NCBI GenBank assembly: GCA_036277075.1
Contig: DASUNQ010000027.1
Location: forward strand, 701 to 64,700
From: Thermoanaerobaculia bacterium
GTDB taxonomy: Bacteria; Acidobacteriota; Thermoanaerobaculia; Multivoradales; UBA5704
Reading direction: 5' to 3'
DNA: 64,000 nt
In this document: positions 1-64,000 of the stretch, piece after piece
How positions within the stretch are numbered: position 1 is the stretch's first letter
How the letters are laid out: each line of letters opens with the position of its first letter
Notes under the pieces: generated by a model
Told to the model about the DNA's origin: nothing
The model's database searches: none
The model's input: the letters and a program-made list of their open reading frames with translations, nothing else
Made by a program: the position numbers and the translations under genes

Positions 1-260
1 CCCGCGCAGCTCCGGCGGGCCAGCTAACCTCCAGCGTCTCTTTCACGTAGGGACGAGCGGGATGGGGGAGGCCCGGCGGCGTGCGCTCCCCGGAGGAACC
101 TCTGCGCAAGCGCCGGCAAGCCCGCCGCAGTCCGCGACCGACCCCGCGCGCAGCGCAGCGGAGGCGCGCGCCCCCCGCCGCAGTCTTCAAAAGCGCGCGC
201 CGTTTCCGCAGGGGAGCGCACGCCGCCGGGCCGCGCGGGGGGAAGGTTCGGCCTTCCCTC

Positions 261-3200
261 CTACGACCCCGCCTGCTTCTTCTCCCACTCTTCCCGCGAC
301 ATCCAGCTCAGCGCCTTCGCGTTCTTCTCCCGCAACGCTTCGGCCCGCCGCTCGGCCTCCTCCAACCGCTCCTCGAGCACCCCCGCCAGCTCCACCTGCG
401 ACTGCGTCGGCCGCCCCTCGTACGAGTTGACCGATCCGTACAGCAACCCGATCTTCTCGCGGAGCTGCTCCTCCCCGGAGAGCCACCCCCCCTCGCTCGT
501 CGCCACGAGCTCCTTCCGCAGCCCCGCGAGCGACGCGGCCAGCGCCTTCAGCCCCCGCTTCTGCGCCTGCGCCTCCGCGTCCGCCACCGCGTCGGCCAGA
601 TACGTCAGCCGCTCCAGCATTCCGTAGAGCCGCCAGACGAGCTTCTCCTGCGCCGCCCGGTCCTCGGCCGCGTGCCGCGAGCGCGGGTCCGCCACCAGCT
701 CCACCGTTCCCGGATACGTCTGGTCCCCCTTCACCACTTTGACCGTGTACGTCCCCAGCGGCACCCGCGGCCCCAGCATCGCGTACTGGTTCATCACCAG
801 CGAATTCGCCGGCGGCATCTTCGGCGGCTTGGCGCGCATCGGCCAGGCGACGCGGTTGAGCCCCTTCCGCTTGCCCCCCGGGAGCGTCGCGACCCGCTTG
901 CCGGCCTCGTCGTAGACCTCCACCTTGAGGTCGCCGAAGAGGTGCCGCTTTTTGAGGTAGTAGACGATCGTCGCCTGCTCCGAAGGGTTGAAGGCGACGA
1001 ACTCGTCGTCGGCGCCGAAGCTCTGGCCGGCCGACGGGATCATCGCCACCGACGGCCGCGACGAGAGGATCGCCACCTCGGAGTCCAGCGTCTCGCGCGT
1101 GAGCTGCCGCAGCGGCGTGATGTCGTCGAGGATGTAGATGCCGCGCCCGTGGGTGGCGACGATCAGGTCCGACTCCCGCGGGTGGACCACGAGGTCGCGC
1201 ACCGCCACCCGCTGGGGGAAGTTGCCGGTGAAGCGCGCCCAGCGGGCGCCGCCATCCACCGAGACGAAGAGGCCGTCCTCGGTGCCGAGGAAGAGGAGGT
1301 CGCGGTTGGCCGGGTCCTCCTCGACGACGTGGGCGTAGCCCGAGAGCGCGTCGCTACCGAGCGAGGTCCAGCTCTTGCCCGAATCGGTCGTCTTGAAGAC
1401 GTACGTCTCCATGTCGCCGCGGGCGTGGCCGTCGAAGGTGGCGTAGGCGGTCGCCGCGTCGTGCGCCGAGGCCTCGACGTGCGACACCCAGGTGCCCCGC
1501 GGCAATCCCGGCAGGGCGGGGGCGGTGTCGGTCCAGGACTTGCCGCCGTCGCGCGTCACCTGGAGCCGCCCGTCGTCGGTGCCGGCCCAGATGGTCTGCG
1601 GGTCCTTCGGCGACTCGGCGATGGTGTAGATCGTGGTGTGGTTCTCGGCCGTCGAGTTGTCGCGGGTCAGCCCGCCGGACTCGCGCTGCTTCTGCTTGGC
1701 CGGGTCGTTGGTCGTCAGGTCGGGAGAGGCCCGCTCCCAGCTGTCGCCGCGGTCGCGCGAGCGGAAGAGGAACTGCGAGCCGAGGTAGACCGTCCCCTTC
1801 TGGGTCGGCGAGAGGTGGATCGGTGTGTTCCAGTTGAAGCGCAGCTCCCGCTCCCCCTTGCGCGGCTGCGGCTTGATGTCGCGCGCCTCTCCGGTCTCGA
1901 GATTGACCCGGCCGATGTTGCCCCCCTGGTACTCGACGTAGACGTAGTCCGGATCGGCGGCGTCGCGGAAGACGTGGAAGCCGTCGCCGAAGAAGAGGTC
2001 CTTCCAGTCCTTGTTCTCGATGCCGCCCGGGGAGCGCGAGGGCCCGGTCCAGGTGCCGTTGTCCTGCAGGCCGCCGTAGACGTTGTACGGCCATTCGTCG
2101 TCGTAGCTGACCTCGTAGAACTGCGACACCGGCAGCACCTTGGCGAAGCGCCAGCGGTGCGCGCGGTCGTGCGAGACGTAGAGCCCGCCGTCGGTGCCGA
2201 GGAACATCTCGTGCGGGTTCTTGGGGTTGATCCAGAGCGCGTGGTGGTCCGGGTGGACGCCGCCGAAGCCGTGACCGGAGAAGGGGGAGTTGAACGACCT
2301 TCCACCGTCGGTCGAGATGGTGAGGGTGAGCCCCGGCTTGTAGACGTAGTCGAAGTCGGTCGGGTCGACGACGACGTGCGCGAAGTAGAAGGGGCGCGCC
2401 TGGATGTTGAACGAGGAGTTGACCTCCTCCCAGGTGTGGCCGGTGTCGTCGGAGCGGAAGAGGGCGGTCCTCTCCGACTCGACGACGGCGTAGACGACGC
2501 TCGGCCGCGAGGGCGCGACCGCCACCGCGATCCGCCCCTTCTCCCCCTTGGGCAGCCCGTTGTCGAGCTTCTTCCAGGTCTCGCCGCCGTCGCGCGACTG
2601 GTAGAGGGCGCTCCCCTTGCCGCCGGAGTGGAACGACCACGGCGTGCGCCGGAACTGCCACATCCCGGCGTAGAGGACCCGCGGGTCCTGCGGGTCGAGC
2701 GAGAGGTCGGAGCAGCCGGTCCTGCCGTCCACCGCCAGCACCCGCTTCCAGCTCTTGCCGCCGTCGGTCGTCTTGTAGACGCCGCGCTCGTCGTGGTCGT
2801 CCCAGAGGTGCCCGGTGGCGCACACCCAGACCGTCTTGCCGTCCTTCGGGTGGACGGCGATGCCGGCGATGCGCTCGGAGCTCTCGAGCCCCATCCGCTG
2901 CCAGGTCTCGCCGCCGTCGGTCGTCTTGTAGACGCCGTCGCCGACCGAGACGCTGTTGCGGGTGCAGCTTTCGCCGGTCCCCACCCAGACGGTCTTGGGG
3001 TCGCTCGGGTCGACGCGCACCGCGCCGATCGACTGCGCGTGATCGTCGAAGACGGGCTCGAAGGAGACGCCGCCGTCGACCGACTTCCAGACCCCGCCCG
3101 AGGCGGCGCCGACCCAGACCGTCACCGGGTCGTTCGCCACCGCGTCGATGGCGGCGATGCGGCCGCCCATGACCGCCGGCCCGAGGGCGCGGGCCTCGAG

Positions 3201-3347
3201 CCCGCCGAAGGTCGCGGAGTCGATCTCCGGCGGCATCGGCGCCTCGGCGGCGGCCGCGGCCGGCACCGGGTCGGGCGGCTGGGCGCGGGCGGCGCCGGCG
3301 CCGAGCGCCAGCCCGAGGGCGAGCGGGACGAGTGCGCGGCGGGCCAT
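261..3347 (-). CDS. Secreted BNR/Asp-box repeat beta-propeller protein (sortilin/Vps10-like, glycosyl-hydrolase-like), 1028 aa
   Basis: N-terminal signal peptide (MARRALVPLALGLALGAGAARAQ). At least 10 Asp-box motifs S/T-x-D-x-G-x-T/S-W (TTDGGETW, TTDGGKSW, SRDGGETW, STDGGRSF, TRDGGKSW, TTDSGKSW and others). Long ORF with coherent codon usage; the 81..3413 plus-strand ORF is its antisense shadow. Confidence 0.8.
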   Translation of the reverse strand: MARRALVPLALGLALGAGAARAQPPDPVPAAAAAEAPMPPEIDSATFGGLEARALGPAVMGGRIAAIDAVANDPVTVWVGAASGGVWKSVDGGVSFEPVFDDHAQSIGAVRVDPSDPKTVWVGTGESCTRNSVSVGDGVYKTTDGGETWQRMGLESSERIAGIAVHPKDGKTVWVCATGHLWDDHDERGVYKTTDGGKSWKRVLAVDGRTGCSDLSLDPQDPRVLYAGMWQFRRTPWSFHSGGKGSALYQSRDGGETWKKLDNGLPKGEKGRIAVAVAPSRPSVVYAVVESERTALFRSDDTGHTWEEVNSSFNIQARPFYFAHVVVDPTDFDYVYKPGLTLTISTDGGRSFNSPFSGHGFGGVHPDHHALWINPKNPHEMFLGTDGGLYVSHDRAHRWRFAKVLPVSQFYEVSYDDEWPYNVYGGLQDNGTWTGPSRSPGGIENKDWKDLFFGDGFHVFRDAADPDYVYVEYQGGNIGRVNLETGEARDIKPQPRKGERELRFNWNTPIHLSPTQKGTVYLGSQFLFRSRDRGDSWERASPDLTTNDPAKQKQRESGGLTRDNSTAENHTTIYTIAESPKDPQTIWAGTDDGRLQVTRDGGKSWTDTAPALPGLPRGTWVSHVEASAHDAATAYATFDGHARGDMETYVFKTTDSGKSWTSLGSDALSGYAHVVEEDPANRDLLFLGTEDGLFVSVDGGARWARFTGNFPQRVAVRDLVVHPRESDLIVATHGRGIYILDDITPLRQLTRETLDSEVAILSSRPSVAMIPSAGQSFGADDEFVAFNPSEQATIVYYLKKRHLFGDLKVEVYDEAGKRVATLPGGKRKGLNRVAWPMRAKPPKMPPANSLVMNQYAMLGPRVPLGTYTVKVVKGDQTYPGTVELVADPRSRHAAEDRAAQEKLVWRLYGMLERLTYLADAVADAEAQAQKRGLKALAASLAGLRKELVATSEGGWLSGEEQLREKIGLLYGSVNSYEGRPTQSQVELAGVLEERLEEAERRAEALREKNAKALSWMSREEWEKKQAGS

Positions 3348-3348
3348 G

Positions 3349-4092
3349 TCAGCTCGGCTTCGCCGCTTCCTTCGCGGGCATCGCGAAGCGGTCGGCGGCG
3401 ATCTCGGGGTTGATCTCGATTTTCTCGATGACGATCTGCTGGCTGTGCGGCATCCCCTTGGGCTTGATCGCGATCGAGTGCGCCAGCATCAGCCCGCCGA
3501 CCTCCTTGTAGTCGCCGAAGCTGGTCTCCACCTCGACCTCCTGGCCGCGGCGGTTGCTCTTGCCCTCGGCCTTGATCTCGAGGAAGGCGTCGGCGTCGAG
3601 GAAGAGGTTGACGACGTCGCCGTTCTTCTTGGTCACCTTGAGCTGGTGCGCCGGGGTGCCCTCGACGTCCGCCTTACCCACGTACTCGACCTGGTGGCCC
3701 TTCGCCTTGTAGTCGACGAGCGGGCCGTCGATGTCGGCCTGGTCCTCGATCTCCTTGAGGTCCTCGGGCGACATCTTCTCGGGGTCCTTCTTGCCCAGGA
3801 AGGGCATCACCGCCCAGCCGGTCGTGCCGTCGTAGGCCTGGATGCCGGTCATGCCCTGCATGGTGAACTCCATGCGCACGTTGTTGGGGCGTTTGAACTC
3901 GAGGGTCACCGGCATCTCCGTGCCCTGGCCCACCATCTTGCCGGTCATGCGCATGGTCTGGACGGACTGCATCTTCTCGCGCCCGCCGTGCGCCTGGATG
4001 TTCTTCTCGATCAGCTCGTCGGCGGTCTGCGCCTGGGCGAGCGAGCCCACGGCGAAGGCGGCGAGCAGACAGACGAGGTTTCTCCGCAGCAT
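3349..4092 (-). CDS. LolA-like outer-membrane lipoprotein-sorting/carrier family protein, 247 aa
   Basis: Signal peptide (LLAAFAVGSLAQAQ). The size and sequence style resemble LolA-like lipoprotein-sorting proteins. It lies 1 bp upstream of the BNR gene on the same strand, so they are probably an operon. The family assignment is from memory and not computed. Confidence 0.5.
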   Translation of the reverse strand: MLRRNLVCLLAAFAVGSLAQAQTADELIEKNIQAHGGREKMQSVQTMRMTGKMVGQGTEMPVTLEFKRPNNVRMEFTMQGMTGIQAYDGTTGWAVMPFLGKKDPEKMSPEDLKEIEDQADIDGPLVDYKAKGHQVEYVGKADVEGTPAHQLKVTKKNGDVVNLFLDADAFLEIKAEGKSNRRGQEVEVETSFGDYKEVGGLMLAHSIAIKPKGMPHSQQIVIEKIEINPEIAADRFAMPAKEAAKPS

Positions 4093-4163
4093 CGTTTTTC
4101 TCCTCTGGAAGGCTGGATTGCCGTCTACGCGTCGGACGCGTCGGAAGGCGCCGAGTTTACACT

Positions 4164-7100
4164 TTGCGCGCCATGACCAAGCTCTCTTCTCTCGACGCCC
4201 TGCTCCTCGCGGCGTTCCTCGCGCCGCTTCCCGCCGCCGCCGCCATCGACCCGTCGCTCCTCGCCGGCATGAAGGCGCGCTCGATCGGCCCCGCCGCGAT
4301 GAGCGGCCGGGTCGCCGCCGTCGAAGGCGTCCCCTCCGACCCCGGCCAGCTCTGGGTCGGGGCGGCGACCGGCGGCGTCTGGAAGTCGACCGACGGCGGC
4401 CTCACCTTCGCGCCGGTCTTCGACGACCAGCCGGTGGCGGCGATCGGCGCGGTGGCGGTGTCGCGCGTCAACCCGGCGATCGTCTGGGTGGGCACCGGCG
4501 AGGGCAACCCGCGCAACAGCGCCTCGGTGGGCAACGGCGTCTACCGCTCGCTCGACGGCGGCCGCACCTGGAAGCACCTCGGCCTCGAGGCGACCGAGCG
4601 CATCCACCGCATCCTCCTCCACCCGACCGATCCGGACACCGCCTGGGTGGCCGCCCTCGGCCGCGCCTGGGGGGAGAACCCCGAGCGCGGCGTCTTCAAG
4701 ACCACCGACGGCGGCCGCACCTGGGGGAAGGTCCTCTACGTCGACGAGCGCACCGGCGCCGCCGACCTCGCCGCCGACCCGCGCAACCCCGAGAAGCTCT
4801 TCGCCGCGATGTGGGAGTACCGGCGCTGGCCCTGGTTCTTCCGCTCCGGCGGCCCCGGCTCGGGGCTCCACGTCAGCCACGACGGCGGCGCGAGCTGGCG
4901 GCGGGCGACCGAGGCGGACGGCCTGCCGGCCGGCGACCTCGGGCGGATCGGCGTCGCCGTCGCCCCTTCCGACCCGCGCGTCGTCTACGCCCTGGTCGAG
5001 GCGGCGGAGAGCGCCCTCCTGCGCTCGGCCGACGGCGGCCGCACCTGGAAGAAGGTCAACACCAGGAAGGACGTCTCGCCGCGCCCCTTCTACTACGCCG
5101 ACCTGCGGGTGGACCCGGAGAACGCGAACCGCGTCTACCGGCTGGGCGGCGCGCTCGACGTCTCCGACGACGGCGGCAGGACCTGGGAGGCGCTGCTCGG
5201 CTGGGGGAAGGTCCACCCCGACCACCACGCCCTCTGGATCCACCCCGAGGACGGCGGCTTCATGGTCAACGGCAACGACGGCGGCATCGCGGTGACGCGC
5301 GACCGCGGGGCGTCGTGGCGCTTCGTCGGCAACCTCCCGCTCGCCCAGTTCTACCACGTGCGCGTCGACCAGGAGGTGCCCTACAACGTCTACGGCGGCC
5401 TCCAGGACAACGGCTCCTGGAAGGGGCCGAGCGCGGTGTGGGAGAACGCCGGGATGCGCAACCAGCACTGGCAGGAGGTGGCTTTCGGCGACGGCTTCGA
5501 CACCGTGCCCGACCCGCGCGACGCGATGCGCGGCTACGCCATGAGCCAGGAGGGGTACCTGGTGCGCTGGGACCTGCGCACCGGCAAGCGCAAGGACATC
5601 CGTCCGGCGGGCTCGCCCGGCGTGCCGCTGCGCTTCAACTGGAACGCCGGCATCGCCGTCGACCCCTTCGCGCCGGACACGATCTACTTCGGCAGCCAGT
5701 TCGTCCACCGCTCGACCGACCGCGGCGACACCTGGACGACGATCAGCCCCGACCTGACGACCGACCGCAAGGAGTGGCAGCGGCAGCGGGAGAGCGGCGG
5801 CCTCACGCCCGACGTCACCGGGGCCGAGAACTTCACCACGATCATCGCCCTCGCCCCTTCGCCGGTCGAGCGCGGCGTGCTCTGGGCGGGGACCGACGAC
5901 GGGCGCCTGCACGTGACCCGCGACGGCGGCGCGAGCTGGACGAGCGTCGAGAAGAACGTGAGAGGCGTGCCGGCCAACACCTGGATCCCGCACGTCCTCC
6001 CCTCGACGCACGACGCCGGCACCGCCTTCGTCGTCTTCGACGACCACCGGCGCTCGAACTGGACCCCCTACCTCTACCGCACGACCGACTACGGCCGCAC
6101 CTGGACGAGCCTGGCGACCAAGGACCTGCGCGGCTACGCCCTGGCGATCGCGCAGGACGCGGTCGACCCCGACCTCCTCTTCCTCGGCACCGAGTTCGGT
6201 CTCTGGACCTCGCTCGACGGCGGGCGGAGCTGGCTGCCCTGGCGGCACGGCGTGCCGACGGTCTCGGTCATGGACCTCGCCGTCCACCCGCGCGACCACG
6301 ACCTGGTGATCGCCACCCACGGCCGCGCGCTCTACGTCCTCGACGACCTGGCGCCGCTGCGCACGCTCTCGGCCGAGACGCTGCGGGCGCCGCTCCACCT
6401 CTTCCCGGCCTCGCCGGCGGTGCAGCATCAGGTGCGCCAGAGCGGCTCCTCGCGCTTCCCCGGCCACGGCGAGTTCGAGGCGGAGAACGAGCCCTACGGG
6501 GCGGTGCTGACCTATTCGCTCAACGTCGCCGGGCTGCCGCACCCGGACGTCGAGGTCGAGCGCGGGCGCACGGAGGAGGAGCGGGAGAAGGAGCTGGCGC
6601 GGCGGCGGCGCGAGGAGCGGGCGCCGGAGGCCGGCGAGGAGGTGCCGGCGGCGGCGGTCAAGGGTCCGCCGGCCGCGGCCGAGGAGGCCGCCCGGGCGGC
6701 GCCGGAAGGGAAGCCGGGGGAGGGGCCGCAGGTGACGATCGAGGTGCGCGACGCGGAGGGTGGGCTGGTGCGCAGCTTCAAGGGGCCGGCGAAGCTCGGC
6801 GTCAACCGCGCGGTCTGGGACCTCGCGACCGAGGCGCCGAAGTCGCCGTCGACCCAGCCGTCCTGGTGGGGCTCGGGCGGCCCCGAGGCGCTGCCGGGGA
6901 CCTACCAGGTGACGGTCAAGCTCAAGGACCACGAGTCGAGCGGCCAGGTCGAGGTCCTCCCCGACCCGCGGGTGCCCTTCGCCGCCGAGACCCGCCGCGC
7001 CAACTGGGAGGCGCAGCGGCGCGCCGGGCGGCTCCAAGAGGCCGTCGACGCCGCGGTCGAGCGGGTGCGGCGGACGCGCGCCGACCTCGACACCCTGGTG

Positions 7101-7499
7101 GCGCGCGCCAAGCCGCGGGAGAAGGAGGAGGAGAGCACCGAGGCCAAGGCCGCGCACGAGGCGCACAAGGAGCTGGCGAAGGAGGCCAAGCGGGTCAAAG
7201 ACGCGCTCGAGAAGGTGGAGCTCCGCCTTTGGCAGACCGACGAGCCGAAGGGCATCCTCCCGCCCGACGACGCCTTCTCGCAGATCCAGTACGCCCGCTT
7301 CGCCGTCGCCTCTTCCTGGGACGCTCCGACGGCGGCGCAGACGGCGTACCTGGAGCAGGCCGCGACGACGCTGGCCGGGGCGCTCGGCGATCTCAACAAG
7401 CTCTTGACCGGGGAGGTCGCGGCATTCAAGAGGCGGCTCCAGGAGACCGACCTCCGGCTCCTGCCGGAGTTGCCGCCCATCGAGGTGCAAGAGGACTAG
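4164..7499 (+). CDS. Secreted BNR/Asp-box repeat beta-propeller protein (sortilin/Vps10-like), paralog of 261..3347, 1111 aa
   Basis: Signal peptide. Asp-box motifs (STDGGLTF, SLDGGRTW, TTDGGRTW, SHDGGASW, SADGGRTW, SDDGGRTW, TRDGGASW, TTDYGRTW, SLDGGRSW). The N-terminal 600 aa are collinear with the minus-strand paralog (GGVWKSxDGG, VWVGTGE, NGVY, HPDHHALWI and others). The C-terminus is a Glu/Lys-rich coiled-coil-like tail. Confidence 0.8.
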   Translation: MRAMTKLSSLDALLLAAFLAPLPAAAAIDPSLLAGMKARSIGPAAMSGRVAAVEGVPSDPGQLWVGAATGGVWKSTDGGLTFAPVFDDQPVAAIGAVAVSRVNPAIVWVGTGEGNPRNSASVGNGVYRSLDGGRTWKHLGLEATERIHRILLHPTDPDTAWVAALGRAWGENPERGVFKTTDGGRTWGKVLYVDERTGAADLAADPRNPEKLFAAMWEYRRWPWFFRSGGPGSGLHVSHDGGASWRRATEADGLPAGDLGRIGVAVAPSDPRVVYALVEAAESALLRSADGGRTWKKVNTRKDVSPRPFYYADLRVDPENANRVYRLGGALDVSDDGGRTWEALLGWGKVHPDHHALWIHPEDGGFMVNGNDGGIAVTRDRGASWRFVGNLPLAQFYHVRVDQEVPYNVYGGLQDNGSWKGPSAVWENAGMRNQHWQEVAFGDGFDTVPDPRDAMRGYAMSQEGYLVRWDLRTGKRKDIRPAGSPGVPLRFNWNAGIAVDPFAPDTIYFGSQFVHRSTDRGDTWTTISPDLTTDRKEWQRQRESGGLTPDVTGAENFTTIIALAPSPVERGVLWAGTDDGRLHVTRDGGASWTSVEKNVRGVPANTWIPHVLPSTHDAGTAFVVFDDHRRSNWTPYLYRTTDYGRTWTSLATKDLRGYALAIAQDAVDPDLLFLGTEFGLWTSLDGGRSWLPWRHGVPTVSVMDLAVHPRDHDLVIATHGRALYVLDDLAPLRTLSAETLRAPLHLFPASPAVQHQVRQSGSSRFPGHGEFEAENEPYGAVLTYSLNVAGLPHPDVEVERGRTEEEREKELARRRREERAPEAGEEVPAAAVKGPPAAAEEAARAAPEGKPGEGPQVTIEVRDAEGGLVRSFKGPAKLGVNRAVWDLATEAPKSPSTQPSWWGSGGPEALPGTYQVTVKLKDHESSGQVEVLPDPRVPFAAETRRANWEAQRRAGRLQEAVDAAVERVRRTRADLDTLVARAKPREKEEESTEAKAAHEAHKELAKEAKRVKDALEKVELRLWQTDEPKGILPPDDAFSQIQYARFAVASSWDAPTAAQTAYLEQAATTLAGALGDLNKLLTGEVAAFKRRLQETDLRLLPELPPIEVQED

Positions 7500-7811
7500 C
7501 GGCGGGGGATCGCGCCGCAGGGGTGCGGATACACCCCGCCGCCGCGGAAATGCACGCCGCAGGCACGGAGGATCGATCCGCCGCGGCGGAGGTGCACGCC
7601 GCCGCGCCGGCGGTGCACCCCGCCGACGATGCGACGACATCCTCCGGACCTCCGGCGGCATCCGGAGGCGCGGAGGAAACATCCCGACTTCCTCCGGAGT
7701 GCATAGACGATGCAGAATGGTGTATTCTCGTGATGCCGGGAGGCACCACAGGTCCGGCGGAGTGTAGAGCAGCTGCCGGGACGTGTATTTCCACCTCCCA
7801 GGGGAGATCCG

Positions 7812-8039
7812 ATGCGCACGAACATCCATCTCGACGACGACCTGCTCGCCCGCTGTATGCGGTGCACCGGTCTCAAGACGAAGCGGGCGGTGGTGGAGGA
7901 GGGGCTGCGGGCGCTCCTGCGCCTGGACGGCCAGCGGGAGGTGCGCGACCTGCGCGGCCGCCTGCGCTGGGAGGACCGCGCGACGCCGGCGGCTCCGTCC
8001 GCCCCGCGGCCGGGGAGCGGCGATGCGGACCCTCGTTGA
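7812..8039 (+). CDS. vapB: VapB-type antitoxin (type II TA), 75 aa
   Basis: The N-terminus MRTNIHLDDDLLARCMRCTGLKTKRAVVEEGLRALL is typical of a VapB/Rv0623-like antitoxin. GGGGAGA RBS lies 5-6 nt upstream of the ATG. It overlaps the downstream PIN gene by 17 bp in a different frame. Confidence 0.7.
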   Translation: MRTNIHLDDDLLARCMRCTGLKTKRAVVEEGLRALLRLDGQREVRDLRGRLRWEDRATPAAPSAPRPGSGDADPR

Positions 8040-8436
8040 CGCCTCGGTCTGGACCGCCTACTTCAACGGCGCCCGCTCGCCCCTCGTCGATTGGCTCGAC
8101 GCCTCCCTCGGCCGCGCCGCCCTGGTCGTCGCCGACCTGACCCTCGTCGAGGTCCTCCGCGGCATCGCCGACGAGGCCGAGCAGGAGCGCGCCCGCGCCG
8201 CCCTGCTGAAGTTCTCCATCGTCGAGACCGCCGGCCGCGACCTCGCCCTCCAGGCCGCCGACTACCTCCGCGCCCTCCGCACCGCCGCCGCCCTCGAGCC
8301 CCCCCTCCCCCAAGCCCTCATCGCCACCGCCTGCCTCGCCGGCGGCCTCCAGCTCCTCCACCAGGACCCAGCCTACGAGCCGTTCGAGCAGCACCTCGGG
8401 CTGGCGACGCCCGGTGCGGTGGTGGAGGTCTGGTGA
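8023..8436 (+). CDS. vapC: VapC PIN-domain ribonuclease toxin, about 137 aa
   Basis: MRTLVDASVWTAYF...LVVADLTLVEVLRG...LIATACLAGGLQLLHQD: PIN-domain pattern with the acidic residues (D6, E, D) at the expected spacing. It directly follows and overlaps the vapB-like gene. Confidence 0.75.
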   Translation: MRTLVDASVWTAYFNGARSPLVDWLDASLGRAALVVADLTLVEVLRGIADEAEQERARAALLKFSIVETAGRDLALQAADYLRALRTAAALEPPLPQALIATACLAGGLQLLHQDPAYEPFEQHLGLATPGAVVEVW

Positions 8437-9486
8437 CTACAGCGTAAACCTGACCACCGGGCAGATGACCGGCTCGTACGACCCCCGGGGGTCTCCGAGG
8501 CGGATCGCCTCCAGCAGCCGGGAGCTGAGCTCGTCGCGGTGCACGGCGGTCCAGCCGACGCGCTCGTTCCCCGCGATGTAGGGGACGGGGCGGAGCCGGT
8601 TGGGCGGCCGCATGTTGGCGATCTCGTAGTACATCTCGAAGTGTTTGCCAGGACCCGGCGCGGAGGTGCTCGACTGCGCTTCCGCCGCGTGCGCGGCGTG
8701 TCCCTGCGGGACGTTCAGCAGCGCCAGCTCGAGCGTGTTGCCGGCGGGGCGCAGCGCGGCGGCGCGCCCCGCGCCGCCGTCCCAGCGCGACTCGCTGAGC
8801 TCCAGGACGTCGCCCTGCACGCGGATCTCGGCCGCGACCCAGTCGGTGAGCGCCTGGCGATAGCCGTTGCTCTGGTGCGCGGACTTGAGGGACCGGAAGC
8901 TCAGCGGCGGCACCTCGTCTTGCAGGCCGACGAGGCGATAGCTCGAGATCTCGCCGGCGCGCAACCGCAAGCGGGCCGCGATCAAGCCCTTCTCCGGGCG
9001 CGCCCGCAGGACGTCCGGGTCGACGGCGCCCGCCGACGGCTCGATCTTCTCCAACTCGGCGACCCAGCTGAAGTCCTTGCGCTCGGCCGCGCTCCTGGGC
9101 AGGGACTCGCCGGCCGTGCGCTGGTTGCCGAGGATGGCGAGCGGCGGGGCGGCCAGCTCGCTGCGGCCCGCCCCGAAGAGCGCGAGGTCGGAGCCGTCGA
9201 GCCGCCAGGCGGCGCCGGCGTCGATCGCCTGCGCGAGCGCGCCCTGCGCCGCGTCCTCGGCGAGGTCCGGGAAGAGGAACCTCGCGGTCTCGAGATCGGC
9301 GCCGCAGTCGCCCGTGCAACCCCCCGAGCGCGCCAGCAGCAGCGCCTTGTGGGGTTCGATGCTGGAGCCGTCCGAGACGGTGTAACCGTCCGCGGCGTCG
9401 AGCAAGAGGACGGTGATCTCGCGGCCGTCCTGGCTCGGCACGAACGCGATCAAGCCAACGAAGAAGATGCGCACGATGAAGTCCAT
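8437..9486 (-). CDS. Hypothetical secreted/membrane-anchored protein, 349 aa (co-operonic with the upstream TPR-CHAT gene)
   Basis: Hydrophobic N-terminal segment (IVRIFFVGLIAFVPSQ). GC3-rich codon usage. It starts 21 bp after the stop of the 9508..12822 gene on the same strand. I recognise no domain. Confidence 0.5.
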   Translation of the reverse strand: MDFIVRIFFVGLIAFVPSQDGREITVLLLDAADGYTVSDGSSIEPHKALLLARSGGCTGDCGADLETARFLFPDLAEDAAQGALAQAIDAGAAWRLDGSDLALFGAGRSELAAPPLAILGNQRTAGESLPRSAAERKDFSWVAELEKIEPSAGAVDPDVLRARPEKGLIAARLRLRAGEISSYRLVGLQDEVPPLSFRSLKSAHQSNGYRQALTDWVAAEIRVQGDVLELSESRWDGGAGRAAALRPAGNTLELALLNVPQGHAAHAAEAQSSTSAPGPGKHFEMYYEIANMRPPNRLRPVPYIAGNERVGWTAVHRDELSSRLLEAIRLGDPRGSYEPVICPVVRFTL

Positions 9487-9507
9487 GGGATAGCCCTCCT
9501 TGAATGG

Positions 9508-12500
9508 TCAGTTGGGTGGGAATGGCGACGAGGCGTGGCCGACGACTTGGAAGGGGGCCCAGACGAGGACCAGCTCGGCCTTGGTACCCTGCTTGCGGAT
9601 CACCTCGAGCTGCGCCTCCCGCAGGGCGCGGGCGGCGTCCTCCCCGGCCGCGAGGTGCTCGTGGAACGACACCAGCAGATCGGCGGAGGAGGAGTCGCTG
9701 ACGTTCCAGAGCGTGCCGACGACCGCCGGCACGCCGCCGGCGAGGAACGGCCGCACCAGCGGCGCGAGGCCCGACGATCCGATCGACCGGCCGCCGGCCG
9801 AGCTGCAGGCCGAGAGCACGACGAGGCGCGTCTTCCGCAGCTCCAGCCGGCTCAGCAGCTCTTCGGCGGTGAGCGCTCCCGAATGGGTCGCCGACCTCGC
9901 GAGCAGGAGGACCGACCGCGAGGGGGCGTCGTCGTTGGCGACGGCGTGGCCGGCGAAGTGGACGACGGTCTTGGCCGCCGCGCGGCGGAGGAAGCTGTCC
10001 ACCGTCGCCTGCTCCGGCGCGAGCCTCTCGGCCAGCGGCCCGTAAAAGCGCTTGATCGCGGCGACCTCGTGGCCGGCCCACTCCAGCGGCTCGAGGTCGC
10101 GCGCGACCTCCAGCTCCTTGTCGAAGACCGGATCGCCTACGAGCAGCGCGCTGGCGGGCTCGCCGCGGAGCTCGCGGTCGCGCAGCAGCGAGAAGACGTA
10201 GAGCGTCGCGCTGGGCGCCACTTCGATCGGGAAGTCTTCGACCAAGTGCCGCTTCGCCCGTCGGTCGCGTAGCGCCGCGAGCGGCAGACCGTGGAGCGCT
10301 CGGTCCGGGACGAAGACGAGCCGCTCGATCTGCGAGCGGTCGAGCCGGGCGAGCGGGGCTGCGAGAAGGGCGGCGAAAGCCCGCTCGAGAACCTCGACGA
10401 CGCTCTCGGTGTCGCCCGTCTCCCTCGCGGCGCGCAGGTCCTCGACCCACTCCGCGATGGTCCGGTGATCGATCTTCGGGCGCAGCGACTCGAACTGCTC
10501 GCGCCCGACGATCCAGATCACGAGCTGCGGCTCCTCCCCCTTCTCGTCGAGGAAGTAGAAGTCGAGAAGGAAGGTCCCGGCCGGGAGCTGCGCCTGGACC
10601 TCGGCGAGCCCGAGCGGCTCGCGCTGCGCGATCAACCGCTCGAATCTTCTGGGCGCCGAGCGGAGCCGCAAGACGAGGTCCAGCGGCTCCAATGCGCGCG
10701 CGCGCTCGGCATAGGCGAAAGCTTCGGCATCCCGCTCCTGATCCATCAGCAGCCGGACGAGTTGCTGATGTGCCTCGCCGAAGCGAGAGAAATAAGGCCC
10801 CCAGCGCTCCTCGCTCTCCCCCGGCCGTCGGAGGTCCAGGACCCTCTCTTCCTCGGCAGCGATCTCCTCCAGGCCCGCCTTGAGGGCCTCCTCCGCGCCG
10901 GCCGGATCGCGCCTGTTCCGGTGGGCGCGCGCCAGTTGGAAGTGGAGGCTGGCGCGATAGGTCCTGAACTGCTCCGGCGGGTAGAGATCGATGGCATCAC
11001 GCAAGAGCTCGATCGCCGCCTGCGGATCGCTCGCGAGTAGGGTCCTCGCCTCCGCCTCCTTGGCCCGTGCCAGCAACGCGTCTCTCACACCTTCGTCCAC
11101 GGCCTTGTCCAAATACAGATTCGCCTCTTGCACGTCCGCTTGCGCCGCCTCGTGGCGATCGAGAAAGGCCAGGAGCAACCCGCGCCCCCGCAACGCGATC
11201 CCGAGGTTTTGGCGCAGCCCGGCCGCCAGCTGGTCGTCCGGCGGCAGCGGCGCTAGGTCCTCCCGCAGGCGGTCGATCGATTCGGTCTGCATCAGGAGGG
11301 CGGTCTGCGGCTCATCGAGGGCGAGGGCCGCCAAGGCGGCTTCGCCCAGGATGTAATGCTGGCGCTCCGTCTCGACGACGGAGCGGAGGTCGCGGAGCGT
11401 CTGCCAGGCCTGCCGCCACGCGAGCTCCCGATCCCCCAGCTCGCGGGCGGCTCCCGCCAAGCGCGCGCGGACGTTGGCCACGCCCTCGGGGTCGCGGACC
11501 CGCCGGTACGCTGCGAGGGCCTCTTCGTAGACTTCGAGGGCCTCGGGGAAAAGGCCCTTCGCCACCAGGCAGAGCCCGCGCGACCAGAGGACCTTCCCCA
11601 GCAACGACCCGGAGCCGGAGCGCCGCGCCGTCGCCTCGAGCGGCTCGAGCATGGCCAAGACTCGCGGGCAGTGCGCCGGCAAACGGCGGTAGAGAGCGGC
11701 GGCGGCGCCGATCTCCGCGCTGGTGCGCAGCGGGCTGCCCGCCGCCGCCAGCTCCGCGCCGGCTTGCCGATATCGCTCCTCTTCGTCCGGCGCGGTGATC
11801 TCTCGTGAGAGCTGCCGGGCCTCGCCGAACAGCGCGTGGCCTCTGGCGAGCGCGCGCAGCGTCGCGGCGTCGCGCCGCCGGTCGGCGTCGGCGACGACCG
11901 CGACCACGTCGCGGAGGTAGCGGTCGCCGGTCGCGCGCGCGACCGCGCCGGCGATCGCCTGCGCTTCGACCAGACGCGGCGTCGCCCGCGGGTCGCCGGC
12001 TTCCGTCATCCGCGCCCAGGCCGGCAGCACCTGCTCTTCGACCCAGCGTTGCGCCGCTCCGGGGAAGGGCGCGACGAGCTGGGCGACGGCCTCGCGATCG
12101 CCCAGTCGGACCGCTTCGGGGAGGCGCAGCCGGTTGAGCGGCCAGACGGTCGCGGCGGTACGCAGTTCCTGGCGCTCGAGCCGGTCGCGGCGGCTCCTCC
12201 CCGCGGCGGCCCACCGCGGATCGTCGGGGCGGCCGAGGTAGATCGCCCACGTCCGGGCGGCTTGCCACGGCAGCTGGAGGAGCTCCTCCGCGAGTGCCAG
12301 GTTGAACAGCGCCTCGGGAGGCGGATCGGGCGCCGCGACGGCCGTGCGGGCCACGCTGAGCGCGCGCAGCAGGTCCGACGGGCGGTCCTGCCGCCGCGCC
12401 CGCACCATGAAAGCGGCGGCGAGGTCGCTCCAGACGCGCGGGTCGGGTGCCGGCTGATGGGCCAGCGCGGTCAAGGTCGTGATCGCCCCGTCCAGGTTCG

Positions 12501-12822
12501 ATTGCCGCACCACCTGCTCCAGCGCCTCGAGGTGTTGCCTTCCGGTCTCATCGCACGCCTCCGAGGACCTAGACACCGGCGGCGGCGGATTGTGGGAAGG
12601 CGGACAGGCCACCTCGCCGAGGAGCCGTTTGCCGCCTGGCCACTCCTCGCATCGCTCCCAGGCGAACCCGCCGGAAAGGCGCGGCTCGACCCAACGCCTC
12701 TCGGCGAGCTCGCCCAGCCCTTCCTCGAGACAGTGCGTCCGGCGATCGGGCTCCGCACCACACCCGGCGAGCACGGCAAGGCAACCGATCGCAGCGAGAC
12801 CCTGCGGAAAAAGATTCGGCAT
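9508..12822 (-). CDS. TPR-repeat lipoprotein with C-terminal CHAT (caspase-like) protease domain, 1104 aa
   Basis: Lipobox LAVLAGC near the N-terminus. Long helical-repeat (TPR-like) middle region. C-terminal CHAT signature with catalytic His (VVHFAGHAV) and Cys (LVVLSACSSAGG). Confidence 0.8.
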   Translation of the reverse strand: MPNLFPQGLAAIGCLAVLAGCGAEPDRRTHCLEEGLGELAERRWVEPRLSGGFAWERCEEWPGGKRLLGEVACPPSHNPPPPVSRSSEACDETGRQHLEALEQVVRQSNLDGAITTLTALAHQPAPDPRVWSDLAAAFMVRARRQDRPSDLLRALSVARTAVAAPDPPPEALFNLALAEELLQLPWQAARTWAIYLGRPDDPRWAAAGRSRRDRLERQELRTAATVWPLNRLRLPEAVRLGDREAVAQLVAPFPGAAQRWVEEQVLPAWARMTEAGDPRATPRLVEAQAIAGAVARATGDRYLRDVVAVVADADRRRDAATLRALARGHALFGEARQLSREITAPDEEERYRQAGAELAAAGSPLRTSAEIGAAAALYRRLPAHCPRVLAMLEPLEATARRSGSGSLLGKVLWSRGLCLVAKGLFPEALEVYEEALAAYRRVRDPEGVANVRARLAGAARELGDRELAWRQAWQTLRDLRSVVETERQHYILGEAALAALALDEPQTALLMQTESIDRLREDLAPLPPDDQLAAGLRQNLGIALRGRGLLLAFLDRHEAAQADVQEANLYLDKAVDEGVRDALLARAKEAEARTLLASDPQAAIELLRDAIDLYPPEQFRTYRASLHFQLARAHRNRRDPAGAEEALKAGLEEIAAEEERVLDLRRPGESEERWGPYFSRFGEAHQQLVRLLMDQERDAEAFAYAERARALEPLDLVLRLRSAPRRFERLIAQREPLGLAEVQAQLPAGTFLLDFYFLDEKGEEPQLVIWIVGREQFESLRPKIDHRTIAEWVEDLRAARETGDTESVVEVLERAFAALLAAPLARLDRSQIERLVFVPDRALHGLPLAALRDRRAKRHLVEDFPIEVAPSATLYVFSLLRDRELRGEPASALLVGDPVFDKELEVARDLEPLEWAGHEVAAIKRFYGPLAERLAPEQATVDSFLRRAAAKTVVHFAGHAVANDDAPSRSVLLLARSATHSGALTAEELLSRLELRKTRLVVLSACSSAGGRSIGSSGLAPLVRPFLAGGVPAVVGTLWNVSDSSSADLLVSFHEHLAAGEDAARALREAQLEVIRKQGTKAELVLVWAPFQVVGHASSPFPPN

Positions 12823-12857
12823 AAGCCCTCCACGGACTCTCGCCCGCGTGCTCTAAA

Positions 12858-13466
12858 ATGGTGCCGGTGAGTCGGCAAGTGAACGACGACTGGTTCGCGG
12901 ATCTCTACCAGCGTTTTTACAGCTCTATTTTCGCCTACTTCGTGCGCATCGGTTTTCCGCGCGAGGACGCGAGGGACCTCGCACAAGAGACATTCTTGCG
13001 TGTCTATCGCGGTATGGAGCGTTATGAAGGCCGCGGCGACTTCGCCTTTCTGAAAAAGACCGCGGTCCGCGTCGGCATCAATGCGATTCGCGACAAGAGG
13101 ACGGCGAAGCGGCAGGCCGTCGTCGTCCCGCTCGACGAGCTGCCGCACATCGCCGCCGGCGCCGAGAACCCGGCCGGCGAACCACAGCCGACGCCCGAGG
13201 CCGATGCCGCGCTGCACGAGGAGACGGTCGCGCGCCGAAGCTGGCTGAAACAGGCGATCGCCGCGCTGCCGCCCGCACAACGCGATTGCCTGCTGCTCCG
13301 GCTCGGCGGGCTCAAGTACCGTGAGGTCGCGCGCGCGATGGGCGTCCCGATCGATACAGTGAAGTCGCGTCTCCACGAGGCGCGCAGGACGCTGAGCGAG
13401 GGGTACCGCGCGGGTGCCGGAGGGCTCGAGTTGCCGCCGGAGCTCGAGGACGACGACCATGATTAG
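12858..13466 (+). CDS. ECF (sigma-70 family group IV) RNA polymerase sigma factor, 202 aa
   Basis: Region 2 motif (DLAQETFLRVYR) and region 4 motif (QRDCLLLRLGGLKYREVARAMGVPIDTVKSRLHEARRTL). It overlaps the next gene by 8 bp (ATGATTAG). Confidence 0.85.
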   Translation: MVPVSRQVNDDWFADLYQRFYSSIFAYFVRIGFPREDARDLAQETFLRVYRGMERYEGRGDFAFLKKTAVRVGINAIRDKRTAKRQAVVVPLDELPHIAAGAENPAGEPQPTPEADAALHEETVARRSWLKQAIAALPPAQRDCLLLRLGGLKYREVARAMGVPIDTVKSRLHEARRTLSEGYRAGAGGLELPPELEDDDHD

Positions 13467-14217
13467 GAAGAGCGACTGGGCCGCCGTGTACCGCGAGCTC
13501 CTCGCCGACGGCCGGCAGAGGCTCGGAGAGGCGCCGACGGCCGAGGAGCTCGTGGCCTACGCGCACGGCGAGCTCCCGCCGGCCGGGGCCGGTCGCGTGC
13601 AGGAGTACCTCGCTCTTCATCCCGAGCTGGCGCGCGCTCTCGCCGAGCCGGTGTCGGAGTCGGATCGAGCGGAGCCCGGCGCCCCCGGCTTCCTGTCCGC
13701 CGAGGAGATCGCGAGCGACTGGACCGCCCTCCAGGCGCGGCTCGAGCCGGCGCGTCCGCGCCGGGACCGCCTCTGGCGTCCCCTCGCCCTGGCGGCCTCG
13801 CTCCTCGCCGTCGTCTCCGGCGGGCTGTACGTGCAGTCGCAGCGCGAAGTGCGGGAGCTGCGGGAGCCGCGCGCGAACCCCGAGCAGCGCCTGCTGCTGC
13901 CCGACGGGGGCCGCGGCGCCGCGGGGCCCGACATCCTGCTGCCGCCGGCGGCCGATCACTTCCTCCTCACGCCGGTGCTCGTCGGACACCCGGACTTCGC
14001 CGACTACCGGCTCAAGATCATCGACGTCAGCGGTCGGGAGCCGCGCGTGATCTGGGACCGGACGGGGCTCCGGCGCCTCAGCAACGACACCTTCGAGCTC
14101 TGGGTGCCGCGCGCTTTCCTCTCGTCCGAGGAGTACCGGCTCGAGCTCTACGGCATCGACGAGAGCCGCAAGGAAACGCTGCTCGCCAAGTACACCCTGC
14201 GCCTACCGCCGGCCTAG
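13459..14217 (+). CDS. Putative anti-sigma factor (single-pass membrane), about 252 aa
   Basis: It immediately follows the ECF sigma gene with an ATGATTAG overlap. The N-terminal domain carries an anti-sigma-like H-x3 motif region (ELVAYAHGELPPAGAGRVQEYLALHPEL). There is one TM helix (WRPLALAASLLAVVSGGLYV). Confidence 0.65.
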   Translation: MIRKSDWAAVYRELLADGRQRLGEAPTAEELVAYAHGELPPAGAGRVQEYLALHPELARALAEPVSESDRAEPGAPGFLSAEEIASDWTALQARLEPARPRRDRLWRPLALAASLLAVVSGGLYVQSQREVRELREPRANPEQRLLLPDGGRGAAGPDILLPPAADHFLLTPVLVGHPDFADYRLKIIDVSGREPRVIWDRTGLRRLSNDTFELWVPRAFLSSEEYRLELYGIDESRKETLLAKYTLRLPPA

Positions 14218-14774
14218 TCGCGCACCTGCCGATCGTAGGCGTCGAGCAGAGGCCCCAACCGGCGCGCGTCGGACTGCCCGGGCGGGATCGTCCGCTCGAC
14301 GAACAGGCGGAAGAACTCGACCGCCTTCCGCTGGTGGCCGGCGGAAGAGCCCGGCGTCGCGGGCTCCGACCGATCCAGCACGGCGCTCGCGTAGGCCAGC
14401 GAGAAATCGCGCAGGTCGAATGCCGCCCCGGCCTGCTGTTGCAACCGCGCCTCGCGCACTACGAAGTCTCTGATCTCGGCCAGGTGCCAGAAGACGAGGC
14501 CCTCGTCGTTGGCCGCCGCGAGCGCCTGCAGACCCTCCACCCGCTGCTGCAGCGTCGAGCGGTCGTTTTCCAATTGGCGGGTTACGGCGCGAAACTGCTG
14601 CACCCGCTCGCGGTGCGCCTGCAGCTCGCTCTCCTTCTCGAACACCGGCTTCACGCTGTGGACGTACGCATAGAAACCGAAGGCGAGCGCCGCGATGGTG
14701 GCGGCCCTTTGGAAGATCTCGATCCAGGAATCCTCGCCGAGGAAGGTGCGCCGGAAGGGCTCTCGCGTCGCCAT
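14214..14774 (-). CDS. Hypothetical membrane-anchored coiled-coil protein, about 186 aa
   Basis: ORF 14214..14876 trimmed to the internal ATG (MATREPFRR) so that it does not overlap the divergent caspase gene. It has a TM helix (AATIAALAFGFYAYV) followed by a coiled-coil-like region. It is convergent with the anti-sigma gene. Confidence 0.45.
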   Translation of the reverse strand: MATREPFRRTFLGEDSWIEIFQRAATIAALAFGFYAYVHSVKPVFEKESELQAHRERVQQFRAVTRQLENDRSTLQQRVEGLQALAAANDEGLVFWHLAEIRDFVVREARLQQQAGAAFDLRDFSLAYASAVLDRSEPATPGSSAGHQRKAVEFFRLFVERTIPPGQSDARRLGPLLDAYDRQVRD

Positions 14775-14865
14775 TCTTGCGCTTATAAGAACACGGGAAC
14801 CGGAGCTCTGTTGGTCCTCCCCGGCGCTTTGACCCCGTCCGCCTCCGGGCGTGTCTTTCTTCCGC

Positions 14866-17199
14866 ATGAGGATCAACAGCCGGCGGAAGCTGTGCGTCTT
14901 GGTCGCCGCCTTGGGTCTCTTCGTGTGCGGTCGCGGCGACTGGACCCTGACCGCGGCCGTCGTGAGCCCGCGGCGCCACGCATTCCTGGTCGGAATCGAC
15001 GACTACGAGGGGCCTCCCGGGAACCGCCTCAAGGGCGCGGCGGACCGCGGCTGGCGCAATCTCGACGGCGCCGTCAACGACGTGCGCCTGCTGCGCGAGA
15101 TGCTCGTCGCCCGCTACGGCTTCGCGGCGCGCGAGGTCGCGACCCTGACCGACCGCGCCGCCACGCGGGCGGCGATCCTGCGCGGGATCGAAACGCACCT
15201 CGTGCGGCAGGCCGGCCCCGGCGACGTCGTGCTCTTCTACTTCTCGGGTCACGGCTCGCAGGTGCGCAACTCCCGCTCCGACGAGCCGGACGGCCGGGAC
15301 GAGACGCTGGTGCCGGCCGACTCCCTCGCCGGCGCGCCCGACATCCGGGACAAGGAGCTGCGGCGGCTGTTCAACCGCATCCTCGACCGGGGTGCCCGCC
15401 TGACGGTCGTCGTCGACGCTTGTCACAGCGGTTCGGTCGCGCGCGGCCTGCCCAGCGGCGCGCTCTCCCGGGGCATCGACCTGGACCCGCGGGACGTCGC
15501 GGACGGCTCTCCGCACGGCCCGCGGCCGGAGGAGCGCGGGGCGCTCGTCCTCGCGGCGGTCCAGGACTTCGACCGCGCCTGGGAGAGCTGGGACGAAGCC
15601 GGTGAGCCGCACGGCGCGTTCTCGCTCGCCCTGGTGCGGGCGATGCGGGACGCCCTCCCGGGGGAACCGGCGGAGGAGACCTTCCTGCGCGCGCGCGCCC
15701 GCCTCCAGGCCGCGCGCCGCTTCCAGGAGCCCGTCCTGACCGGCAATCCGGCGGCGCGGCTCGCTCCCTTGCTGGGTTCGCGCCCGGCGGCGCGGAAAGA
15801 CCGTGCCGTGGTCGCCGTCGAGCGCGTCGAGCACAGCGGGACGGTGGTCCTCCAGGGGGGCTGGGCGCACGGGCTGGCGGTCGGCAGCCAGTTGCGGGTC
15901 AGCGTACCGGGGCAGGGCGAAGGGGTGCGGCTCGTCGTCACCGCGATGAAGGGGCTCGGCCGCTGCGAAGCCCGCGTCGCGCCGTCGCCGTCGCGGCGCG
16001 CGGCGCCGGCGGCCCCCCTGGCCGGGGCGCTGGCGGAAGTCGTCGGCTGGGAGGTGCCGCCGATGCCGCCTCTCCGCGTCTGGATGCCGCGCGCCGAGGG
16101 GGGCGCCTTCGACGCGGCCGTCCGTCTGGCCGGCGAGCTCGCCGCCGCGGCGCCGCGCCGCCGCATCGGCTGGGTGAGCGACCCGACCGAGGTAACGCCG
16201 ACGCACCTCCTCCGCTGGCGCGCCGAAGGCTGGGAGCTTCTCGCGCCGCGAGAGCTGCCGGCAAGTCTCGGCCCGGCGGCCGACGCGGCCGCGGTGCTGG
16301 CGCGCATCGACGCTCCCCGCTCCGCTCTCTTCGTGCAGCTGCCGGCGCCGGCGGACCTGCCGCTCGAGGTCGGCCCGGGCACGGGCCAGGAGGGTGTGAC
16401 GCCGGCGGCGGAGCCCGAGCAGGCCGACTACGCCCTGGTCGGCCGGCTCGCCGGTCGCGCGGTGGAGTACGCCTGGGTGCGTCCCGAAGTCGGGGCCGCC
16501 GACCGGCGGCGGAGCGGGCTGCCGTTGCGCAGCGACTGGGTCGAGCTCGCGCCCCGGCGCTCGGCCGAGGCGGTCCTCGATCTCGCCCGGGCGGTGCTGC
16601 GGCTGCGCCGGGTCCAAGGGTGGTATCGCCTCGAGTCGCCGGTGACGGAGGCCTTCGCGTACCGCTTGGCGCTGGCCCGGCCCGACGACCTGCGCGAGGT
16701 GAGCGACGGCGTGCTGCGCGGCGGCGAGAGGCTCGGCCTCGCCTTGCGCTTGCGGGCGCCGCAGCCGGGCGCGGTGCGCCCCCGCTACGTCTACGCCTTC
16801 ATGATCGACAGCCACGGCCGGAGCGTCTTGCTCTTCCCCGCCACAGGACCGCTCGAGAACCGCTTCCCGACGCACCGACCGGGAGCAGCCTCCGAGCCGC
16901 CCGCCACGATCCCGCTGGGATCGCCGGACCTCTTCACGGTGAGCGAGCCGTTCGGCGTGGACACCTATTTCCTTTTGACTAGTGAAGAGCAGCTCCCGTA
17001 CCCGTGGGTGCTCGAATGGGAGGGGGCGCGAACGCGGGAGCCGCGCCCGCTGTCGCCGCTCGAGGAGCTGGTGTTCGCCACCAGCGGGGTCGCCCGCTCG
17101 GCCGCGGTGCAGGTGCCGTCGAGCTGGTCGCTTGAGCGCAGGGTCTTCGAATCGGTGCCCGCAGAGGCGGGCGGCAGGGGAGGGCGAAGCGGTGCGTAG
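14866..17199 (+). CDS. Caspase-family (peptidase C14) lipoprotein with large C-terminal extension, about 777 aa
   Basis: Signal/lipobox (LGLFVCG). The caspase p20 catalytic dyad is in canonical context: His in VVLFYFSGHGSQV and Cys in TVVVDACHSGS. It is preceded by HAFLVGIDDY, the typical start of the caspase core. Confidence 0.8.
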   Translation: MRINSRRKLCVLVAALGLFVCGRGDWTLTAAVVSPRRHAFLVGIDDYEGPPGNRLKGAADRGWRNLDGAVNDVRLLREMLVARYGFAAREVATLTDRAATRAAILRGIETHLVRQAGPGDVVLFYFSGHGSQVRNSRSDEPDGRDETLVPADSLAGAPDIRDKELRRLFNRILDRGARLTVVVDACHSGSVARGLPSGALSRGIDLDPRDVADGSPHGPRPEERGALVLAAVQDFDRAWESWDEAGEPHGAFSLALVRAMRDALPGEPAEETFLRARARLQAARRFQEPVLTGNPAARLAPLLGSRPAARKDRAVVAVERVEHSGTVVLQGGWAHGLAVGSQLRVSVPGQGEGVRLVVTAMKGLGRCEARVAPSPSRRAAPAAPLAGALAEVVGWEVPPMPPLRVWMPRAEGGAFDAAVRLAGELAAAAPRRRIGWVSDPTEVTPTHLLRWRAEGWELLAPRELPASLGPAADAAAVLARIDAPRSALFVQLPAPADLPLEVGPGTGQEGVTPAAEPEQADYALVGRLAGRAVEYAWVRPEVGAADRRRSGLPLRSDWVELAPRRSAEAVLDLARAVLRLRRVQGWYRLESPVTEAFAYRLALARPDDLREVSDGVLRGGERLGLALRLRAPQPGAVRPRYVYAFMIDSHGRSVLLFPATGPLENRFPTHRPGAASEPPATIPLGSPDLFTVSEPFGVDTYFLLTSEEQLPYPWVLEWEGARTREPRPLSPLEELVFATSGVARSAAVQVPSSWSLERRVFESVPAEAGGRGGRSGA

Positions 17200-20100
17200 A
17201 GGCGGGCGCGCGATCGGCGCGCTCCTTCTGGCCGGCGCGCTGCTGGCCGGCGGCCCACTGTACGCCGAGGAGACGCGTCCGCTCGAGCCCGACCGCGCCG
17301 AGACCCTGGTCGACGCGGCCGCCGCACACATCGCCGGCGGACGGATGGCCGAGGCGGAGGCCGCCCTCGGCGAGGCGCTGCCCCTCTTCCAGGCCCGGCA
17401 GGACCGGCGCGGCGAGGCGTTCTGCCGTCTCCTGCAGGGGCTGGCCGATACCGCCGCCGGGCGGGACGCCGCCGCCGTCGCCAGCTTCGAGCAGAGCCTG
17501 CCGGTGCTCGAGGAGAGCGGCGAGCTCATGACCGCGTGGCTCGTGTACGTGGCGCTCGCCGAGGTGGAGAAACGCAACGGACATACCGAGAAGGCGATCG
17601 CGCACTACGAGCGCGCTCTCGCCGTGGTCGGCAATATCGAGGACCCCTCAACCAAGCTGTCGGTTCAGGGATTCGCGCGGCTGGGCAAGGCGTTCGGCGT
17701 GCCGGGGATCGACCTGGGGCAGCTCGAGCTCGTCGTCACCATCGCGCGGTCGATCTGGGCGCGCTTCGCCGAAGCGGCCGCCCGCGACGGCTACGCCGGC
17801 GTCCTGATCGAAGGGTACGAGTTGGAGCGGGCGGAGGCCGAGCTGGCGCGATCGACGGAGCTGTCCCGTCTCTTCGGCGGGCTCCTGGACGGCTCCATCG
17901 CCGCCCGCCGCGGCGACCTGCGCAGGTACCAGTGGAGGCTCGACGAAGCGCGGCAGGAATACGAGACCGCTCTCGCCGCGGCGCAGCAGCCCTTGCCTCT
18001 GCCCTTCCCGCGTAGTGAACAGGAGGTCGTGAGCCTGCTCGGCCGGCTCGCCGAGATCGAGCTGTTGAGCGGCCGCCTCGAGCAGGCGCTGGCGTGGAAC
18101 GACAAGGCGCTCGCGCTGGTCCGCGGCAAGGACCGGAAGCGCGAGGCGTCCGTGCTCGACGACCGCGCCGAGCTCTTCCGCCGCAGCGGCAGACTGGGCG
18201 AGGCCGAGGCGCTGTTCAACGAGACCCTCGCGATCGCCACGGAGACGAACGACCTCCTGGGGCAGGTCACGGCCCTCTCCGATCTCGGCACCGTCGCCAT
18301 GCTTCGCGGGGCTTACAAGGAGGCGGCGGTGCACCTCGAGAAGGCTGCCTCGCTCGGCAAAAGCCTCGACGAGCCGCTCATTGAAGCGGGAGTCTTGATC
18401 ACCTTGTCCGAGGTCTACCTGCTCCTCGAGGCGCCGGGCAGCGCCCGCGCGACGATCGAGGGCGCGCAACACCAGGCGAAGCAGAGCGAGTTCCCCCTCG
18501 CCACCGCCCTGAGCGAGGCGGTCGCGGCGCTGGAGCGGTTCCTTTCGGGGAAAGGGTCGGCGGTCGAGCTGCTGGAGCTCTACGACTCGTTCTGGCGCTT
18601 GCCGGAGGCCGGCACGTTGATGATCGATCCCGCCTTGCGAGCGCTCTTCCTCGCGGTCGTGCGCTTGGAGACCACGGGCGACGTCGCCGACCCCGGATTG
18701 GTCGCCGCCCTCGCCGCCTCGAAGGGGCCGCAGCCTTTTCCCTACGCCTCGATCATGGCGCTGTTCCTGCGCGGCCGTCTGCACGCACTGGCCGGGGAGT
18801 GGCAGGAGGCGCGCGATCTCTGGGCGCGCGCGCTCGACGAGGCGCGACGGGTCGAGCAGAAAGATTACGCCGCCATGCTCTCGGCCGGGGTCGCCCTCAT
18901 CTACTGGAAGCAGGGACAACCGCAGCCCGCGATCGAACAGCTCTCCCGCGCGGTCGCGCTGTTGGAGGAGCAGAGCAAGGGGCTGCAGGTGGAGGAGCTG
19001 CTCAGCGCCTACCTCGGCAGCCAGCGCCGGTGGTTCTACGAGCTCCTGGTCGAGATGCTCGTGCAGCAGGGGCGCACGGCCGAGGCGTTCGACTACGCGG
19101 AGCGGGCCCGCGCCCGCGCCTTGCTGCAGCTCCTCGGGAATCGGCGTCTCAAGCCGGCGGGGGGGGCCGACGCGCAGCTCGTGGCGGAGGCCGAGGCGCT
19201 GCGCATGGCTATCGCAGACTGGGAGCGGCAGGAGGTCGTCGCCGAGGGGCCGCAGCGGTTGGCGCTCGAGAACGACCTGCGGAACGCTCGCGACCGCTAC
19301 GCGCACCTGCTGGTGCGCCTCAAGGTCTCGAACCCGGCATACGCTGCCATCACCAGCGTGGAGCCGCTGACCGCTGTCGAGGTGCAGCGCGCCCTGCCGC
19401 CGGACACGGCGCTGATCAGCTATTTCGTGACGCGCTCCACCACGCACGCGTGGGTGGTCGACCGGGAAGCTTTCCACTACGTCGGGCTGCCCATCGGTGC
19501 CGCCGAGCTGCGCCAGGCCGGCGATGACTGGGCGAAGGAGCTCGGCGGCCGGAGCCGCGGCGCGACGCCTCACGGGGGCGCCGCCTTGAGCCCGCAACGC
19601 GCGGAGCATCTCTACCGGGCCCTCGTCGCGCCGCTCGTCCCACACCTCCGGCATCGCCGCCTGCTGCTCATTCCGCACGACGCGCTCCACTACATCCCTT
19701 TCGCCGCGCTGCGCGAGCCCGCGAGCGGGCGCTACCTGATCCAGGACTACACGCTGGCCTACGCCCCGAGCACCAGCGTGCTGCCCTTCCTGCGCGGGGA
19801 GCAAGCGCCGATTGCCGGACGGGCGCTGGTGCTGGGCGCGCCTGAGGCGCTCGATCCGCGCTGGGGGCGGCTGCCGGCCGCGCGCGAGGAGGCCAAGGCC
19901 GTGGCTCGGCTCTTCGGCGCGGTGCCGCTGCTGGACGCTGAGGCGCGGGAGAGCCGTCTCTACGACTTGCGCGGCGAAGTCGACCTCCTCCACATCGCCG
20001 CCCACGGGTTCTACGAGCGGGCGAGCCCGCTGTTCAGCCGCCTGGTCTTAGCACCGGGGGACGGCCACGACGGCAACCTCGAGGTGCACGAGATCTTCGC

Positions 20101-20449
20101 CGGCCTCGACCTCGCCGGGGTCGACCTCGTCGTCCTCTCCGCCTGCCGGACGGGGCAGGGCGAGCGCAGCGGTGGCGACGAGATCACGGGGCTGACGCGG
20201 GCGTTGCTGTACGCCGGGACCCCGGCGGTGATCTCCACCCTCTGGGACATCGACGACGCGGCCTCGGCGCTGCTCATGCAGGAGTTCTACCGCCGCTTGC
20301 TCGAGGGCGTTCCTGCCGCCGAGGCCCTCCAGCAGGCGCAGCTCAGCCTGCTGCACCACCCCGGTTACGAGGCCCCCTTCTTCTGGGCGGCGTTCAGCCT
20401 GACCGGAGACCCCCGCGGACAGTGGCAGCGCGCCGGGTCGCCTCGCTGA
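17192..20449 (+). CDS. TPR-repeat protein with C-terminal CHAT (caspase-like) protease domain, about 1085 aa
   Basis: GTG start overlaps the caspase-gene stop (GTGCGTAG). Signal-like N-terminus (AIGALLLAGALLAGGPLYA). Many TPR-like helical repeats. CHAT catalytic His (LLHIAAHGF) and Cys (LVVLSACRTGQG). Confidence 0.8.
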   Translation: MRRGGRAIGALLLAGALLAGGPLYAEETRPLEPDRAETLVDAAAAHIAGGRMAEAEAALGEALPLFQARQDRRGEAFCRLLQGLADTAAGRDAAAVASFEQSLPVLEESGELMTAWLVYVALAEVEKRNGHTEKAIAHYERALAVVGNIEDPSTKLSVQGFARLGKAFGVPGIDLGQLELVVTIARSIWARFAEAAARDGYAGVLIEGYELERAEAELARSTELSRLFGGLLDGSIAARRGDLRRYQWRLDEARQEYETALAAAQQPLPLPFPRSEQEVVSLLGRLAEIELLSGRLEQALAWNDKALALVRGKDRKREASVLDDRAELFRRSGRLGEAEALFNETLAIATETNDLLGQVTALSDLGTVAMLRGAYKEAAVHLEKAASLGKSLDEPLIEAGVLITLSEVYLLLEAPGSARATIEGAQHQAKQSEFPLATALSEAVAALERFLSGKGSAVELLELYDSFWRLPEAGTLMIDPALRALFLAVVRLETTGDVADPGLVAALAASKGPQPFPYASIMALFLRGRLHALAGEWQEARDLWARALDEARRVEQKDYAAMLSAGVALIYWKQGQPQPAIEQLSRAVALLEEQSKGLQVEELLSAYLGSQRRWFYELLVEMLVQQGRTAEAFDYAERARARALLQLLGNRRLKPAGGADAQLVAEAEALRMAIADWERQEVVAEGPQRLALENDLRNARDRYAHLLVRLKVSNPAYAAITSVEPLTAVEVQRALPPDTALISYFVTRSTTHAWVVDREAFHYVGLPIGAAELRQAGDDWAKELGGRSRGATPHGGAALSPQRAEHLYRALVAPLVPHLRHRRLLLIPHDALHYIPFAALREPASGRYLIQDYTLAYAPSTSVLPFLRGEQAPIAGRALVLGAPEALDPRWGRLPAAREEAKAVARLFGAVPLLDAEARESRLYDLRGEVDLLHIAAHGFYERASPLFSRLVLAPGDGHDGNLEVHEIFAGLDLAGVDLVVLSACRTGQGERSGGDEITGLTRALLYAGTPAVISTLWDIDDAASALLMQEFYRRLLEGVPAAEALQQAQLSLLHHPGYEAPFFWAAFSLTGDPRGQWQRAGSPR

Positions 20450-20537
20450 GACGTCCCACAAACCGCCCCGGCCGGTGTCTCTCTTGAAGTAGCGACTGCT
20501 GGCGGCGACGCTGGCATGTTGCCAAGGAGACGACGCC

Positions 20538-23231
20538 ATGCGGCGAGCGTGTGCTTGGTGCGCGGCAACGGCGCTGTCGCTCTCAGCGGCGGTGGCACAG
20601 CCGACCGGCGGTCAGCCGCCCCAGCTACCGCTGCAACACATCGTCTTCGTCATCGACAACTCGAGCTCCATGGAGAATCAGGCGAACCCTTCAGACCCGC
20701 TCCGCCTGCGCGGCGTCGCGGCCAGCTTGATTCTCGATGCCGCCGAGCTGGCTTCCAATGTGGAGGCGGGGCTGGTGTTCTTCAGCGACGGGGCCGAAAG
20801 CGACGGCAGGCTCCACCCCCCGGACGTCATCCGGCAGCGGCTCCAGTCCGACGGACTGCCCGCGTCCCAGGGTGGCACCAACATGCACGCCGGGTTGGAG
20901 AGGGCCATCAGCATGTTCAGCGGCTCGGCGGCAAGCATCAAGAAGATCGTCTTGATCACCGACGGCGAGCCGGACGCCGGCCAGAGTCAATCCATCGTCG
21001 GCTCCCTGGTCCCGCACGCGCAGCAGGCCGGGATCCAGATCTTCGCCCTGGGTCTGAGCCGGGCGGACACGGCGTTCCTCGACCAGCTCACGCTGCCGAC
21101 CCACGGCCGGACGCTCCTGAGCCCGCGGCACCAGGAGCTGCTGCAGCGCGCCAAGGAGCTCATCGCCGAGCGCGACAACGTCTACACGCTCGTCCAGGAA
21201 GTGCTACAGACCCCGCGGACAGAGTACGAATTCGAGCTCCCCCCGGGGGCCGATCGGGCACGGCTGACGACGATCCTCGACCGGCCGCAGGAGTTCGGCC
21301 GGAGCGAGATCGAGTTCACCCTCGAAGGGCCGGACGCCGGCGACCCCGGGCGGCCCTACGTCGTCGACACCGCCGCGGGAGACCGGGTGGCGGCGTGGAC
21401 GACCTTCTTCCGCACGCCCGGGAAGTACACGCTGCGCGTGGCGACGAGCAAGCTGGGCGTCTCCGGCCATCTCGGCCTCAAGCTGATGGTCGAGGCCCTC
21501 TCGACACTCCGGATCGCCCTGCGGCTCAACCCGCCGGACGAGCAGTACGGGTTCGGCGACGAGGTCGAGGTCCAGGTGGAGGCCACGAGCGGCAGCGGCA
21601 CCGTCGACCCCGCGACGCTGCGGCTGAGCGCGACCGTGAGCACTCCCGCCGGCGGCGGGCCGAGCATCACCTTCATCGGTCTGCAGGGTCGTTTCCGGGT
21701 GCCCGACGTGGCGGGCCGGCACACGCTCGTCGTCAAGGCGGAGACATCCCAGCGGCTGGGACGCGCGCAGGCAGCCAAGGACTACACGGCCGTTCCGCCG
21801 GACGCCGCACAGCTCAAGTCGTCGCGGCCCACGCTGGCCTTCGTCCACCCTCTGGGTCCGGACCGGCCGCAGGTGGAAGAGGGTTTCAAGGTCTTCGCCG
21901 AGTTCCCGGAAGGCGTCAGGCGGCGGCCGGTGAAGGTCTCGGCGACCTGGATCTCGCCGGTCGGCGAGGCCGAGCTCATCGGTCCCGGCGAGGCGAGCCT
22001 GCGCAGGGCTCCCGCGCTCTACACCGTGCCTCCGGAAGGGCTCGAGCTGCGCCTGCGGGTCAAGATGGACCCGACGAAGCCGCTCAAGGGCAAGAGCGGC
22101 AAGCACCCCGGCGAGATCCGGCTCTTCTCGCAGGAGGCGGGCGAGCTGGTGATCCCCTTCCAGCTCGAGGAGCGGCGGCCGAAGTTCGAGCTGAAGGGCG
22201 CGCCCAAGGCGCTCACCCTCTGGTGGGACCCCTGGCAGCCGCGCCAGGTGAGCTTGGGGCGGGTGGTCTCGGACCTCAGCACGCCGAGCACCTTCACGGT
22301 CACGGTGCCGGAGGCCCTCCTCGCGCCGGGCCAGGGAGCGAAGATCGCCGATCTGGCGCTGCGGATCGGCGGCGAGGCCCGGGAGCCAGAGCCCGTCGAC
22401 GCCGGCAAGCTCCGTTATGGCCCGATCGATCTGCCGCCCGGCGAGGAGATCCCTCTCGACCTCCTCCTGACCCCGACCGACGATACGCAGTGGGAACGCC
22501 TGGCGGCGAGCCGGCAGCCGGTGGAGGTCCAGCTGCGGTCGGACCTGGGGATGGAGGCCGTGATCCAGCCTGCGTTTTGGACGGTCGGCGGCCTGCGGAG
22601 CGGCATGCCGCTGCTCGGGCCCTGGTCTCGCCACGGCCGGCACCTGGCGGTCTATCTGCTCTGCGGCGGCGGCCTGCTGCTGGTCCTCTACCTGTTCGTA
22701 CGGAGGGGTCTGCTGGTCCGCCGTTTCTGGCGGTTCCGCAGCGGGTCTCTGCGTTCCCTCGGAATGGGGGCGATCCAGATCGGCGAGGCCGGGACGGCGG
22801 GCGCCGCCGCCCTGTTGCTGCCGAACTCGGGATCGGAGCTGGACGACCGCTCCCTGGCGCGGGTGTGGCGGGAGGGCAACAGCCAACACCTCGACGACCT
22901 CTCGGAAGGGCGTCTCCTTCTCAAGGACCGGCAGCTCACCGCGCCGCGGCGCCTCGCCCCGGGCGACGTCTTGGGCATCGAAGATCCGCGGGATCCGGAA
23001 GGGAGGCTCTGGGAGCTCGACTACAACGGCTTCGATCCCCAGACCGGGGAGGGCGAGCTCGAGGTGTCGATCAGCCCGGCGCCTTTCACGGCCGGCCGGC
23101 TCGCGCGCAAGCTCGTCGTGGGACTGCTCCTCCTCGCGCTCTTGAAGCTCTTTCTGGGTTGGGGGTGGGTGACGGAGCTCGCCTACCGCTTGCCGCTGAT
23201 CGAGGCCGCCTACGTGCGGCTTCTTTCGTGA
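20538..23231 (+). CDS. Membrane-anchored von Willebrand factor A (vWA) domain protein with possible C-terminal FHA-like module, 897 aa
   Basis: Signal peptide. vWA MIDAS motifs: HIVFVIDNSSSM (DxSxS), GGTNMHAGLERAI (Thr), IVLITDGEPD (Asp). A large beta-rich middle region. Two hydrophobic helices near the C-terminus (LAVYLLCGGGLLLVLYLFV and LVVGLLLLALLKLFLGWGWV). The intervening segment is loosely FHA-like (inference). Confidence 0.8.
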   Translation: MRRACAWCAATALSLSAAVAQPTGGQPPQLPLQHIVFVIDNSSSMENQANPSDPLRLRGVAASLILDAAELASNVEAGLVFFSDGAESDGRLHPPDVIRQRLQSDGLPASQGGTNMHAGLERAISMFSGSAASIKKIVLITDGEPDAGQSQSIVGSLVPHAQQAGIQIFALGLSRADTAFLDQLTLPTHGRTLLSPRHQELLQRAKELIAERDNVYTLVQEVLQTPRTEYEFELPPGADRARLTTILDRPQEFGRSEIEFTLEGPDAGDPGRPYVVDTAAGDRVAAWTTFFRTPGKYTLRVATSKLGVSGHLGLKLMVEALSTLRIALRLNPPDEQYGFGDEVEVQVEATSGSGTVDPATLRLSATVSTPAGGGPSITFIGLQGRFRVPDVAGRHTLVVKAETSQRLGRAQAAKDYTAVPPDAAQLKSSRPTLAFVHPLGPDRPQVEEGFKVFAEFPEGVRRRPVKVSATWISPVGEAELIGPGEASLRRAPALYTVPPEGLELRLRVKMDPTKPLKGKSGKHPGEIRLFSQEAGELVIPFQLEERRPKFELKGAPKALTLWWDPWQPRQVSLGRVVSDLSTPSTFTVTVPEALLAPGQGAKIADLALRIGGEAREPEPVDAGKLRYGPIDLPPGEEIPLDLLLTPTDDTQWERLAASRQPVEVQLRSDLGMEAVIQPAFWTVGGLRSGMPLLGPWSRHGRHLAVYLLCGGGLLLVLYLFVRRGLLVRRFWRFRSGSLRSLGMGAIQIGEAGTAGAAALLLPNSGSELDDRSLARVWREGNSQHLDDLSEGRLLLKDRQLTAPRRLAPGDVLGIEDPRDPEGRLWELDYNGFDPQTGEGELEVSISPAPFTAGRLARKLVVGLLLLALLKLFLGWGWVTELAYRLPLIEAAYVRLLS

Positions 23232-23236
23232 CCCCC

Positions 23237-26200
23237 ATGATCACCCTGACCGAAAGGAGCTTCCCGCAGCCGACGCTCTCGATCTATCTCGGCGGCACCG
23301 GCATCCTCGTCGGGGATTCCTTGCTCACCATGCTGGAAACCCTCCCAGACGCGGAGCGGGCCTTCGTCGAGGCGTTTTTCATCGACTCCCAGGAGCCGGC
23401 GATCCGCGACCACGAGCGCGCCCGTCACTACTGTTACGGAGACCTGGGAGTTTTCTCGCAGCCGATCTACGAAGGGTTCACCGAGCGGCGGTTCCCCGAG
23501 AACCTGGGGGTCAATCCCGTCGTCAGCTCCTGCGACGGCTGCGGCGTGACCAGGATCTTCGGGGCGGCGAGTCTCGTGGCTTGCCGCGACGACTTCACCG
23601 ACCTGGTCGAGCGGGCGGTCGCACGGCTGGTCAAGCACGGCGCGAGCACGCAGCCGCTTCAGGTCTTCCTCACCGCCAGCGCCTGCGGCGGGACCGGCGC
23701 CGGGATGATCCTCGACGCGGCCGCCCTGGTCCGGCACGTCTGCCGCACGAGGATCGGGAGCAATTCACGGATCTTCCTCTTCCTGCTCGGCCCAACGGCC
23801 TTCTTCGAGGACCCGGCGATCAACCTGCGCGAGGACCAACGTCATCGGATGCAGGCCTCCACCTACGCCCTGCTCAAGGAGCTTCACCACTTCGCCCAAG
23901 GCAACGAGTTCGTCAGCGCGTACCGGCTGCGCGACGAGATCGTTCGTGTCAGCAACAGCGCGGACGACGACCGGCTCTTCGACTGGGTCTTTTTCATCGA
24001 CGGACGGGCTGAGCAAGGGGCGCCCAGGAGCCTCGCGGAGGTGACCTGGACGGTGGCCGAGGCACAGCTTCACCTCTGCGTCAGCGAGGTGGGCCGCAAG
24101 GTCGCGGAGTCCCTGCCCAACCAGCGCGAAGAACGGGTGCGGAGCTTCGGGCTGCACTTCGTGCACCCGGACAACAAGCATCGCCTCTCGCCGGCCGCTC
24201 GCGACCAACTGGCGAGATCGTCCCGAACGACCTTCCTCGCCAGCCTGGCGGTGCGCAGCGTGCGCTTCCCAGCGGAGGAGATCAAATCCTGGTTCCGCTG
24301 GCGTTGGGTCCACGAAGCGCTGGACAAGACGGTAGACCGTCGAGGGGTTGGCGGCGGCGTCGCGCTCGTGGACGAGTTCGACCGTTTGCTCGGCTACGAC
24401 GACGGCGACGTGCTGGAGGAGGGGCTGATGAAGGAGCTCGGCTTGCGGGCCGAGCAGTTGCTGCAGGTCGTGGCGGAGCGCGATCTCAGCCGCGGCATGG
24501 CCGAGGGCCCGAGCCCGGCGATGCCGCTCGAAGGGATGATCCAAGGCGCCGGGGAGTTGCTCGACGTCGCGGCGTCTCTGCTCACCGAGCTGCGAGAGGA
24601 GCCGGCAGCACCGGCGCCGGGAGCGGAGCGCACCGGGGGACCCCTCTCGGGCGCCGAGCTGCTCGCCGCCGCGCTGCCGCGCTGGAGCGCCGGGCTCGCC
24701 GCCGGTCTCGCGGCCGGGGGACGCAGCGCCGAGCGCCTCTGGTCGCTGGCCTGGGATCCGGTCGAAGGACGGGGCCTGCGCTGGCTGGACGCGTTCCTGA
24801 CGCACACCGTGGATCTCCTGACGCAGCTCGCGCAGCGGGGCGTCCGGCGGCCGCAGCTTGCCGACCTCGAAATGCGGCTGGACGAAGCGCGCCAGCTCCA
24901 CCAGTGGCTAGCGAGGAGCTACCAACGCGAGAACCGCACGCTGGGCTTCCGCTGGCGCGCCGTGCGTTCCAGGCTGGCGAAGCTGGCTCTCCTGGACGAC
25001 AAGCAGGGCCCCGCCAGCGACGCCCTGCAGCGGAAGGCGAAGAGGCTGGCCCGGCAGCTGGCGGACCTGCGCGGCGAGCTGCTCGTGCAGCGGCGGGCAC
25101 AGCTCCTTGCCGCGCTGGCGCCGCAGGCCTGGCTTGAGGCAGCTCGGCTGCTCAGGCGCTGGCGGGAGGAGGCGCTGCTGCCGACGCTCACCGTCGCCGA
25201 GAACGCTCTGGCGCTGGCTCACACCCAGCGCGAGCTGGCCAGCGAGGGCCTCGCCGTCCATCAGGGAGAGGGACGTCGCGGCCGGTGGTACGCCCTGTCC
25301 ACCGTCTCGGTCGCCGACGACGAGCTCCTGGCGCAGTTGAGCCGGCGCCTGGAAGACCGAGTGCGAGTGGAGGACCTCGTCCTCGCCCCTCTCGAGGGGC
25401 GGGGCCTCAGCCGCGAACGCCACCGGCTTTCGATCGACACCTTCCGCCGGACCGACGCTAGGGCCGTCGTCGACATCCTCCACGCCCACGTCGCGGCGGA
25501 GACGACAGGGCATCTCGCCATCGTCGACGGCGGCTGGAACCTCGAGGAAGCCCGCGACCGGCTCAGGAGAACGGCGGCGAAGGTGCTCGACGAGGGCGCG
25601 CAGCCGCTGGTGCGCTTCGCGCGCGCCGCGGTCGGGCTGCAGCTCCAGGGATACTTCCTCGCTCCCCGCGAGTTCGTGCTGCCGCGACCCTTCGGCCGCA
25701 CGGTAGGACAGATGACCCCTCTCGACTCGCGCGACCCGCTGCGGCTCGGGGTCGTCAGCTTCGCTTTCGGCATCCCTCCCAACGCGCTCTACGGCATGGA
25801 CGAGCTCTTCGCCCAATACACCAACCTGCTCGGAGACCAGGAGCGGAACCGGGGCGTCCACGACCGTTACCCGCTGCACGTCTTTCGCGGCGCGGCCGAG
25901 AGCTTCGACGAGCCCTTCTCGCCGCTCACGCTGGAGATGGACGACGTGTTCTTGCACTCGCTGCTGCAAGTGGCGCGGGAGCTGGGGATCGACGACGGCC
26001 GGCGGATCGTTCTGGACATCCGGCAGTTCGACAACACCAAGCACGAGCTGGAGCAGGATTGGAATCGGCTCATCGAGCTGGCGGAGAAAGTCGTCCAGCG
26101 CCTGGACTGCCGCCCTGAAGAGGTGGACCGCCTGTTCCGGAACGGCGAGTACTCGGCGATCGCGCACTTCTACAACAGTCGGAGACGCCGCGGCGGCGGG

Positions 26201-26245
26201 CACGGGTCTCCGGACGGTACTCCACAGCATGAGACGGGTACCTGA
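23237..26245 (+). CDS. Divergent tubulin/FtsZ-superfamily GTPase-like protein with about 750-aa C-terminal extension, about 1002 aa
   Basis: The N-terminus has a T1-loop-like LSIYLGGTGILVG and a T4-loop-like LTASACGGTGAGMILDAAALV (the tubulin/FtsZ GGGTGSG signature). It is followed by a long mostly alpha-helical, Arg/Leu/Glu-rich extension. The start is taken as the ATG 6 nt after the upstream stop; an in-frame GTG at 23228 (GTGA overlap) is an alternative. The 1909-aa ORF 20516..26245 is mostly the out-of-frame shadow of the vWA gene. Confidence 0.65.
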   Translation: MITLTERSFPQPTLSIYLGGTGILVGDSLLTMLETLPDAERAFVEAFFIDSQEPAIRDHERARHYCYGDLGVFSQPIYEGFTERRFPENLGVNPVVSSCDGCGVTRIFGAASLVACRDDFTDLVERAVARLVKHGASTQPLQVFLTASACGGTGAGMILDAAALVRHVCRTRIGSNSRIFLFLLGPTAFFEDPAINLREDQRHRMQASTYALLKELHHFAQGNEFVSAYRLRDEIVRVSNSADDDRLFDWVFFIDGRAEQGAPRSLAEVTWTVAEAQLHLCVSEVGRKVAESLPNQREERVRSFGLHFVHPDNKHRLSPAARDQLARSSRTTFLASLAVRSVRFPAEEIKSWFRWRWVHEALDKTVDRRGVGGGVALVDEFDRLLGYDDGDVLEEGLMKELGLRAEQLLQVVAERDLSRGMAEGPSPAMPLEGMIQGAGELLDVAASLLTELREEPAAPAPGAERTGGPLSGAELLAAALPRWSAGLAAGLAAGGRSAERLWSLAWDPVEGRGLRWLDAFLTHTVDLLTQLAQRGVRRPQLADLEMRLDEARQLHQWLARSYQRENRTLGFRWRAVRSRLAKLALLDDKQGPASDALQRKAKRLARQLADLRGELLVQRRAQLLAALAPQAWLEAARLLRRWREEALLPTLTVAENALALAHTQRELASEGLAVHQGEGRRGRWYALSTVSVADDELLAQLSRRLEDRVRVEDLVLAPLEGRGLSRERHRLSIDTFRRTDARAVVDILHAHVAAETTGHLAIVDGGWNLEEARDRLRRTAAKVLDEGAQPLVRFARAAVGLQLQGYFLAPREFVLPRPFGRTVGQMTPLDSRDPLRLGVVSFAFGIPPNALYGMDELFAQYTNLLGDQERNRGVHDRYPLHVFRGAAESFDEPFSPLTLEMDDVFLHSLLQVARELGIDDGRRIVLDIRQFDNTKHELEQDWNRLIELAEKVVQRLDCRPEEVDRLFRNGEYSAIAHFYNSRRRRGGGHGSPDGTPQHETGT

Positions 26246-28073
26246 AGCGCACCCGCGCAGGCGATGGACACGGAGCGTCAAGGCCGCCGCCTTGGTTTTC
26301 CTGCTCGGCTCGAAAGCAAGCGCCGTGACTCGGGACGGCCTGGACCTCGTGCTGCTGGTCGATCGATCGCAGAGCATGGCCAGGCAAGGCCTCGCGCAAT
26401 CCGACGATCGTTCTGACGTCCGCGACCTCCTGCTCTCTCTCGCTGTCGGGATGGTCGGCTGGAGCTCTGACGTCCATCAGGTGAGACATCGGATCGCCGT
26501 CGTGAGCTTCGGCTCCGTGGCGCGGACCGATCTCCCGTTGACCGAGGTCCGGGGAGAGGACGTTCCCGGCCTGCGCACGGCCATCCGGGCGATCCGCCCG
26601 CCGGCCAGCCTCGGGAGCACGGACTTTCTCTCCGCCCTCCGGGCGGCGGCGGACGTGCTCGGCCCTCCTTCGGCCGCCGCGCAGCGAAGGCGCGCAATCC
26701 TGCTCGTCACCGATGGTGTGCCGTACGGGCGCAAACGCAATCCCGGCTTGGACCTCGAGGAGCTTCGACGCTCTCTGCCTCCGATCTGTCCCTACCCGGA
26801 GACCGCGCTCCATGTCTTCCTGACGCCTTCTTCGGGAGAGGCACGGGAGCGTTACCGCCGCATCTGGCGCGAGATGGCTCGGGGGCGGGTCTACGAGCTC
26901 GCGGGCGACCGCACGAACATCCTCACGGCGCTGCACGAGGGCGTGTCACAGGTCCTGGGGACCCGCTTCGCGGCGAGTCGCTCAGCGCCGGAGGGAGGGG
27001 CGATCGAGACCGTCGTGCTGCCGCCCTATCTCGAGCTCGTCGTCTTCGACATCGTGCGCGGCTCGGGGCACGCGGAGGTGGAGATCTTCTCTCCCGACGC
27101 TCCCCACCGGCCGCTCCTCGCCGGCGCTCGAGGTGTCGAGGAGGTCCGTCTGGGGCGGCTCATGCGCACGGTGATCGTCCGCCGGCCCAGCATGGGCCGG
27201 TGGACGTTCCGCAAGCCGGATGCGGGGGCGCGAGTGAAGGTTCTCTCGCAGCAGTTCTTTCCGCGCGGCTTGCTGGTCGAGCCAGAGAGCGGCCGGCGGA
27301 TTCGGCAGCACGGGCAGGTCTCTTTGGTCTATCGCTTGACCGACCGGGACGGCTCTCCCTTGCGGGAGCTTCCAGGTCATCCGCTCCTCCTTGGACTCTC
27401 TCTGGCACGACCCGACGGGGAACGCTCGCCTCTGCTCATGCGGCGCCAGGCGCCGGGGATGTTCAGGTCGCGACGGGAGACCGCGTGCGATCTCTCCGGC
27501 CGCTATTGGGCCGAGGCCGAGGTCGTGACCAAGGACGTTGAAGGCCGGACGGTCGAGGTGTTCCAGGACCGCTGGTCGGGGTTCGTGGTCCACCGGGCGA
27601 CCCGGATCGATTGCCGGATGACGACGTCACGGCCGCGCGAGCCGGTGTGGCTCGGCGGCTTGTTGCTCGGGCGCACCGCGACGCGTCTCGAGTGCCTCGA
27701 CGGCGCCGCACGGCCGGTCGCTCTCGAAGCGATCGTGAACGGCCCTCCCGACCGGCTCTTCACCCCGGTTTTGTCCCGGAACGGCCGGCGGATCCCGGCG
27801 ACTCTCGACCTCGCGTCCTCCGGTCGAGGCGTGCTCGAGGGGTCGCTCCGGGGAGCTGCCGCGCCCGGCTCTTACCGGCTGCGGCTGGCCGTTGACGAGG
27901 CGCGGCTTGCCGGCGAGTACAGCGTCCGGATCGTGCCGCCGGCGACGGACTTCGTCAGCGATCTGAGCTGGCGCGACTATGCGCAGCTCACCCTCCTGGC
28001 CGTCGGGCTCTTGCTGCCGCTCGCCAAGGTCTCGCGGCTCCGCGCTCGACGAACGAAAGGCGGCCGTGTCTAG
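26229..28073 (+). CDS. Membrane-anchored vWA domain protein, 614 aa
   Basis: Signal peptide. vWA MIDAS motifs: LDLVLLVDRSQSM, GSTDFLSALRAAADVL, AILLVTDGVP. C-terminal TM helix (LTLLAVGLLLPLA). It overlaps the upstream gene by 17 bp. Confidence 0.75.
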   Translation: MRRVPEAHPRRRWTRSVKAAALVFLLGSKASAVTRDGLDLVLLVDRSQSMARQGLAQSDDRSDVRDLLLSLAVGMVGWSSDVHQVRHRIAVVSFGSVARTDLPLTEVRGEDVPGLRTAIRAIRPPASLGSTDFLSALRAAADVLGPPSAAAQRRRAILLVTDGVPYGRKRNPGLDLEELRRSLPPICPYPETALHVFLTPSSGEARERYRRIWREMARGRVYELAGDRTNILTALHEGVSQVLGTRFAASRSAPEGGAIETVVLPPYLELVVFDIVRGSGHAEVEIFSPDAPHRPLLAGARGVEEVRLGRLMRTVIVRRPSMGRWTFRKPDAGARVKVLSQQFFPRGLLVEPESGRRIRQHGQVSLVYRLTDRDGSPLRELPGHPLLLGLSLARPDGERSPLLMRRQAPGMFRSRRETACDLSGRYWAEAEVVTKDVEGRTVEVFQDRWSGFVVHRATRIDCRMTTSRPREPVWLGGLLLGRTATRLECLDGAARPVALEAIVNGPPDRLFTPVLSRNGRRIPATLDLASSGRGVLEGSLRGAAAPGSYRLRLAVDEARLAGEYSVRIVPPATDFVSDLSWRDYAQLTLLAVGLLLPLAKVSRLRARRTKGGRV

Positions 28074-29283
28074 GCGGTTCGGCCTCTGCGCGGGGATCGC
28101 TTGCGCGCTCGTGGCGTCGAATTGTCCCGCGACCGCCGGAGGTCTCGCGGCCGCTCCGGCGCCGGAGCTCTCGGCGGGGATCTTCATCGGCGTCGAGAAG
28201 TTCTCTTACGACTTCTCGCTGGCGGACGTCGACTTCGCCGCCAACGACGCGGTCGACCTCGCCTACTCGCTCACCGTCGAGCGCCGGCTCCTCGAGCCGA
28301 ACCGAGTGCTGCTGCTGCTGGCGGGAGACCCGCGTCCCGAATCGCAAGGGCGCCTCGACAAGCTGACGGCGGCCGGCGCCAGGCGACAGGAGGCGAAGCA
28401 GGCCGACATCTATTCGCTCGTCGAGGAGCAGGGCAAGCTGGTGAGCGAGGGCGGCGTGCTAGTGGTCTTCATCGCGACGCACGGTTTCTCCGAGGGCAGC
28501 GAGCATCTGCTGATGGCCGAGGATTCGATCCTGGACGTCCGCACCGGCATCACCGCGGAGAGGCTCCTGCAAGCCACGCAGCCGACCCTGGGCGGCCGGC
28601 GTCTCCTGCTGATCGACGCCTGCCGCGAGCAACTTGTCAAGCCGTCTCGCCGCGGCCCGCGAACCGGCGAGGAACCGGATTCCCGGTCGGCCATGCGCAG
28701 CGAGCTGTTCGCCACGACGCCGACGGGGTACGCCCTGTTCTCGGCCGCGAGCTCGGGCGGCTTCGCGTATCACGGCGACGGCAACGGGTACTTCACGAAG
28801 AGCCTCGTCGAAGGGTTGGACTGCCGAGGTCCGCACGCCAAGCGGCGCGTCAAGAGTTGGTCGGCCCTCACCAACCTGGTGACGGCCGAGGTCGCCGCCC
28901 AGACCCAGGGAAAGCAGCAGCCCGATCTCCGGGTCGGCGGCGGCTATCGGGACTTCGCGCTTCCCGCCTGCGGCGCGGCGGCGCCGCGGCGTCCGCAGCC
29001 CCCTTCGCTCAGCCCCGAGCTGCTGCGGCGGATCCAGCATGCGCGGAACCTCGCGGCCACCGGCAGCGCCGAAAACGTCGAGGCCAGCTTCCGCACCTAT
29101 CGACAGGTGTTCGAAGAGCTGCCGCCCGCGATTCTGGCCACTCTCAATCAACCCCTGGTCGCGAGGGCGCGACAACTGGAGCCGGACAGTCGAGCGGACG
29201 AAGGCGTCCGGATCTACCGGCAGCTCCTGGAGCCGCTGCTCGCGCCCGCCGACAGATTGCAACCACGGGAGCCTTTCCCATGA
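28066..29283 (+). CDS. Caspase-family (peptidase C14) lipoprotein, about 405 aa
   Basis: GTG start overlaps the upstream stop (GTGTCTAG). Lipobox (LVASNC). Caspase dyad: His in VLVVFIATHGFSEG and Cys in LLLIDACREQL. The ATG at 27979 is an alternative start but would overlap the upstream gene by 95 bp. Confidence 0.75.
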   Translation: MSRRFGLCAGIACALVASNCPATAGGLAAAPAPELSAGIFIGVEKFSYDFSLADVDFAANDAVDLAYSLTVERRLLEPNRVLLLLAGDPRPESQGRLDKLTAAGARRQEAKQADIYSLVEEQGKLVSEGGVLVVFIATHGFSEGSEHLLMAEDSILDVRTGITAERLLQATQPTLGGRRLLLIDACREQLVKPSRRGPRTGEEPDSRSAMRSELFATTPTGYALFSAASSGGFAYHGDGNGYFTKSLVEGLDCRGPHAKRRVKSWSALTNLVTAEVAAQTQGKQQPDLRVGGGYRDFALPACGAAAPRRPQPPSLSPELLRRIQHARNLAATGSAENVEASFRTYRQVFEELPPAILATLNQPLVARARQLEPDSRADEGVRIYRQLLEPLLAPADRLQPREPFP

Positions 29284-37461: not shown

Positions 37462-39041
37462 GAGGTCCTCCTGCGCTCCTCGGGCAGCAGCACCCGCCCG
37501 GCGAGATCCTCCCAGCCGCCGCGCCAGGCCTCCTCGGTCAGGTGCGCGCGCTGGAAGTGAATCTCCTCGCCGTCGCGGGCGAAGGAGCCGGCGGCGAGGC
37601 GCACGAGGCCGGCGCGGTGGAGGCCGCCCAGGAGCCGGTCGCAGCGGGCGCGGTCGAGGCCGTCGCCGGCGAGGGCGCGGCCGAGCTGCCCCGGGGTCTG
37701 GCCGTCCGTCTCGCGCAGGGCGTCGAGCAGGCGGTGGAGGCCGCCGGCCTCGCGCGCCGTCGGCGGGCGGAAGCGGCGGACGGCGCAGCGCGCCGGGGCG
37801 CAGGCGTCGCAGAGGCCGCAGGGGGCGCCGGCGTCCGCCTCGTCGCCGAAGTGGCGCAGGAGGGCGAGCATGCGGCACTCCTGACCCCCGGCGCAGCGCC
37901 CGATCGCGCCGAGCATGGCGCGGCGGTGGGGGCGCCGCTCGGGGTCGGGCGCGTCGCGCTCGAGCAGCGCCTCCTGCAGCCGCCGGTCGGCGAAGGAGTG
38001 GAGCAGGACGGCGCGGGCCGGCAGGCCGTCGCGGCCGGCGCGGCCGATCTCCTGGTACCACCCTTCGATCGACGCCGGCAGCGCCGTGTGCACCACGGTG
38101 CGCACGTCCGCCTTGTCGATCCCCATGCCGAAGGCGATCGTGGCGACGACGGCGTCGAGCGCGCCGGCGAGGAAGGCCGACTGCACGCGCTCGCGCTCCG
38201 CGGCGGCGAGGCCGGCGTGGTACGCGGCCGCGGCAAGGCCGGCGGCGGCGAGGTCGGCGGCCAGCGCCGCCGCCTCCTTGCGCGTCGGGACGTAGACCAG
38301 CGCCGGGCGGTGGGCTGGATCGTCGAGGAGACCGAGGACGGCGGCGCGCCGCGCCGACGGCGGCAGCTCCACCACCTCGATCGCCAGGTTGGTGCGGCGC
38401 AGGCCGAGGAGGAAGCGCGCCGGGTCGGCGAGGCCGAGCTGGCGGGCGATGTCGTCCTGGACTCGGGGCGTGGCGGTGGCGGTCAGGGCCACGACCGGCG
38501 CCGGGCGGAGGCCGGGCAGGCGCTCGCCCAGGAGCCGGTAGTCGGGGCGGAAGTCGTGCCCCCAGTGCGAGATGCAGTGCGCCTCGTCGATCGCGACCAG
38601 GGCCGGCGGGCGGCGCGCCAGGAGCTCGGGGAAGCCGGGCGCCGCCAGCCGCTCGGGGGCCAGGAAGAGGTAGTCGAGGCGGCCGTGGAGGTAGTCGCGA
38701 CAGGCGACTGCGGCTTCGGCGCGCCCGCGCCCGGAGTGCACCCGTGCGGCGCGCAGGCCGAGGGCGTCGAGGCGCGCCACTTGGTCCTCCATGAGTGCGA
38801 TGAGCGGCGAGACGACGAGCGTCGTGCCGCCGCGCGCCAGCCCCGGGAGCTGGTAGCAGAGCGACTTGCCGGCCCCGGTCGGCATGACGAGGAGGACGTC
38901 CCGCCCCGCCGCGACCGCGCGGCACACCGCCTCCTGCCCCGGCCGGAAATCGGCCAGGCCGAAGACGGCGTGGAGCAGCCCGCGCAAGCGGTCGGCAGGC
39001 GCGGCGGCGGCCGAAGGGCCGAAGAGCGGGAGCGAGGACAT
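37458..39041 (-). CDS. recQ: ATP-dependent DNA helicase RecQ, about 527 aa
   Basis: Motif I PTGAGKSLCYQLP, motif II DEAHCISHWGHDFRPDY, helicase C motifs, and a zinc-binding Cys cluster (CGLCDACAP). The internal ATG (MSSLPLFGP) is chosen as the start. Confidence 0.9.
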   Translation of the reverse strand: MSSLPLFGPSAAAAPADRLRGLLHAVFGLADFRPGQEAVCRAVAAGRDVLLVMPTGAGKSLCYQLPGLARGGTTLVVSPLIALMEDQVARLDALGLRAARVHSGRGRAEAAVACRDYLHGRLDYLFLAPERLAAPGFPELLARRPPALVAIDEAHCISHWGHDFRPDYRLLGERLPGLRPAPVVALTATATPRVQDDIARQLGLADPARFLLGLRRTNLAIEVVELPPSARRAAVLGLLDDPAHRPALVYVPTRKEAAALAADLAAAGLAAAAYHAGLAAAERERVQSAFLAGALDAVVATIAFGMGIDKADVRTVVHTALPASIEGWYQEIGRAGRDGLPARAVLLHSFADRRLQEALLERDAPDPERRPHRRAMLGAIGRCAGGQECRMLALLRHFGDEADAGAPCGLCDACAPARCAVRRFRPPTAREAGGLHRLLDALRETDGQTPGQLGRALAGDGLDRARCDRLLGGLHRAGLVRLAAGSFARDGEEIHFQRAHLTEEAWRGGWEDLAGRVLLPEERRRTS

Positions 39042-39163
39042 CGAGCGGCTCGGAAAGAGAAGGCTATCGCAGAAGCCGCGCTCGTAACTCTTGGCTCCGA
39101 CCATCGCCTATTTGAGCAATCGATGTCTCATTGGCGGGACATCGGCGATCGGGAGGACCAAGT

Positions 39164-39718
39164 ATGGGCATGGCTAGACTCAACATCTGGGTCTCCGGTC
39201 TCGACGACCCCTGCAGGATCGCCGACGAACGGACGTGGTACGTCACGATCTACCGCTGCGACGGCAGCGTCCTCGAGTGGTGCGGCCGGCGCTACGTGGT
39301 GCTCCCGGCGCGCTGCGGCCACCTCGAGGTGGAGGTGCCCCCGGGCTGCTACCGGATCATCGCGGTCTGGAGCTTCGCGATTCTGGGCGGCATCTACCAC
39401 GTCAACCACTTCACCGACTCGGCGGTGGTGCAGGCGTGCTGCGACGAGCACGTCTGCGTGACGTTGTTCAACCCGAGCGTCCACCGCTGCGGGACCATCT
39501 TCCTGCGGGCGGTGCAGGACATCGTGCTGCAGAAGGGTGTCAAGCGGGAGACCGCCCAGCAGGTGGAGAGGGCGGTTCAGGCGTTCCTCGCCGAGCTGCC
39601 GCCGCCACCCGGCACCTTCGAGCTCGCCCACCTCGACGAGATCGAGAAGCTGGTGCGGGAGCAGGAGAAGGGTCAGGGGCAGGGCAAGGGCAAGGATGGG
39701 GAGAAGAAGGGGCGCTGA
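39164..39718 (+). CDS. Cys-rich hypothetical protein, about 184 aa
   Basis: GGGAGGA Shine-Dalgarno 7 nt before the ATG at 39164. GC3-rich codon usage. Ten Cys residues in the first 120 aa. Lys/Gly/Gln-rich C-terminal tail. An AT-richer promoter-like stretch lies at 39090-39160. Confidence 0.5.
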   Translation: MGMARLNIWVSGLDDPCRIADERTWYVTIYRCDGSVLEWCGRRYVVLPARCGHLEVEVPPGCYRIIAVWSFAILGGIYHVNHFTDSAVVQACCDEHVCVTLFNPSVHRCGTIFLRAVQDIVLQKGVKRETAQQVERAVQAFLAELPPPPGTFELAHLDEIEKLVREQEKGQGQGKGKDGEKKGR

Positions 39719-39741
39719 GACCAACCGAGGGCGGGCCGCCG

Positions 39742-40788
39742 CTAACTCGTGGCGGCCCGCCCTCGCCGTAGCGAGGTGCGCAGCTCGAGGGTGGCGAGGG
39801 CGGGGAGGCCGACGGCGAGGACGACGCCGTAGTGGAGGCCGCGGTAGAGGAGGGTGCCGGCGGCGGCGTCGATGCGGTCGACCCCCAGGGCGGCGAAGGT
39901 GGCGACCATCGCCGCCTCGGTGGCGCCGATGCCGCCGGGGACGCCGGTGAGCATGCCGGCGGCGAGGCCGAGCGAGACCGCGCCGACGACGACCGCCATC
40001 CGCACCTCGGCGCCGAAGCCGCGGAAGACCAGCCACTGCGCGAAGGCGTTGAGGAGGAAGAAGGCGGCGCCGATCCCCACCACCTGGACGCGCAGGCGGC
40101 GGTCGGCGAAGAGGCGCGCGAAGACCTCGACCGCCTCGTGACTGTGGGAGAGCAGTCTGCCGACGCGCCCCGAGGCGGCCGCGGCGCGGCGCGCCAGGAG
40201 GGCCGCCAGCCGGCCGCCCCCCTCGCCGCCGCCGCTGCGGCGGCTCCAGACGAAGAGCGCGACGCCGGTCGCGACGAAGGCCGCGAGCGCCGCCCAACCG
40301 AGCCGCCAGCGCCCGAGCGCGAAGGCCACGACGATGACCGCCGCCCAGGAGAGCGCGGTCATCACCGCGTTGTGTGCGAGCTGGTCGAAGAGCACCACGC
40401 CGTAGGCGCGGCCGAAGCTGCCGGGTCCGCCCCGCGCGGTATAGCGGGCGCGCAGGAGGCCGCCGGCGAGGCGCACCGTCGGGGTCACCATGTTGACCGC
40501 CGCCGACGAGAGGAGGGAGAAGAAGCCGGTGACCAGGCTCGGCGCGCGCTCGACGCGGCGCATCGCCAGGTACCAGCGCACGTCCCAGACCGCGAAGCGC
40601 GCCAGGAGGCAGAAGGCGGCGAGGGCGAGGATCGGCCAGCTCGCGCTGTCGAGCCGCGCCGCGACCTCCGCCCAGCGGACGCCGGCGAGGAGCCGCACCG
40701 CGAGCGCCACGGCCAAGCCGACGAGCACGAGCTTGAGGAGGGTGGAGACCCAGGCGCGGAGGCGCGAGCGGCGAGGTTCCTGCGTCAT
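39742..40788 (-). CDS. Flippase-like / lysylphosphatidylglycerol-synthase-TM-region family (UPF0104) membrane protein, about 348 aa
   Basis: Eight predicted TM helices, Arg-rich loops and a GG-rich cytoplasmic loop. The internal ATG (MTQEPRRSRL) is chosen as the start. Confidence 0.6.
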   Translation of the reverse strand: MTQEPRRSRLRAWVSTLLKLVLVGLAVALAVRLLAGVRWAEVAARLDSASWPILALAAFCLLARFAVWDVRWYLAMRRVERAPSLVTGFFSLLSSAAVNMVTPTVRLAGGLLRARYTARGGPGSFGRAYGVVLFDQLAHNAVMTALSWAAVIVVAFALGRWRLGWAALAAFVATGVALFVWSRRSGGGEGGGRLAALLARRAAAASGRVGRLLSHSHEAVEVFARLFADRRLRVQVVGIGAAFFLLNAFAQWLVFRGFGAEVRMAVVVGAVSLGLAAGMLTGVPGGIGATEAAMVATFAALGVDRIDAAAGTLLYRGLHYGVVLAVGLPALATLELRTSLRRGRAATS

Positions 40789-40828
40789 GATGGGCGGCGC
40801 CCAGGATAGCGCGGGCGGAGGAGGCGCG

Positions 40829-42280
40829 ATGGAGGACGAGCTCACGGCCGGACGCCTGGAGCTGTCGCCGGAGGCGATGCGCGCGCTCGGCTACCGCGCG
40901 GTCGACCTGCTCGTCGAGCGCCACGCCGGCGAGCGCGCGCTGCCGGTGACGCGCCACACGCCGCGGGGGCTCCTCGCGGCGCGCCTCGCCGAGCCGCCGC
41001 CCGAGGGGCCGTCCGACCCGCTCGCCGTCCTCGCCCGGTTGGCGCGCGACGTCGTCCCCTTCCAGGGGCACATCGGGCACCCGCGCTTCTTCGCCTTCGT
41101 GCCCAGCCCGAGCAACTTCGTCGGCGTCGTCGCCGACCTCCTCGCCTCCGGTCTCAACCCCTTCTGCGGCACCTGGCTCGAGGGGCCCGGTCCGGCGGAG
41201 GTGGAGCTGGTGACGGTCGACTGGCTGCGCCGGCTCTGCGGGCTGCCCGAGGTGGCCGGCGGGCTCTTCGTCAGCGGCGGGTCGGTGGCGAACTTGACGG
41301 CCCTCGTCGTGGCGCGGGAGGAGCGGCTCGCGGCGCCGATCGAGCGCGGCACGGCCTACCTCTCGGACCAGGCGCACTCCTCGGTCGAGCGCGCCCTGCG
41401 CGTCCTCGGGCTCCCGGCCGCGAACGTGCGCAAGCTGCCGGCGGACGACGGCTGGCGCCTGCCGCTGCCGGCGCTCCGCGCCGCCCTCGCCGCCGACCGC
41501 GCCGCCGGGCTCTCCCCGTTCTGCGTCGTGGCGAGCGCCGGCACCACGAACACCGGCGCCGTCGACCCGCTGCCCGAGCTGGCCGACCTCTGCGCCGAGC
41601 AGCTCCTCTGGCTCCACGTCGACGGCGCCTACGGCGCGGCGGCGGCGCTCTCGGCGCGCGGCCGCGCCACCCTGGCCGGCCTCGAGCGCGCCGACTCGCT
41701 GTCGCTCGACCCCCACAAGTGGCTCTTCCAGCCAATCGAGTGCGGCTGCGTGCTGCTGCGCGACGGCGGGCTCCTGCGGCAGACCTTCCACGTCTTGCCC
41801 GAGTACCTGCAGGACGTCGAGCGCGGGCTCGAGGAGGTCAACTTCTGCGACCTGGGGCTCCAGCTCACCCGCGGCTTCCGCGCGCTCAAGCTCTGGATGT
41901 CGCTCCAGGTCTTCGGTCTCGCCGCCTTCCGCCAGGCGATCGAGCGCGGGATCGCGCTCGCCGAACGGGCCGAAGGCCTGCTGCGCGCGGAGCCCGAGCG
42001 CTGGGAGGTGGTCTCGGCGGCGGCGCTCGGCATCGTCTGCTTCCGCTGGGCGCCGGCGGGGCGGAGCGAGGCGGCGCTCGAGCGCGCCAACCGGGGCGTG
42101 ACCGACGCGCTGCTCGAGGACGGCACCGCCTTTGCGAGCTCGACCCGTCTCGGGAGGCGGACGGTGCTCCGCCTCTGCACGATCAATCCGCGCACGACCG
42201 AGGAGGACCTCCGCTGGACCCTCGGCCGCATGGCGGCGGCCGCCGAGCGGGCGGCGGAAGGGGAGGAGGAGACACGATGA
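40829..42280 (+). CDS. PLP-dependent group II decarboxylase (aromatic-L-amino-acid / glutamate decarboxylase family), 483 aa
   Basis: PLP-binding motif SLDPHKWL (Lys), GTTNTGAVDP, HVDGAYG. Confidence 0.85.
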   Translation: MEDELTAGRLELSPEAMRALGYRAVDLLVERHAGERALPVTRHTPRGLLAARLAEPPPEGPSDPLAVLARLARDVVPFQGHIGHPRFFAFVPSPSNFVGVVADLLASGLNPFCGTWLEGPGPAEVELVTVDWLRRLCGLPEVAGGLFVSGGSVANLTALVVAREERLAAPIERGTAYLSDQAHSSVERALRVLGLPAANVRKLPADDGWRLPLPALRAALAADRAAGLSPFCVVASAGTTNTGAVDPLPELADLCAEQLLWLHVDGAYGAAAALSARGRATLAGLERADSLSLDPHKWLFQPIECGCVLLRDGGLLRQTFHVLPEYLQDVERGLEEVNFCDLGLQLTRGFRALKLWMSLQVFGLAAFRQAIERGIALAERAEGLLRAEPERWEVVSAAALGIVCFRWAPAGRSEAALERANRGVTDALLEDGTAFASSTRLGRRTVLRLCTINPRTTEEDLRWTLGRMAAAAERAAEGEEETR

Positions 42281-42513
42281 GCGACACCAAGGTGACGGTG
42301 CTGAAGAACGGCCCCTTGCGCCTCGAAGGGACCGACCTCCTGATCGTCGATCCGGCGGGCAACGCCTTCGGCCTGGGAGGGCGGACCGTGCTCTCCCTCT
42401 GCCGTTGCGGCCAGTCCCAGAACAAGCCGTTCTGCGACGGCAGCCACAACCACCACGGCTTCCAGGACGAGCCCCAGGCCCGCGACCTGCCGCCGAAGAA
42501 GCCGGCGGTCTGA
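42277..42513 (+). CDS. CDGSH-type iron-sulfur domain protein, 78 aa
   Basis: CRCGQSQNKPFCDGSH is the CDGSH 3Cys-1His [2Fe-2S] motif. ATGA overlap with the decarboxylase stop. Confidence 0.7.
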   Translation: MSDTKVTVLKNGPLRLEGTDLLIVDPAGNAFGLGGRTVLSLCRCGQSQNKPFCDGSHNHHGFQDEPQARDLPPKKPAV

Positions 42514-45401
42514 GGCCGGAGCCCGCGCCGCTGAGCCGCCGGCCGGGGCGAGCGCTCGCCCTCCTCGTCCTGTTCGCCGCCTCCCCCGCAGCCCCGGCTG
42601 CGGCGCAGGGACCGGCGGCCGACTGGCGGACGCTCGAGACGGCGCACTTCCGCTTCCACTTTCCGGCGGAGTCCGAGGCCTGGGTGCGGCGGGCGGCGGC
42701 GCGGGTCGAGGCGATCCGGACGGCGGTGGCGGCGGAGGTCGGCTACGCGCCCCCGCAGCGGGTCGAGGTGCTGGTCTCCGACCCGATCGCCGCCCCGAAC
42801 GGAGCCGCGATCCCGCTCCTCGGGCGGCCGCGCCTCGTCCTCTGGACCAGCCCGCCGCCGCCGGACTCGGTGATCGGCCACTACCGCGACTGGTCGGAGG
42901 CCCTGCTGGTCCACGAAGAGGCGCACCTCGCGCACCTCCTCCGCCCCTCGCGCAACCCGCTGCGCCGGAGCCTCGCCTGGCTGCTGCCGGTGGGGCCGAT
43001 CGCGCTCGCGGCGCCGCGCTGGGCGGTCGAGGGGTACGCGACGCTGGTCGAGGGGCGGCTCACCGGCGCCGGGCGGCCGCACGGCGACCTGCGCGCCGCG
43101 GTGCTGCGGCGCTGGGCGCTGGCCGGCCGGCTGCCGAGCTACGGTCAGCTCTCAGGCGACGACCGCTGGCTGGGGTTGTCGATGGCCTATCTCGCCGGCT
43201 CGGCGTACCTCGAGTGGCTCGACGCGCGCGCCGGGCCGGGGAGCCTGCCGAAGCTCTGGGCACGGCTGTCGGCGCGCCGCAGCCGCAGCTTCGAGGAGGC
43301 CTTCCGCGGCGTCTTCGGCGACGACCCGGCGGACCTCTACGGCCGCTTCACCGCCGAGCTGACGCACCGCGCCGTCGAGGCCGAGCGGCGGCTGGCGGCG
43401 GCGGCGCCGGAGGGGCGCGAGGGGGTCCCCTGGCAGGACCTGGAGGAGGCGACGGGCGCGCCGGCCGTCTCGCCCGACGGCGGCGCGCTGGCGCTGGTGC
43501 GGCGGCGGCGCGACGAGCCGGGGGAGCTGGTGGTCTGGGCGACGGCGCCCGACGCCGAGGCGGAGAAGAAGTGGCAGGAAGAGGTCGAGCGGCTCCTGCG
43601 GCGCGATCCGGAGGACGTGGCGCCGGTGCGGAGCGGGCCGCTGCCGCGCAAGGAGCGCCACCTCCTGGCGCTCGAGCCGGAGGCGACGATGCCGCGCTAT
43701 CTCGCGGACGGGAGCGTGCTCTTCGTCCGCTTCGCGCCGGACCGCGAGGGCTACCTGCACCCCGACCTCTTCCGTTGGGAGCCGGGGGCCGGGGGGGGCG
43801 TGCGGCTGACGCGCGGGGCCGACCTCCGCGACCCCGACCCGGCGCCGGACGGGCGCTGGGCGGCCGCCACCCGCATCCGGCACGGCCTCTCGCAGGTGGT
43901 GCGGGTGGACCTCGCGAGCGGCGCCGTCGAGCCGATCACCGCGCCGGCGCTCTCCGCCCTCGATCATCCCCGCGTCGCGCCGGACGGCGGTCGGGTGGCG
44001 TTCGCGCGGCACGCCGAAGGCCGCTGGGAGCTGGTGGTGCGCGACCTCGCGGGCGGCGGCGAGACGCGGCTCGAAGCGCCGCCGGGCGGCACGGTCGCCA
44101 CCCCGGCCTGGGCGCGCGACGGCCGCACTCTCTTCGCCGCGGTGGGACAGGCGGGCTTCATCGACCTGTGGGCCTTCCCCGTCACGCCCGCCGGGCCGCC
44201 GGTGCGGCTCACCCGCACCGCCGGGGCGGCGCTGGCGCCGGAGCCGACGCCGGACGGCAGCGGCCTCTTCTATCTTTCTCTCGCACCGGACGGTCTCGAC
44301 CTCTACCGGCTCGAGCTGCCGGCGCCGCTCGCGGCGCGCCCGCCGATGCCCGTCGACACCGCCGGGCTGGTGCCCGCGGTGCCGCCGCCCCCTCCGGCGG
44401 AGGTGCCGCCGTTCGCGGAGGTCGAGCCCGGGCCCAGCCGTCCGTACGGCGGCGGGCCAGCCGAGACGCTCTTGCTCTCGACCGGTGCCACCGCCTCGGC
44501 CGGCAGTGCCTGGGACGCCGGGGTGCGGGTGGGGGATCCGGTGGGCCGCTGGAACGTCCTGGCGCTCGTCGGCGGGAGCGGAGACGGCGGACCGAAGGGC
44601 GGCGGGGTGGCGGCCGCGTTCCGCGGCTGGCCGGTGGAGGTCTCCGCGCATGGCTTTCAGGTGGAGGAACAACCCTCGCGGCAGGACGACGCGGTGGCGG
44701 CCGCGGCGCTCCTCGACGCCGAGCGGCGCGGGCTCGAGCTGGCGGTCGGCTGGAGGCCGCAGGGGCTGGCGAGCGCGCTCGGGCTCAGCGTCGCCGGCTA
44801 CACCGGAGAGGTGGAGGACCTCGACCAGGAGATCCTCTCGCTCGCCGCCTCCTGGCAGGTGCGCCGGCGGGTCCGCGGTTGGACGCTCTCCCCCTGGCTC
44901 GCCGCCCGCGGGGACTCGGGCGACACCGGCGGCGACTCGTGGGAGCGCTGGCGGGGCACGGCGGGTCTGCGCCTCGCGGACGGCGACGGCGGCGCCCTGG
45001 ACGTCGCCTGGACGCGCGGCCGGGTGAGCGGCGCCCCGCACGCGTTGGACCTCTTTCAGGTCGGAGGCTCCGGATCGAGCCTCCTCCCCGAGACGCTCCT
45101 CGCCGCGCGCATCGAAGCGCCGGCGCTCCCGGTGGGCGCCCTCCTCGGCGACGAGATCGAGTGGCAGAGGGCGCACCTGTCGCTCGACGCTCTCCCCGCC
45201 CCGCTCTTCTTCGAGCGCTTCCGGGTCGGCCGCGACGGCGACTGGCTCCGCCTCGCCGGCCTCGAATGGCGGCTGCGGCTGCCGCCGCTGCCGATCGCCC
45301 GGCTGCCCGCCGTCGACCTCCGCGCCGGCGCCGCCCGCGTCCTCGACGGGCCGCTGCGCGGCGACGAGCGCTGGTGGATCGCTCTCGTCGCGCGCCCCTG
45401 A
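42405..45401 (+). CDS. Secreted protein with N-terminal HExxH metallopeptidase-like motif, PD40/TolB-like beta-propeller repeats and a Gly-rich C-terminal region, about 960-1000 aa (start uncertain)
   Basis: Signal peptide ALALLVLFAASPAAPAAAQG. LLVHEEAHLAHL (HExxH). Repeated S/APDG motifs (VSPDGGALA, APDGRWAA, RVAPDGGRVAFA, ARDGRTLFA, PTPDGSGLFYLS). No ATG or GTG lies near the signal peptide; the nearest in-frame TTG is at 42405 and a CTG at 42531. Confidence 0.5.
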   Translation: MRPVPEQAVLRRQPQPPRLPGRAPGPRPAAEEAGGLRPEPAPLSRRPGRALALLVLFAASPAAPAAAQGPAADWRTLETAHFRFHFPAESEAWVRRAAARVEAIRTAVAAEVGYAPPQRVEVLVSDPIAAPNGAAIPLLGRPRLVLWTSPPPPDSVIGHYRDWSEALLVHEEAHLAHLLRPSRNPLRRSLAWLLPVGPIALAAPRWAVEGYATLVEGRLTGAGRPHGDLRAAVLRRWALAGRLPSYGQLSGDDRWLGLSMAYLAGSAYLEWLDARAGPGSLPKLWARLSARRSRSFEEAFRGVFGDDPADLYGRFTAELTHRAVEAERRLAAAAPEGREGVPWQDLEEATGAPAVSPDGGALALVRRRRDEPGELVVWATAPDAEAEKKWQEEVERLLRRDPEDVAPVRSGPLPRKERHLLALEPEATMPRYLADGSVLFVRFAPDREGYLHPDLFRWEPGAGGGVRLTRGADLRDPDPAPDGRWAAATRIRHGLSQVVRVDLASGAVEPITAPALSALDHPRVAPDGGRVAFARHAEGRWELVVRDLAGGGETRLEAPPGGTVATPAWARDGRTLFAAVGQAGFIDLWAFPVTPAGPPVRLTRTAGAALAPEPTPDGSGLFYLSLAPDGLDLYRLELPAPLAARPPMPVDTAGLVPAVPPPPPAEVPPFAEVEPGPSRPYGGGPAETLLLSTGATASAGSAWDAGVRVGDPVGRWNVLALVGGSGDGGPKGGGVAAAFRGWPVEVSAHGFQVEEQPSRQDDAVAAAALLDAERRGLELAVGWRPQGLASALGLSVAGYTGEVEDLDQEILSLAASWQVRRRVRGWTLSPWLAARGDSGDTGGDSWERWRGTAGLRLADGDGGALDVAWTRGRVSGAPHALDLFQVGGSGSSLLPETLLAARIEAPALPVGALLGDEIEWQRAHLSLDALPAPLFFERFRVGRDGDWLRLAGLEWRLRLPPLPIARLPAVDLRAGAARVLDGPLRGDERWWIALVARP

Positions 45402-45437
45402 GCGTCGCGGCCCCCCTGCTAACATGGCCGGTCCGCC

Positions 45438-46961
45438 GTGACCCAACGAGTGATCCTGCTCCGCCTCTCCGGCGACCTCTACACCAAGGCGCGCAAGACC
45501 CGGCTGCGCTTCCTCCGGCGCCTCGGGCACAACCTCGAGGACGCCCTCTCGACCCACGCCCTGCCGCACCGCCTGGAGAAGAGCTGGAGCCGCTTCGTGG
45601 CCCACGTCGAGGTCCCCCCCGGCGCTGCGGACCCCTGCGAGCTCCTGGCGCGGGTCTTCGGCATCCAGTCGGTGTCGGAGATTGAGCGCCGCCCCTGGAG
45701 CACCCTCGACGACGTCGTCACGGCAGGCGAGGAGCTCTTCCGCGACGCCGTCGCCGGCCGGCGCTTCGCCGTGCGCGCCCGGCGCCGCGGCGACCGCCGC
45801 GCGATCCCCTTCGATTCGCTCGCCGTCGAGCGCGCCCTCGGCCGCGCCCTCCTGCCCCACGCCGCCGGCGTCCAGCTCCACGACCCGGAGGTGACGGCGC
45901 ACGTCGAGGTCGAGCCGGGGGCCGTCCACTTCTTCCGCGAGCGGGTCGCCGGCCGCGGCGGGCTGCCGGTCGGGGTCGAGGGGAGGGGCGTGGCGCTGGT
46001 CTCCGGCGGCTTCGACTCGGCGGTGGCCGCCTGGCTGATGCTCAAGCGCGGCGTCCAGCTCGAGTACGTCTTCTGCAACCTCGGCGGCGACCCGCACCGC
46101 GCCGGCGCGCTCGCCGTCGTGCGCCTCCTCGCCGAGCGCTGGAGCTACGGCTACCGGCCGCGGCTCCACGAGCTGGACTTCCGGCCGCTCGCCGAGGCGA
46201 TCCGGCGCGACACCGACCCGCGCCTGTGGCAGCTCCTGCTCAAGCGCCAGATGCTGCGCGGCGCGGAGGCCATCGCGCGGCGCGGCGGCGCCTCCGGCAT
46301 CGTCACCGGGGACGCCATCGGGCAGGTCTCGTCGCAGACGCTGCAGAACCTCGCGGTGGTGTCGCAGGCGGCGGGGCTGCCCGCCCTGCGGCCGCTCCTC
46401 GGCAGCAACAAGGAGGAGATCCTGGCGCTGGCGCGGGAGGTCGGGGTGTTCGCCGCGGCGGCGGAGGTCGAGGAGTACTGCGGCCTCGACGCGCCGAAGC
46501 CGGCGACCCGCGGCCCGCTGGGGCGGGTCTTGCGCGAGGAGGCCCGGCTCGACCCGGCGCTCCTCGCCCAGGCACTGCGCGAGCGGCGGCTCTTCGACCT
46601 GCGGGCGCTGGCGCCCGCGGACCTCGCGCCGTCGCCGCTCGAGATCGAACGGATCCCGGAAGGGGCGACCCTCGTCGATCTTCGCGCCCTCCCCGCCTAT
46701 CGGACGTGGCACCACCCCGCGGCGCTCTCGCTCGAGTTCCCGCACGCTCTCGGCGCCTTCGCCGCCCTGCCGCGCGACCGCACCTACGTCGTCTACTGCG
46801 AGGTCGGGTGGAAGAGCACCCACGTCGCCGAGCGGATGCGCGCCTCCGGCTTCCTCGCCTATCACCTCAAGGGGGGGCTCGGCGCGGCGATGGCGCAGGC
46901 CGGCCTCGAGACTGCCGAGGAGCGCGCGCTCCTGGCCCCCGCCGTGCGCGACGACCTTTAG
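45438..46961 (+). CDS. thiI: tRNA 4-thiouridine(8) synthase ThiI with C-terminal rhodanese domain, 507 aa
   Basis: PP-loop SGGFDS. THUMP-like N-terminal region. C-terminal rhodanese active-site Cys (YCEVGWKS). Confidence 0.85.
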   Translation: MTQRVILLRLSGDLYTKARKTRLRFLRRLGHNLEDALSTHALPHRLEKSWSRFVAHVEVPPGAADPCELLARVFGIQSVSEIERRPWSTLDDVVTAGEELFRDAVAGRRFAVRARRRGDRRAIPFDSLAVERALGRALLPHAAGVQLHDPEVTAHVEVEPGAVHFFRERVAGRGGLPVGVEGRGVALVSGGFDSAVAAWLMLKRGVQLEYVFCNLGGDPHRAGALAVVRLLAERWSYGYRPRLHELDFRPLAEAIRRDTDPRLWQLLLKRQMLRGAEAIARRGGASGIVTGDAIGQVSSQTLQNLAVVSQAAGLPALRPLLGSNKEEILALAREVGVFAAAAEVEEYCGLDAPKPATRGPLGRVLREEARLDPALLAQALRERRLFDLRALAPADLAPSPLEIERIPEGATLVDLRALPAYRTWHHPAALSLEFPHALGAFAALPRDRTYVVYCEVGWKSTHVAERMRASGFLAYHLKGGLGAAMAQAGLETAEERALLAPAVRDDL

Positions 46962-47000
46962 GCAAGCTCCTCTCCCGACGCGACTTGCCCCTGCCGGGGG

Positions 47001-49496
47001 ATGGGCGTACAGTTGAGCGCCCTTTTGAGTCAACCCCTGCCTCGTCCCGCCGGGCTTCCCGCGCCCGATCCGCGCTGGCTCGCCGCCCTCGCCGAGGCCT
47101 CCCCCTTGCCCATGTTCGCCTCGCGCGACGGGCTGGTCTACGCCAGCGCCGCCTGGGAGGCGGTGACCGGCTGGCGGCCCGAGGAGCTGCTCGGGCACGC
47201 GCTCGCCGACTTCGCGCCTCCGGAGGCGGCCGAGCGGCTGCGCGACTGGGAGCGGCGGGTCGCGGCGGGCGAGGCGCCGCCGCCGCTCGAGACCCTCTTC
47301 CGCACCCGCGGCGGGGGATCCCTCCGGCTGGAGCTCCACGGCACCACGGTCGCGACCGAGGCGGGGACCTGCGCCCTGGGCGTGGCGCTCGCGGCCGGCG
47401 GGCGCCACGGTGAACCGGAGCCGGCGCGGGACGAGCACTGGTTCCGCGCCCTGGCCGAGACCACCGCCACCGCCGTCATCGTCTACGGCGCCGAGCGCAT
47501 CGTGTACGTCAATCAGGCCTGCGAGGCGCTGACCGGCTACTCGCAGGAAGAGCTCCTCGGGATGTCGGCGGTGGACCTCGCCCACCCCGACCACCAGGAG
47601 GTCACCCTGCAGCGGATGACCGCGCGCTTGCAAGGCGAGCCGGTCGCCAGCCGCTACGAGCTCAAGATCCGGACCAAGGACGGGAGCATCCGCTGGGTCG
47701 ACTACACCGCCGGGCTGGTGCCGCTCGGGGGCGAGGCCGTGGCCCTCGGCACGGCCTTCGACATCACCGAGCGCAAGCTCATCGAGCTCGCCCTGCGCGA
47801 GACCAACGAGCGGCTGGAGCAGGAGCGCGAGCGGGCGCAGGTCACGCTCGCCTCGATCGGCGACGGCGTCATCCGCACCGACGCCCGCGGGCTGATCGAC
47901 TACCTCAACCCGGTGGCCGAGCGGCTCACCGGCTGGCGCGCCGCGGAGGCGTGCGGCCAGCCGCTCGCCCGCATCTTCCAGGTCATCGACGAGGTGGCGC
48001 GCAAGCCCCTGCCCGACCCGGTCGAGCGCTGCCTGCGCGAGGGTCGCGTCGTGGAGCTGCCCGGGCCGGCGGTCCTGGTGCGCCGCGACGGGGTGGAGTT
48101 CGCGGTCCGCGACTCGGCGGCGCCGGTGCGCGACCGCGAGGGGCGGATCACCGGCAGCGTCGTCGTCTTCAAGGACGTCTCCGAGCTGCGCGGCATGGAA
48201 CGGCAGATGCGCTTCCTCGCCCGTCACGACCCGCTGACCGGCGTCCTCAACCGGCGCGAGCTCGAGCGCCGCCTGGAGCGGGCGATCGAGCTGGCGCAGG
48301 AGCGGGCGGGCGAGCACGCCCTGCTCTACGTCGACCTCGACGAGTTCAAGCTGGTCAACGACACCTGCGGCCACGTCGCCGGCGACGAGCTGCTCAAGCA
48401 GGTGGCCGCCGAGCTGGCCTCCCGCCTGCCCGCCGGCGGCATGCTGGCGCGGGTGGGCGGCGACGAGTTCGCCATGCTGCTCGAGGACACCGACGTCGGG
48501 CGGGCGCGCGCCGTCGCCGAGGACATCCGCGGCGATCTCGCCCGCTTCCGCTTCCGTTGGGAGGACCGCTCCTTCCGCCTCGGCGTTGCGCTCGGCCTGG
48601 TGCCGATCACCGCCGGCAGCGGCGGCTTGAACCAGGTCCTCTCGGCCGCCGACGCCGCCTGCTACGTGGCCAAGGAGCGGGGGGGCGACCGCATCCACGA
48701 GTGGCAGCCGGACGACACCCTGGTCGGCGAGCGCTACGGCGAGCTGCAGTGGATCCAGCGCATCCCCCGCGCCCTCGAGGACGGGAGCTTCGTCCTGTTC
48801 TGCCAGCCCATCCTGCCGCTCGGTCCGGGGGCGACCGAGCCCCTCTGCGAGATCCTGCTCCGGCTGCGGGACGCGGAGGGCCGGCTGGTGAGCCCCGCCG
48901 CCTTCATCCCGGCGGCCGAGCGCTACCGGCTGATCGGGGCCATCGACCGCTGGGTGGTGCACGCGGCGCTGACGGCGCTCGCCGCCGGTGCCGACGGCGG
49001 CGAGACGGCCACCTGCTACGCGATCAACCTCTCCGGCCAGTCGCTCGGCGACGAGGCCTTCCTCGAGCACGTGCTGGCGGAGCTCGAGGCGAGCGGCGTG
49101 CCGCCGGCCCGCCTCTGCTTCGAGGTCACCGAGACCGCCGCCGTCGCCAATCTGGCACGTGCCCAGCGCACGATCGCGGCGCTCAAGGGGCTGGGCTGCC
49201 GCTTCGTGCTCGACGACTTCGGCAGCGGCCTCTCCTCGTTCGCCTATTTGAAGAATCTGCCCGTGGATTTTCTGAAGATCGACGGCGAGTTCGTGCGCGG
49301 CATGAGCGCCGGCTCGGTCGAGCGGGCCCTGGTCGCCTCGATCAACCAGATCGGCCACGTCATGGGGATCCGCACCATCGCCGAGTCGGTCGAGGACGAC
49401 GAGACCCTGGAAGCGGTCCGCGCCCTCGGCATCGACTACGCCCAGGGCTTCGTCATTGCCCACCCGCAGCCACTTCCTCTGCCCTCGCGAAGCTAA
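47001..49496 (+). CDS. PAS/PAC-GGDEF-EAL signalling protein (c-di-GMP turnover), 831 aa
   Basis: Three PAS-like blocks. GGDEF domain (RVGGDEFAML with I-site RxxD context). EAL domain (EILLRLRD, QGF, DDFGSG, KIDGEF). Confidence 0.9.
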   Translation: MGVQLSALLSQPLPRPAGLPAPDPRWLAALAEASPLPMFASRDGLVYASAAWEAVTGWRPEELLGHALADFAPPEAAERLRDWERRVAAGEAPPPLETLFRTRGGGSLRLELHGTTVATEAGTCALGVALAAGGRHGEPEPARDEHWFRALAETTATAVIVYGAERIVYVNQACEALTGYSQEELLGMSAVDLAHPDHQEVTLQRMTARLQGEPVASRYELKIRTKDGSIRWVDYTAGLVPLGGEAVALGTAFDITERKLIELALRETNERLEQERERAQVTLASIGDGVIRTDARGLIDYLNPVAERLTGWRAAEACGQPLARIFQVIDEVARKPLPDPVERCLREGRVVELPGPAVLVRRDGVEFAVRDSAAPVRDREGRITGSVVVFKDVSELRGMERQMRFLARHDPLTGVLNRRELERRLERAIELAQERAGEHALLYVDLDEFKLVNDTCGHVAGDELLKQVAAELASRLPAGGMLARVGGDEFAMLLEDTDVGRARAVAEDIRGDLARFRFRWEDRSFRLGVALGLVPITAGSGGLNQVLSAADAACYVAKERGGDRIHEWQPDDTLVGERYGELQWIQRIPRALEDGSFVLFCQPILPLGPGATEPLCEILLRLRDAEGRLVSPAAFIPAAERYRLIGAIDRWVVHAALTALAAGADGGETATCYAINLSGQSLGDEAFLEHVLAELEASGVPPARLCFEVTETAAVANLARAQRTIAALKGLGCRFVLDDFGSGLSSFAYLKNLPVDFLKIDGEFVRGMSAGSVERALVASINQIGHVMGIRTIAESVEDDETLEAVRALGIDYAQGFVIAHPQPLPLPSRS

Positions 49497-49583
49497 AATA
49501 GAAGCGTCTCGAAGGTCTGCGAGCAGCCCCCGGTCGGGCTCGGTTCTTGCTTCTTCGCTCCCGAGTCCCTCCGTGGGGAAGGT

Positions 49584-51821
49584 ATGGCGACGGCGAGCAG
49601 AGCTCTTCCAGGCAAGCGTCTCGACGGTGACTCGATGGCCGAGATCCTCAACCTCCGGCGCCCGCCCCTGGCCTCCTCGACGCCGGGCGCGTCCGGCGGG
49701 CGCCTCCGCCGGCTCGCCGAGGCGACCCCGATGCTGCTCTGGACGACCGACCACGACCTGCGCTTCACCTCGTGTCCGCCGGCGCTCGAAGGGGGCCCGC
49801 GGCCCGGGGCCAGCATCGTCGACTTCTACGGCGCCGAGGACTGGGACGCGCCGCCGGTGCAGGCCCACCGGCGGGCCCTCGCCGGCGAGCCGGCCGAGTT
49901 CGAGCACCGCTGGCAGGGCCGGCTCCTGCGCTGCCACGTGGAGCCGCTGCGCGATCCGCTCGGGCAGGTGACCGGGACCGTCGGCGTCGCCCTCGACCTC
50001 ACCGAGCGGCTGCTGGCCGAGGAGGAGCTCTACCGCGAGAGCGAGCTCGCCGAGGTCACCCTCGCCTCGATCGGCGACGGCGTCATCCGCACCGACGCGG
50101 ACGGCACCGTCGACTACGTGAACCCGGTGGCCGAGCGGCTCACCGGCTGGTCGTCGGTCGAAGCGGTGGGCAAGCCGGTCGCCGAGGTCTTCAGCCTGTT
50201 CGACGAGATGACCCGCCGGCCGCTCGACGGCCCGGTCGAGCGCTGTCTCGAGGAGAACCGGGTGGTCGAGTCGCCGGGGCACGCCCTGCTCGTCCGTTCG
50301 GACGGCATGGAGTTCTCGGTGCGCGACTCGGCGGCGCCGATCCGCGACGGCGACGGGCGGCTCGTCGGCTCGGTGCTGGTGTTCAAGGACGTCACCCAGC
50401 TCCGCGGGCTCGAGCGCGAGATGATCTACCTCGCGAGCCACGACGCCCTCACCGGGCTGATCAACCGGCGCGAGTTCGAGTCGCGGCTCAAGCGCGCGCT
50501 GCGCAGCGCGCGCAACCAGCGCCGCATCCACGCCCTGCTCTACCTCGACCTCGACGAGTTCAAGGTCGTCAACGACACCTGCGGCCATCTGGCCGGCGAC
50601 GAGCTGCTCAAGCAGATCACCGCGCTGCTGCGCTCGCGGGTGCGGCGGATCGACACGCTGGCCCGGCTCGGCGGCGACGAGTTCGGCGTCCTGCTCGAGG
50701 ACTGCCCGCTGACCCAGGCGCGGCAGATCGCCGAGGAGCTGCGCGGCACGGTGCGCGAGTTCCGCTTCCGGTGGAAGGACCAGATCTTCGAGATCGGCGT
50801 CTCGATCGGCCTGGTGCCGATCAACGCCACGAGCGGCGACCTCGCGAACCTCCTGTCGGCCGCCGACGCCGCCTGCTACGTGGCCAAGGAGAAGGGGCGC
50901 AACCGCGTCCACGAGTACGAGGCGGACGATACGCTGGTGGCCGAGCGCTACGGCGAGATGCAGTGGATCCACCGCATCCACCGCGCCTTCGAGGACCGCC
51001 TCTTCCGCCTCTACTACCAGCCGATCCAGCCGATAGGCGCGAAGGCTTTCGCGCCGGGCTCCGGTCAATCCCTAGGAGTGCCGTCCGGCGCGCGGCAGCG
51101 CGACGGACTCCTAGGCGCGAAGGCTTCCGCGCCGGGCTCCGGTCATGGCCCGGGCGGCGGCCCCGAGATCCTCTGCGAGGTGCTGATCCGCATGCTCGAC
51201 GACCGCGGGCGGGTGCTCTCGCCGGCGGCCTTCATCTCGGCCGCCGAGCGCTACCACCTGATCGGCACGGTGGACCGCTGGGTGGTGCGGACGGCCCTGC
51301 GCGCCCTCGCCGAGGCGCAGCGGCGCGACTGCTCGAAGCGCCTGCTCTTCGCGATCAATCTCTCGGGACAATCGCTCTCCGACGACAGTTTCCTCGACTA
51401 CGTCGTCGGCCAGCTCGTCGAGAGCGGCGTCGACTCGCGGCGCATCTGCTTCGAGATCACCGAGACCGCGGCGATCAGCAAGCTCGACGGCGCCACCCGC
51501 TTCATCAAGGTGCTCAAGGAGATGGGCTGCCGGTTCGTGCTCGACGACTTCGGCAGCGGCCTCTCCTCCTTCGCCTACCTGCGCGACCTGCCGGTCGACT
51601 TCCTGAAGATCGACGGCGAGTTCGTCAAGAACATGGTGGAGGACCCGGTCAAGCGCGCCCTCGTCGAGTCGATCAACCAGATCGGCCACGTCATCGGCGT
51701 GCTGACGATCGCCGAATGGGTGGAGAACCGCGCCACCCTCGACGCCCTCAAGCAGATCGGCGTCGATTACGCTCAGGGCTACTGGATCGCCAAGCCCCAG
51801 CCGCTGGTGCACGAGCTGTAG
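49584..51821 (+). CDS. PAS/PAC-GGDEF-EAL signalling protein, tandem paralog, 745 aa
   Basis: Collinear with 47001..49496 (RLGGDEFGVLLED, DDFGSGLSSFAYL, KIDGEFV). It carries an extra roughly 35-aa insertion before the EAL motif, encoded by a hairpin-rich 78-bp tandem duplication. Confidence 0.9.
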   Translation: MATASRALPGKRLDGDSMAEILNLRRPPLASSTPGASGGRLRRLAEATPMLLWTTDHDLRFTSCPPALEGGPRPGASIVDFYGAEDWDAPPVQAHRRALAGEPAEFEHRWQGRLLRCHVEPLRDPLGQVTGTVGVALDLTERLLAEEELYRESELAEVTLASIGDGVIRTDADGTVDYVNPVAERLTGWSSVEAVGKPVAEVFSLFDEMTRRPLDGPVERCLEENRVVESPGHALLVRSDGMEFSVRDSAAPIRDGDGRLVGSVLVFKDVTQLRGLEREMIYLASHDALTGLINRREFESRLKRALRSARNQRRIHALLYLDLDEFKVVNDTCGHLAGDELLKQITALLRSRVRRIDTLARLGGDEFGVLLEDCPLTQARQIAEELRGTVREFRFRWKDQIFEIGVSIGLVPINATSGDLANLLSAADAACYVAKEKGRNRVHEYEADDTLVAERYGEMQWIHRIHRAFEDRLFRLYYQPIQPIGAKAFAPGSGQSLGVPSGARQRDGLLGAKASAPGSGHGPGGGPEILCEVLIRMLDDRGRVLSPAAFISAAERYHLIGTVDRWVVRTALRALAEAQRRDCSKRLLFAINLSGQSLSDDSFLDYVVGQLVESGVDSRRICFEITETAAISKLDGATRFIKVLKEMGCRFVLDDFGSGLSSFAYLRDLPVDFLKIDGEFVKNMVEDPVKRALVESINQIGHVIGVLTIAEWVENRATLDALKQIGVDYAQGYWIAKPQPLVHEL
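51036..51145 (+). repeat. In-frame 78-bp tandem duplication (about 1.4 copies) with internal hairpins inside the EAL-domain coding region
   Basis: GGCGCGAAGGCTTTCGCGCCGGGCTCCGGTCA at 51036-51067 and GGCGCGAAGGCTTCCGCGCCGGGCTCCGGTCA at 51114-51145. Each contains the palindrome GGCGCGAA..TTCGCGCC. The spacer CCTAGGAGTGCCGTCC...GGACGGACTCCTAGG is itself palindromic. There are no stop codons and the period is 26 codons. Confidence 0.55.
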
Positions 51822-51835
51822 GGCGGCGCGCTTGA

Positions 51836-53452
51836 CTAGGCCTTGACGGTCCGCGGGCCCGCCGCCCGCACTCCTTCGCTCACGCCCCCCTCGAATTTCT
51901 CGAAGTTCTCGGCGAAGAGGTCGGCGAGGTGCGCTGCCTTCTCGTCGTAGTCGGCGGGATTGGCCCAGGTCTCGCGCGGGCGGAGGAGCGTGTCGGGGAC
52001 GCCTTCGACGTGCTCGGGGACGGCGAGGCCGAAGAGCGGGTCGGTGCAGGTCGCGGCGCCGTGGAGCTCGCCGCCGAGCGCGGCGTGCACCATGCGGCGG
52101 GTGTAGGCGAGCTTGATGCGGCTGCCGACGCCGTAGGGGCCGCCGCTCCAGCCGGTGTTGACCAGCCAGACGCGGGTGCCGTGCCGCTCGAGCTTCTCGC
52201 CCAGCATGCGGGCGTAGACGCCGGGGTGGAGCGGCATGAAGGGGGCGCCGAAGCAGGCGCTGAAGGTGACCTTGGGCTCGGTGATGCCGCGCTCGGTGCC
52301 GGCGACCTTGGCGGTGTAGCCGGAGAGGAAGTGGTACATCGCCTGCTCGAAGGAGAGGCGGGCGATCGGCGGCAGGACGCCGAAGGCGTCGCAGGTCAGG
52401 AAGACGACGTTCTTCGGCTGCCCGGCGCGCCCGCCCAGGTCGACGCGCTCGAGCTGGTCGAGGGGATAGCTGCCGCGAGTGTTCTCGGTCAGGCGCTCGT
52501 CGTCGAGGTCGAGCCGGCGGGTGTCGGGGTCGATGACGACGTTCTCGAGGATCGTGCCGAAGCGTTTCGTCGTGGCGTAGATCTCCGGCTCGCTTGCGGC
52601 GGAGAGGCGGATCATCTTCGCGTAGCAGCCGCCCTCGAGGTTGAAGATGCCGTCGCCGGTCCAGGCGTGCTCGTCGTCGCCGATCAGGGTGCGCTCGGGG
52701 TCTGAGGAGAGGGTCGTCTTGCCGGTGCCGGAGAGGCCGAAGAACAGCGCCACGTCGTCGCGGCCGGCGCCGTAGTTGGCGCTGCAATGCATGGGGAAGA
52801 CCCCCTGCTTGGGCAGCAGGTAGTTCATGACGCTGAAGATGCTCTTCTTGATCTCGCCGGCGTAGGCGGTGCCGCCGATGAGCACGATGCGGCGCGCGAA
52901 GTTGAGCAGGATGAAAGTCGGGCTGGCGGTGCCGTCGCGCCCCGGCTCGGCTTCGAAGCTCGCCGCGTCGAGAACGGTGAAGCCGGGCTCGAAGGCCTCG
53001 AGCGCCGCACCGTCGCTCTCGCGCACGAACATGTTGCGCGCGAACAGGCCGTGCCACGCCTTCTCGGTCACCACCCGCACCCCGAGCCGGTAGCGCGGAT
53101 CGGCCCCGGCCCAGCCGTCGAAGACGAAGAGGTCGCGGTCGCGCCAGTGGCCGCGCACGCGATCGAGCAGAGCGTCGAAACGCTCGGGCTCGAACGGCTT
53201 GTTGACGCTCCCCCACCAGACGTCGCCGGTGGTGCCCGGGTCGCGCACGACGAAGCGGTCGTTCGGCGAGCGGCCGGTGTGGCTGCCGGTCGAGGCGGCG
53301 AGCGGCCCGTCCGCGGCGATCAGCGCCTCGCCGCGCTTGACCGCCTGCTCGTAGAGCGCGGCTCCCGGCAGGTTCCAGTAGGCCCGGCGCGCGCCGTCGA
53401 TGCCGTGCCGCTCCAGGCCGAAGGTGCTGACGAAGGGTCCCTCGTTGTGCAT
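51836..53452 (-). CDS. pckA: Phosphoenolpyruvate carboxykinase (ATP), 538 aa
   Basis: Kinase-1a motif [13 protein letters not shown], and PEPCK-specific blocks ([31 protein letters not shown]). Confidence 0.9.
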
Positions 53453-53482
53453 GGCAAGCCCCCGACGATCGTAGCAAAGGCC

Positions 53483-54805
53483 TCAGCGGCCCCGGGTCAG
53501 GTACTCGGCGACGAGCCGCGCCATCGCCCGGATGCCCACCGGCACGGCGCTGTCGTCGGCGCGGAAGTCGGGCGTGTGCAGGCCCCCCGAGGTCGTCCCC
53601 GGCGCCAGGGTGCCGAGCCGGAAGTAGAACCCCGGCACCTCGTTGGCGAAGTAGGCGAAGTCCTCGCCCCCCATCGTCGGCGGCGAGGCGACGACGTTCT
53701 CCTCGCCCACCGCGCGCGCCAGGACCGGCCGCGCCCAGGCGGCGAGCTCGGGGTCGTTCACCGTCGCCGGCGCGTTCTGCCGGTAGTCCAGCTCGTACGC
53801 GCCGCCGAAGGCGCGGGCGACGCCGTCGAGGATCTCGCGCATGCGCCGCTCCACGTCGCGCCGCACCTCCTCCTTGTAGGTGCGCACCGTCCCCTCGAGG
53901 TGGACTGCGCCGGGGATGATGTTGAAGCGCTCGCCGCCGCGGATGATGCCGACGGTGACGACGCTCGGCTCGAGCGCCGGCAGGGTGCGCGAGCGGATCG
54001 TCTGGAAGGCGGTCACCGCCTGGGCCGCCATGACGATCGGGTCGATACCCAGGTGCGGGTAGGCGCCGTGCGATTGCTTGCCGCGCACGGTGACGAGGAA
54101 GTGGTCGACGGCGGCGTAGGTCGGGCCGGAGGTCCAGCCGACCTTGCCGACGGAGGGTTGGCCGGGTGCGCCGTCGGAGAGCTCCGGGAAGGAGTGGAGG
54201 GCGAAGATCGCGTCCGGCTGCGGATCGGCGAGCGCGCCGGCGCGCAGCATTGCGAGCGCTCCGGTCACCTCGCCGGGCGGCGGCCCCTCCTCCGCCGGTT
54301 GGAAGAGGAACTTGACCGTCCCGGGGAGGTCTTCGCGCACCGCGGCGAGCGCGGAGGCGACGCCGAGCCCCACCGCGGTGTGAACGTCGTGGCCGCAGGC
54401 GTGGGCGATCCCCACCTCCTGCCCGGCCCAGGTGCCGCGCTTGGTCGAGCGGAACGGGAGGTCGGTCTGCTCGACGACCGGCAGCGCGTCCATGTCGGCG
54501 CGCACCGCCACGACCGGTCCGGGCCGCCCGCCGCGCAGGACGGCGACGACGCCGGTGTGCGCGATGCCGGTCGCGACCTCGAGGCCGAGCCCGCGCAGGT
54601 GCTCGGCGACGAGCTTCGCGGTCTCCGTCTCCTGGTAACCCAGCTCCGGGTTCTGGTGGAGGCGGTGGCGGATCTCGACGGCGCGCGGCGCCGCCGCGGC
54701 GACCGCCTGGTCGAGCGCGGCGAGGAGCGCGGCGGAATCGTCTTGCGCGGCGGCGGGCGCGCAGGCGAGGAGCGGCAGGAGGACGAGGAGCGGGCGGGCG
54801 TGCAT
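53483..54805 (-). CDS. M20-family amidohydrolase (peptidase M20D, N-acyl-amino-acid / hippurate hydrolase-like), about 440 aa
   Basis: Signal peptide. The metal-ligand blocks are typical of M20D (HACGHDVH, FQPAEEG, HTPDF). The internal ATG (MHARPLLVLL) is chosen as the start, 53 bp from the divergent gene. Confidence 0.8.
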   Translation of the reverse strand: MHARPLLVLLPLLACAPAAAQDDSAALLAALDQAVAAAAPRAVEIRHRLHQNPELGYQETETAKLVAEHLRGLGLEVATGIAHTGVVAVLRGGRPGPVVAVRADMDALPVVEQTDLPFRSTKRGTWAGQEVGIAHACGHDVHTAVGLGVASALAAVREDLPGTVKFLFQPAEEGPPPGEVTGALAMLRAGALADPQPDAIFALHSFPELSDGAPGQPSVGKVGWTSGPTYAAVDHFLVTVRGKQSHGAYPHLGIDPIVMAAQAVTAFQTIRSRTLPALEPSVVTVGIIRGGERFNIIPGAVHLEGTVRTYKEEVRRDVERRMREILDGVARAFGGAYELDYRQNAPATVNDPELAAWARPVLARAVGEENVVASPPTMGGEDFAYFANEVPGFYFRLGTLAPGTTSGGLHTPDFRADDSAVPVGIRAMARLVAEYLTRGR

Positions 54806-54858
54806 GCGGCGACCTCCGGAGCCCGCGGAGTCTACACCGGCGGGTACAATCGCCCGCC

Positions 54859-56484
54859 GTGAACCTCGCGCAGCGCAAGGTGCTGGTCCTCGGCGGCTAC
54901 GGGCTCGTCGGCACGGCGGTCTGCCGCGAGCTCCTGCCGCGCGCGCCGCGCGAGATCCAGATCCACAGCTTGCGCCTCGAGGAGTCCGAGGCCGCGCGCC
55001 GCGAGCTCGAGCGCGAGGCCGGGCCGACGGTGCTCTCGGTGTCCGCCGGCGACATCTTCGGTCTGGTGGACCGCGGCGACCGCCGCGCCCAGATCGCGGC
55101 ACAGCTCGCGCCGCTCGCCGACGGCGACCTCCCCACGTTCCTCCTCTACCGCCTGCTCACCGAGTCGCGCCCGGACGTCGTCATCGACTGCGTCAACACC
55201 GCCACCGGCATCGCCTACCGCGACATCTTCCGCTCCGCCGAGGCGCTGTCGCGCGAGCTGGAACGGGGGGAGGTGTCGGACGACGGCGTCGAGGGTCTCC
55301 TCGAATCGCTCTACATGCCGCGCTTGATCCGCCACGTCCAGGTGATGTACCGCGGCATGGCCGACGCGGCCACCCGGGTCTACGTCAAGGTGGGGACGAC
55401 CGGCACCGGCGGCATGGGGCTCAACATCCCCTACACGCACTCGGAGGAGCGGCCGAGCCGAATGCTGCTGTCCAAGAGCGCCCTCGCCGGCGCGCATTCG
55501 ATGCTGCTCTTCCTGATGGCGCGCACTCCGGGGGCGCCGATCACCAAGGAGATCAAGCCGGCGGCCGCCATCGCCTGGAAGCGGATCGGCTTCGGGCCCA
55601 TCCGGCGCGGCCGCGAGACGATCCGTCTGGTCGACGCGCGGCCGCGGCCGCTCCCCGCGCGCTTCTCGACCTGCGATCCCGCGGCCGCGGCCCTGCGCGA
55701 GGAGGAGCTCGAGAGCGTCTTCATCGACACCGGCGAGAACGGCCTCTTCAGCCTCGAGGAGTTCTCCGCCCTGACCACCGCCGACCAGATGGAGTTCGTG
55801 ACGCCCGAGGAGATCGCGAGCTACCTGGTGTTCGAGATCGAGGGGCGCAACACCGGCCACGACATCGTCAACGCCCTCGACAACGCGGTGCTCGGGCCGA
55901 CCTACCGCGCCGGCCTGCTGCGCCACTGGGCGCTCGAGCGGATGGTCGAGCTCGAACGCGCGCACGGCGTCCACAGCGTGGCGTTCGAGATGCTGGGGCC
56001 GCCGCGGCTGACCAAGCTCCTCCACGAGGCGCACCTGCTGCGGCTCGCCTTCGGCTCGATGCGCGCGGTGCGCGAGGCCGCGCCCGAGGCCGTGCGCGAC
56101 CGGCTCGACCGCCTGGTGCGCGAGGACCGCGAGGAGGCCAACCGCGTGGCGGCGGTGGGGATCCCGATCCTCCTCGACTCCGGCGAGCTGATCCGCGGTC
56201 CCCGGGTGATCGTGCCCGGCGGCGCCGTCGAGGTGCCGGTAACGCCCGAGCGGCTGGAAGGTTGGGTGAGCGACGGCTGGGTGGACCTGCGCCTCGCCAA
56301 CTGCGCGCGCTGGATCGAGCGCTGCCGCCGGGTCCACGCCGAGGTCGAGGCCATCGCGGAGGAGGACACCTCGAGCCGCCACATGCGCGACCGCCGCTTC
56401 TGGGACGAGGAGGCCAGCCTGCAGCCGGGGAAGCTCGTGGGCTGGGTGCTCTCCGTCGAGGAGAAGGGGCTGCGGCTCAAGTGA
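54859..56484 (+). CDS. NAD(P)-binding Rossmann-fold protein (saccharopine-dehydrogenase-like N-terminal domain), 541 aa
   Basis: N-terminal VLVLGGYGLVGTAV dinucleotide-binding motif. No further function is recognised. Confidence 0.65.
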   Translation: MNLAQRKVLVLGGYGLVGTAVCRELLPRAPREIQIHSLRLEESEAARRELEREAGPTVLSVSAGDIFGLVDRGDRRAQIAAQLAPLADGDLPTFLLYRLLTESRPDVVIDCVNTATGIAYRDIFRSAEALSRELERGEVSDDGVEGLLESLYMPRLIRHVQVMYRGMADAATRVYVKVGTTGTGGMGLNIPYTHSEERPSRMLLSKSALAGAHSMLLFLMARTPGAPITKEIKPAAAIAWKRIGFGPIRRGRETIRLVDARPRPLPARFSTCDPAAAALREEELESVFIDTGENGLFSLEEFSALTTADQMEFVTPEEIASYLVFEIEGRNTGHDIVNALDNAVLGPTYRAGLLRHWALERMVELERAHGVHSVAFEMLGPPRLTKLLHEAHLLRLAFGSMRAVREAAPEAVRDRLDRLVREDREEANRVAAVGIPILLDSGELIRGPRVIVPGGAVEVPVTPERLEGWVSDGWVDLRLANCARWIERCRRVHAEVEAIAEEDTSSRHMRDRRFWDEEASLQPGKLVGWVLSVEEKGLRLK

Positions 56485-56584
56485 GCCGCGGCGCCGGGGG
56501 TTGCGCTTTCGGCGTTTTCGCTGTATCCTTCGGTCAACTCGTGCACGCTGGTTGGTGCGCGAGGGTTCCGGCGACACCGTGAAA

Positions 56585-56616
56585 GGCTGGCGTCCGACGC
56601 CGGCCTTTTTTGTTGT
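56585..56616 (+). terminator. Rho-independent terminator downstream of 54859..56484
   Basis: GGCTGGCGTCCGACGCCGGCC stem followed by TTTTTTGTTGT. Confidence 0.55.
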
Positions 56617-56758
56617 CCGGAACCGAGCGGTGAACGGCGGGTGCCGTGCGCTGCTGTAGCAGGCCCATCGTGAGGGCTCGATCACGAACGACAAGGGGGC
56701 CGGACGGCGCGGCAGAGTCCGCAAAGCCGGCTCCGCAATGCAAGGAACAAGGTGAGTT

Positions 56759-56968
56759 ATGCGTACGACCGGCAAAGTGAAGTGGTTCAACGACGCCAAG
56801 GGGTTCGGCTTCATCACCCCCGAGAACGGCCAGAAGGACTGCTTCGTCCACCACTCGGCGATCAAGGCCGACGGATTCAAGAGTCTCGCCGAGGGTGACC
56901 GCGTCGAGTTCGACATCGTCGAGGGGCAGAAAGGCCCCGCGGCGGAGAACGTCGTCAAGCTCGGCTAA
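56759..56968 (+). CDS. cspA: Cold-shock protein CspA family, 69 aa
   Basis: [14 protein letters not shown] (RNP1) and DCFVHHSAI (RNP2). A roughly 140-nt leader lies between the upstream terminator and the ATG, as is typical for csp genes. Confidence 0.9.
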
Positions 56969-56992
56969 TCCCCCGCTCGACAGCGTTGTCGG

Positions 56993-57033
56993 AGGCCGGC
57001 CCGCCGTGAGGCGCGCCGGCCTTTTCGTTTTCA
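56993..57033. terminator. Bidirectional Rho-independent terminator between cspA and the convergent tricorn gene
   Basis: AGGCCGGCCCGCCGTGAGGCGCGCCGGCCT hairpin followed by TTTTCGTTTTC. On the other strand the stem is followed by an A-run for the convergent gene. Confidence 0.5.
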
Positions 57034-57049
57034 GGCGCCTCGCCCGCGC

Positions 57050-60000
57050 TCACTGCGCGCCTCCCGCCTCCTCGGGCGGCGGCTCCTTCCAGGGCGCCGG
57101 CGGTTGGGCGAGCCGCTTGGGCGGGCTCTTCGCCAGCTCGGCGAGCAGCACCTCGATCCCCTTCTCCAGGCTCGGGTCGCGCCCCTGCGCCACGAGGTGC
57201 GGCGCGTCGACGACCTCGATGTCGGGCGCCACCCCTTCGTTCTCGACCGCCCAGCGCCCTTCGGCGTCGATGAAGCGGAAGGCGGGCACGCTGACGGCGC
57301 CGGCGATGAGCGGGGGGTTGCCGGAGAGGCCGATCAGCCCGCCCCAGGTGCGGGTGCCGATGAGCGGGCCGAGGCCCAGCTTGCGGAAGTAGTAGGGGAA
57401 GGCGTCGCCGCCCGAGCCGGCCTGGCCGTTGATCAGCGCCACCTTGGGGCCGACGTGGGTGTAGGCGGGCGTCGTCGTCGGGCGGCCGGCGCGGGTCACC
57501 CAGTAGTTGAGCAGCGGCCGCGCGAGCAGCGCCGCCATGGTGTCGGGGATGAAGCCGCCGCCGTTGTAGCGCACGTCGACGATCAGGGCCTCCTTGTGCG
57601 CCTGGGGGTAGAAGTGCTTGAAGAGCTCGCGGTTGCCGGCCACCGCGGTGTCGGGGAGGTGGAGGTAGCCGATGCGCCCGCCCGACGCCTCCTCGACCCG
57701 CCGCCGGTTCTGTTCGACCCAGGCGAGATAGCGCAGGCCGAGCTCCGACGCGATCGGGCGTACCCGCTCGTCGCGGGCGCCCTTGCCGTCCGCCGCCGAG
57801 GCGACGCGCAGCGTCACCACCGCGTCGGCCTTGCCTTCGAGCAGCCGGTAGAAGTTGTCGACGCCGCGGGTCGGCACGCCGTCGACCGCCAGGATGAAGT
57901 CCCCCTCCTTCACTCCGACGCCCGGCTCGGTGAGCGGGGAGCGGAAGTCGTCGTGCCAGTTCTCGCCGCGGTAGATCCGGGCGACGCGGAAGGCGCCGGA
58001 GGGGCGGGCCTCGATCTCCGCGCCCAGCAGGCCCCCGGCGACGCGCTCCACGTCGTACTCGTCCGAGGTCTGGACGTAGGCGTGGCCGGCGTTGAGCTCG
58101 GCGATCAGCTCGCCGAGGAGGAAGTCGAGGTCGGCGCGCGAGGCGACGTGCGGGACCAGCTCGCCGTAGCGGGCGCGCATCGCGGGCCAGTCGACGCCGT
58201 GCATCTCGCGGTCGTAGAACCAGTCGCGGGTCATCCGCCAGGCGTCGTCGAACACCTGCCGCCACTCGGCGCGCGGCTCGACCTTGACGGTCATCTCGTC
58301 GAGCGCCAGCTTGGCGTCGGCGGTCTTCTGCCCGGGAGCGGCGGCGACGATGGCAAAGTCGGGGCCGGGCAGGTCGACGAGCAGCTTCTTGCCGTCGGCC
58401 GAGAGCTGGAACCCCGCGACGCCCTCGAGCACTCCCTCCTCTTTCTCCGCCTCGAGGTCGTACATCTTGAGCGCGCCGGCCGGGCCGTCGCCGGTGAGGT
58501 AGAAGACCCCCTTCTCGTTGGCGGCGAGGTTGCGGTAGTTGCCGGAGGCGCCGGGGATCGCCCGCACCCGCGCCTCGAAGCCGTCAAAGTCGATGGCGAC
58601 CCGCACCGCCTGCGGCTTGGCGCCGGGCTCCTTCTCCTCCCCCTTCTCCTCGCCGCTGCGCGGCTCGGCTTCCTCCTCGCCGGCGTCCGGCGGCGGCCGC
58701 GGGTGCTGCTGCTGGATGGCGGCGTCCGCCACCCGCATCCCGTCGTCCTCCTCCTCGCCGGTCTCCTCCTCGTCGCTCTTGGGCAGGAAGAGGGCGGGGC
58801 CGTCCTTCTCGAGGACGGCGACGTAGACCCGCGTCGGCTCGGTGTAGACGAAGGCGAACTCGTAGCCGCTGAAGGTCAGGTTGTAGTCGCGGTTCGAGAG
58901 GAAGTAGAGGTAGCGCCCCTTGGGGTCCCAGGTGGGTTCGAACTCGGCGGTGGCGGCGGAGGTGAGCCGGCGCGGCTTGCCGTCGCCGTCGCCGCCGCCC
59001 AGCGAGTAGACCCAGATCGAGGGGAGCTGCGTCGCGCCCGTCTTGGTGTAGGCGAGCCAGCGCGAGTCGGGGGACCAGCGGTAGTCGGTGATGACGCCGT
59101 TCTCGCCGCGGTCGGCGTCGACGACGCGCCCGCTCGCCACCTCGACCCAGCGCAGCCGCCGCTCGGTGTCGCCGAAGGCGAGCTTCTTCGAGTCGGGCGA
59201 CCAGGCCGGCGGGAAGCGCCAGGTGCCGCCGTCTCGGGTCAACCGCCGCGGCTCGCCGCTGCCGTCGGCGCGCCGCACGTAGATCTCGTACTCGCCGGTG
59301 GCGTCCGACAGGTAGGCGATCCACCGTCCGTCGGGGGACCAGGCCGGGTCCATCTCGCGCGCGCCGGGCGTGCCGGAGAGGTTGCGCGGCTCCCCCTCCT
59401 TGGCGGGGACGGTGAAGACCTCGCCGCGCGCGGCGACGACCGCGCGGCGGCCGCTGGGAGAGATCGCCCAGGCGTCGACGTCCTCCTTGACCTTGCGGAA
59501 GTAGGGGACGGTCTGCGGGAAGTCGCCGTCCACCCGCACCGTCACCTTGCGGCTGGTCGCGGTGCGCGGGTCGAAGAGGTAGATCCAGCCGCCGTTCTCG
59601 TAGACCAGGCTGTCCGGCCCGCCGCTCGGCCAGAGGACGTCGTAGCGGTCGTGGTTGGTGACCTGGCGCGGCGTGCGGTCGGCCGCGGTCCAGGCGTAGA
59701 GCTGGAGGCGGTTGGTGCGGTCGGAGGTGAAGTAGATCGTGTCGCCGACCCACACCGGCTGGGTGTCGGTGCCGGCGAAGTCGGTGATCTGCTCGGCGGT
59801 GTTGCGCGCCAGGTCGTAGATCCAGACGTCCTGCGCGCGGCCGCCGCGGTGCCGCTTCCAGGTCCGGAACTCGCGCATGATCGGGGTGTAGACGAACTTC
59901 GTGCCGTCGGGCGAGAGGGTGCCGCCCCCGCCTTCCGGCATCGGCAGCGGCACCTCCATGCCGCCGGCCGCCGGCACCTTGTACGGCCGCGAGATGCGGT

Positions 60001-60439
60001 CGTTCCAGGGCGTGCGGTGGGCGTTGAAGAGGACGTGCCCGCCGTCCGGCGTCCAGCCGAGCACCTGGTTGTCGACGCCGCCACGCGGCGGGATGCGGCC
60101 GACGTCGTTGTAGAAGGTGAGCTGGCGCGGCGCCCCCCCGGCGACCGGGATGGTGAAGACCTGCCGCGTGCCGCCGTACTGGCCGGTGAAGGCGATGGTC
60201 CGCCCGTCCGGCGAGAACTTGGGGAAGAGCTCCTCGCCCGGGTGCGAGGTGAGGCGCCGGGCGACGCCGCCCGCCGCCGGCACGGTCCAGACGTCGCCGG
60301 CGTAGACGAAGGCGATGAGGTCGCCGTGGACGTCGGGGGTGCGGAGCAGGCGGGTCTCGGCGGGCCCCGCGGTGTCCTGGGCGGTGAGCGCGGCGCTGGC
60401 GAGCAGCAGGGCGGCGAGCGGGACGAAAGGTTTGCGCAC
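57050..60439 (-). CDS. Tricorn protease homolog (S41 family; beta-propellers + PDZ + C-terminal peptidase), 1129 aa
   Basis: Signal peptide. Repeated PD40-like SPDG motifs (FSPDGRTIAF, WSPDGRWIAY, WSPDSKKLAF, WSPDSRWLAY). A Glu-rich linker. C-terminal S41 region with the GSGGD catalytic Ser block (INGQAGSGGDAF). Confidence 0.85.
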   Translation of the reverse strand: MRKPFVPLAALLLASAALTAQDTAGPAETRLLRTPDVHGDLIAFVYAGDVWTVPAAGGVARRLTSHPGEELFPKFSPDGRTIAFTGQYGGTRQVFTIPVAGGAPRQLTFYNDVGRIPPRGGVDNQVLGWTPDGGHVLFNAHRTPWNDRISRPYKVPAAGGMEVPLPMPEGGGGTLSPDGTKFVYTPIMREFRTWKRHRGGRAQDVWIYDLARNTAEQITDFAGTDTQPVWVGDTIYFTSDRTNRLQLYAWTAADRTPRQVTNHDRYDVLWPSGGPDSLVYENGGWIYLFDPRTATSRKVTVRVDGDFPQTVPYFRKVKEDVDAWAISPSGRRAVVAARGEVFTVPAKEGEPRNLSGTPGAREMDPAWSPDGRWIAYLSDATGEYEIYVRRADGSGEPRRLTRDGGTWRFPPAWSPDSKKLAFGDTERRLRWVEVASGRVVDADRGENGVITDYRWSPDSRWLAYTKTGATQLPSIWVYSLGGGDGDGKPRRLTSAATAEFEPTWDPKGRYLYFLSNRDYNLTFSGYEFAFVYTEPTRVYVAVLEKDGPALFLPKSDEEETGEEEDDGMRVADAAIQQQHPRPPPDAGEEEAEPRSGEEKGEEKEPGAKPQAVRVAIDFDGFEARVRAIPGASGNYRNLAANEKGVFYLTGDGPAGALKMYDLEAEKEEGVLEGVAGFQLSADGKKLLVDLPGPDFAIVAAAPGQKTADAKLALDEMTVKVEPRAEWRQVFDDAWRMTRDWFYDREMHGVDWPAMRARYGELVPHVASRADLDFLLGELIAELNAGHAYVQTSDEYDVERVAGGLLGAEIEARPSGAFRVARIYRGENWHDDFRSPLTEPGVGVKEGDFILAVDGVPTRGVDNFYRLLEGKADAVVTLRVASAADGKGARDERVRPIASELGLRYLAWVEQNRRRVEEASGGRIGYLHLPDTAVAGNRELFKHFYPQAHKEALIVDVRYNGGGFIPDTMAALLARPLLNYWVTRAGRPTTTPAYTHVGPKVALINGQAGSGGDAFPYYFRKLGLGPLIGTRTWGGLIGLSGNPPLIAGAVSVPAFRFIDAEGRWAVENEGVAPDIEVVDAPHLVAQGRDPSLEKGIEVLLAELAKSPPKRLAQPPAPWKEPPPEEAGGAQ

Positions 60440-60499
60440 GTGGGCTCCTCGAAATCCGGATCAGCCTCAGGTTACGGAGGAAAGGCGCCGGAGTTGCGG

Positions 60500-60790
60500 C
60501 GCTGCGAGATCCCTTCCGGCGGGCGGCGGAGACGGATCTCCGGGGCCCCGAGATCTATCTCGAGCGCCCCGAGATACATCTTCGGCACCCGGAGATACAT
60601 CTCGGACCGTCCAAGATCCATCTCCGGCTCGCGAAGATACATCTCGGGCCGCCCAAAATACATCTTCGGGACCGGAAGATCGATCTTGGTGCCCGGGAGA
60701 TTCATCTCGAGGCGCCCGAGATTCATCTCCGGCACTCCGAGATCTATCTTCCGCGGCGGAAGATCGGTCGCGAGCGGTATGGTGCCCGTC
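60500..60790. repeat. Array of about 12-13 tandem 21-bp units, each with a GAGAT-NN-ATCTC palindromic core, in the divergent intergenic region
   Basis: The GAGAT/AAGAT half-sites begin at 60506, 60528, 60550, 60571, 60592, 60613, 60634, 60655, 60676, 60697, 60718, 60739 and 60760. The phasing is exactly 21 bp. Example units are CGAGATCTATCTCG, GGAGATACATCTCG and GAAGATCGATCTTG. There are no unique spacers, so this is not CRISPR. Confidence 0.7.
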
Positions 60791-60807
60791 TGAGGCGGAG
60801 GGAAGCG

Positions 60808-61944
60808 ATGCGAAGGATCTCCAGCGGTCGGTCTCCACTCCCCCTGTGTCTGAGCCTCCTGCTGATCGGCGCTGGGTCGTGCGTCTCCGCCGGTCAACGG
60901 GCCCCCGAGGACGAAACGCAGGCTTTCCTCGAGGCGACGATCCGCGAAGCGCTGCTTGCGCACGGGTTCCCGGCGGCGGCGGCCGCCGTGATCAGCAGCC
61001 GGGACGTTCACCTGGTCGCGGCCGGGAAGCGGCGGGTGGATCGACCGGAACGGGTCACCATCGACGACCTCTTCGGCCTCGGCTCCAACACGAAGGCGTT
61101 CACGGCGACGATGCTGGGCGCGCTGGTCGAGCTGGGGGTGCTGCGGTGGGGCCTCACGCTGGCTGCGGCGCTGCCCGATGTCGCGATGCGGCCGGAATAC
61201 CGGGAGGTCACCCTCCGGCAGCTCCTGACCCATCGCGCCGGCTTGCCGCCGTACACCTCGGCGGAGGCGTTCGAGCGGGCCGCGTCGTTCGACACTTCCG
61301 ACGTGACCGCGGCCCGGCTCCTGTTCGCGAAGACCGTACTGTCCGAGCCGCCGATCCATGCCCCTGGGACCGCGACGCAGTACTCCAACGCCGACTTCGC
61401 GCTCGCCGCGCTGATGGCCGAGCGGGCGACGGGCCAGAAGTGGCAGGAGCTCGTGACCGAGCACGTCTGCCGGCCCTTGCGCATCGGTTGCGTCTTCGTG
61501 CAGCCCGCCGCCCACGATCCCCATCAGCCCTGGGGGCACTCGCGTGCCGATGGCACGCTGACGCCTCTCCCGCCGCGGCCGGTCAGGGTCTCGGCGATGC
61601 AGGGGGCGGGCGGAGTGACCCTTTCGATCCGGGACTACAGCGTCTTGCTGCAGATGCATCTCCGCGGCCTGCGCGGCGAGGACACGCCCGTTCTGCGCGC
61701 CGGCACCGTTCGCGACCTGCATCGGCCCGACGGGCGCTACGCCCTCGGCTGGGGCGTCCAGGAGTACGCCGGAGCGACCAGCAGCGTGCACGCCGGCGGC
61801 AACGGCGAGTTCTACGCCCTGGTCGCGATCCAGCCGGAACGGGACATCGCCGTCGCCTTCCTCACCAACGACGGCGGCGACGACGTCGAAGGACACGCGT
61901 CCGGGGTCTTGAAGAAACTGCTCGCGGGTCCCCCCCGGCCCTGA
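60808..61944 (+). CDS. Serine hydrolase of the beta-lactamase class C / penicillin-binding-protein family, lipoprotein, 378 aa
   Basis: Lipobox LLLIGAGSC. The SxxK motif (FGLGSNTKAF) and YxN motif (QYSNADF) are at canonical spacing. HAGG near the C-terminus stands in place of KTG. Confidence 0.8.
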   Translation: MRRISSGRSPLPLCLSLLLIGAGSCVSAGQRAPEDETQAFLEATIREALLAHGFPAAAAAVISSRDVHLVAAGKRRVDRPERVTIDDLFGLGSNTKAFTATMLGALVELGVLRWGLTLAAALPDVAMRPEYREVTLRQLLTHRAGLPPYTSAEAFERAASFDTSDVTAARLLFAKTVLSEPPIHAPGTATQYSNADFALAALMAERATGQKWQELVTEHVCRPLRIGCVFVQPAAHDPHQPWGHSRADGTLTPLPPRPVRVSAMQGAGGVTLSIRDYSVLLQMHLRGLRGEDTPVLRAGTVRDLHRPDGRYALGWGVQEYAGATSSVHAGGNGEFYALVAIQPERDIAVAFLTNDGGDDVEGHASGVLKKLLAGPPRP

Positions 61945-61957
61945 GAGCGGCGATCGG

Positions 61958-63058
61958 CTACGCCGCGGCGTGGGCGAGGCGGACGGGCTGCCGGCGCGCT
62001 CCCCAGGTGCCGGGAAGGGGCTCGAAGCGGCCCGGGCAGGGGGTGCCGCAGGTCGCGCAGCGGCCGCTCTCGTCGAGGTGCCAGTCGGTGAGGGTGAACC
62101 AGTCGCGGCCGATCAGCCGGGCGCCGCAGCCGTGGCACCAGGTGCTGCCGCCGTCCTCGTCGTGGACGTTGCCGGTGTAGGCGTAGCGCAGGCCGTTGGC
62201 GAGGGCGATGCGGCGCGCGCGGGCCAGCGTCGCCGGCGGCGTCGGCGGCTTGTCCAGCATCTTCCAGTCCGGGTGGAAGGCGGTGAAGTGGATCGGCACG
62301 TCCGGGCCCAGCTCCGCGGCCACCCATCGCGTCAGGGCGTCGAGCTCGGCCTCAGAGTCGTTCTCGTCCGGGATGAGCAGGGTGGTGATCTCGAACCAGA
62401 CCTCGGTCTCGTGCCGGAGGTACTTGAGGGTGTCGAGCACCGGCTGCAGCTCGCCGCCGCAGACCTGGCGGTAGAAGCGGTCGGTGAAGCCCTTGAGGTC
62501 GACGTTGGCGGCGTCCATGAAGCGGTAGAACTCGGCGCGCGGCTCGGGACAGACCTCGCCGGCGGTCACCGCGACGGAGGCGATCCCCGCCTCACGGCAG
62601 GCCGCCGCGACGTCGATGGCGTACTCGTGGAAGATCACCGGGTCGTTGTAGGTGAAGGCGACGCTGCGGCAGCCCAGGCGGCGCGCCGCGCGGGCGATGG
62701 CCTCGGGGCTCGCCTGGTCGGCCAGGGTGTCGACCTCGCGCGACTTGCTGATGTCCCAGTTCTGGCAGAACTTGCAGGCGAGGTTGCAGCCGGCGGTGCC
62801 GAAGGAGAGGACGGGGGTGCCGGGGAGGAAGTGGTTGAGGGGCTTTTTCTCGATGGGATCGACGCAGAAGCCGGAGGAGCGGCCGTAGGTGGTGAGGACG
62901 ATCTGGTCGTGCTCGCGGGCGCGGACGAAGCAGAGGCCGCGCTGGCCTTCGAGGAGCTTGCAGAACCTCGGGCAGAGGTCGCACTGGATGCGGCCGTTGT
63001 CGAGCGCGTGCCAGTACTTGGTCTTGACGTAGTCCCCGCCGGGGAGGGTCTCGCGCAT
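61958..63058 (-). CDS. AmmeMemoRadiSam-system radical SAM enzyme (PFL-activase-like), about 366 aa
   Basis: Radical SAM cluster motif CNLACKFCQNW. An N-terminal extra Cys cluster (CDLCPRFC) and a C-terminal Cys cluster (CHGCGARL...CATCG), as in the AmmeMemoRadiSam rSAM family. The internal ATG (MRETLPGGDY) is chosen as the start. Confidence 0.8.
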   Translation of the reverse strand: MRETLPGGDYVKTKYWHALDNGRIQCDLCPRFCKLLEGQRGLCFVRAREHDQIVLTTYGRSSGFCVDPIEKKPLNHFLPGTPVLSFGTAGCNLACKFCQNWDISKSREVDTLADQASPEAIARAARRLGCRSVAFTYNDPVIFHEYAIDVAAACREAGIASVAVTAGEVCPEPRAEFYRFMDAANVDLKGFTDRFYRQVCGGELQPVLDTLKYLRHETEVWFEITTLLIPDENDSEAELDALTRWVAAELGPDVPIHFTAFHPDWKMLDKPPTPPATLARARRIALANGLRYAYTGNVHDEDGGSTWCHGCGARLIGRDWFTLTDWHLDESGRCATCGTPCPGRFEPLPGTWGARRQPVRLAHAAA

Positions 63059-63107
63059 GCCATCAAGTTCCAACGGTGGCGAGCGCGCGGGCATTCCGCG
63101 GTGGAGA

Positions 63108-63269
63108 GGCCGTTCGGGGGTGCTCCTCCGGGGACCGCCGCGCGCGTTGGTGGACTTCCTGATCTGAGGCGCGCGGCTGCGCTTCGCATCGCGCCAAGTC
63201 GTACATGGCCTGCCTGGGATTTGCCGGGCGCTCGCTCAGAGCTCCCCGGAGGAGCACCCCCGAACGGCC
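63108..63269. repeat. 27-bp perfect inverted repeat pair flanking about 108 bp (MITE-like element or large RNA hairpin) in an intergenic region
   Basis: GGCCGTTCGGGGGTGCTCCTCCGGGGA at 63108-63134. Its exact reverse complement CTCCCCGGAGGAGCACCCCCGAACGGCC is at 63242-63269. Confidence 0.6.
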
Positions 63270-63351
63270 CGGGACCGATGTCCATTGCCTGAAAAGGCAC
63301 AATTGTCATCCCGAGCGTGAGCGAGGGATCTGGGCGGGGGGCGGTGCGACG

Positions 63352-64000
63352 TCAGTCGGCCGGCGTGGTGGCGAGGGCTTGGAGGTCCGCTAGCGAGCGC
63401 AGCTCGCCCCCTCTTGCTACCCACCGCAGGTGCCGGTAGGCGGTGGTGGAGGCGGTGGGGTCGGCGGAGAGGACTAGGAGGTCGGCGGCTTTGCCGGCGG
63501 TCAGGGTGCCGAGGTCTTCGCGGCCGAGGGCCTTCGCGGCGGTGCTGGTGGCGGCGACTAGGACTTGGGTGGGGGTTAGGCCGGCGGCTTCCATGGCTGC
63601 TAGCTCGGCGTGGATGGCGGGGCCGTGGAGGGTGAGGGGGTTGCCGGCGTCGGTGCCGAGGGCGATGGGGACGCCGGCGGCGGCCAGGAGCTTGAGGTTG
63701 GCGGCGGCGATGCGGGCGGCGGCGGTGGTGTCGCGCTCGCGGGCGGCGAGGGCTGCCGGGTCGAGGGTGACGCGCTCGCGCAGGGCGGCGGTGTCGGCGA
63801 GCTTGGCGCGGGTCGCCGGGTCGACGCAGCCGTTGGGGTCGTCGACGGCCGGCGTCTCGCCGCGAGCGGCGGCGGCGAAGAGGCGGACGTAGCCGTCGCG
63901 TACGGTGAGGGTGGGCGAGTAGATGGCGCCGCTCGACTTGGCCAGGCCCACGAACTCGTCGTCGATCGGCTCCCAGACGCTGTGCACCAGGAGCTTGGCG
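63352..64000 (-). CDS. Amidohydrolase-family (metal-dependent hydrolase) protein, C-terminal part; the 5' end lies beyond the window
   Basis: The C-terminal amidohydrolase block ...IALGTDAGNP...HGPAIHAELAAM... is open to the window edge. The stop is at 63352. Confidence 0.6.
   Translation of the reverse strand, partial: AKLLVHSVWEPIDDEFVGLAKSSGAIYSPTLTVRDGYVRLFAAAARGETPAVDDPNGCVDPATRAKLADTAALRERVTLDPAALAARERDTTAAARIAAANLKLLAAAGVPIALGTDAGNPLTLHGPAIHAELAAMEAAGLTPTQVLVAATSTAAKALGREDLGTLTAGKAADLLVLSADPTASTTAYRHLRWVARGGELRSLADLQALATTPAD

Follow-up and report, generated by a model that had tools for sequence, protein, structure and literature searches.

A conserved sigma, anti-sigma and protease module of the Thermoanaerobaculia with a compact region between its divergent sigma and CHAT genes

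The closest known system to the locus described here is DdvS/DdvA of Myxococcus, in which an ECF sigma factor is paired with a single-pass anti-sigma factor that carries a fused periplasmic TPR-CHAT module. For DdvA, self-cleavage at site 1, before RseP acts, has been proposed (PMC11506125), and DdvS promoters have the form GTAA-N16-CGT (PMC6061681). In the type III-B system of Haliangium ochraceum, a CHAT protein and a C14 caspase are encoded with a sigma factor (SAVED-CHAT, PCaspase and PCc-sigma), and SAVED-CHAT cleaves PCaspase (bioRxiv 10.1101/2023.06.23.546230). Craspase (gRAMP/Cas7-11, the TPR-CHAT protein Csx29, Csx30, Csx31 and RpoE/CASP-sigma) is cytoplasmic and RNA-guided (PMC10028731), and its cleavage of Csx30 frees CASP-sigma (summarised in bioRxiv 10.1101/2023.06.23.546230). 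ECF54 sigma factors have CHAT, subtilase and carboxypeptidase neighbours; proteolysis has been proposed as their regulatory step, and they have been described without an anti-sigma factor (PMC8999054). As to the spacing of divergent genes, bacterial bidirectional promoters can use one symmetric −10 element (TAnnnTA) for both directions (Warman et al. 2021; PMC12825309), with start sites separated by approximately 18 bp, or by 10 or 23 bp.

In the DNA analysed here (the window, a stretch of 64,000 nucleotides from a Thermoanaerobaculia bacterium), the genes of an ECF sigma factor and of a putative anti-sigma factor are transcribed rightward, and those of a lipoprotein CHAT protease (CHAT1) and of a 349-aa partner form a head-to-head operon on the opposite strand. 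With a caspase-like protease, whose gene is found in the window in a position moved downstream of the anti-sigma gene, they constitute a conserved five-gene module of the Thermoanaerobaculia (Acidobacteriota), predicted to serve in signalling. The observations are of the genes present and their synteny, of where they start, and of their motifs and predicted topologies, and GC3 frame analysis backs the open reading frames at 9508..12822, 8437..9486 and 12858..13466. The CHAT gene is divergent from, and adjoins, the sigma gene in 43 of 43 non-redundant related loci of Thermoanaerobaculia/Acidobacteriota with enough upstream sequence, so that at least 43 related loci keep the pairing, and the question raised in the first-pass annotation, whether orthologous loci retain it, is answered positively. 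Orthologs of the 349-aa protein and of the caspase were found wherever the contig was long enough. The divergent arrangement persists in loci whose anti-sigma factors have an identity of only approximately 32%, whereas the genes around it, mostly housekeeping, vary among loci and change completely. Because it is conserved across the loci, the sigma-CHAT arrangement goes far beyond what chance would give.

The sigma gene (12879..13466, plus strand, 195 aa) is assigned by its sequence to the ECF (group 4) branch of the sigma-70 family, as previously annotated, with matches to Sigma70_r2 (3.3e-10) and Sigma70_r4_2 (3.5e-16) in Pfam for the open reading frame 12858..13466, and to TIGR02937 (76.4 bits, cut-off 42.9); its matches to NCBIfam equivalog models are all far below the cut-offs. 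The first-pass annotation had started the gene at ATG 12858, which comes first among the start codons of its frame, leaving 35 bp to the start of CHAT1, and the Logan caller alone gave the corresponding 202-aa form. However, this codon reads CTG in L001, a 92%-identical relative, and is out of frame in L002 as a consequence of a 1-nt deletion, and gene callers give a 195-aa sigma factor in both; the NCBI annotation of the contig (HEX5757834.1) also has 195 aa, starting at GTG 12879. ATG 12858 lies inside a −10-like TAAAAT (12854-12859), the sigma gene may have GGTGAG (12866-12871) as its Shine-Dalgarno sequence, and GAGTCGGCAAgtg aligns with GGATCGGCCGatg of the clade with 42-bp spacers described below. 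Thus, the longest-frame reading mis-assigns the sigma start by 21 nt, GTG 12879 being taken as the true start, and the spacer becomes 56 bp (12823..12878), or at a minimum 44 bp if translation begins at the alternative GTG 12867. The suspicion that one of the two starts was mis-assigned is therefore borne out for sigma but not for CHAT1, whose ATG 12822 is secure because no start codon lies 5' of it, the signal peptide, present in every ortholog, needs it, and a predicted Shine-Dalgarno sequence GGAGG (12827..12831, minus strand), kept in L001 and L002, precedes it by 4 nt.

Across the loci, 17 have a spacer of precisely 42 bp and six more one of 39-46 bp; the spacer is long (120-270 bp) in L011, L012, L016, L019 and L061, and in L008, L009 and L057 the starts are very close or overlapping and the motif is missing. 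The 42-bp loci contain a dedicated motif, TAAGATACGCG, with the window equivalent CGTGCTCTAAAAT (12847..12859, plus strand), a promoter-like element, which faces sigma and includes the −10-like TAAAAT. It is invariant in the window and in L002 and one base off in L001 (TAAACT); in L011, L012 and L016, its aligned counterpart before the sigma gene is CGTGTCTATAG. GCTCTAAAAT is unique in the window, and AT-rich TAnnnT hexamers, including that at 12854-12859, are rare, with 17 occurrences in the 64 kb, at least eight of them just upstream of gene starts. In the 42-bp clade, the spacer core caTAaGATACgcG.TTCgcG is better conserved than the flanking coding sequence, and TAAGATACGC is found once per locus. 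The pattern TA[AC]GATAC has 36 matches on both strands of 634 kb, 30 of which lie within 120 nt upstream of sigma in one orientation. Separately, CGTGTCTAT can also come from the codons of 'RVY' in sigma, and motif matches inside genes are therefore unreliable.

On the top strand of the 42-bp clade, a sister clade larger than that of the window, TAAGAT forms a −10-like hexamer directed toward sigma. On the bottom strand, CGTATCTTA, located 9-10 nt from the CHAT start without a Shine-Dalgarno sequence, is one base off the −10 half of the ECF-type promoter-like site of the caspase gene (Element B, see below), and the spacer element as scored with the Element B position weight matrix (PWM) reaches at most 7 bits, which is not significant. 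The window motif faces sigma, whereas the CGT-containing strand of the 42-bp clade faces CHAT, and therefore the two clades may be differently wired. In having one short AT-rich element between divergent genes the loci resemble bidirectional promoters, and TAAGATA of the 42-bp clade fits the TAnnnTA symmetry; the motif differs in being longer and locus-specific, with an ECF-type −10-like (CGT) bottom strand, and TAAAATG of the window is not symmetric.

Since the CHAT leader must cover the Shine-Dalgarno sequence and the −10-like hexamer of sigma lies only 32 bp from the CHAT1 start codon, promoters of the two operons would have to overlap almost completely. A spacer of 56 bp, as deduced from the corrected sigma start, is too short for two non-overlapping promoters, and the comparative data support a compact control region shared by the CHAT1 and sigma operons. 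That no canonical sigma-70 promoter was found counts against this explanation; a GAAC-N-CGT site is also absent from the window spacer, and a search of 12780-12900 for the ECF site of the GGAAC-N16-17-CGTT type that had initially been expected there gave none. The idea of overlapping or shared control put forward in the first-pass annotation gains from the constancy of the 42-bp spacer and from its dedicated motif. A contrasting view would be that the adjacency is meaningless, the two operons being independent units brought close by leaderless transcripts or very short leaders and by tight packing. Closely spaced divergent genes are indeed common in the window, other pairs being separated by 26 bp (39104/39131) and 71 bp (4092/4164) in first-start open reading frame calls, and several gene starts in the window lie 7-15 nt past a TAnnnT hexamer. 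With conservation in all 43 loci against a changing background of flanking genes, and with a spacer fixed at 42 bp around its own motif, this view is disfavoured and we consider it hardly credible.

CHAT1 (9508..12822, minus strand, 1104 aa) matches PF12770 with an E value of 8e-60 (203 bits against a Pfam gathering cut-off of 24). Lipoproteins were judged by pattern, with a lipobox [LVI][ASTVI][GAS]C expected to close the signal peptide, and CHAT1 has LAGC at residues 18-21, with Cys21 as the lipobox cysteine; almost every ortholog has a conserved Cys just past the hydrophobic core. The orthologs, full-length and 35-90% identical, occur in every locus, and the signal peptide is of the lipoprotein type in almost all of them. 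The protein has a helical TPR-like N-terminal region followed by the C-terminal CHAT domain, in the translation of which FAGHA and LSACSS can be read by eye as candidate catalytic motifs. Of the initial description of the minus-strand genes, the lipobox, the CHAT domain and both open reading frames stand, but the TPR assignment is less firm, the matches to TPR_12 (28.9 bits, cut-off 30.1) and TPR_2 (24.4 bits, cut-off 27) being weak and below the Pfam cut-offs. A Pfam search gave no SAVED domain in CHAT1 or in the second CHAT protein of the window (CHAT2).

The 349-aa partner (8437..9486, minus strand) has no match in Pfam, NCBIfam or PADLOC, and in each of the related loci the gene that comes next after CHAT is its ortholog. 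Its AlphaFold2 model (pLDDT 92.5, pTM 0.92), with an N-terminal beta hairpin, found no solved relative in the PDB with Foldseek (best E value, 0.2). The superfamily comprises 1318 cluster representatives, and its distant members are also found beside CHAT, trypsin, C11 or C14 proteases. The partner is without a signal peptide, which does not fit well with a purely periplasmic pathway.

The putative single-pass anti-sigma factor (13459..14217, plus strand, 252 aa) is encoded immediately downstream of sigma with an 8-nt overlap (13459 versus 13466), the overlap being 4-8 nt in all loci, from which co-transcription is predicted, as expected for a membrane anti-sigma factor. In the AlphaFold2 model (pLDDT 84.6), residues 4-62 form helices and residues 106-135 a transmembrane helix; beyond a juxtamembrane linker that is disordered, residues 167-248 make up a beta sandwich, the Ig/FN3-like domain predicted to be periplasmic. 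In the juxtamembrane region, P137 and R152 are invariant in the alignment, R152 within a near-invariant LLPDGxRG (146-153). The 55 homologs are all from Acidobacteriota or metagenomes. No Pfam match was obtained, a PDB profile search was empty, Foldseek returned only generic beta sandwiches, and the match to the NCBIfam anti-sigma model NF052375 (9.4e-5) is weak and below the cut-off. The alignment has no conserved Cys in the N-terminal domain, and no zinc-binding anti-sigma domain (HxxxCxxC/CHCC) was found there. The adjoining minus-strand gene (14214..14774, probable start ATG 14774) encodes a clade-specific membrane and coiled-coil protein of 186 aa with no family match in Pfam or NCBIfam and with homologs only in the window, L001, L002/L003, L018 and L019.

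The caspase-like protease (Peptidase_C14 plus DUF4384; 14866..17199, plus strand) matches PF00656 (1e-22) and the PADLOC caspase model (5.5e-25), and SGHG and DACHSG motifs were read by eye in its translation. Orthologs (44-95% identity) are found in all loci that are long enough, with a LIAC, LLAC or LFAC lipobox in relatives and an atypical LFVC in the window, so that the protein is probably a lipoprotein. Its gene is preceded by Element B, TGACCC-N14-CGTGTCTTTC (14830..14859, plus strand), with GTGTCT ending 9 nt before ATG 14866 and no Shine-Dalgarno sequence; at 16.1 bits, this is the top match of the window to a PWM built without window-clade sites. The consensus GACAC-N14-CGTGTCT precedes the caspase gene in 11 loci, with two partial matches besides, and its presence coincides with the loci in which the caspase gene forms a transcription unit of its own. 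Element B is also found upstream of sigma itself in L011, L012 and L016 (23-27 bits with the caspase-site PWM in L016 and L011, by pattern match in L012), and additional complete sites precede the genes of exported proteins. It is bipartite and palindromic with a CGT core, and its geometry resembles that of DdvS promoters (PMC6061681). We regard it as a putative ECF-dependent promoter-like site, the operator of a dimeric regulator being the alternative. The second-best match in the window to the PWM built from other clades (13.1 bits) lies on the sense strand within CHAT1 (12568..12597, minus strand, codons 76-85), and its position, N14 spacing and rare TCT serine codon are kept in L011, L012 and L016; conservation of an H...VS peptide may also account for this match.

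Further downstream, CHAT2 (17240..20449, plus strand) is a second TPR-CHAT protease (CHAT, 1.8e-73; TPR_12, 1.1e-35), with TPR matches that, unlike those of CHAT1, are clearly above the requirement. In the ortholog searches, CHAT2 and the VWA genes were restricted to the window and L002/L003, as opposed to CHAT1, which belongs to every related locus. By gene distribution, the core partner of sigma is therefore CHAT1, with CHAT2 and the VWA genes downstream as accessory genes, the reverse of the initial view that the divergent CHAT was a second protease under the same regulation as the caspase/CHAT2 locus. A PWM scan of the window moreover gave no match to the caspase-operon motif within the sigma-CHAT spacer, so that common regulation with the main locus lacks support. 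The original account, which joins such co-regulation to a 35-bp spacer from ATG 12858 to ATG 12822, can still appeal to the position of that codon as first in its frame and to the Logan call, but with the codon not conserved in relatives and the 195-aa protein in the NCBI annotation we take it to be very improbable.

By taking into account these features, we infer, by analogy, how the anti-sigma factor is cut, and also which promoters are used and which genes sigma controls. Periplasmic CHAT1, alone or with the caspase, would cut the anti-sigma factor in or near the juxtamembrane segment with P137 and LLPDGxRG, acting as the site-1 protease; intramembrane proteolysis would then free sigma, which would transcribe from Element B promoters (GACAC-N14-CGTGTCT), the target in the window being the caspase-CHAT2-VWA operon and, in relatives, also sigma itself and further exported proteins. 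This combination of overlapping sigma/CHAT control with periplasmic proteolysis that releases sigma is the reading that we favour, tentatively and at somewhat less than an even chance. The proteases may instead be outputs only, the Ig-like domain sensing an envelope signal, an unrelated protease cutting at site 1, and CHAT, the 349-aa protein and the caspase belonging to the regulon. ECF sigma genes often adjoin their targets, and the location of Element B before the caspase gene and of CGTATCTTA near the CHAT start of the 42-bp clade would suit such an arrangement. However, the characterised CHAT/caspase-sigma systems all have the protease acting upstream of sigma, the predicted periplasmic site of the proteases is that of the anti-sigma sensor domain, and the invariant juxtamembrane motif has so far no other explanation. 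Output and input roles can also coexist, and a purely output role is, in our estimate, unlikely without being negligible.

A further proposal, which draws on a sister clade, gives the module a role in defence against phages (or in programmed cell death) instead of in general envelope stress; a periplasmic phage cue would act through CHAT and caspase on sigma and thus on effectors (caspase, CHAT2, VWA and tubulin-like proteins). In the sister clade, the homologous sigma/anti-sigma pairs are part of type III CRISPR loci, where they have a CHAT-SAVED protein on one side and a lipoprotein TPR-CHAT on the other. In L064 and its relatives, CHAT-SAVED is directly upstream of the pair (in L064, the SAVED-bearing protein is at 7313-9241), and the sister-clade loci also carry Cas6, RAMPs, CHAT-SAVED and TIR-SAVED. 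The regulon of DdvS/DdvA, which controls a CBASS-CRISPR island, has a likeness in this type III CRISPR/SAVED-CHAT context, found only around the sister clade of L064, a DdvS-type regulon (CBASS/type III CRISPR) being absent from the window. The caspase match in PADLOC, a weak match of CHAT1 to BovA in the same search, and a DarT/NADAR pair adjoining the module in L009 point in the same direction. In the window, by contrast, cas and CBASS genes are absent and a VapBC pair is all that was recognised as defence genes, PADLOC gave no match for sigma, anti-sigma, the 349-aa protein, the VWA genes or the tubulin-like gene, and the mostly housekeeping neighbours of the module vary by locus, so that a dedicated defence function seems doubtful, if worth keeping in view.

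Returning to periplasmic release of sigma, which remains the preferred reading, the locus shares with RseA/DegS/RseP and RsiW/PrsW/RasP a single-pass anti-sigma factor with a periplasmic domain and a proposed juxtamembrane site-1 cut followed by a site-2 protease, and differs in that the candidate site-1 enzyme is a clan CD cysteine protease (CHAT/caspase), not a serine or metalloprotease; no linked site-2 protease gene is present at the locus. As with ECF54, CHAT is a conserved neighbour of an ECF sigma factor, but an anti-sigma-like gene is always present here. The likeness to Craspase would consist in a TPR-CHAT protein cleaving a sigma-sequestering protein and freeing an ECF-type sigma factor; homologs of Cas7-11, Csx30 and Csx31 are absent from the window, where the Csx29 model matches CHAT2 alone (30 bits, cut-off 300). 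With the Haliangium system the module shares the encoding of CHAT and a C14 caspase with sigma and the logic of a two-protease cascade. CHAT1 and the caspase show conserved co-occurrence in the ortholog search. However, the window has no SAVED domain, cyclic-oligonucleotide source or CRISPR genes, and the export/lipoprotein signals of its CHAT and caspase predict a periplasmic rather than cytoplasmic location.

The correspondence with DdvS/DdvA extends to the ECF sigma factor, the single-pass anti-sigma factor, a periplasmic CHAT with helical-repeat region and His/Cys dyad (here a candidate one), a flexible juxtamembrane linker as the candidate cleavage site in both, and (predicted here) promoters of ECF type whose −10 has a CGT core, with one or more transcripts starting at or near the start codon. 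Here, however, CHAT is a separate divergent lipoprotein gene, and the anti-sigma factor, of 252 aa, has only a small Ig-like domain and lacks a zinc-binding Cys/His motif. Similarity in sequence to solved structures was not detectable. The caspase and the 349-aa partner, for whose predicted fold no solved relative was found, are obligatory, and the host group is the Acidobacteriota, whereas DdvA-like proteins have been reported only in Myxococcota and in one Comamonas. If the proposed pathway is correct, the system would be a split version of the DdvA/DdvS switch, with positive feedback.

The window has a G+C content of approximately 72%, and real genes were picked among many spurious ORFs by their third-position GC (GC3). 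On this basis the divergent locus contains, on the minus strand, the genes of the lipoprotein CHAT protease (CHAT1; 9508-12822, 1104 aa, Pfam CHAT 8e-60) and of its 349-aa partner, which has no Pfam match (unk349; 8437-9486) and, on the plus strand, those of the ECF sigma factor (stop at 13466; Pfam sigma-70 regions 2 and 4_2) and of a 252-aa anti-sigma-like protein with no Pfam match (13459-14217). The genes for a 186-aa membrane protein (14214-14774, minus strand), a caspase with Peptidase_C14 and DUF4384 domains (14866-17199, plus strand) and a second protease with a strong Pfam TPR-CHAT match (CHAT2; about 17240-20449, plus strand) are equally GC3-supported. Downstream of CHAT2 lie two VWA-domain genes (20538-23231 and 26229-28073) with a 1005-aa Tubulin_2 (PF13809) gene between them (23228-26245), a VWA/tubulin-like/VWA trio that is also present in L002/L003, the pair of related loci sharing CHAT2. 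At the other end, a PIN-domain (VapC-like) gene (7783-8436), the true start of which is probably near 8020, converges with unk349, both ending at the same point; in relatives a VapB antitoxin gene is found immediately upstream of it. PADLOC made no assignment at the system level.

Related loci were gathered by exact-protein look-up, a genome scan and a metagenome scan, and the window proteins were mapped on them by tblastn; the genome scan used a narrow alignment, the broad one offering no conserved block. A Thermoanaerobaculia MAG encodes a hypothetical protein identical to the anti-sigma-like protein, the 55 homologues of which are all from Acidobacteriota or metagenomes. The first-pass annotation had asked whether the CHAT gene stays divergent to the sigma gene in orthologous loci, and it does: a full-length CHAT1 orthologue (35-90% identity), divergent from and adjacent to sigma, is present in 43/43 non-redundant loci with enough upstream sequence, in each case with an unk349 orthologue directly after it. 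All contigs of sufficient length also have a caspase orthologue (44-95% identity to the 14866-17199 product). Its gene occupies one of two places: the 3' end of the divergent operon, behind a small gene of approximately 135 aa, or, as in the window, the region downstream of the anti-sigma gene. Orthologues of CHAT2 and of the first VWA gene are limited to L002/L003. Since CHAT1 is universal and CHAT2/VWA are so restricted, CHAT1 is the core partner of the sigma/anti-sigma pair, and most of the downstream 'main locus' is accessory. The earlier description of CHAT1 as a second protease, regulated together with the main locus, is not supported. The architecture of the module as described is held with high confidence. 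A DarT/NADAR (DarG-like) toxin-antitoxin or defence pair lies directly downstream of the anti-sigma gene in one related locus (L009, 10825-12022).

The genes of the divergent operon and their divergence were as originally described, while the 35-bp spacer assigned to them did not survive curation of the start codons. For CHAT1, ATG 12822 is the sole start codon upstream of the signal peptide, with GGAGG 4 nt before it. The sigma ORF offers ATG 12858, GTG 12861, GTG 12867 and GTG 12879 as candidate starts. The first is replaced by CTG at the equivalent position in L001, the sigma factor of which is 92% identical, and is out of frame in L002, which has lost 1 nt between it and the equivalent of GTG 12867. 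Gene callers give a 195-aa sigma in both L001 and L002, as does the NCBI protein of the same contig (HEX5757834.1), the 202-aa form being produced by one automated caller only, and the window GAGTCGGCAA-gtg aligns with GGATCGGCCG-atg at the sigma start of distant relatives. With ATG 12858 disfavoured by relatives, callers, NCBI and alignment, the divergent spacer is 56 bp long (12823-12878), with a minimum of 44 bp; thus, the mis-assigned start that had been considered as one option is real, for sigma.

The discarded ATG 12858 falls within a -10-like hexamer, TAAAAT (12854-12859). AT-rich TAnnnT hexamers are rare in the window (17 in 64 kb, both strands), and at least 8 of the 17 are located just upstream of gene starts in the correct orientation, several only 8-15 nt away, which suggests short leaders and a role as -10 elements for these hexamers. 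With TAAAAT as the -10 element the sigma transcript would start near 12866, and GGTGAG (12866-12871) could then serve as the Shine-Dalgarno sequence 7 nt before GTG 12879. The CHAT1 leader must cover GGAGG (12827-12831), which would place the CHAT1 promoter at approximately 12835-12870 on the opposite strand, in the same DNA as the sigma promoter. The second option of the first-pass annotation, an overlapping control region, is therefore also borne out; its suggested ECF consensus, searched as GAAC-N15-18-CGT, has no site near 12780-12900 and a window-wide count below chance. A scan of 12500-13200 for canonical sigma-70 promoters returned no pair and no terminators. This genome seems rich in compact divergent regions: by first-start ORF calls, 26 bp separate a RecQ-like helicase from a 195-aa unknown (39104/39131), and 71 bp, including a TAAACT hexamer, separate a LolA-like from a sortilin/BNR-like gene (4092/4164). 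Another short divergent spacer, of 91 bp (14775-14865), separates the 186-aa membrane protein gene from that of the caspase; within it, the palindrome CTTATAAG (14783-14790) gives the minus strand a TATAAG 7 nt ahead of ATG 14774, the geometry being of the leaderless type.

For comparison across the family, the CHAT start was set at the start codon nearest the hydrophobic core of the signal peptide and the sigma start at that preceding the conserved F..LY motif. Seventeen independent loci, which form a larger sister group (the 42-bp clade), have a curated spacer of exactly 42 bp, and 6 more have one of 39-46 bp; the 171 bp given by the gene caller for L004 proved erroneous, as the signal peptide had been cut off. 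Exceptions are either short, the start codons being 12-18 bp apart or overlapping head to head (L057, L009, L008), or long, with 120-270 bp (L011, L012, L016, L019, L061). In L008 (9462-9481) the start codons of sigma and CHAT share a head-to-head overlap of 8-20 nt, without the TAAGATAC motif, and L009 (18 bp) and L057 (12 bp) resemble it. The 42-bp spacers have in common the core caTAaGATACgcG.TTCgcG, which is conserved above the level of the flanking coding sequence. The TA[AC]GATAC motif occurs 36 times in 634 kb, both strands considered, and 30 of these copies precede sigma by no more than 120 nt, all of them on its strand; such a concentration at one place and on one strand indicates a dedicated cis-element rather than a generic promoter hexamer. 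After TAAGATAC, several 42-bp spacers (L006, L014, L021, L030, L072, L075 and others) carry a short inverted repeat that varies in sequence and keeps its symmetry (e.g. CGCGA-T-TCGCG, TTTCC/GGAAA, TTCG/CGAA), which could be the operator of an unnamed regulator. Short palindromes at this place (CGCG-N3-CGCG or TTC..GAA) are modestly enriched (mean arm 4.0 versus 3.18 in shuffles); despite this enrichment, the stems are too short to support an RNA hairpin in the sigma leader.

A second motif, Element B, is bipartite and was found as GACAC-N14-[CG]GTGTCT upstream of the caspase gene in 11 loci, with 2 further partial matches. These are exactly the loci in which the caspase forms its own transcription unit, the motif being missing where the caspase gene comes immediately after the small ORF of the CHAT operon. 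The window copy, TGACCC-N14-CGTGTCTTTC (14830-14859), which serves the caspase side of the 91-bp spacer, is the top-ranked site of the whole window with a position weight matrix (PWM) built without window-clade sites, and its GTGTCT ends 9 nt before ATG 14866 with no Shine-Dalgarno sequence. Element B also occurs upstream of sigma in L011, L012 and L016, where further sites precede exported proteins; the PWM from the caspase sites scores 23-27 bits upstream of sigma in L016 and L011. The geometry (-35 xACAC, -10 CGT core) is similar to that of ECF promoters, the DdvS sites (GTAA-N16-CGT; PMC6061681) among them. Element B is, at the same time, an inverted repeat, with both halves perfect between the divergent caspase genes of L004 and L007, and may alternatively be the operator of a dimeric regulator. 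Two apparent sites were set aside: ACAC-N13-GTGTCT in the CHAT 5' coding region of a distant clade, with spacing 2 nt short for a promoter and derived from conserved KDT...VW codons, and CGTGTCTAT within the sigma gene, which derives from RVY codons. An Element B-like CCCAC-N14-GGTGTCT is found inside CHAT1 in the sense orientation (12568-12597, minus strand, codons 76-85); its position, spacing and rare TCT serine codon are kept in L011, L012 and L016. It can be read as an internal promoter, perhaps one for unk349 and a CHAT1 lacking its signal, or as a coincidence arising from the coding sequence.

The relation of the ECF-type Element B to the spacer element was also considered. TAAGATA of the 42-bp clade matches the TAnnnTA symmetry that marks bidirectional promoters with a shared -10 (PMC12825309). 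Its bottom strand reads CGTATCTTA; the CHAT start follows 9-10 nt further on and has no Shine-Dalgarno sequence. CGTATCTTA is one base off CGTGTCTT, yet it faces CHAT. The sigma-proximal CGTGCTCTAAAAT of the window, too, looks like a degenerate right half of Element B. However, the Element B PWM gives the spacer elements at most 7 bits, which is not significant, and the two are alike only in their -10 halves and in the subclade L036, L045, L048 and L055, so that identity is not claimed and a link between them is hypothetical. A symmetric model, in which a single palindromic ECF promoter gives rise to two leaderless mRNAs, predicts a spacer of approximately 42 bp, but there is no GTGTCT match in its right half, and the model is kept as speculation.

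As to the proteins, CHAT1 begins with a lipoprotein signal (MPNLFPQGLAAIGCLAVLAGC, lipobox LAGC) and shows FAGHA and LSACSS motifs; its TPR matches are below the Pfam threshold, and phmmer against PDB sequences gave no match. The window caspase displays SGHG and DACHSG motifs, and its relatives carry lipoboxes. The AlphaFold2 model of the anti-sigma-like protein (pLDDT 84.6) consists of N-terminal helices (4-62), in a domain where no zinc-ligand motif was found, a transmembrane helix (106-135), a disordered stretch (135-139), a short strand with a DGGRG loop and an Ig/FN3-like sandwich; among 53 sequences P137 and R152 are invariant and L146, D149, G150 and G153 nearly so. The predicted model of unk349 is mainly beta (pLDDT 92.5, pTM 0.92) and has the N-terminus in a buried hairpin, hence no signal peptide. 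Foldseek against the PDB gave no match for it, and a profile search assigned it to a superfamily of 1318 cluster representatives without a Pfam model. Three distant members were looked up (L081 6411-7433, L082 704-1774 and L084 2062-3036), and their neighbours are, in one case each, CHAT and trypsin-like protease genes, C11 and C14 protease genes, and a CHAT gene with a divergent zf-HC2 anti-sigma-like gene.

The most distant relatives of the anti-sigma-like protein (L064, L065, L071, L076, L078) belong to a sister clade with the co-directional order Cas6, CHAT-SAVED, ECF sigma, anti-sigma and lipoprotein TPR-CHAT. In L064 (6322-20692 for the whole region) this block adjoins a TIR-SAVED gene and four RAMP genes, which point to a type III CRISPR-like locus. 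The closest known system to the window module is DdvS/DdvA of Myxococcus xanthus, which controls a CBASS-CRISPR island and in which a periplasmic TPR-CHAT is fused to the anti-sigma DdvA and is proposed to cleave the juxtamembrane linker of its own polypeptide ahead of RseP (PMC11506125). The window family can be likened to a split DdvA, but its protease is not fused to the anti-sigma protein, the zinc-binding anti-sigma domain is lacking and there is no CBASS or CRISPR regulon; as these three features define DdvA, the family is not a DdvS/DdvA member. SAVED-CHAT/PCaspase/PCc-sigma (bioRxiv 10.1101/2023.06.23.546230) and Craspase follow the logic proposed here, in which a sigma factor is controlled by a protease, but are cytoplasmic and nucleotide- or RNA-driven, whereas ECF54 (PMC8999054) has CHAT neighbours and no anti-sigma, an anti-sigma-like gene being present here.

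The module can be classed as a form of protease-gated ECF sigma signalling, itself an already known theme. A proteolytic mechanism for sigma release, proposed by analogy, is tentative. The two putatively periplasmic clan-CD lipoprotein proteases (the TPR-like CHAT and the caspase), with a new-fold partner, would form a site-1 cascade for the ECF anti-sigma. The single element in the fixed 42-bp spacer would provide the -10 of the sigma operon on one strand and, on the other, an ECF-type -10 for the nearly leaderless protease operon, which would couple the expression of sensor and regulator, and the family would have common ancestry with the sigma/anti-sigma pairs of type III CRISPR SAVED-CHAT loci. 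Taken together as a phylum-specific 'split DdvA' switch, these proposals form a reading that we consider rather unlikely to hold in full; were it true, the family would either descend from an antiviral signalling module, as a free-standing form, or be the precursor of one.

Protease-gated ECF sigma factors are a recent theme in bacterial immunity (Craspase, CalpL/T/S, SAVED-CHAT/PCaspase, DdvA/DdvS). To our knowledge, how protease and anti-sigma meet is unsettled in this field, and the trigger of DdvA is not known. In the window family the protease is apart from the anti-sigma protein, and a caspase and an uncharacterised partner are added; the protease being separate, defined components could be used to rebuild the putative site-1 step in trans, for which a candidate cleavage segment, predicted near P137-G153, is clearly conserved. 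The divergent spacer, fixed at 42 bp and bearing a locus-specific motif, is a compact natural candidate for a bidirectional control element, and is directly testable. The unk349 family, with more than 1300 cluster representatives and a consistent place beside CHAT or other proteases of clan CD, may supply new regulators of, or substrates for, bacterial caspase-like proteases. The module thus carries the protease-gated sigma theme into Acidobacteriota, in a non-CRISPR version tied to a CRISPR-embedded sister clade.

Follow-up and report, generated by a model that had tools for sequence, protein, structure and literature searches.

Two divergently transcribed genes, one for a tricorn-type protease and one for a PF00144 serine-hydrolase (beta-lactamase-like) lipoprotein, flank a tandem array of short palindromes in the window, by which we mean the whole 64,000-nucleotide stretch of a Thermoanaerobaculia metagenome-assembled genome (MAG) analyzed here (Table 1). 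The array takes up most of the intergenic gap, whose length, like the identity of both neighbors, is that given by an earlier sequence-only reading. The protease gene (GC3 0.98, with GAGGAG upstream of its GTG start) begins 87 bp from the first array unit, and the hydrolase ATG follows the last intact core by 57 bp and the degenerate final unit by 29 bp. A consensus scan of the 368-bp region found neither a sigma-70-like promoter nor an intrinsic terminator. The lipoprotein-type signal peptide of the hydrolase is kept in its orthologues; those of ~70% identity, from metagenome relatives and two Thermoanaerobaculia MAG loci, have neither the tricorn neighbor nor the array beside them, so that no empty site can be aligned to define insertion borders. 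A decayed 21-bp tract elsewhere in the window stops 20 bp short of a vapB-vapC pair and shows that arrays can decay, and thus that not every copy is maintained.

Table 1. Features of the array locus, and the decayed tract, in window coordinates
Feature	Position	Strand	Basis or remark
Decayed 21-bp tract	7511..7790		
Tricorn-type protease gene (PD40, Tricorn_C1, PDZ_Tricorn, Peptidase_S41)	57050..60439	-	ORF list, Pfam
Divergent intergenic region holding the array, 368 bp	60440..60807	.	ORF list and Pfam on flanking ORFs
84-codon ORF through the array, called automatically, judged spurious	60472..60726	-	called in Logan contig L001
Isolated GAGAT half-site, 2 bp off phase, outside the array	60506..60510	.	
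Array of 12 x 21-bp units	60527..60778	.	TRF, shuffles
Degenerate first unit GGAGACGGATCTCC, in phase	60527..60547	.	
Ten best-preserved units	60548..60757	.	nine with exact core; unit at 60653 has AAAAT
Degenerate last unit GGAAGATCGGTCGC, left half-site kept, right half gone	60758..60778	.	
PF00144 serine-hydrolase (beta-lactamase-like) lipoprotein gene	60808..61944	+	ORF list, Pfam

The array is built from 12 units of 21 bp that follow one another head to tail without any phase slip, which bears out the earlier description of about 12 phased palindromic sites. RAGAT half-sites start at 60529 (GAGAC, degenerate), 60550, 60571, 60592, 60613, 60634, 60676, 60697, 60718, 60739, and 60760, the core starting at 60655 has AAAAT in their place, and the ATCTY half-site lies exactly 7 bp downstream of its RAGAT partner. 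Some details of the sequence-only reading needed correction: the site following 60506 begins at 60529 and not at 60528; the 60506 half-site, which had been counted in the array, is out of phase with it; and of two palindromes called perfect, AAGATCGATCTT is the sole true one, whereas CGAGATCTATCTCG has perfect arms around a nonpalindromic CT center. The unit consensus, CGGAGAT-NN-ATCTCCGGCGCC, comprises a 12-bp core, RAGAT-NN-ATCTY, and a GC-rich 9-bp spacer; nine units carry exact core sites and three carry near sites. The pattern RAGATNNATCTY matches nine times in the 64-kb window, each time inside the array, whereas 0.05 matches are expected, and at most one was seen, in shuffles. Self-identity reaches 0.67 at a lag of 21 bp (0.24 to 0.38 over lags 18 to 24; window mean, 0.35), and TRF reports a period of 21 with 9.9 copies and an additional 42-bp higher-order period. 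Conservation is concentrated in the core, with a pairwise identity between units of 0.83 (spacer, 0.48; center NN, 0.32) and an information content of 1.64 bits per position (spacer, 0.92; center, 0.42). The core is also far poorer in GC than the spacer (0.34 versus 0.89), the array region as a whole having a GC content of 60 to 66% in a genome of 72%.

The array was reproduced in two independent Logan assemblies, one identical (L001) and one from a diverged strain that also has 12 units (L002), and arrays of this kind also occur in a relative's closed long-read genome. Three independent assemblies of the locus itself agree, and the array is not an assembly artefact, the outcome that the sequence-only reading had named as fatal to a regulatory interpretation. 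All eight differences between the diverged strain and the window array fall in spacers (P = 0.0011, assuming uniform positions), a 1-bp deletion among them, and the strain has a 15-bp insertion after the degenerate last unit. The array core is under selective constraint. Unit number is constant in the two strains, and the fast variation of a phase-variable minisatellite, as once suggested for this locus, is not indicated; between species, unit number does differ (7 versus 12, 8 versus 10).

A scan of GTDB species genomes showed that the array is not unique, a point that the sequence-only reading had left to be checked, but one member of a dispersed, cross-phylum family: at least 33 arrays of 5 to 14 units share its core and its 21-bp phase. 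Among the matches listed, these arrays belong to Acidobacteriota, Verrucomicrobiota, Bacteroidota, and one Bacillota MAG, and all of them are intergenic, beside unrelated housekeeping genes, and several per genome (at least 10, 8, and 9 loci in OY969474.1, DATLOC01, and JAEXFN01, respectively). Core-to-core spacing over 115 genome loci was 21 bp in 313 of ~360 cases, 42 bp in 30, 20 bp in 3, and 22 bp in 1. Across 137 units from Thermoanaerobaculia/Acidobacteriota loci, the half-sites G-A-G-A-T and A-T-C-T-C are conserved at 79 to 98%, equally on both sides and with a symmetric position weight matrix, and compensatory covariation outside the core was absent (pairs 4-17 and 3-18, observed 0.50 and 0.37, expected 0.47 and 0.38). 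Equal half-sites combined with this lack of covariation fit sequence-specific recognition rather than hairpin stability. Moreover, conservation is exerted at the nucleotide level over genomes of 36 to 75% GC, with AAG never becoming AAA and CTY never CTG or TTR, and arrays are retained at orthologous loci of species whose flanking proteins are 87 to 97% identical.

The genomic settings of these arrays are varied. Arrays adjoin start codons at 29 to 38 bp in the window and at L009, L020, and L089; in Bacteroidota they sit immediately upstream of canonical TAnnTTTG -7 boxes; and at L078, L080/L105, and L116 they appear, by rough ORF calls, between convergent genes. The flanking genes include fbp, rpsU, mutS2, uvrB, mgsA, pfl, the RNase III gene, and genes for T9SS cargo; they have no common functional theme, and a classical regulon is therefore not evident. 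An all-against-all BLAST of flanking ORFs and Pfam on 106 of them found no shared family except in orthologous pairs, with a possible excess of toxin-antitoxin (TA) antitoxins. Other 21-bp arrays with different palindromic cores occur in the same lineages (L124, L041, and L074/L097), which suggests that the period, and not this core, may be the common denominator. Two-unit pattern matches in Macrococcus and Ruoffia proved to be bidirectional intrinsic terminators and not arrays. A full-text search found no description of this array family in the searchable literature.

The main rival to a protein-binding role, which we hold to be unlikely though far from negligible, is that the arrays are dispersed repeats akin to REP/BIME elements or minisatellites and are selfish or nearly neutral. 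Here, the palindrome would be recognized by a trans-acting recombinase or transposase, or be prone to slippage, would seed intergenic sites and expand by tandem duplication, and would keep its core for its own propagation and not for the benefit of the host. The presence of several arrays per genome beside unrelated genes, the shifts in copy number between close species, and the decayed copy inside the window are all in line with this, as are (i) higher-order periods of 42 and 84 bp with near-identical units at L012, L041, and L101, indicating recent block duplication; (ii) conserved flanking modules on the Bacillota MAG arrays; (iii) an IS-like element inserted into one array, as seen in REPs; and (iv) the frequent position of arrays at MAG contig ends. 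Like REPs, the arrays are short extragenic palindromes, regularly clustered, found in any type of intergenic region, and targeted by IS elements; at least 8 to 10 of them lie in each of three MAGs. REPs, however, are species-specific hairpins of 20 to 40 nt that bear a GTAG/CGTC tag, occur in alternating orientation within BIMEs, and are tied to RAYT (TnpA-REP) transposases. The present arrays have a dyad of only 12 to 16 bp without covariation in the 137 units, follow a strict 21-bp head-to-tail order that has no obvious role in mobility, lack the tag both in the consensus CGGAGATnnATCTCCGGCGCC and in the units of other lineages, and span four phyla. No RAYT was found in the flanks, and no transposase family was found among the 106 flanking ORFs. 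The arrays from Thermoanaerobaculia are without terminal repeats, target duplications, or shared flanks; a search of 2.9 million viral contigs returned no array, and plasmids gave no BLAST match. Finally, old arrays keep their cores while their spacers diverge.

An RNA-level role is improbable. In that case, the arrays would be transcribed as 5' or 3' untranslated regions or intercistronic spacers, and the resulting row of hairpins (e.g., CCGAGA-UACA-UCUCGG) would stabilize the mRNA, block exonucleases, or bind an RNA-binding protein. Several arrays do end so near a start codon, 20 to 38 bp ahead of it, that there is little space for a promoter, and the flanking modules in the Bacillota MAG are hairpins. 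The window array also folds far better than shuffles (-158 versus -129 kcal/mol, z = -5.7), but strong folding is automatic for any array of palindromes, and the score is therefore uninformative. Against a structured RNA, we found no covariation beyond the invariant core; Rfam gave only chance-level matches in the window (E = 0.17 to 0.72) and nothing above the gathering threshold at the arrays of 18 loci; and in AT-rich genomes the hairpins, of five A-U-rich pairs, would be marginal. In Bacteroidota, the -7 box lies downstream of the array, which places the array outside that mRNA, and the symmetry of the units means that they have no strand preference. As for the shape of the DNA itself, the window array is more curved in a wedge model than all 120 control segments (0.836, the lowest control value being 0.867), with curvature peaking at period 21; the family arrays L012, L108, and L110 are straight, so that intrinsic curvature is not a family property.

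Cooperative binding to short boxes, palindromic or in tandem, is a property of ribbon-helix-helix (RHH) proteins, among them MetJ, Arc, omega, and ParR, and the arrays could be thought of as extended operators for RHH antitoxins or TA complexes such as VapBC, with VapB-VapC chains polymerizing on the DNA and arrays elsewhere acting as extra targets or decoys. We attach little probability to this proposal. Within the Thermoanaerobaculia group, arrays do occur directly upstream of vapBC (L089 and L095) and of a HicB-like antitoxin gene (L010) and within ~0.8 kb of mazE (L110), and the decayed tract in the window also precedes a vapB-vapC pair, by 20 bp. However, no TA gene lies near the window array or near most others, the core is the same although the neighboring antitoxins come from different families, and the TA loci have no DNA similarity to each other.

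Iterons and type Ib/II centromeres are typically ~20-bp tandem repeats with a dyad, and plasmid and phage iterons (19- to 22-bp Rep repeats; the four dyad iterons of the lambda origin) resemble the array in being phased ~21- to 22-bp repeats that nucleate a protein oligomer. That the array is the iteron set or parC/parS-like centromere of an integrated plasmid or phage is nevertheless largely refuted and very improbable, and the iteron reading offered earlier is not supported: iterons are mostly direct repeats in 3 to 7 copies beside a rep gene, with an AT-rich unwinding region and DnaA boxes, whereas Pfam on the flanking ORFs of the window array found no rep, par, integrase, or regulator gene, the locus has no unwinding element or DnaA box, par-type domains are also absent from the commonest Pfam families of the 106 flanking ORFs, and the many copies are chromosomal, at unlinked sites beside housekeeping genes, with none found in viral contigs or plasmids. 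CRISPR arrays, too, contain short palindromic repeats at regular intervals, but CRISPR is defined by repeats of 23 to 47 bp and unique spacers of similar length; here, a 12-bp core alternates at a 21-bp period with 9-bp intervals that are GC-rich variants of one consensus, and neither cas genes nor a leader accompany the window array, in agreement with the sequence-only reading.

A small heptad-repeat protein gene (x-P-E-[IM]-x-L-x in frame a, x-D-x-S-x in frame b) is an explanation that we can scarcely credit and that is largely refuted, even though ORFs of 84 and 163 codons are called here by gene-prediction programs, most arrays have one open frame, and phmmer against 1.84 billion representatives retrieved 125 proteins with similar heptads. 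These matches are mostly giant, unrelated heptad proteins of the TELDLTA type, together with ~20 small ORFs from similar arrays, and a word-indexed search of 5.8 billion proteins returned only a near-identical strain copy of the 84-codon ORF. No Pfam family matched any frame of the window array or of several other arrays. GC3 is 0.37 to 0.74 in every frame of the array, compared to 0.9 to 0.98 in the neighboring genes, far under the genome norm, and the frames use the rare codons ATA, CTT, and AAA. The spacer deletion in strain L002 breaks the frame and truncates the ORF, none of the six frames of array L095 or L116 is free of stop codons, and what is conserved is a palindrome at the nucleotide level. 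The array is noncoding, as had been supposed when no ORF through it looked convincing.

Because the array is noncoding and similar arrays are scattered through several phyla, it is most likely a docking track for a DNA-binding protein. Our best reading, held tentatively and at a little short of an even chance, is a multisite platform on one face of the helix for a symmetric dimeric protein. Its dyad symmetry is that of an operator array, with conserved half-sites and a free center and spacer, and every spacing in the window is 21 bp. Each unit would present one inverted repeat, RAGAT-NN-ATCTY, often extended to sGAGAT-NN-ATCTCs, to one dimer, and since units recur every two helical turns, some 10 to 12 dimers would line up on the same face. 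Neighboring dimers could then touch and build a cooperative nucleoprotein filament ~250 bp long. The track runs from ~87 bp upstream of the tricorn start codon to about 30 to 57 bp upstream of the hydrolase start codon, so that such a filament would cover or abut both divergent promoters and would probably set their activity. We infer protein binding, the dimeric state of the protein, the filament, and any effect on transcription from sequence. The operator array for a dimeric regulator proposed by the sequence-only reading thus retains its support from the phase, the conserved palindromic cores, and the drifting spacers; its restriction to one local gene pair is not supported, and with the family dispersed, we expect a trans-acting binder that has numerous target sites and whose gene lies elsewhere.

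Known systems offer partial parallels for such a platform. At the Bordetella fha and ptx promoters, the NarL/FixJ-type regulator BvgA binds 7-2-7 inverted heptad-like half-sites, with dimers ~21 to 22 bp apart on one face; its rows comprise 3 to ~6 dimers, combine one strong site with weaker neighbors, and run to the -35 region of specific virulence promoters. The half-site arrangement and the one-face spacing are shared, but the window family has 10 to 14 sites of equal quality without a cognate regulator and occupies dozens of unlinked loci across several phyla. ParR-parC (pSK41, R1), the omega heptads of pSM19035, and MetJ met-box arrays also consist of head-to-tail short dyads or tandem boxes (~20-bp repeats in pSK41 parC), bound cooperatively in a continuous protein-DNA superstructure; in these systems, the array neighbors its par or regulator genes and is found on plasmids or at a handful of operons, whereas the present arrays are chromosomal, dispersed, and without par genes. 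Some observations sit uneasily with a binding track. A distance of just 7 bp between half-site centers is unusual for helix-turn-helix dimers; no regulator gene is adjacent and the flanking genes are unrelated; and some arrays appear to lie between convergent genes, some are decayed, and the window array has no counterpart at the ~70% identical hydrolase orthologues.

A bolder version of the binding-track reading, which we regard as doubtful, takes the arrays to be undescribed, cross-phylum, satellite-like chromosomal elements, that is, dispersed tracks of 5 to 14 palindromic boxes on which a trans-acting protein would polymerize, with a role in promoter control or chromosome organization genome-wide and with sister families using other cores at 21 bp. 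The conserved binder could then possibly be an RHH-type antitoxin or TA complex or an unrecognized nucleoid protein. In practical terms, the arrays are at present misannotated as small hypothetical proteins and break MAG assemblies, and they could serve in strain typing as minisatellites; after identification of the binder, a strict two-turn array of as many as 14 identical dyads would make a natural scaffold for synthetic biology. If a protein does polymerize on these tracks, they would represent a new and widespread class of cis elements in soil and gut phyla that are abundant but have received little study. Lying immediately ahead of genes for secreted hydrolases and of housekeeping genes, fbp and rpsU among them, they would constitute a regulatory or architectural system without a counterpart in model bacteria.

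In an uncultured Thermoanaerobaculia bacterium (Acidobacteriota), the divergent protease and hydrolase genes are separated by an array of head-to-tail 21-bp units, each with a 12-bp core, RAGAT-NN-ATCTY, and a 9-bp spacer. The core is exact in nine units and nearly so in three, its pattern is confined to the array within the 64-kb window (shuffles give 0.05 matches), and self-identity peaks at 0.67 at lag 21, with 0.24 to 0.38 at the other lags from 18 to 24. The description in the sequence-only reading is thus borne out, save for small details: the half-site at 60506 does not share the phase, the site after it begins at 60529 and not at 60528, and CGAGATCTATCTCG, called a perfect palindrome, has a non-palindromic center. 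An assembly artifact, which that reading had named as grounds for abandoning a regulatory role, is not what we see, as the array was recovered in two independent Logan assemblies—identically in contig L001 and, again with 12 units, in L002, from a diverged strain. The differences between the window and L002 arrays (seven substitutions and one 1-bp deletion) fall 8/8 in the spacers and never in the cores (P = 0.0011), and identity between units of the window array is 0.83 over the ten core positions with a specified base, compared to 0.48 over the spacer and 0.32 over the two central bases. Because an AT-rich motif (34% GC, compared to 89% in the spacer and 72% in the window) keeps its register amid drifting flanks in a genome of very high GC content, these data indicate that selection acts on both the core and the spacing.

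Two further observations concern this locus. In a dinucleotide wedge model, the predicted curvature of the array exceeds that of all 120 window control segments and is maximal when the period is exactly 21 bp. The model predicts straight DNA for other family members, and curvature is thus no common property of the family. The hydrolase is 100% identical to a MAG protein at NCBI, but the NCBI annotation (318 aa) starts 60 codons downstream of the ATG at 60808, which is the likelier start, since the lipoprotein-type signal peptide of the 378-aa form (LLIGAGSC) is kept in orthologues (LITLGTGC).

The window array is a member of a dispersed, cross-phylum array family. Our GTDB scan, in which each species was represented by one genome, looked for pairs of cores at a distance of 21 bp and gave at least 115 loci. 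With one mismatch allowed per core, 33 in-phase chains in the 115 loci listed have five or more units and 17 have eight or more, with a maximum of 14, and block shuffles of the same DNA yielded no such chains; neighboring cores in these loci were separated by 21 bp in 313 cases, by 42 bp in 30, by 20 bp in three, and by 22 bp in one. Most two-unit matches outside the carriers in the table are chance or other features, and those in Macrococcus and Ruoffia isolates were rejected as arrays, being bidirectional intrinsic terminators whose 13-15-bp stem includes AGATGCATCT by chance (e.g., AAAAGATGCATCTCA-loop-TGAGATGCATCTTTT). When 2.9 million viral contigs were scanned for the same core pattern, the matches numbered only 25, all of two or three units, and none was an array; BLAST against 72,556 plasmids gave no match.

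Features of the window and of the array family (L numbers are loci from the GTDB scan, with coordinates local to each locus)
Feature	Location	Strand	Remarks
Tricorn-type protease gene	window 57050-60439	-	PD40, Tricorn_C1, PDZ_Tricorn, Peptidase_S41
PF00144 beta-lactamase-fold serine hydrolase gene, lipoprotein-type signal peptide	window 60808-61944	+	Pfam, orthologues
Intergenic gap between these divergent genes	window 60440-60807		368 bp
Array, 12 units	window 60527-60778		inside the gap
Intergenic tract with 21-bp period	window 7511-7790		lag-21 identity 0.59; TRF period 21/42 at 7532-7625
vapB, vapC	window 7812-8039, 8023-8433		NCBIfam VapC, E = 1e-28
Two large divergent paralogous genes, Sortilin-Vps10/BNR repeats	window 264-3488, 3897-7496	-, +	second gene 76% identical over 235 aa to a gene of Thermoanaerobaculia MAG140 (L110)
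Toxin-antitoxin-adjacent array regions	L089 1658-2732; L095 5444-6401; L010 5984-6529; L110 5739-6984
JAEXFN01 modules	L086 2812-2950; L097 256-380; L078 5345-5400; L116 3620-3665; L052 and L038 left flanks	L116 reverse
Array, core CCAAGC-TGTGAT-GCTTGG	L124 2008-2274		12.7 copies, intergenic, beside 75%-identical hydrolase homologue
Array, core ACTTG-GG-CAAGT	L041 7780-8000		10.5 copies, intergenic, Bacteroidota MAG
Arrays, core TTCAGT-N-ACTGAA	L074 7629-7901; L097 5427-5596		intergenic, Bacillota MAG; all three other-core types have 21-bp units
Macrococcus/Ruoffia terminators	L024 7063-7104; L032 4552-4593; L084 7485-7526; L029 1534-1575; L060 7513-7554
Carrier: closed Acidobacteriota genome	OY969474.1		at least 10 loci over 5.4 Mb
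Carrier: Thermoanaerobaculia MAG	DATLOC01		at least 8 loci
Carriers: two more Thermoanaerobaculia MAGs	SMAG_U2854 (L085, L113); MAG140 (L110)
Carriers: several Verrucomicrobiota MAGs	L006, L012, L049, L054, L080, L101, L105, L114, L115
Carriers: four Bacteroidota MAGs	L041, L056, L061, L108		36-40% GC
Carrier: spore-forming Bacillota MAG	JAEXFN01		at least 9 loci

Bar one coding repeat (L031), which was left out of the intergenic set, the family arrays are intergenic. Their neighbors, unrelated genes of an ordinary kind, include those for fructose-1,6-bisphosphatase, ribosomal protein S21, MutS2, UvrB, MgsA, pyruvate formate-lyase, RNase III, a solute-binding protein, T9SS-sorted proteins, and DinB-family and RnfD-like proteins, and no neighbor family recurs among the flanks apart from orthologous cases. 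Orthologous sites retain arrays between species with 87-97% identical flanking proteins (L009/L113, with 10 units each; L005/L013; L011/L058+L034/L085; L080/L105). Whether the array is unique, copy-number variable, or dispersed had been posed as a check: it is not unique but dispersed, and copy number can change between species at orthologous sites (8 versus 10, 7 versus 12). Higher-order blocks of 42 or 84 bp are also seen. On a deeper scale, the window array is young at its locus: hydrolase orthologues of ~70% identity have different neighbors and no array.

At several loci, just 29-38 bp separate the array end from the start codon, and in Bacteroidota the stretch from array to start codon contains a canonical TAnnTTTG -7 box, which places the array just upstream of the core promoter. 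In one genome, the arrays of L009 (4340-4731) and L089 (~2400-2480, reverse) each lie ~30 bp before the same ribosome-binding region and precede the starts of paralogous ORFs (MPTNLSSTADKFKTWNT and MPTKPSSEALRLSTWNT, the L089 copy being truncated), so array and adjoining gene start were duplicated together. Within the Thermoanaerobaculia group, arrays stand directly upstream of vapBC in two loci (L089 and L095) and of a gene for a HicB-like antitoxin in L010, and mazE lies ~0.8 kb from the array of L110; as a lead, toxin-antitoxin loci may be enriched beside arrays in Thermoanaerobaculia/Acidobacteriota genomes. A vapB-vapC pair in the window is preceded, at a distance of 20 bp, by a second tract with a 21-bp period. 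Its boxes look like GC-rich, drifted versions of the core (GGAGGTGCACGCC), the appearance expected for a copy without constraint, and it is therefore probably a decayed array.

As to what the array does, a one-face, multi-site binding track is the reading with the best support. In a covariation test on 137 units from Thermoanaerobaculia/Acidobacteriota loci, the half-sites are conserved equally (79-98%), complementary pairs at the positions next to the core are no more frequent than column compositions predict (0.50 and 0.37 observed versus 0.47 and 0.38 expected), and the central dinucleotide is self-complementary at 0.05 compared to 0.31 expected. Any hairpins in AT-rich genomes would comprise only about five weak pairs. 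These results favor a symmetric protein that recognizes its sequence in duplex DNA over selection for stable hairpins, and the folding z-score of the window array (-5.7) is automatic for any palindrome array. One dimer would occupy each 21-bp unit, adjacent dimers would touch each other, and the row would cover the control region common to both divergent genes. The window array shows the sequence-level features of a phased dyad operator array, so this much of the earlier proposal of operators for a dimeric regulator stands; we infer the binding protein, its symmetry, its cooperativity, and any transcriptional effect. The geometry has precedents in NarL/FixJ-type dimer rows, where 7-2-7 sites lie ~21-22 bp apart, as for BvgA, and in the cooperative ribbon-helix-helix arrays of ParR-parC, omega, and MetJ.

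The chief competing explanation is a selfish repeat resembling REP/BIME, with a core preserved for a mobilizing enzyme that acts in trans. It would accommodate the dispersal beside unrelated genes, the block duplications, and the decay, as well as the conserved flanking modules of the Bacillota MAG JAEXFN01. There, arrays carry a one-sided module in which GGGGATAAG.GAGT is followed by a small hairpin and GATGAAA; the hairpin bears compensatory changes (CCGG..CCGG / CTGG..CCAG / CCCG..CGGG), some copies have an extra 33-nt hairpin, and these arrays are part of a larger repeated element. An IS-like insertion within an array also fits: in L061 (Bacteroidota), ~1.55 kb with inverted ends GTCCTGAAATAGGTTTACACA and TGTGTAAACTATTTTCAGGAC (~2237-3793) splits the array into 2015-2232 and 3800-3914. 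However, the GTAG/CGTC tag is absent, no RAYT or transposase was found in the flanks, the Thermoanaerobaculia arrays have no common ends, and the strict two-turn period would have no evident reason.

A heptad-repeat protein gene was rejected. All frames of the window array are open merely because the unit lacks stop codons, and gene callers predict an 84-codon ORF. GC3 in the array frames is 0.37-0.74, compared to 0.9-0.98 in the adjoining genes; Pfam matched no family in any frame of this or of other arrays tested; the ORF has no relative except the strain copy among 5.8 billion proteins; and a 1-bp deletion cuts it short in L002, all in agreement with the earlier view that no convincing ORF runs through the array. 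The family arrays of L095 and L116 have stops in six of six frames, and the core is RAGAT/ATCTY throughout 36% to 75% GC, with synonymous GAA, AAA, CTG, and TTR never seen. The non-coding nature of the array, like its phase, constraint, and family, is a matter of observation. Run through phmmer against the full set of 1.84 billion representatives, the array translation gave 125 matches, the strong ones being giant proteins with unrelated TELDLTA-type heptads and the remainder ~20 small ORFs evidently called on similar arrays. The giants (1,000-6,900 aa, dozens of heptads each) match the frame-a translation purely via an [EK]-[ILM]-x-L pattern; one of them, P0002, is eukaryotic-looking, NACHT-like, and Asn-rich. 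Rfam gave nothing beyond chance-level matches for the window and family loci. The window array fails the REP/BIME tests for a compensated hairpin stem and a GTAG/CGTC tag, and it fails the defining tests of iterons, par centromeres, CRISPR, and heptad-repeat proteins, which upholds the earlier exclusion of CRISPR and removes the iteron-like alternative.

We found no description of these arrays in Rfam, Pfam, NCBIfam, or the full-text literature searched, and subscription literature might hold one; we rate the array as akin to phased protein-binding repeat arrays or dispersed extragenic palindromes, with a putative binder. The occurrence of other palindromic cores in 21-bp arrays of the same lineages suggests that short dyads repeated every 21 bp may form a general architecture of several specificities, in which the period may matter more than the RAGAT-NN-ATCTY core. 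If true, such an architecture would be in keeping with DNA-binding proteins that have diversified within one family.
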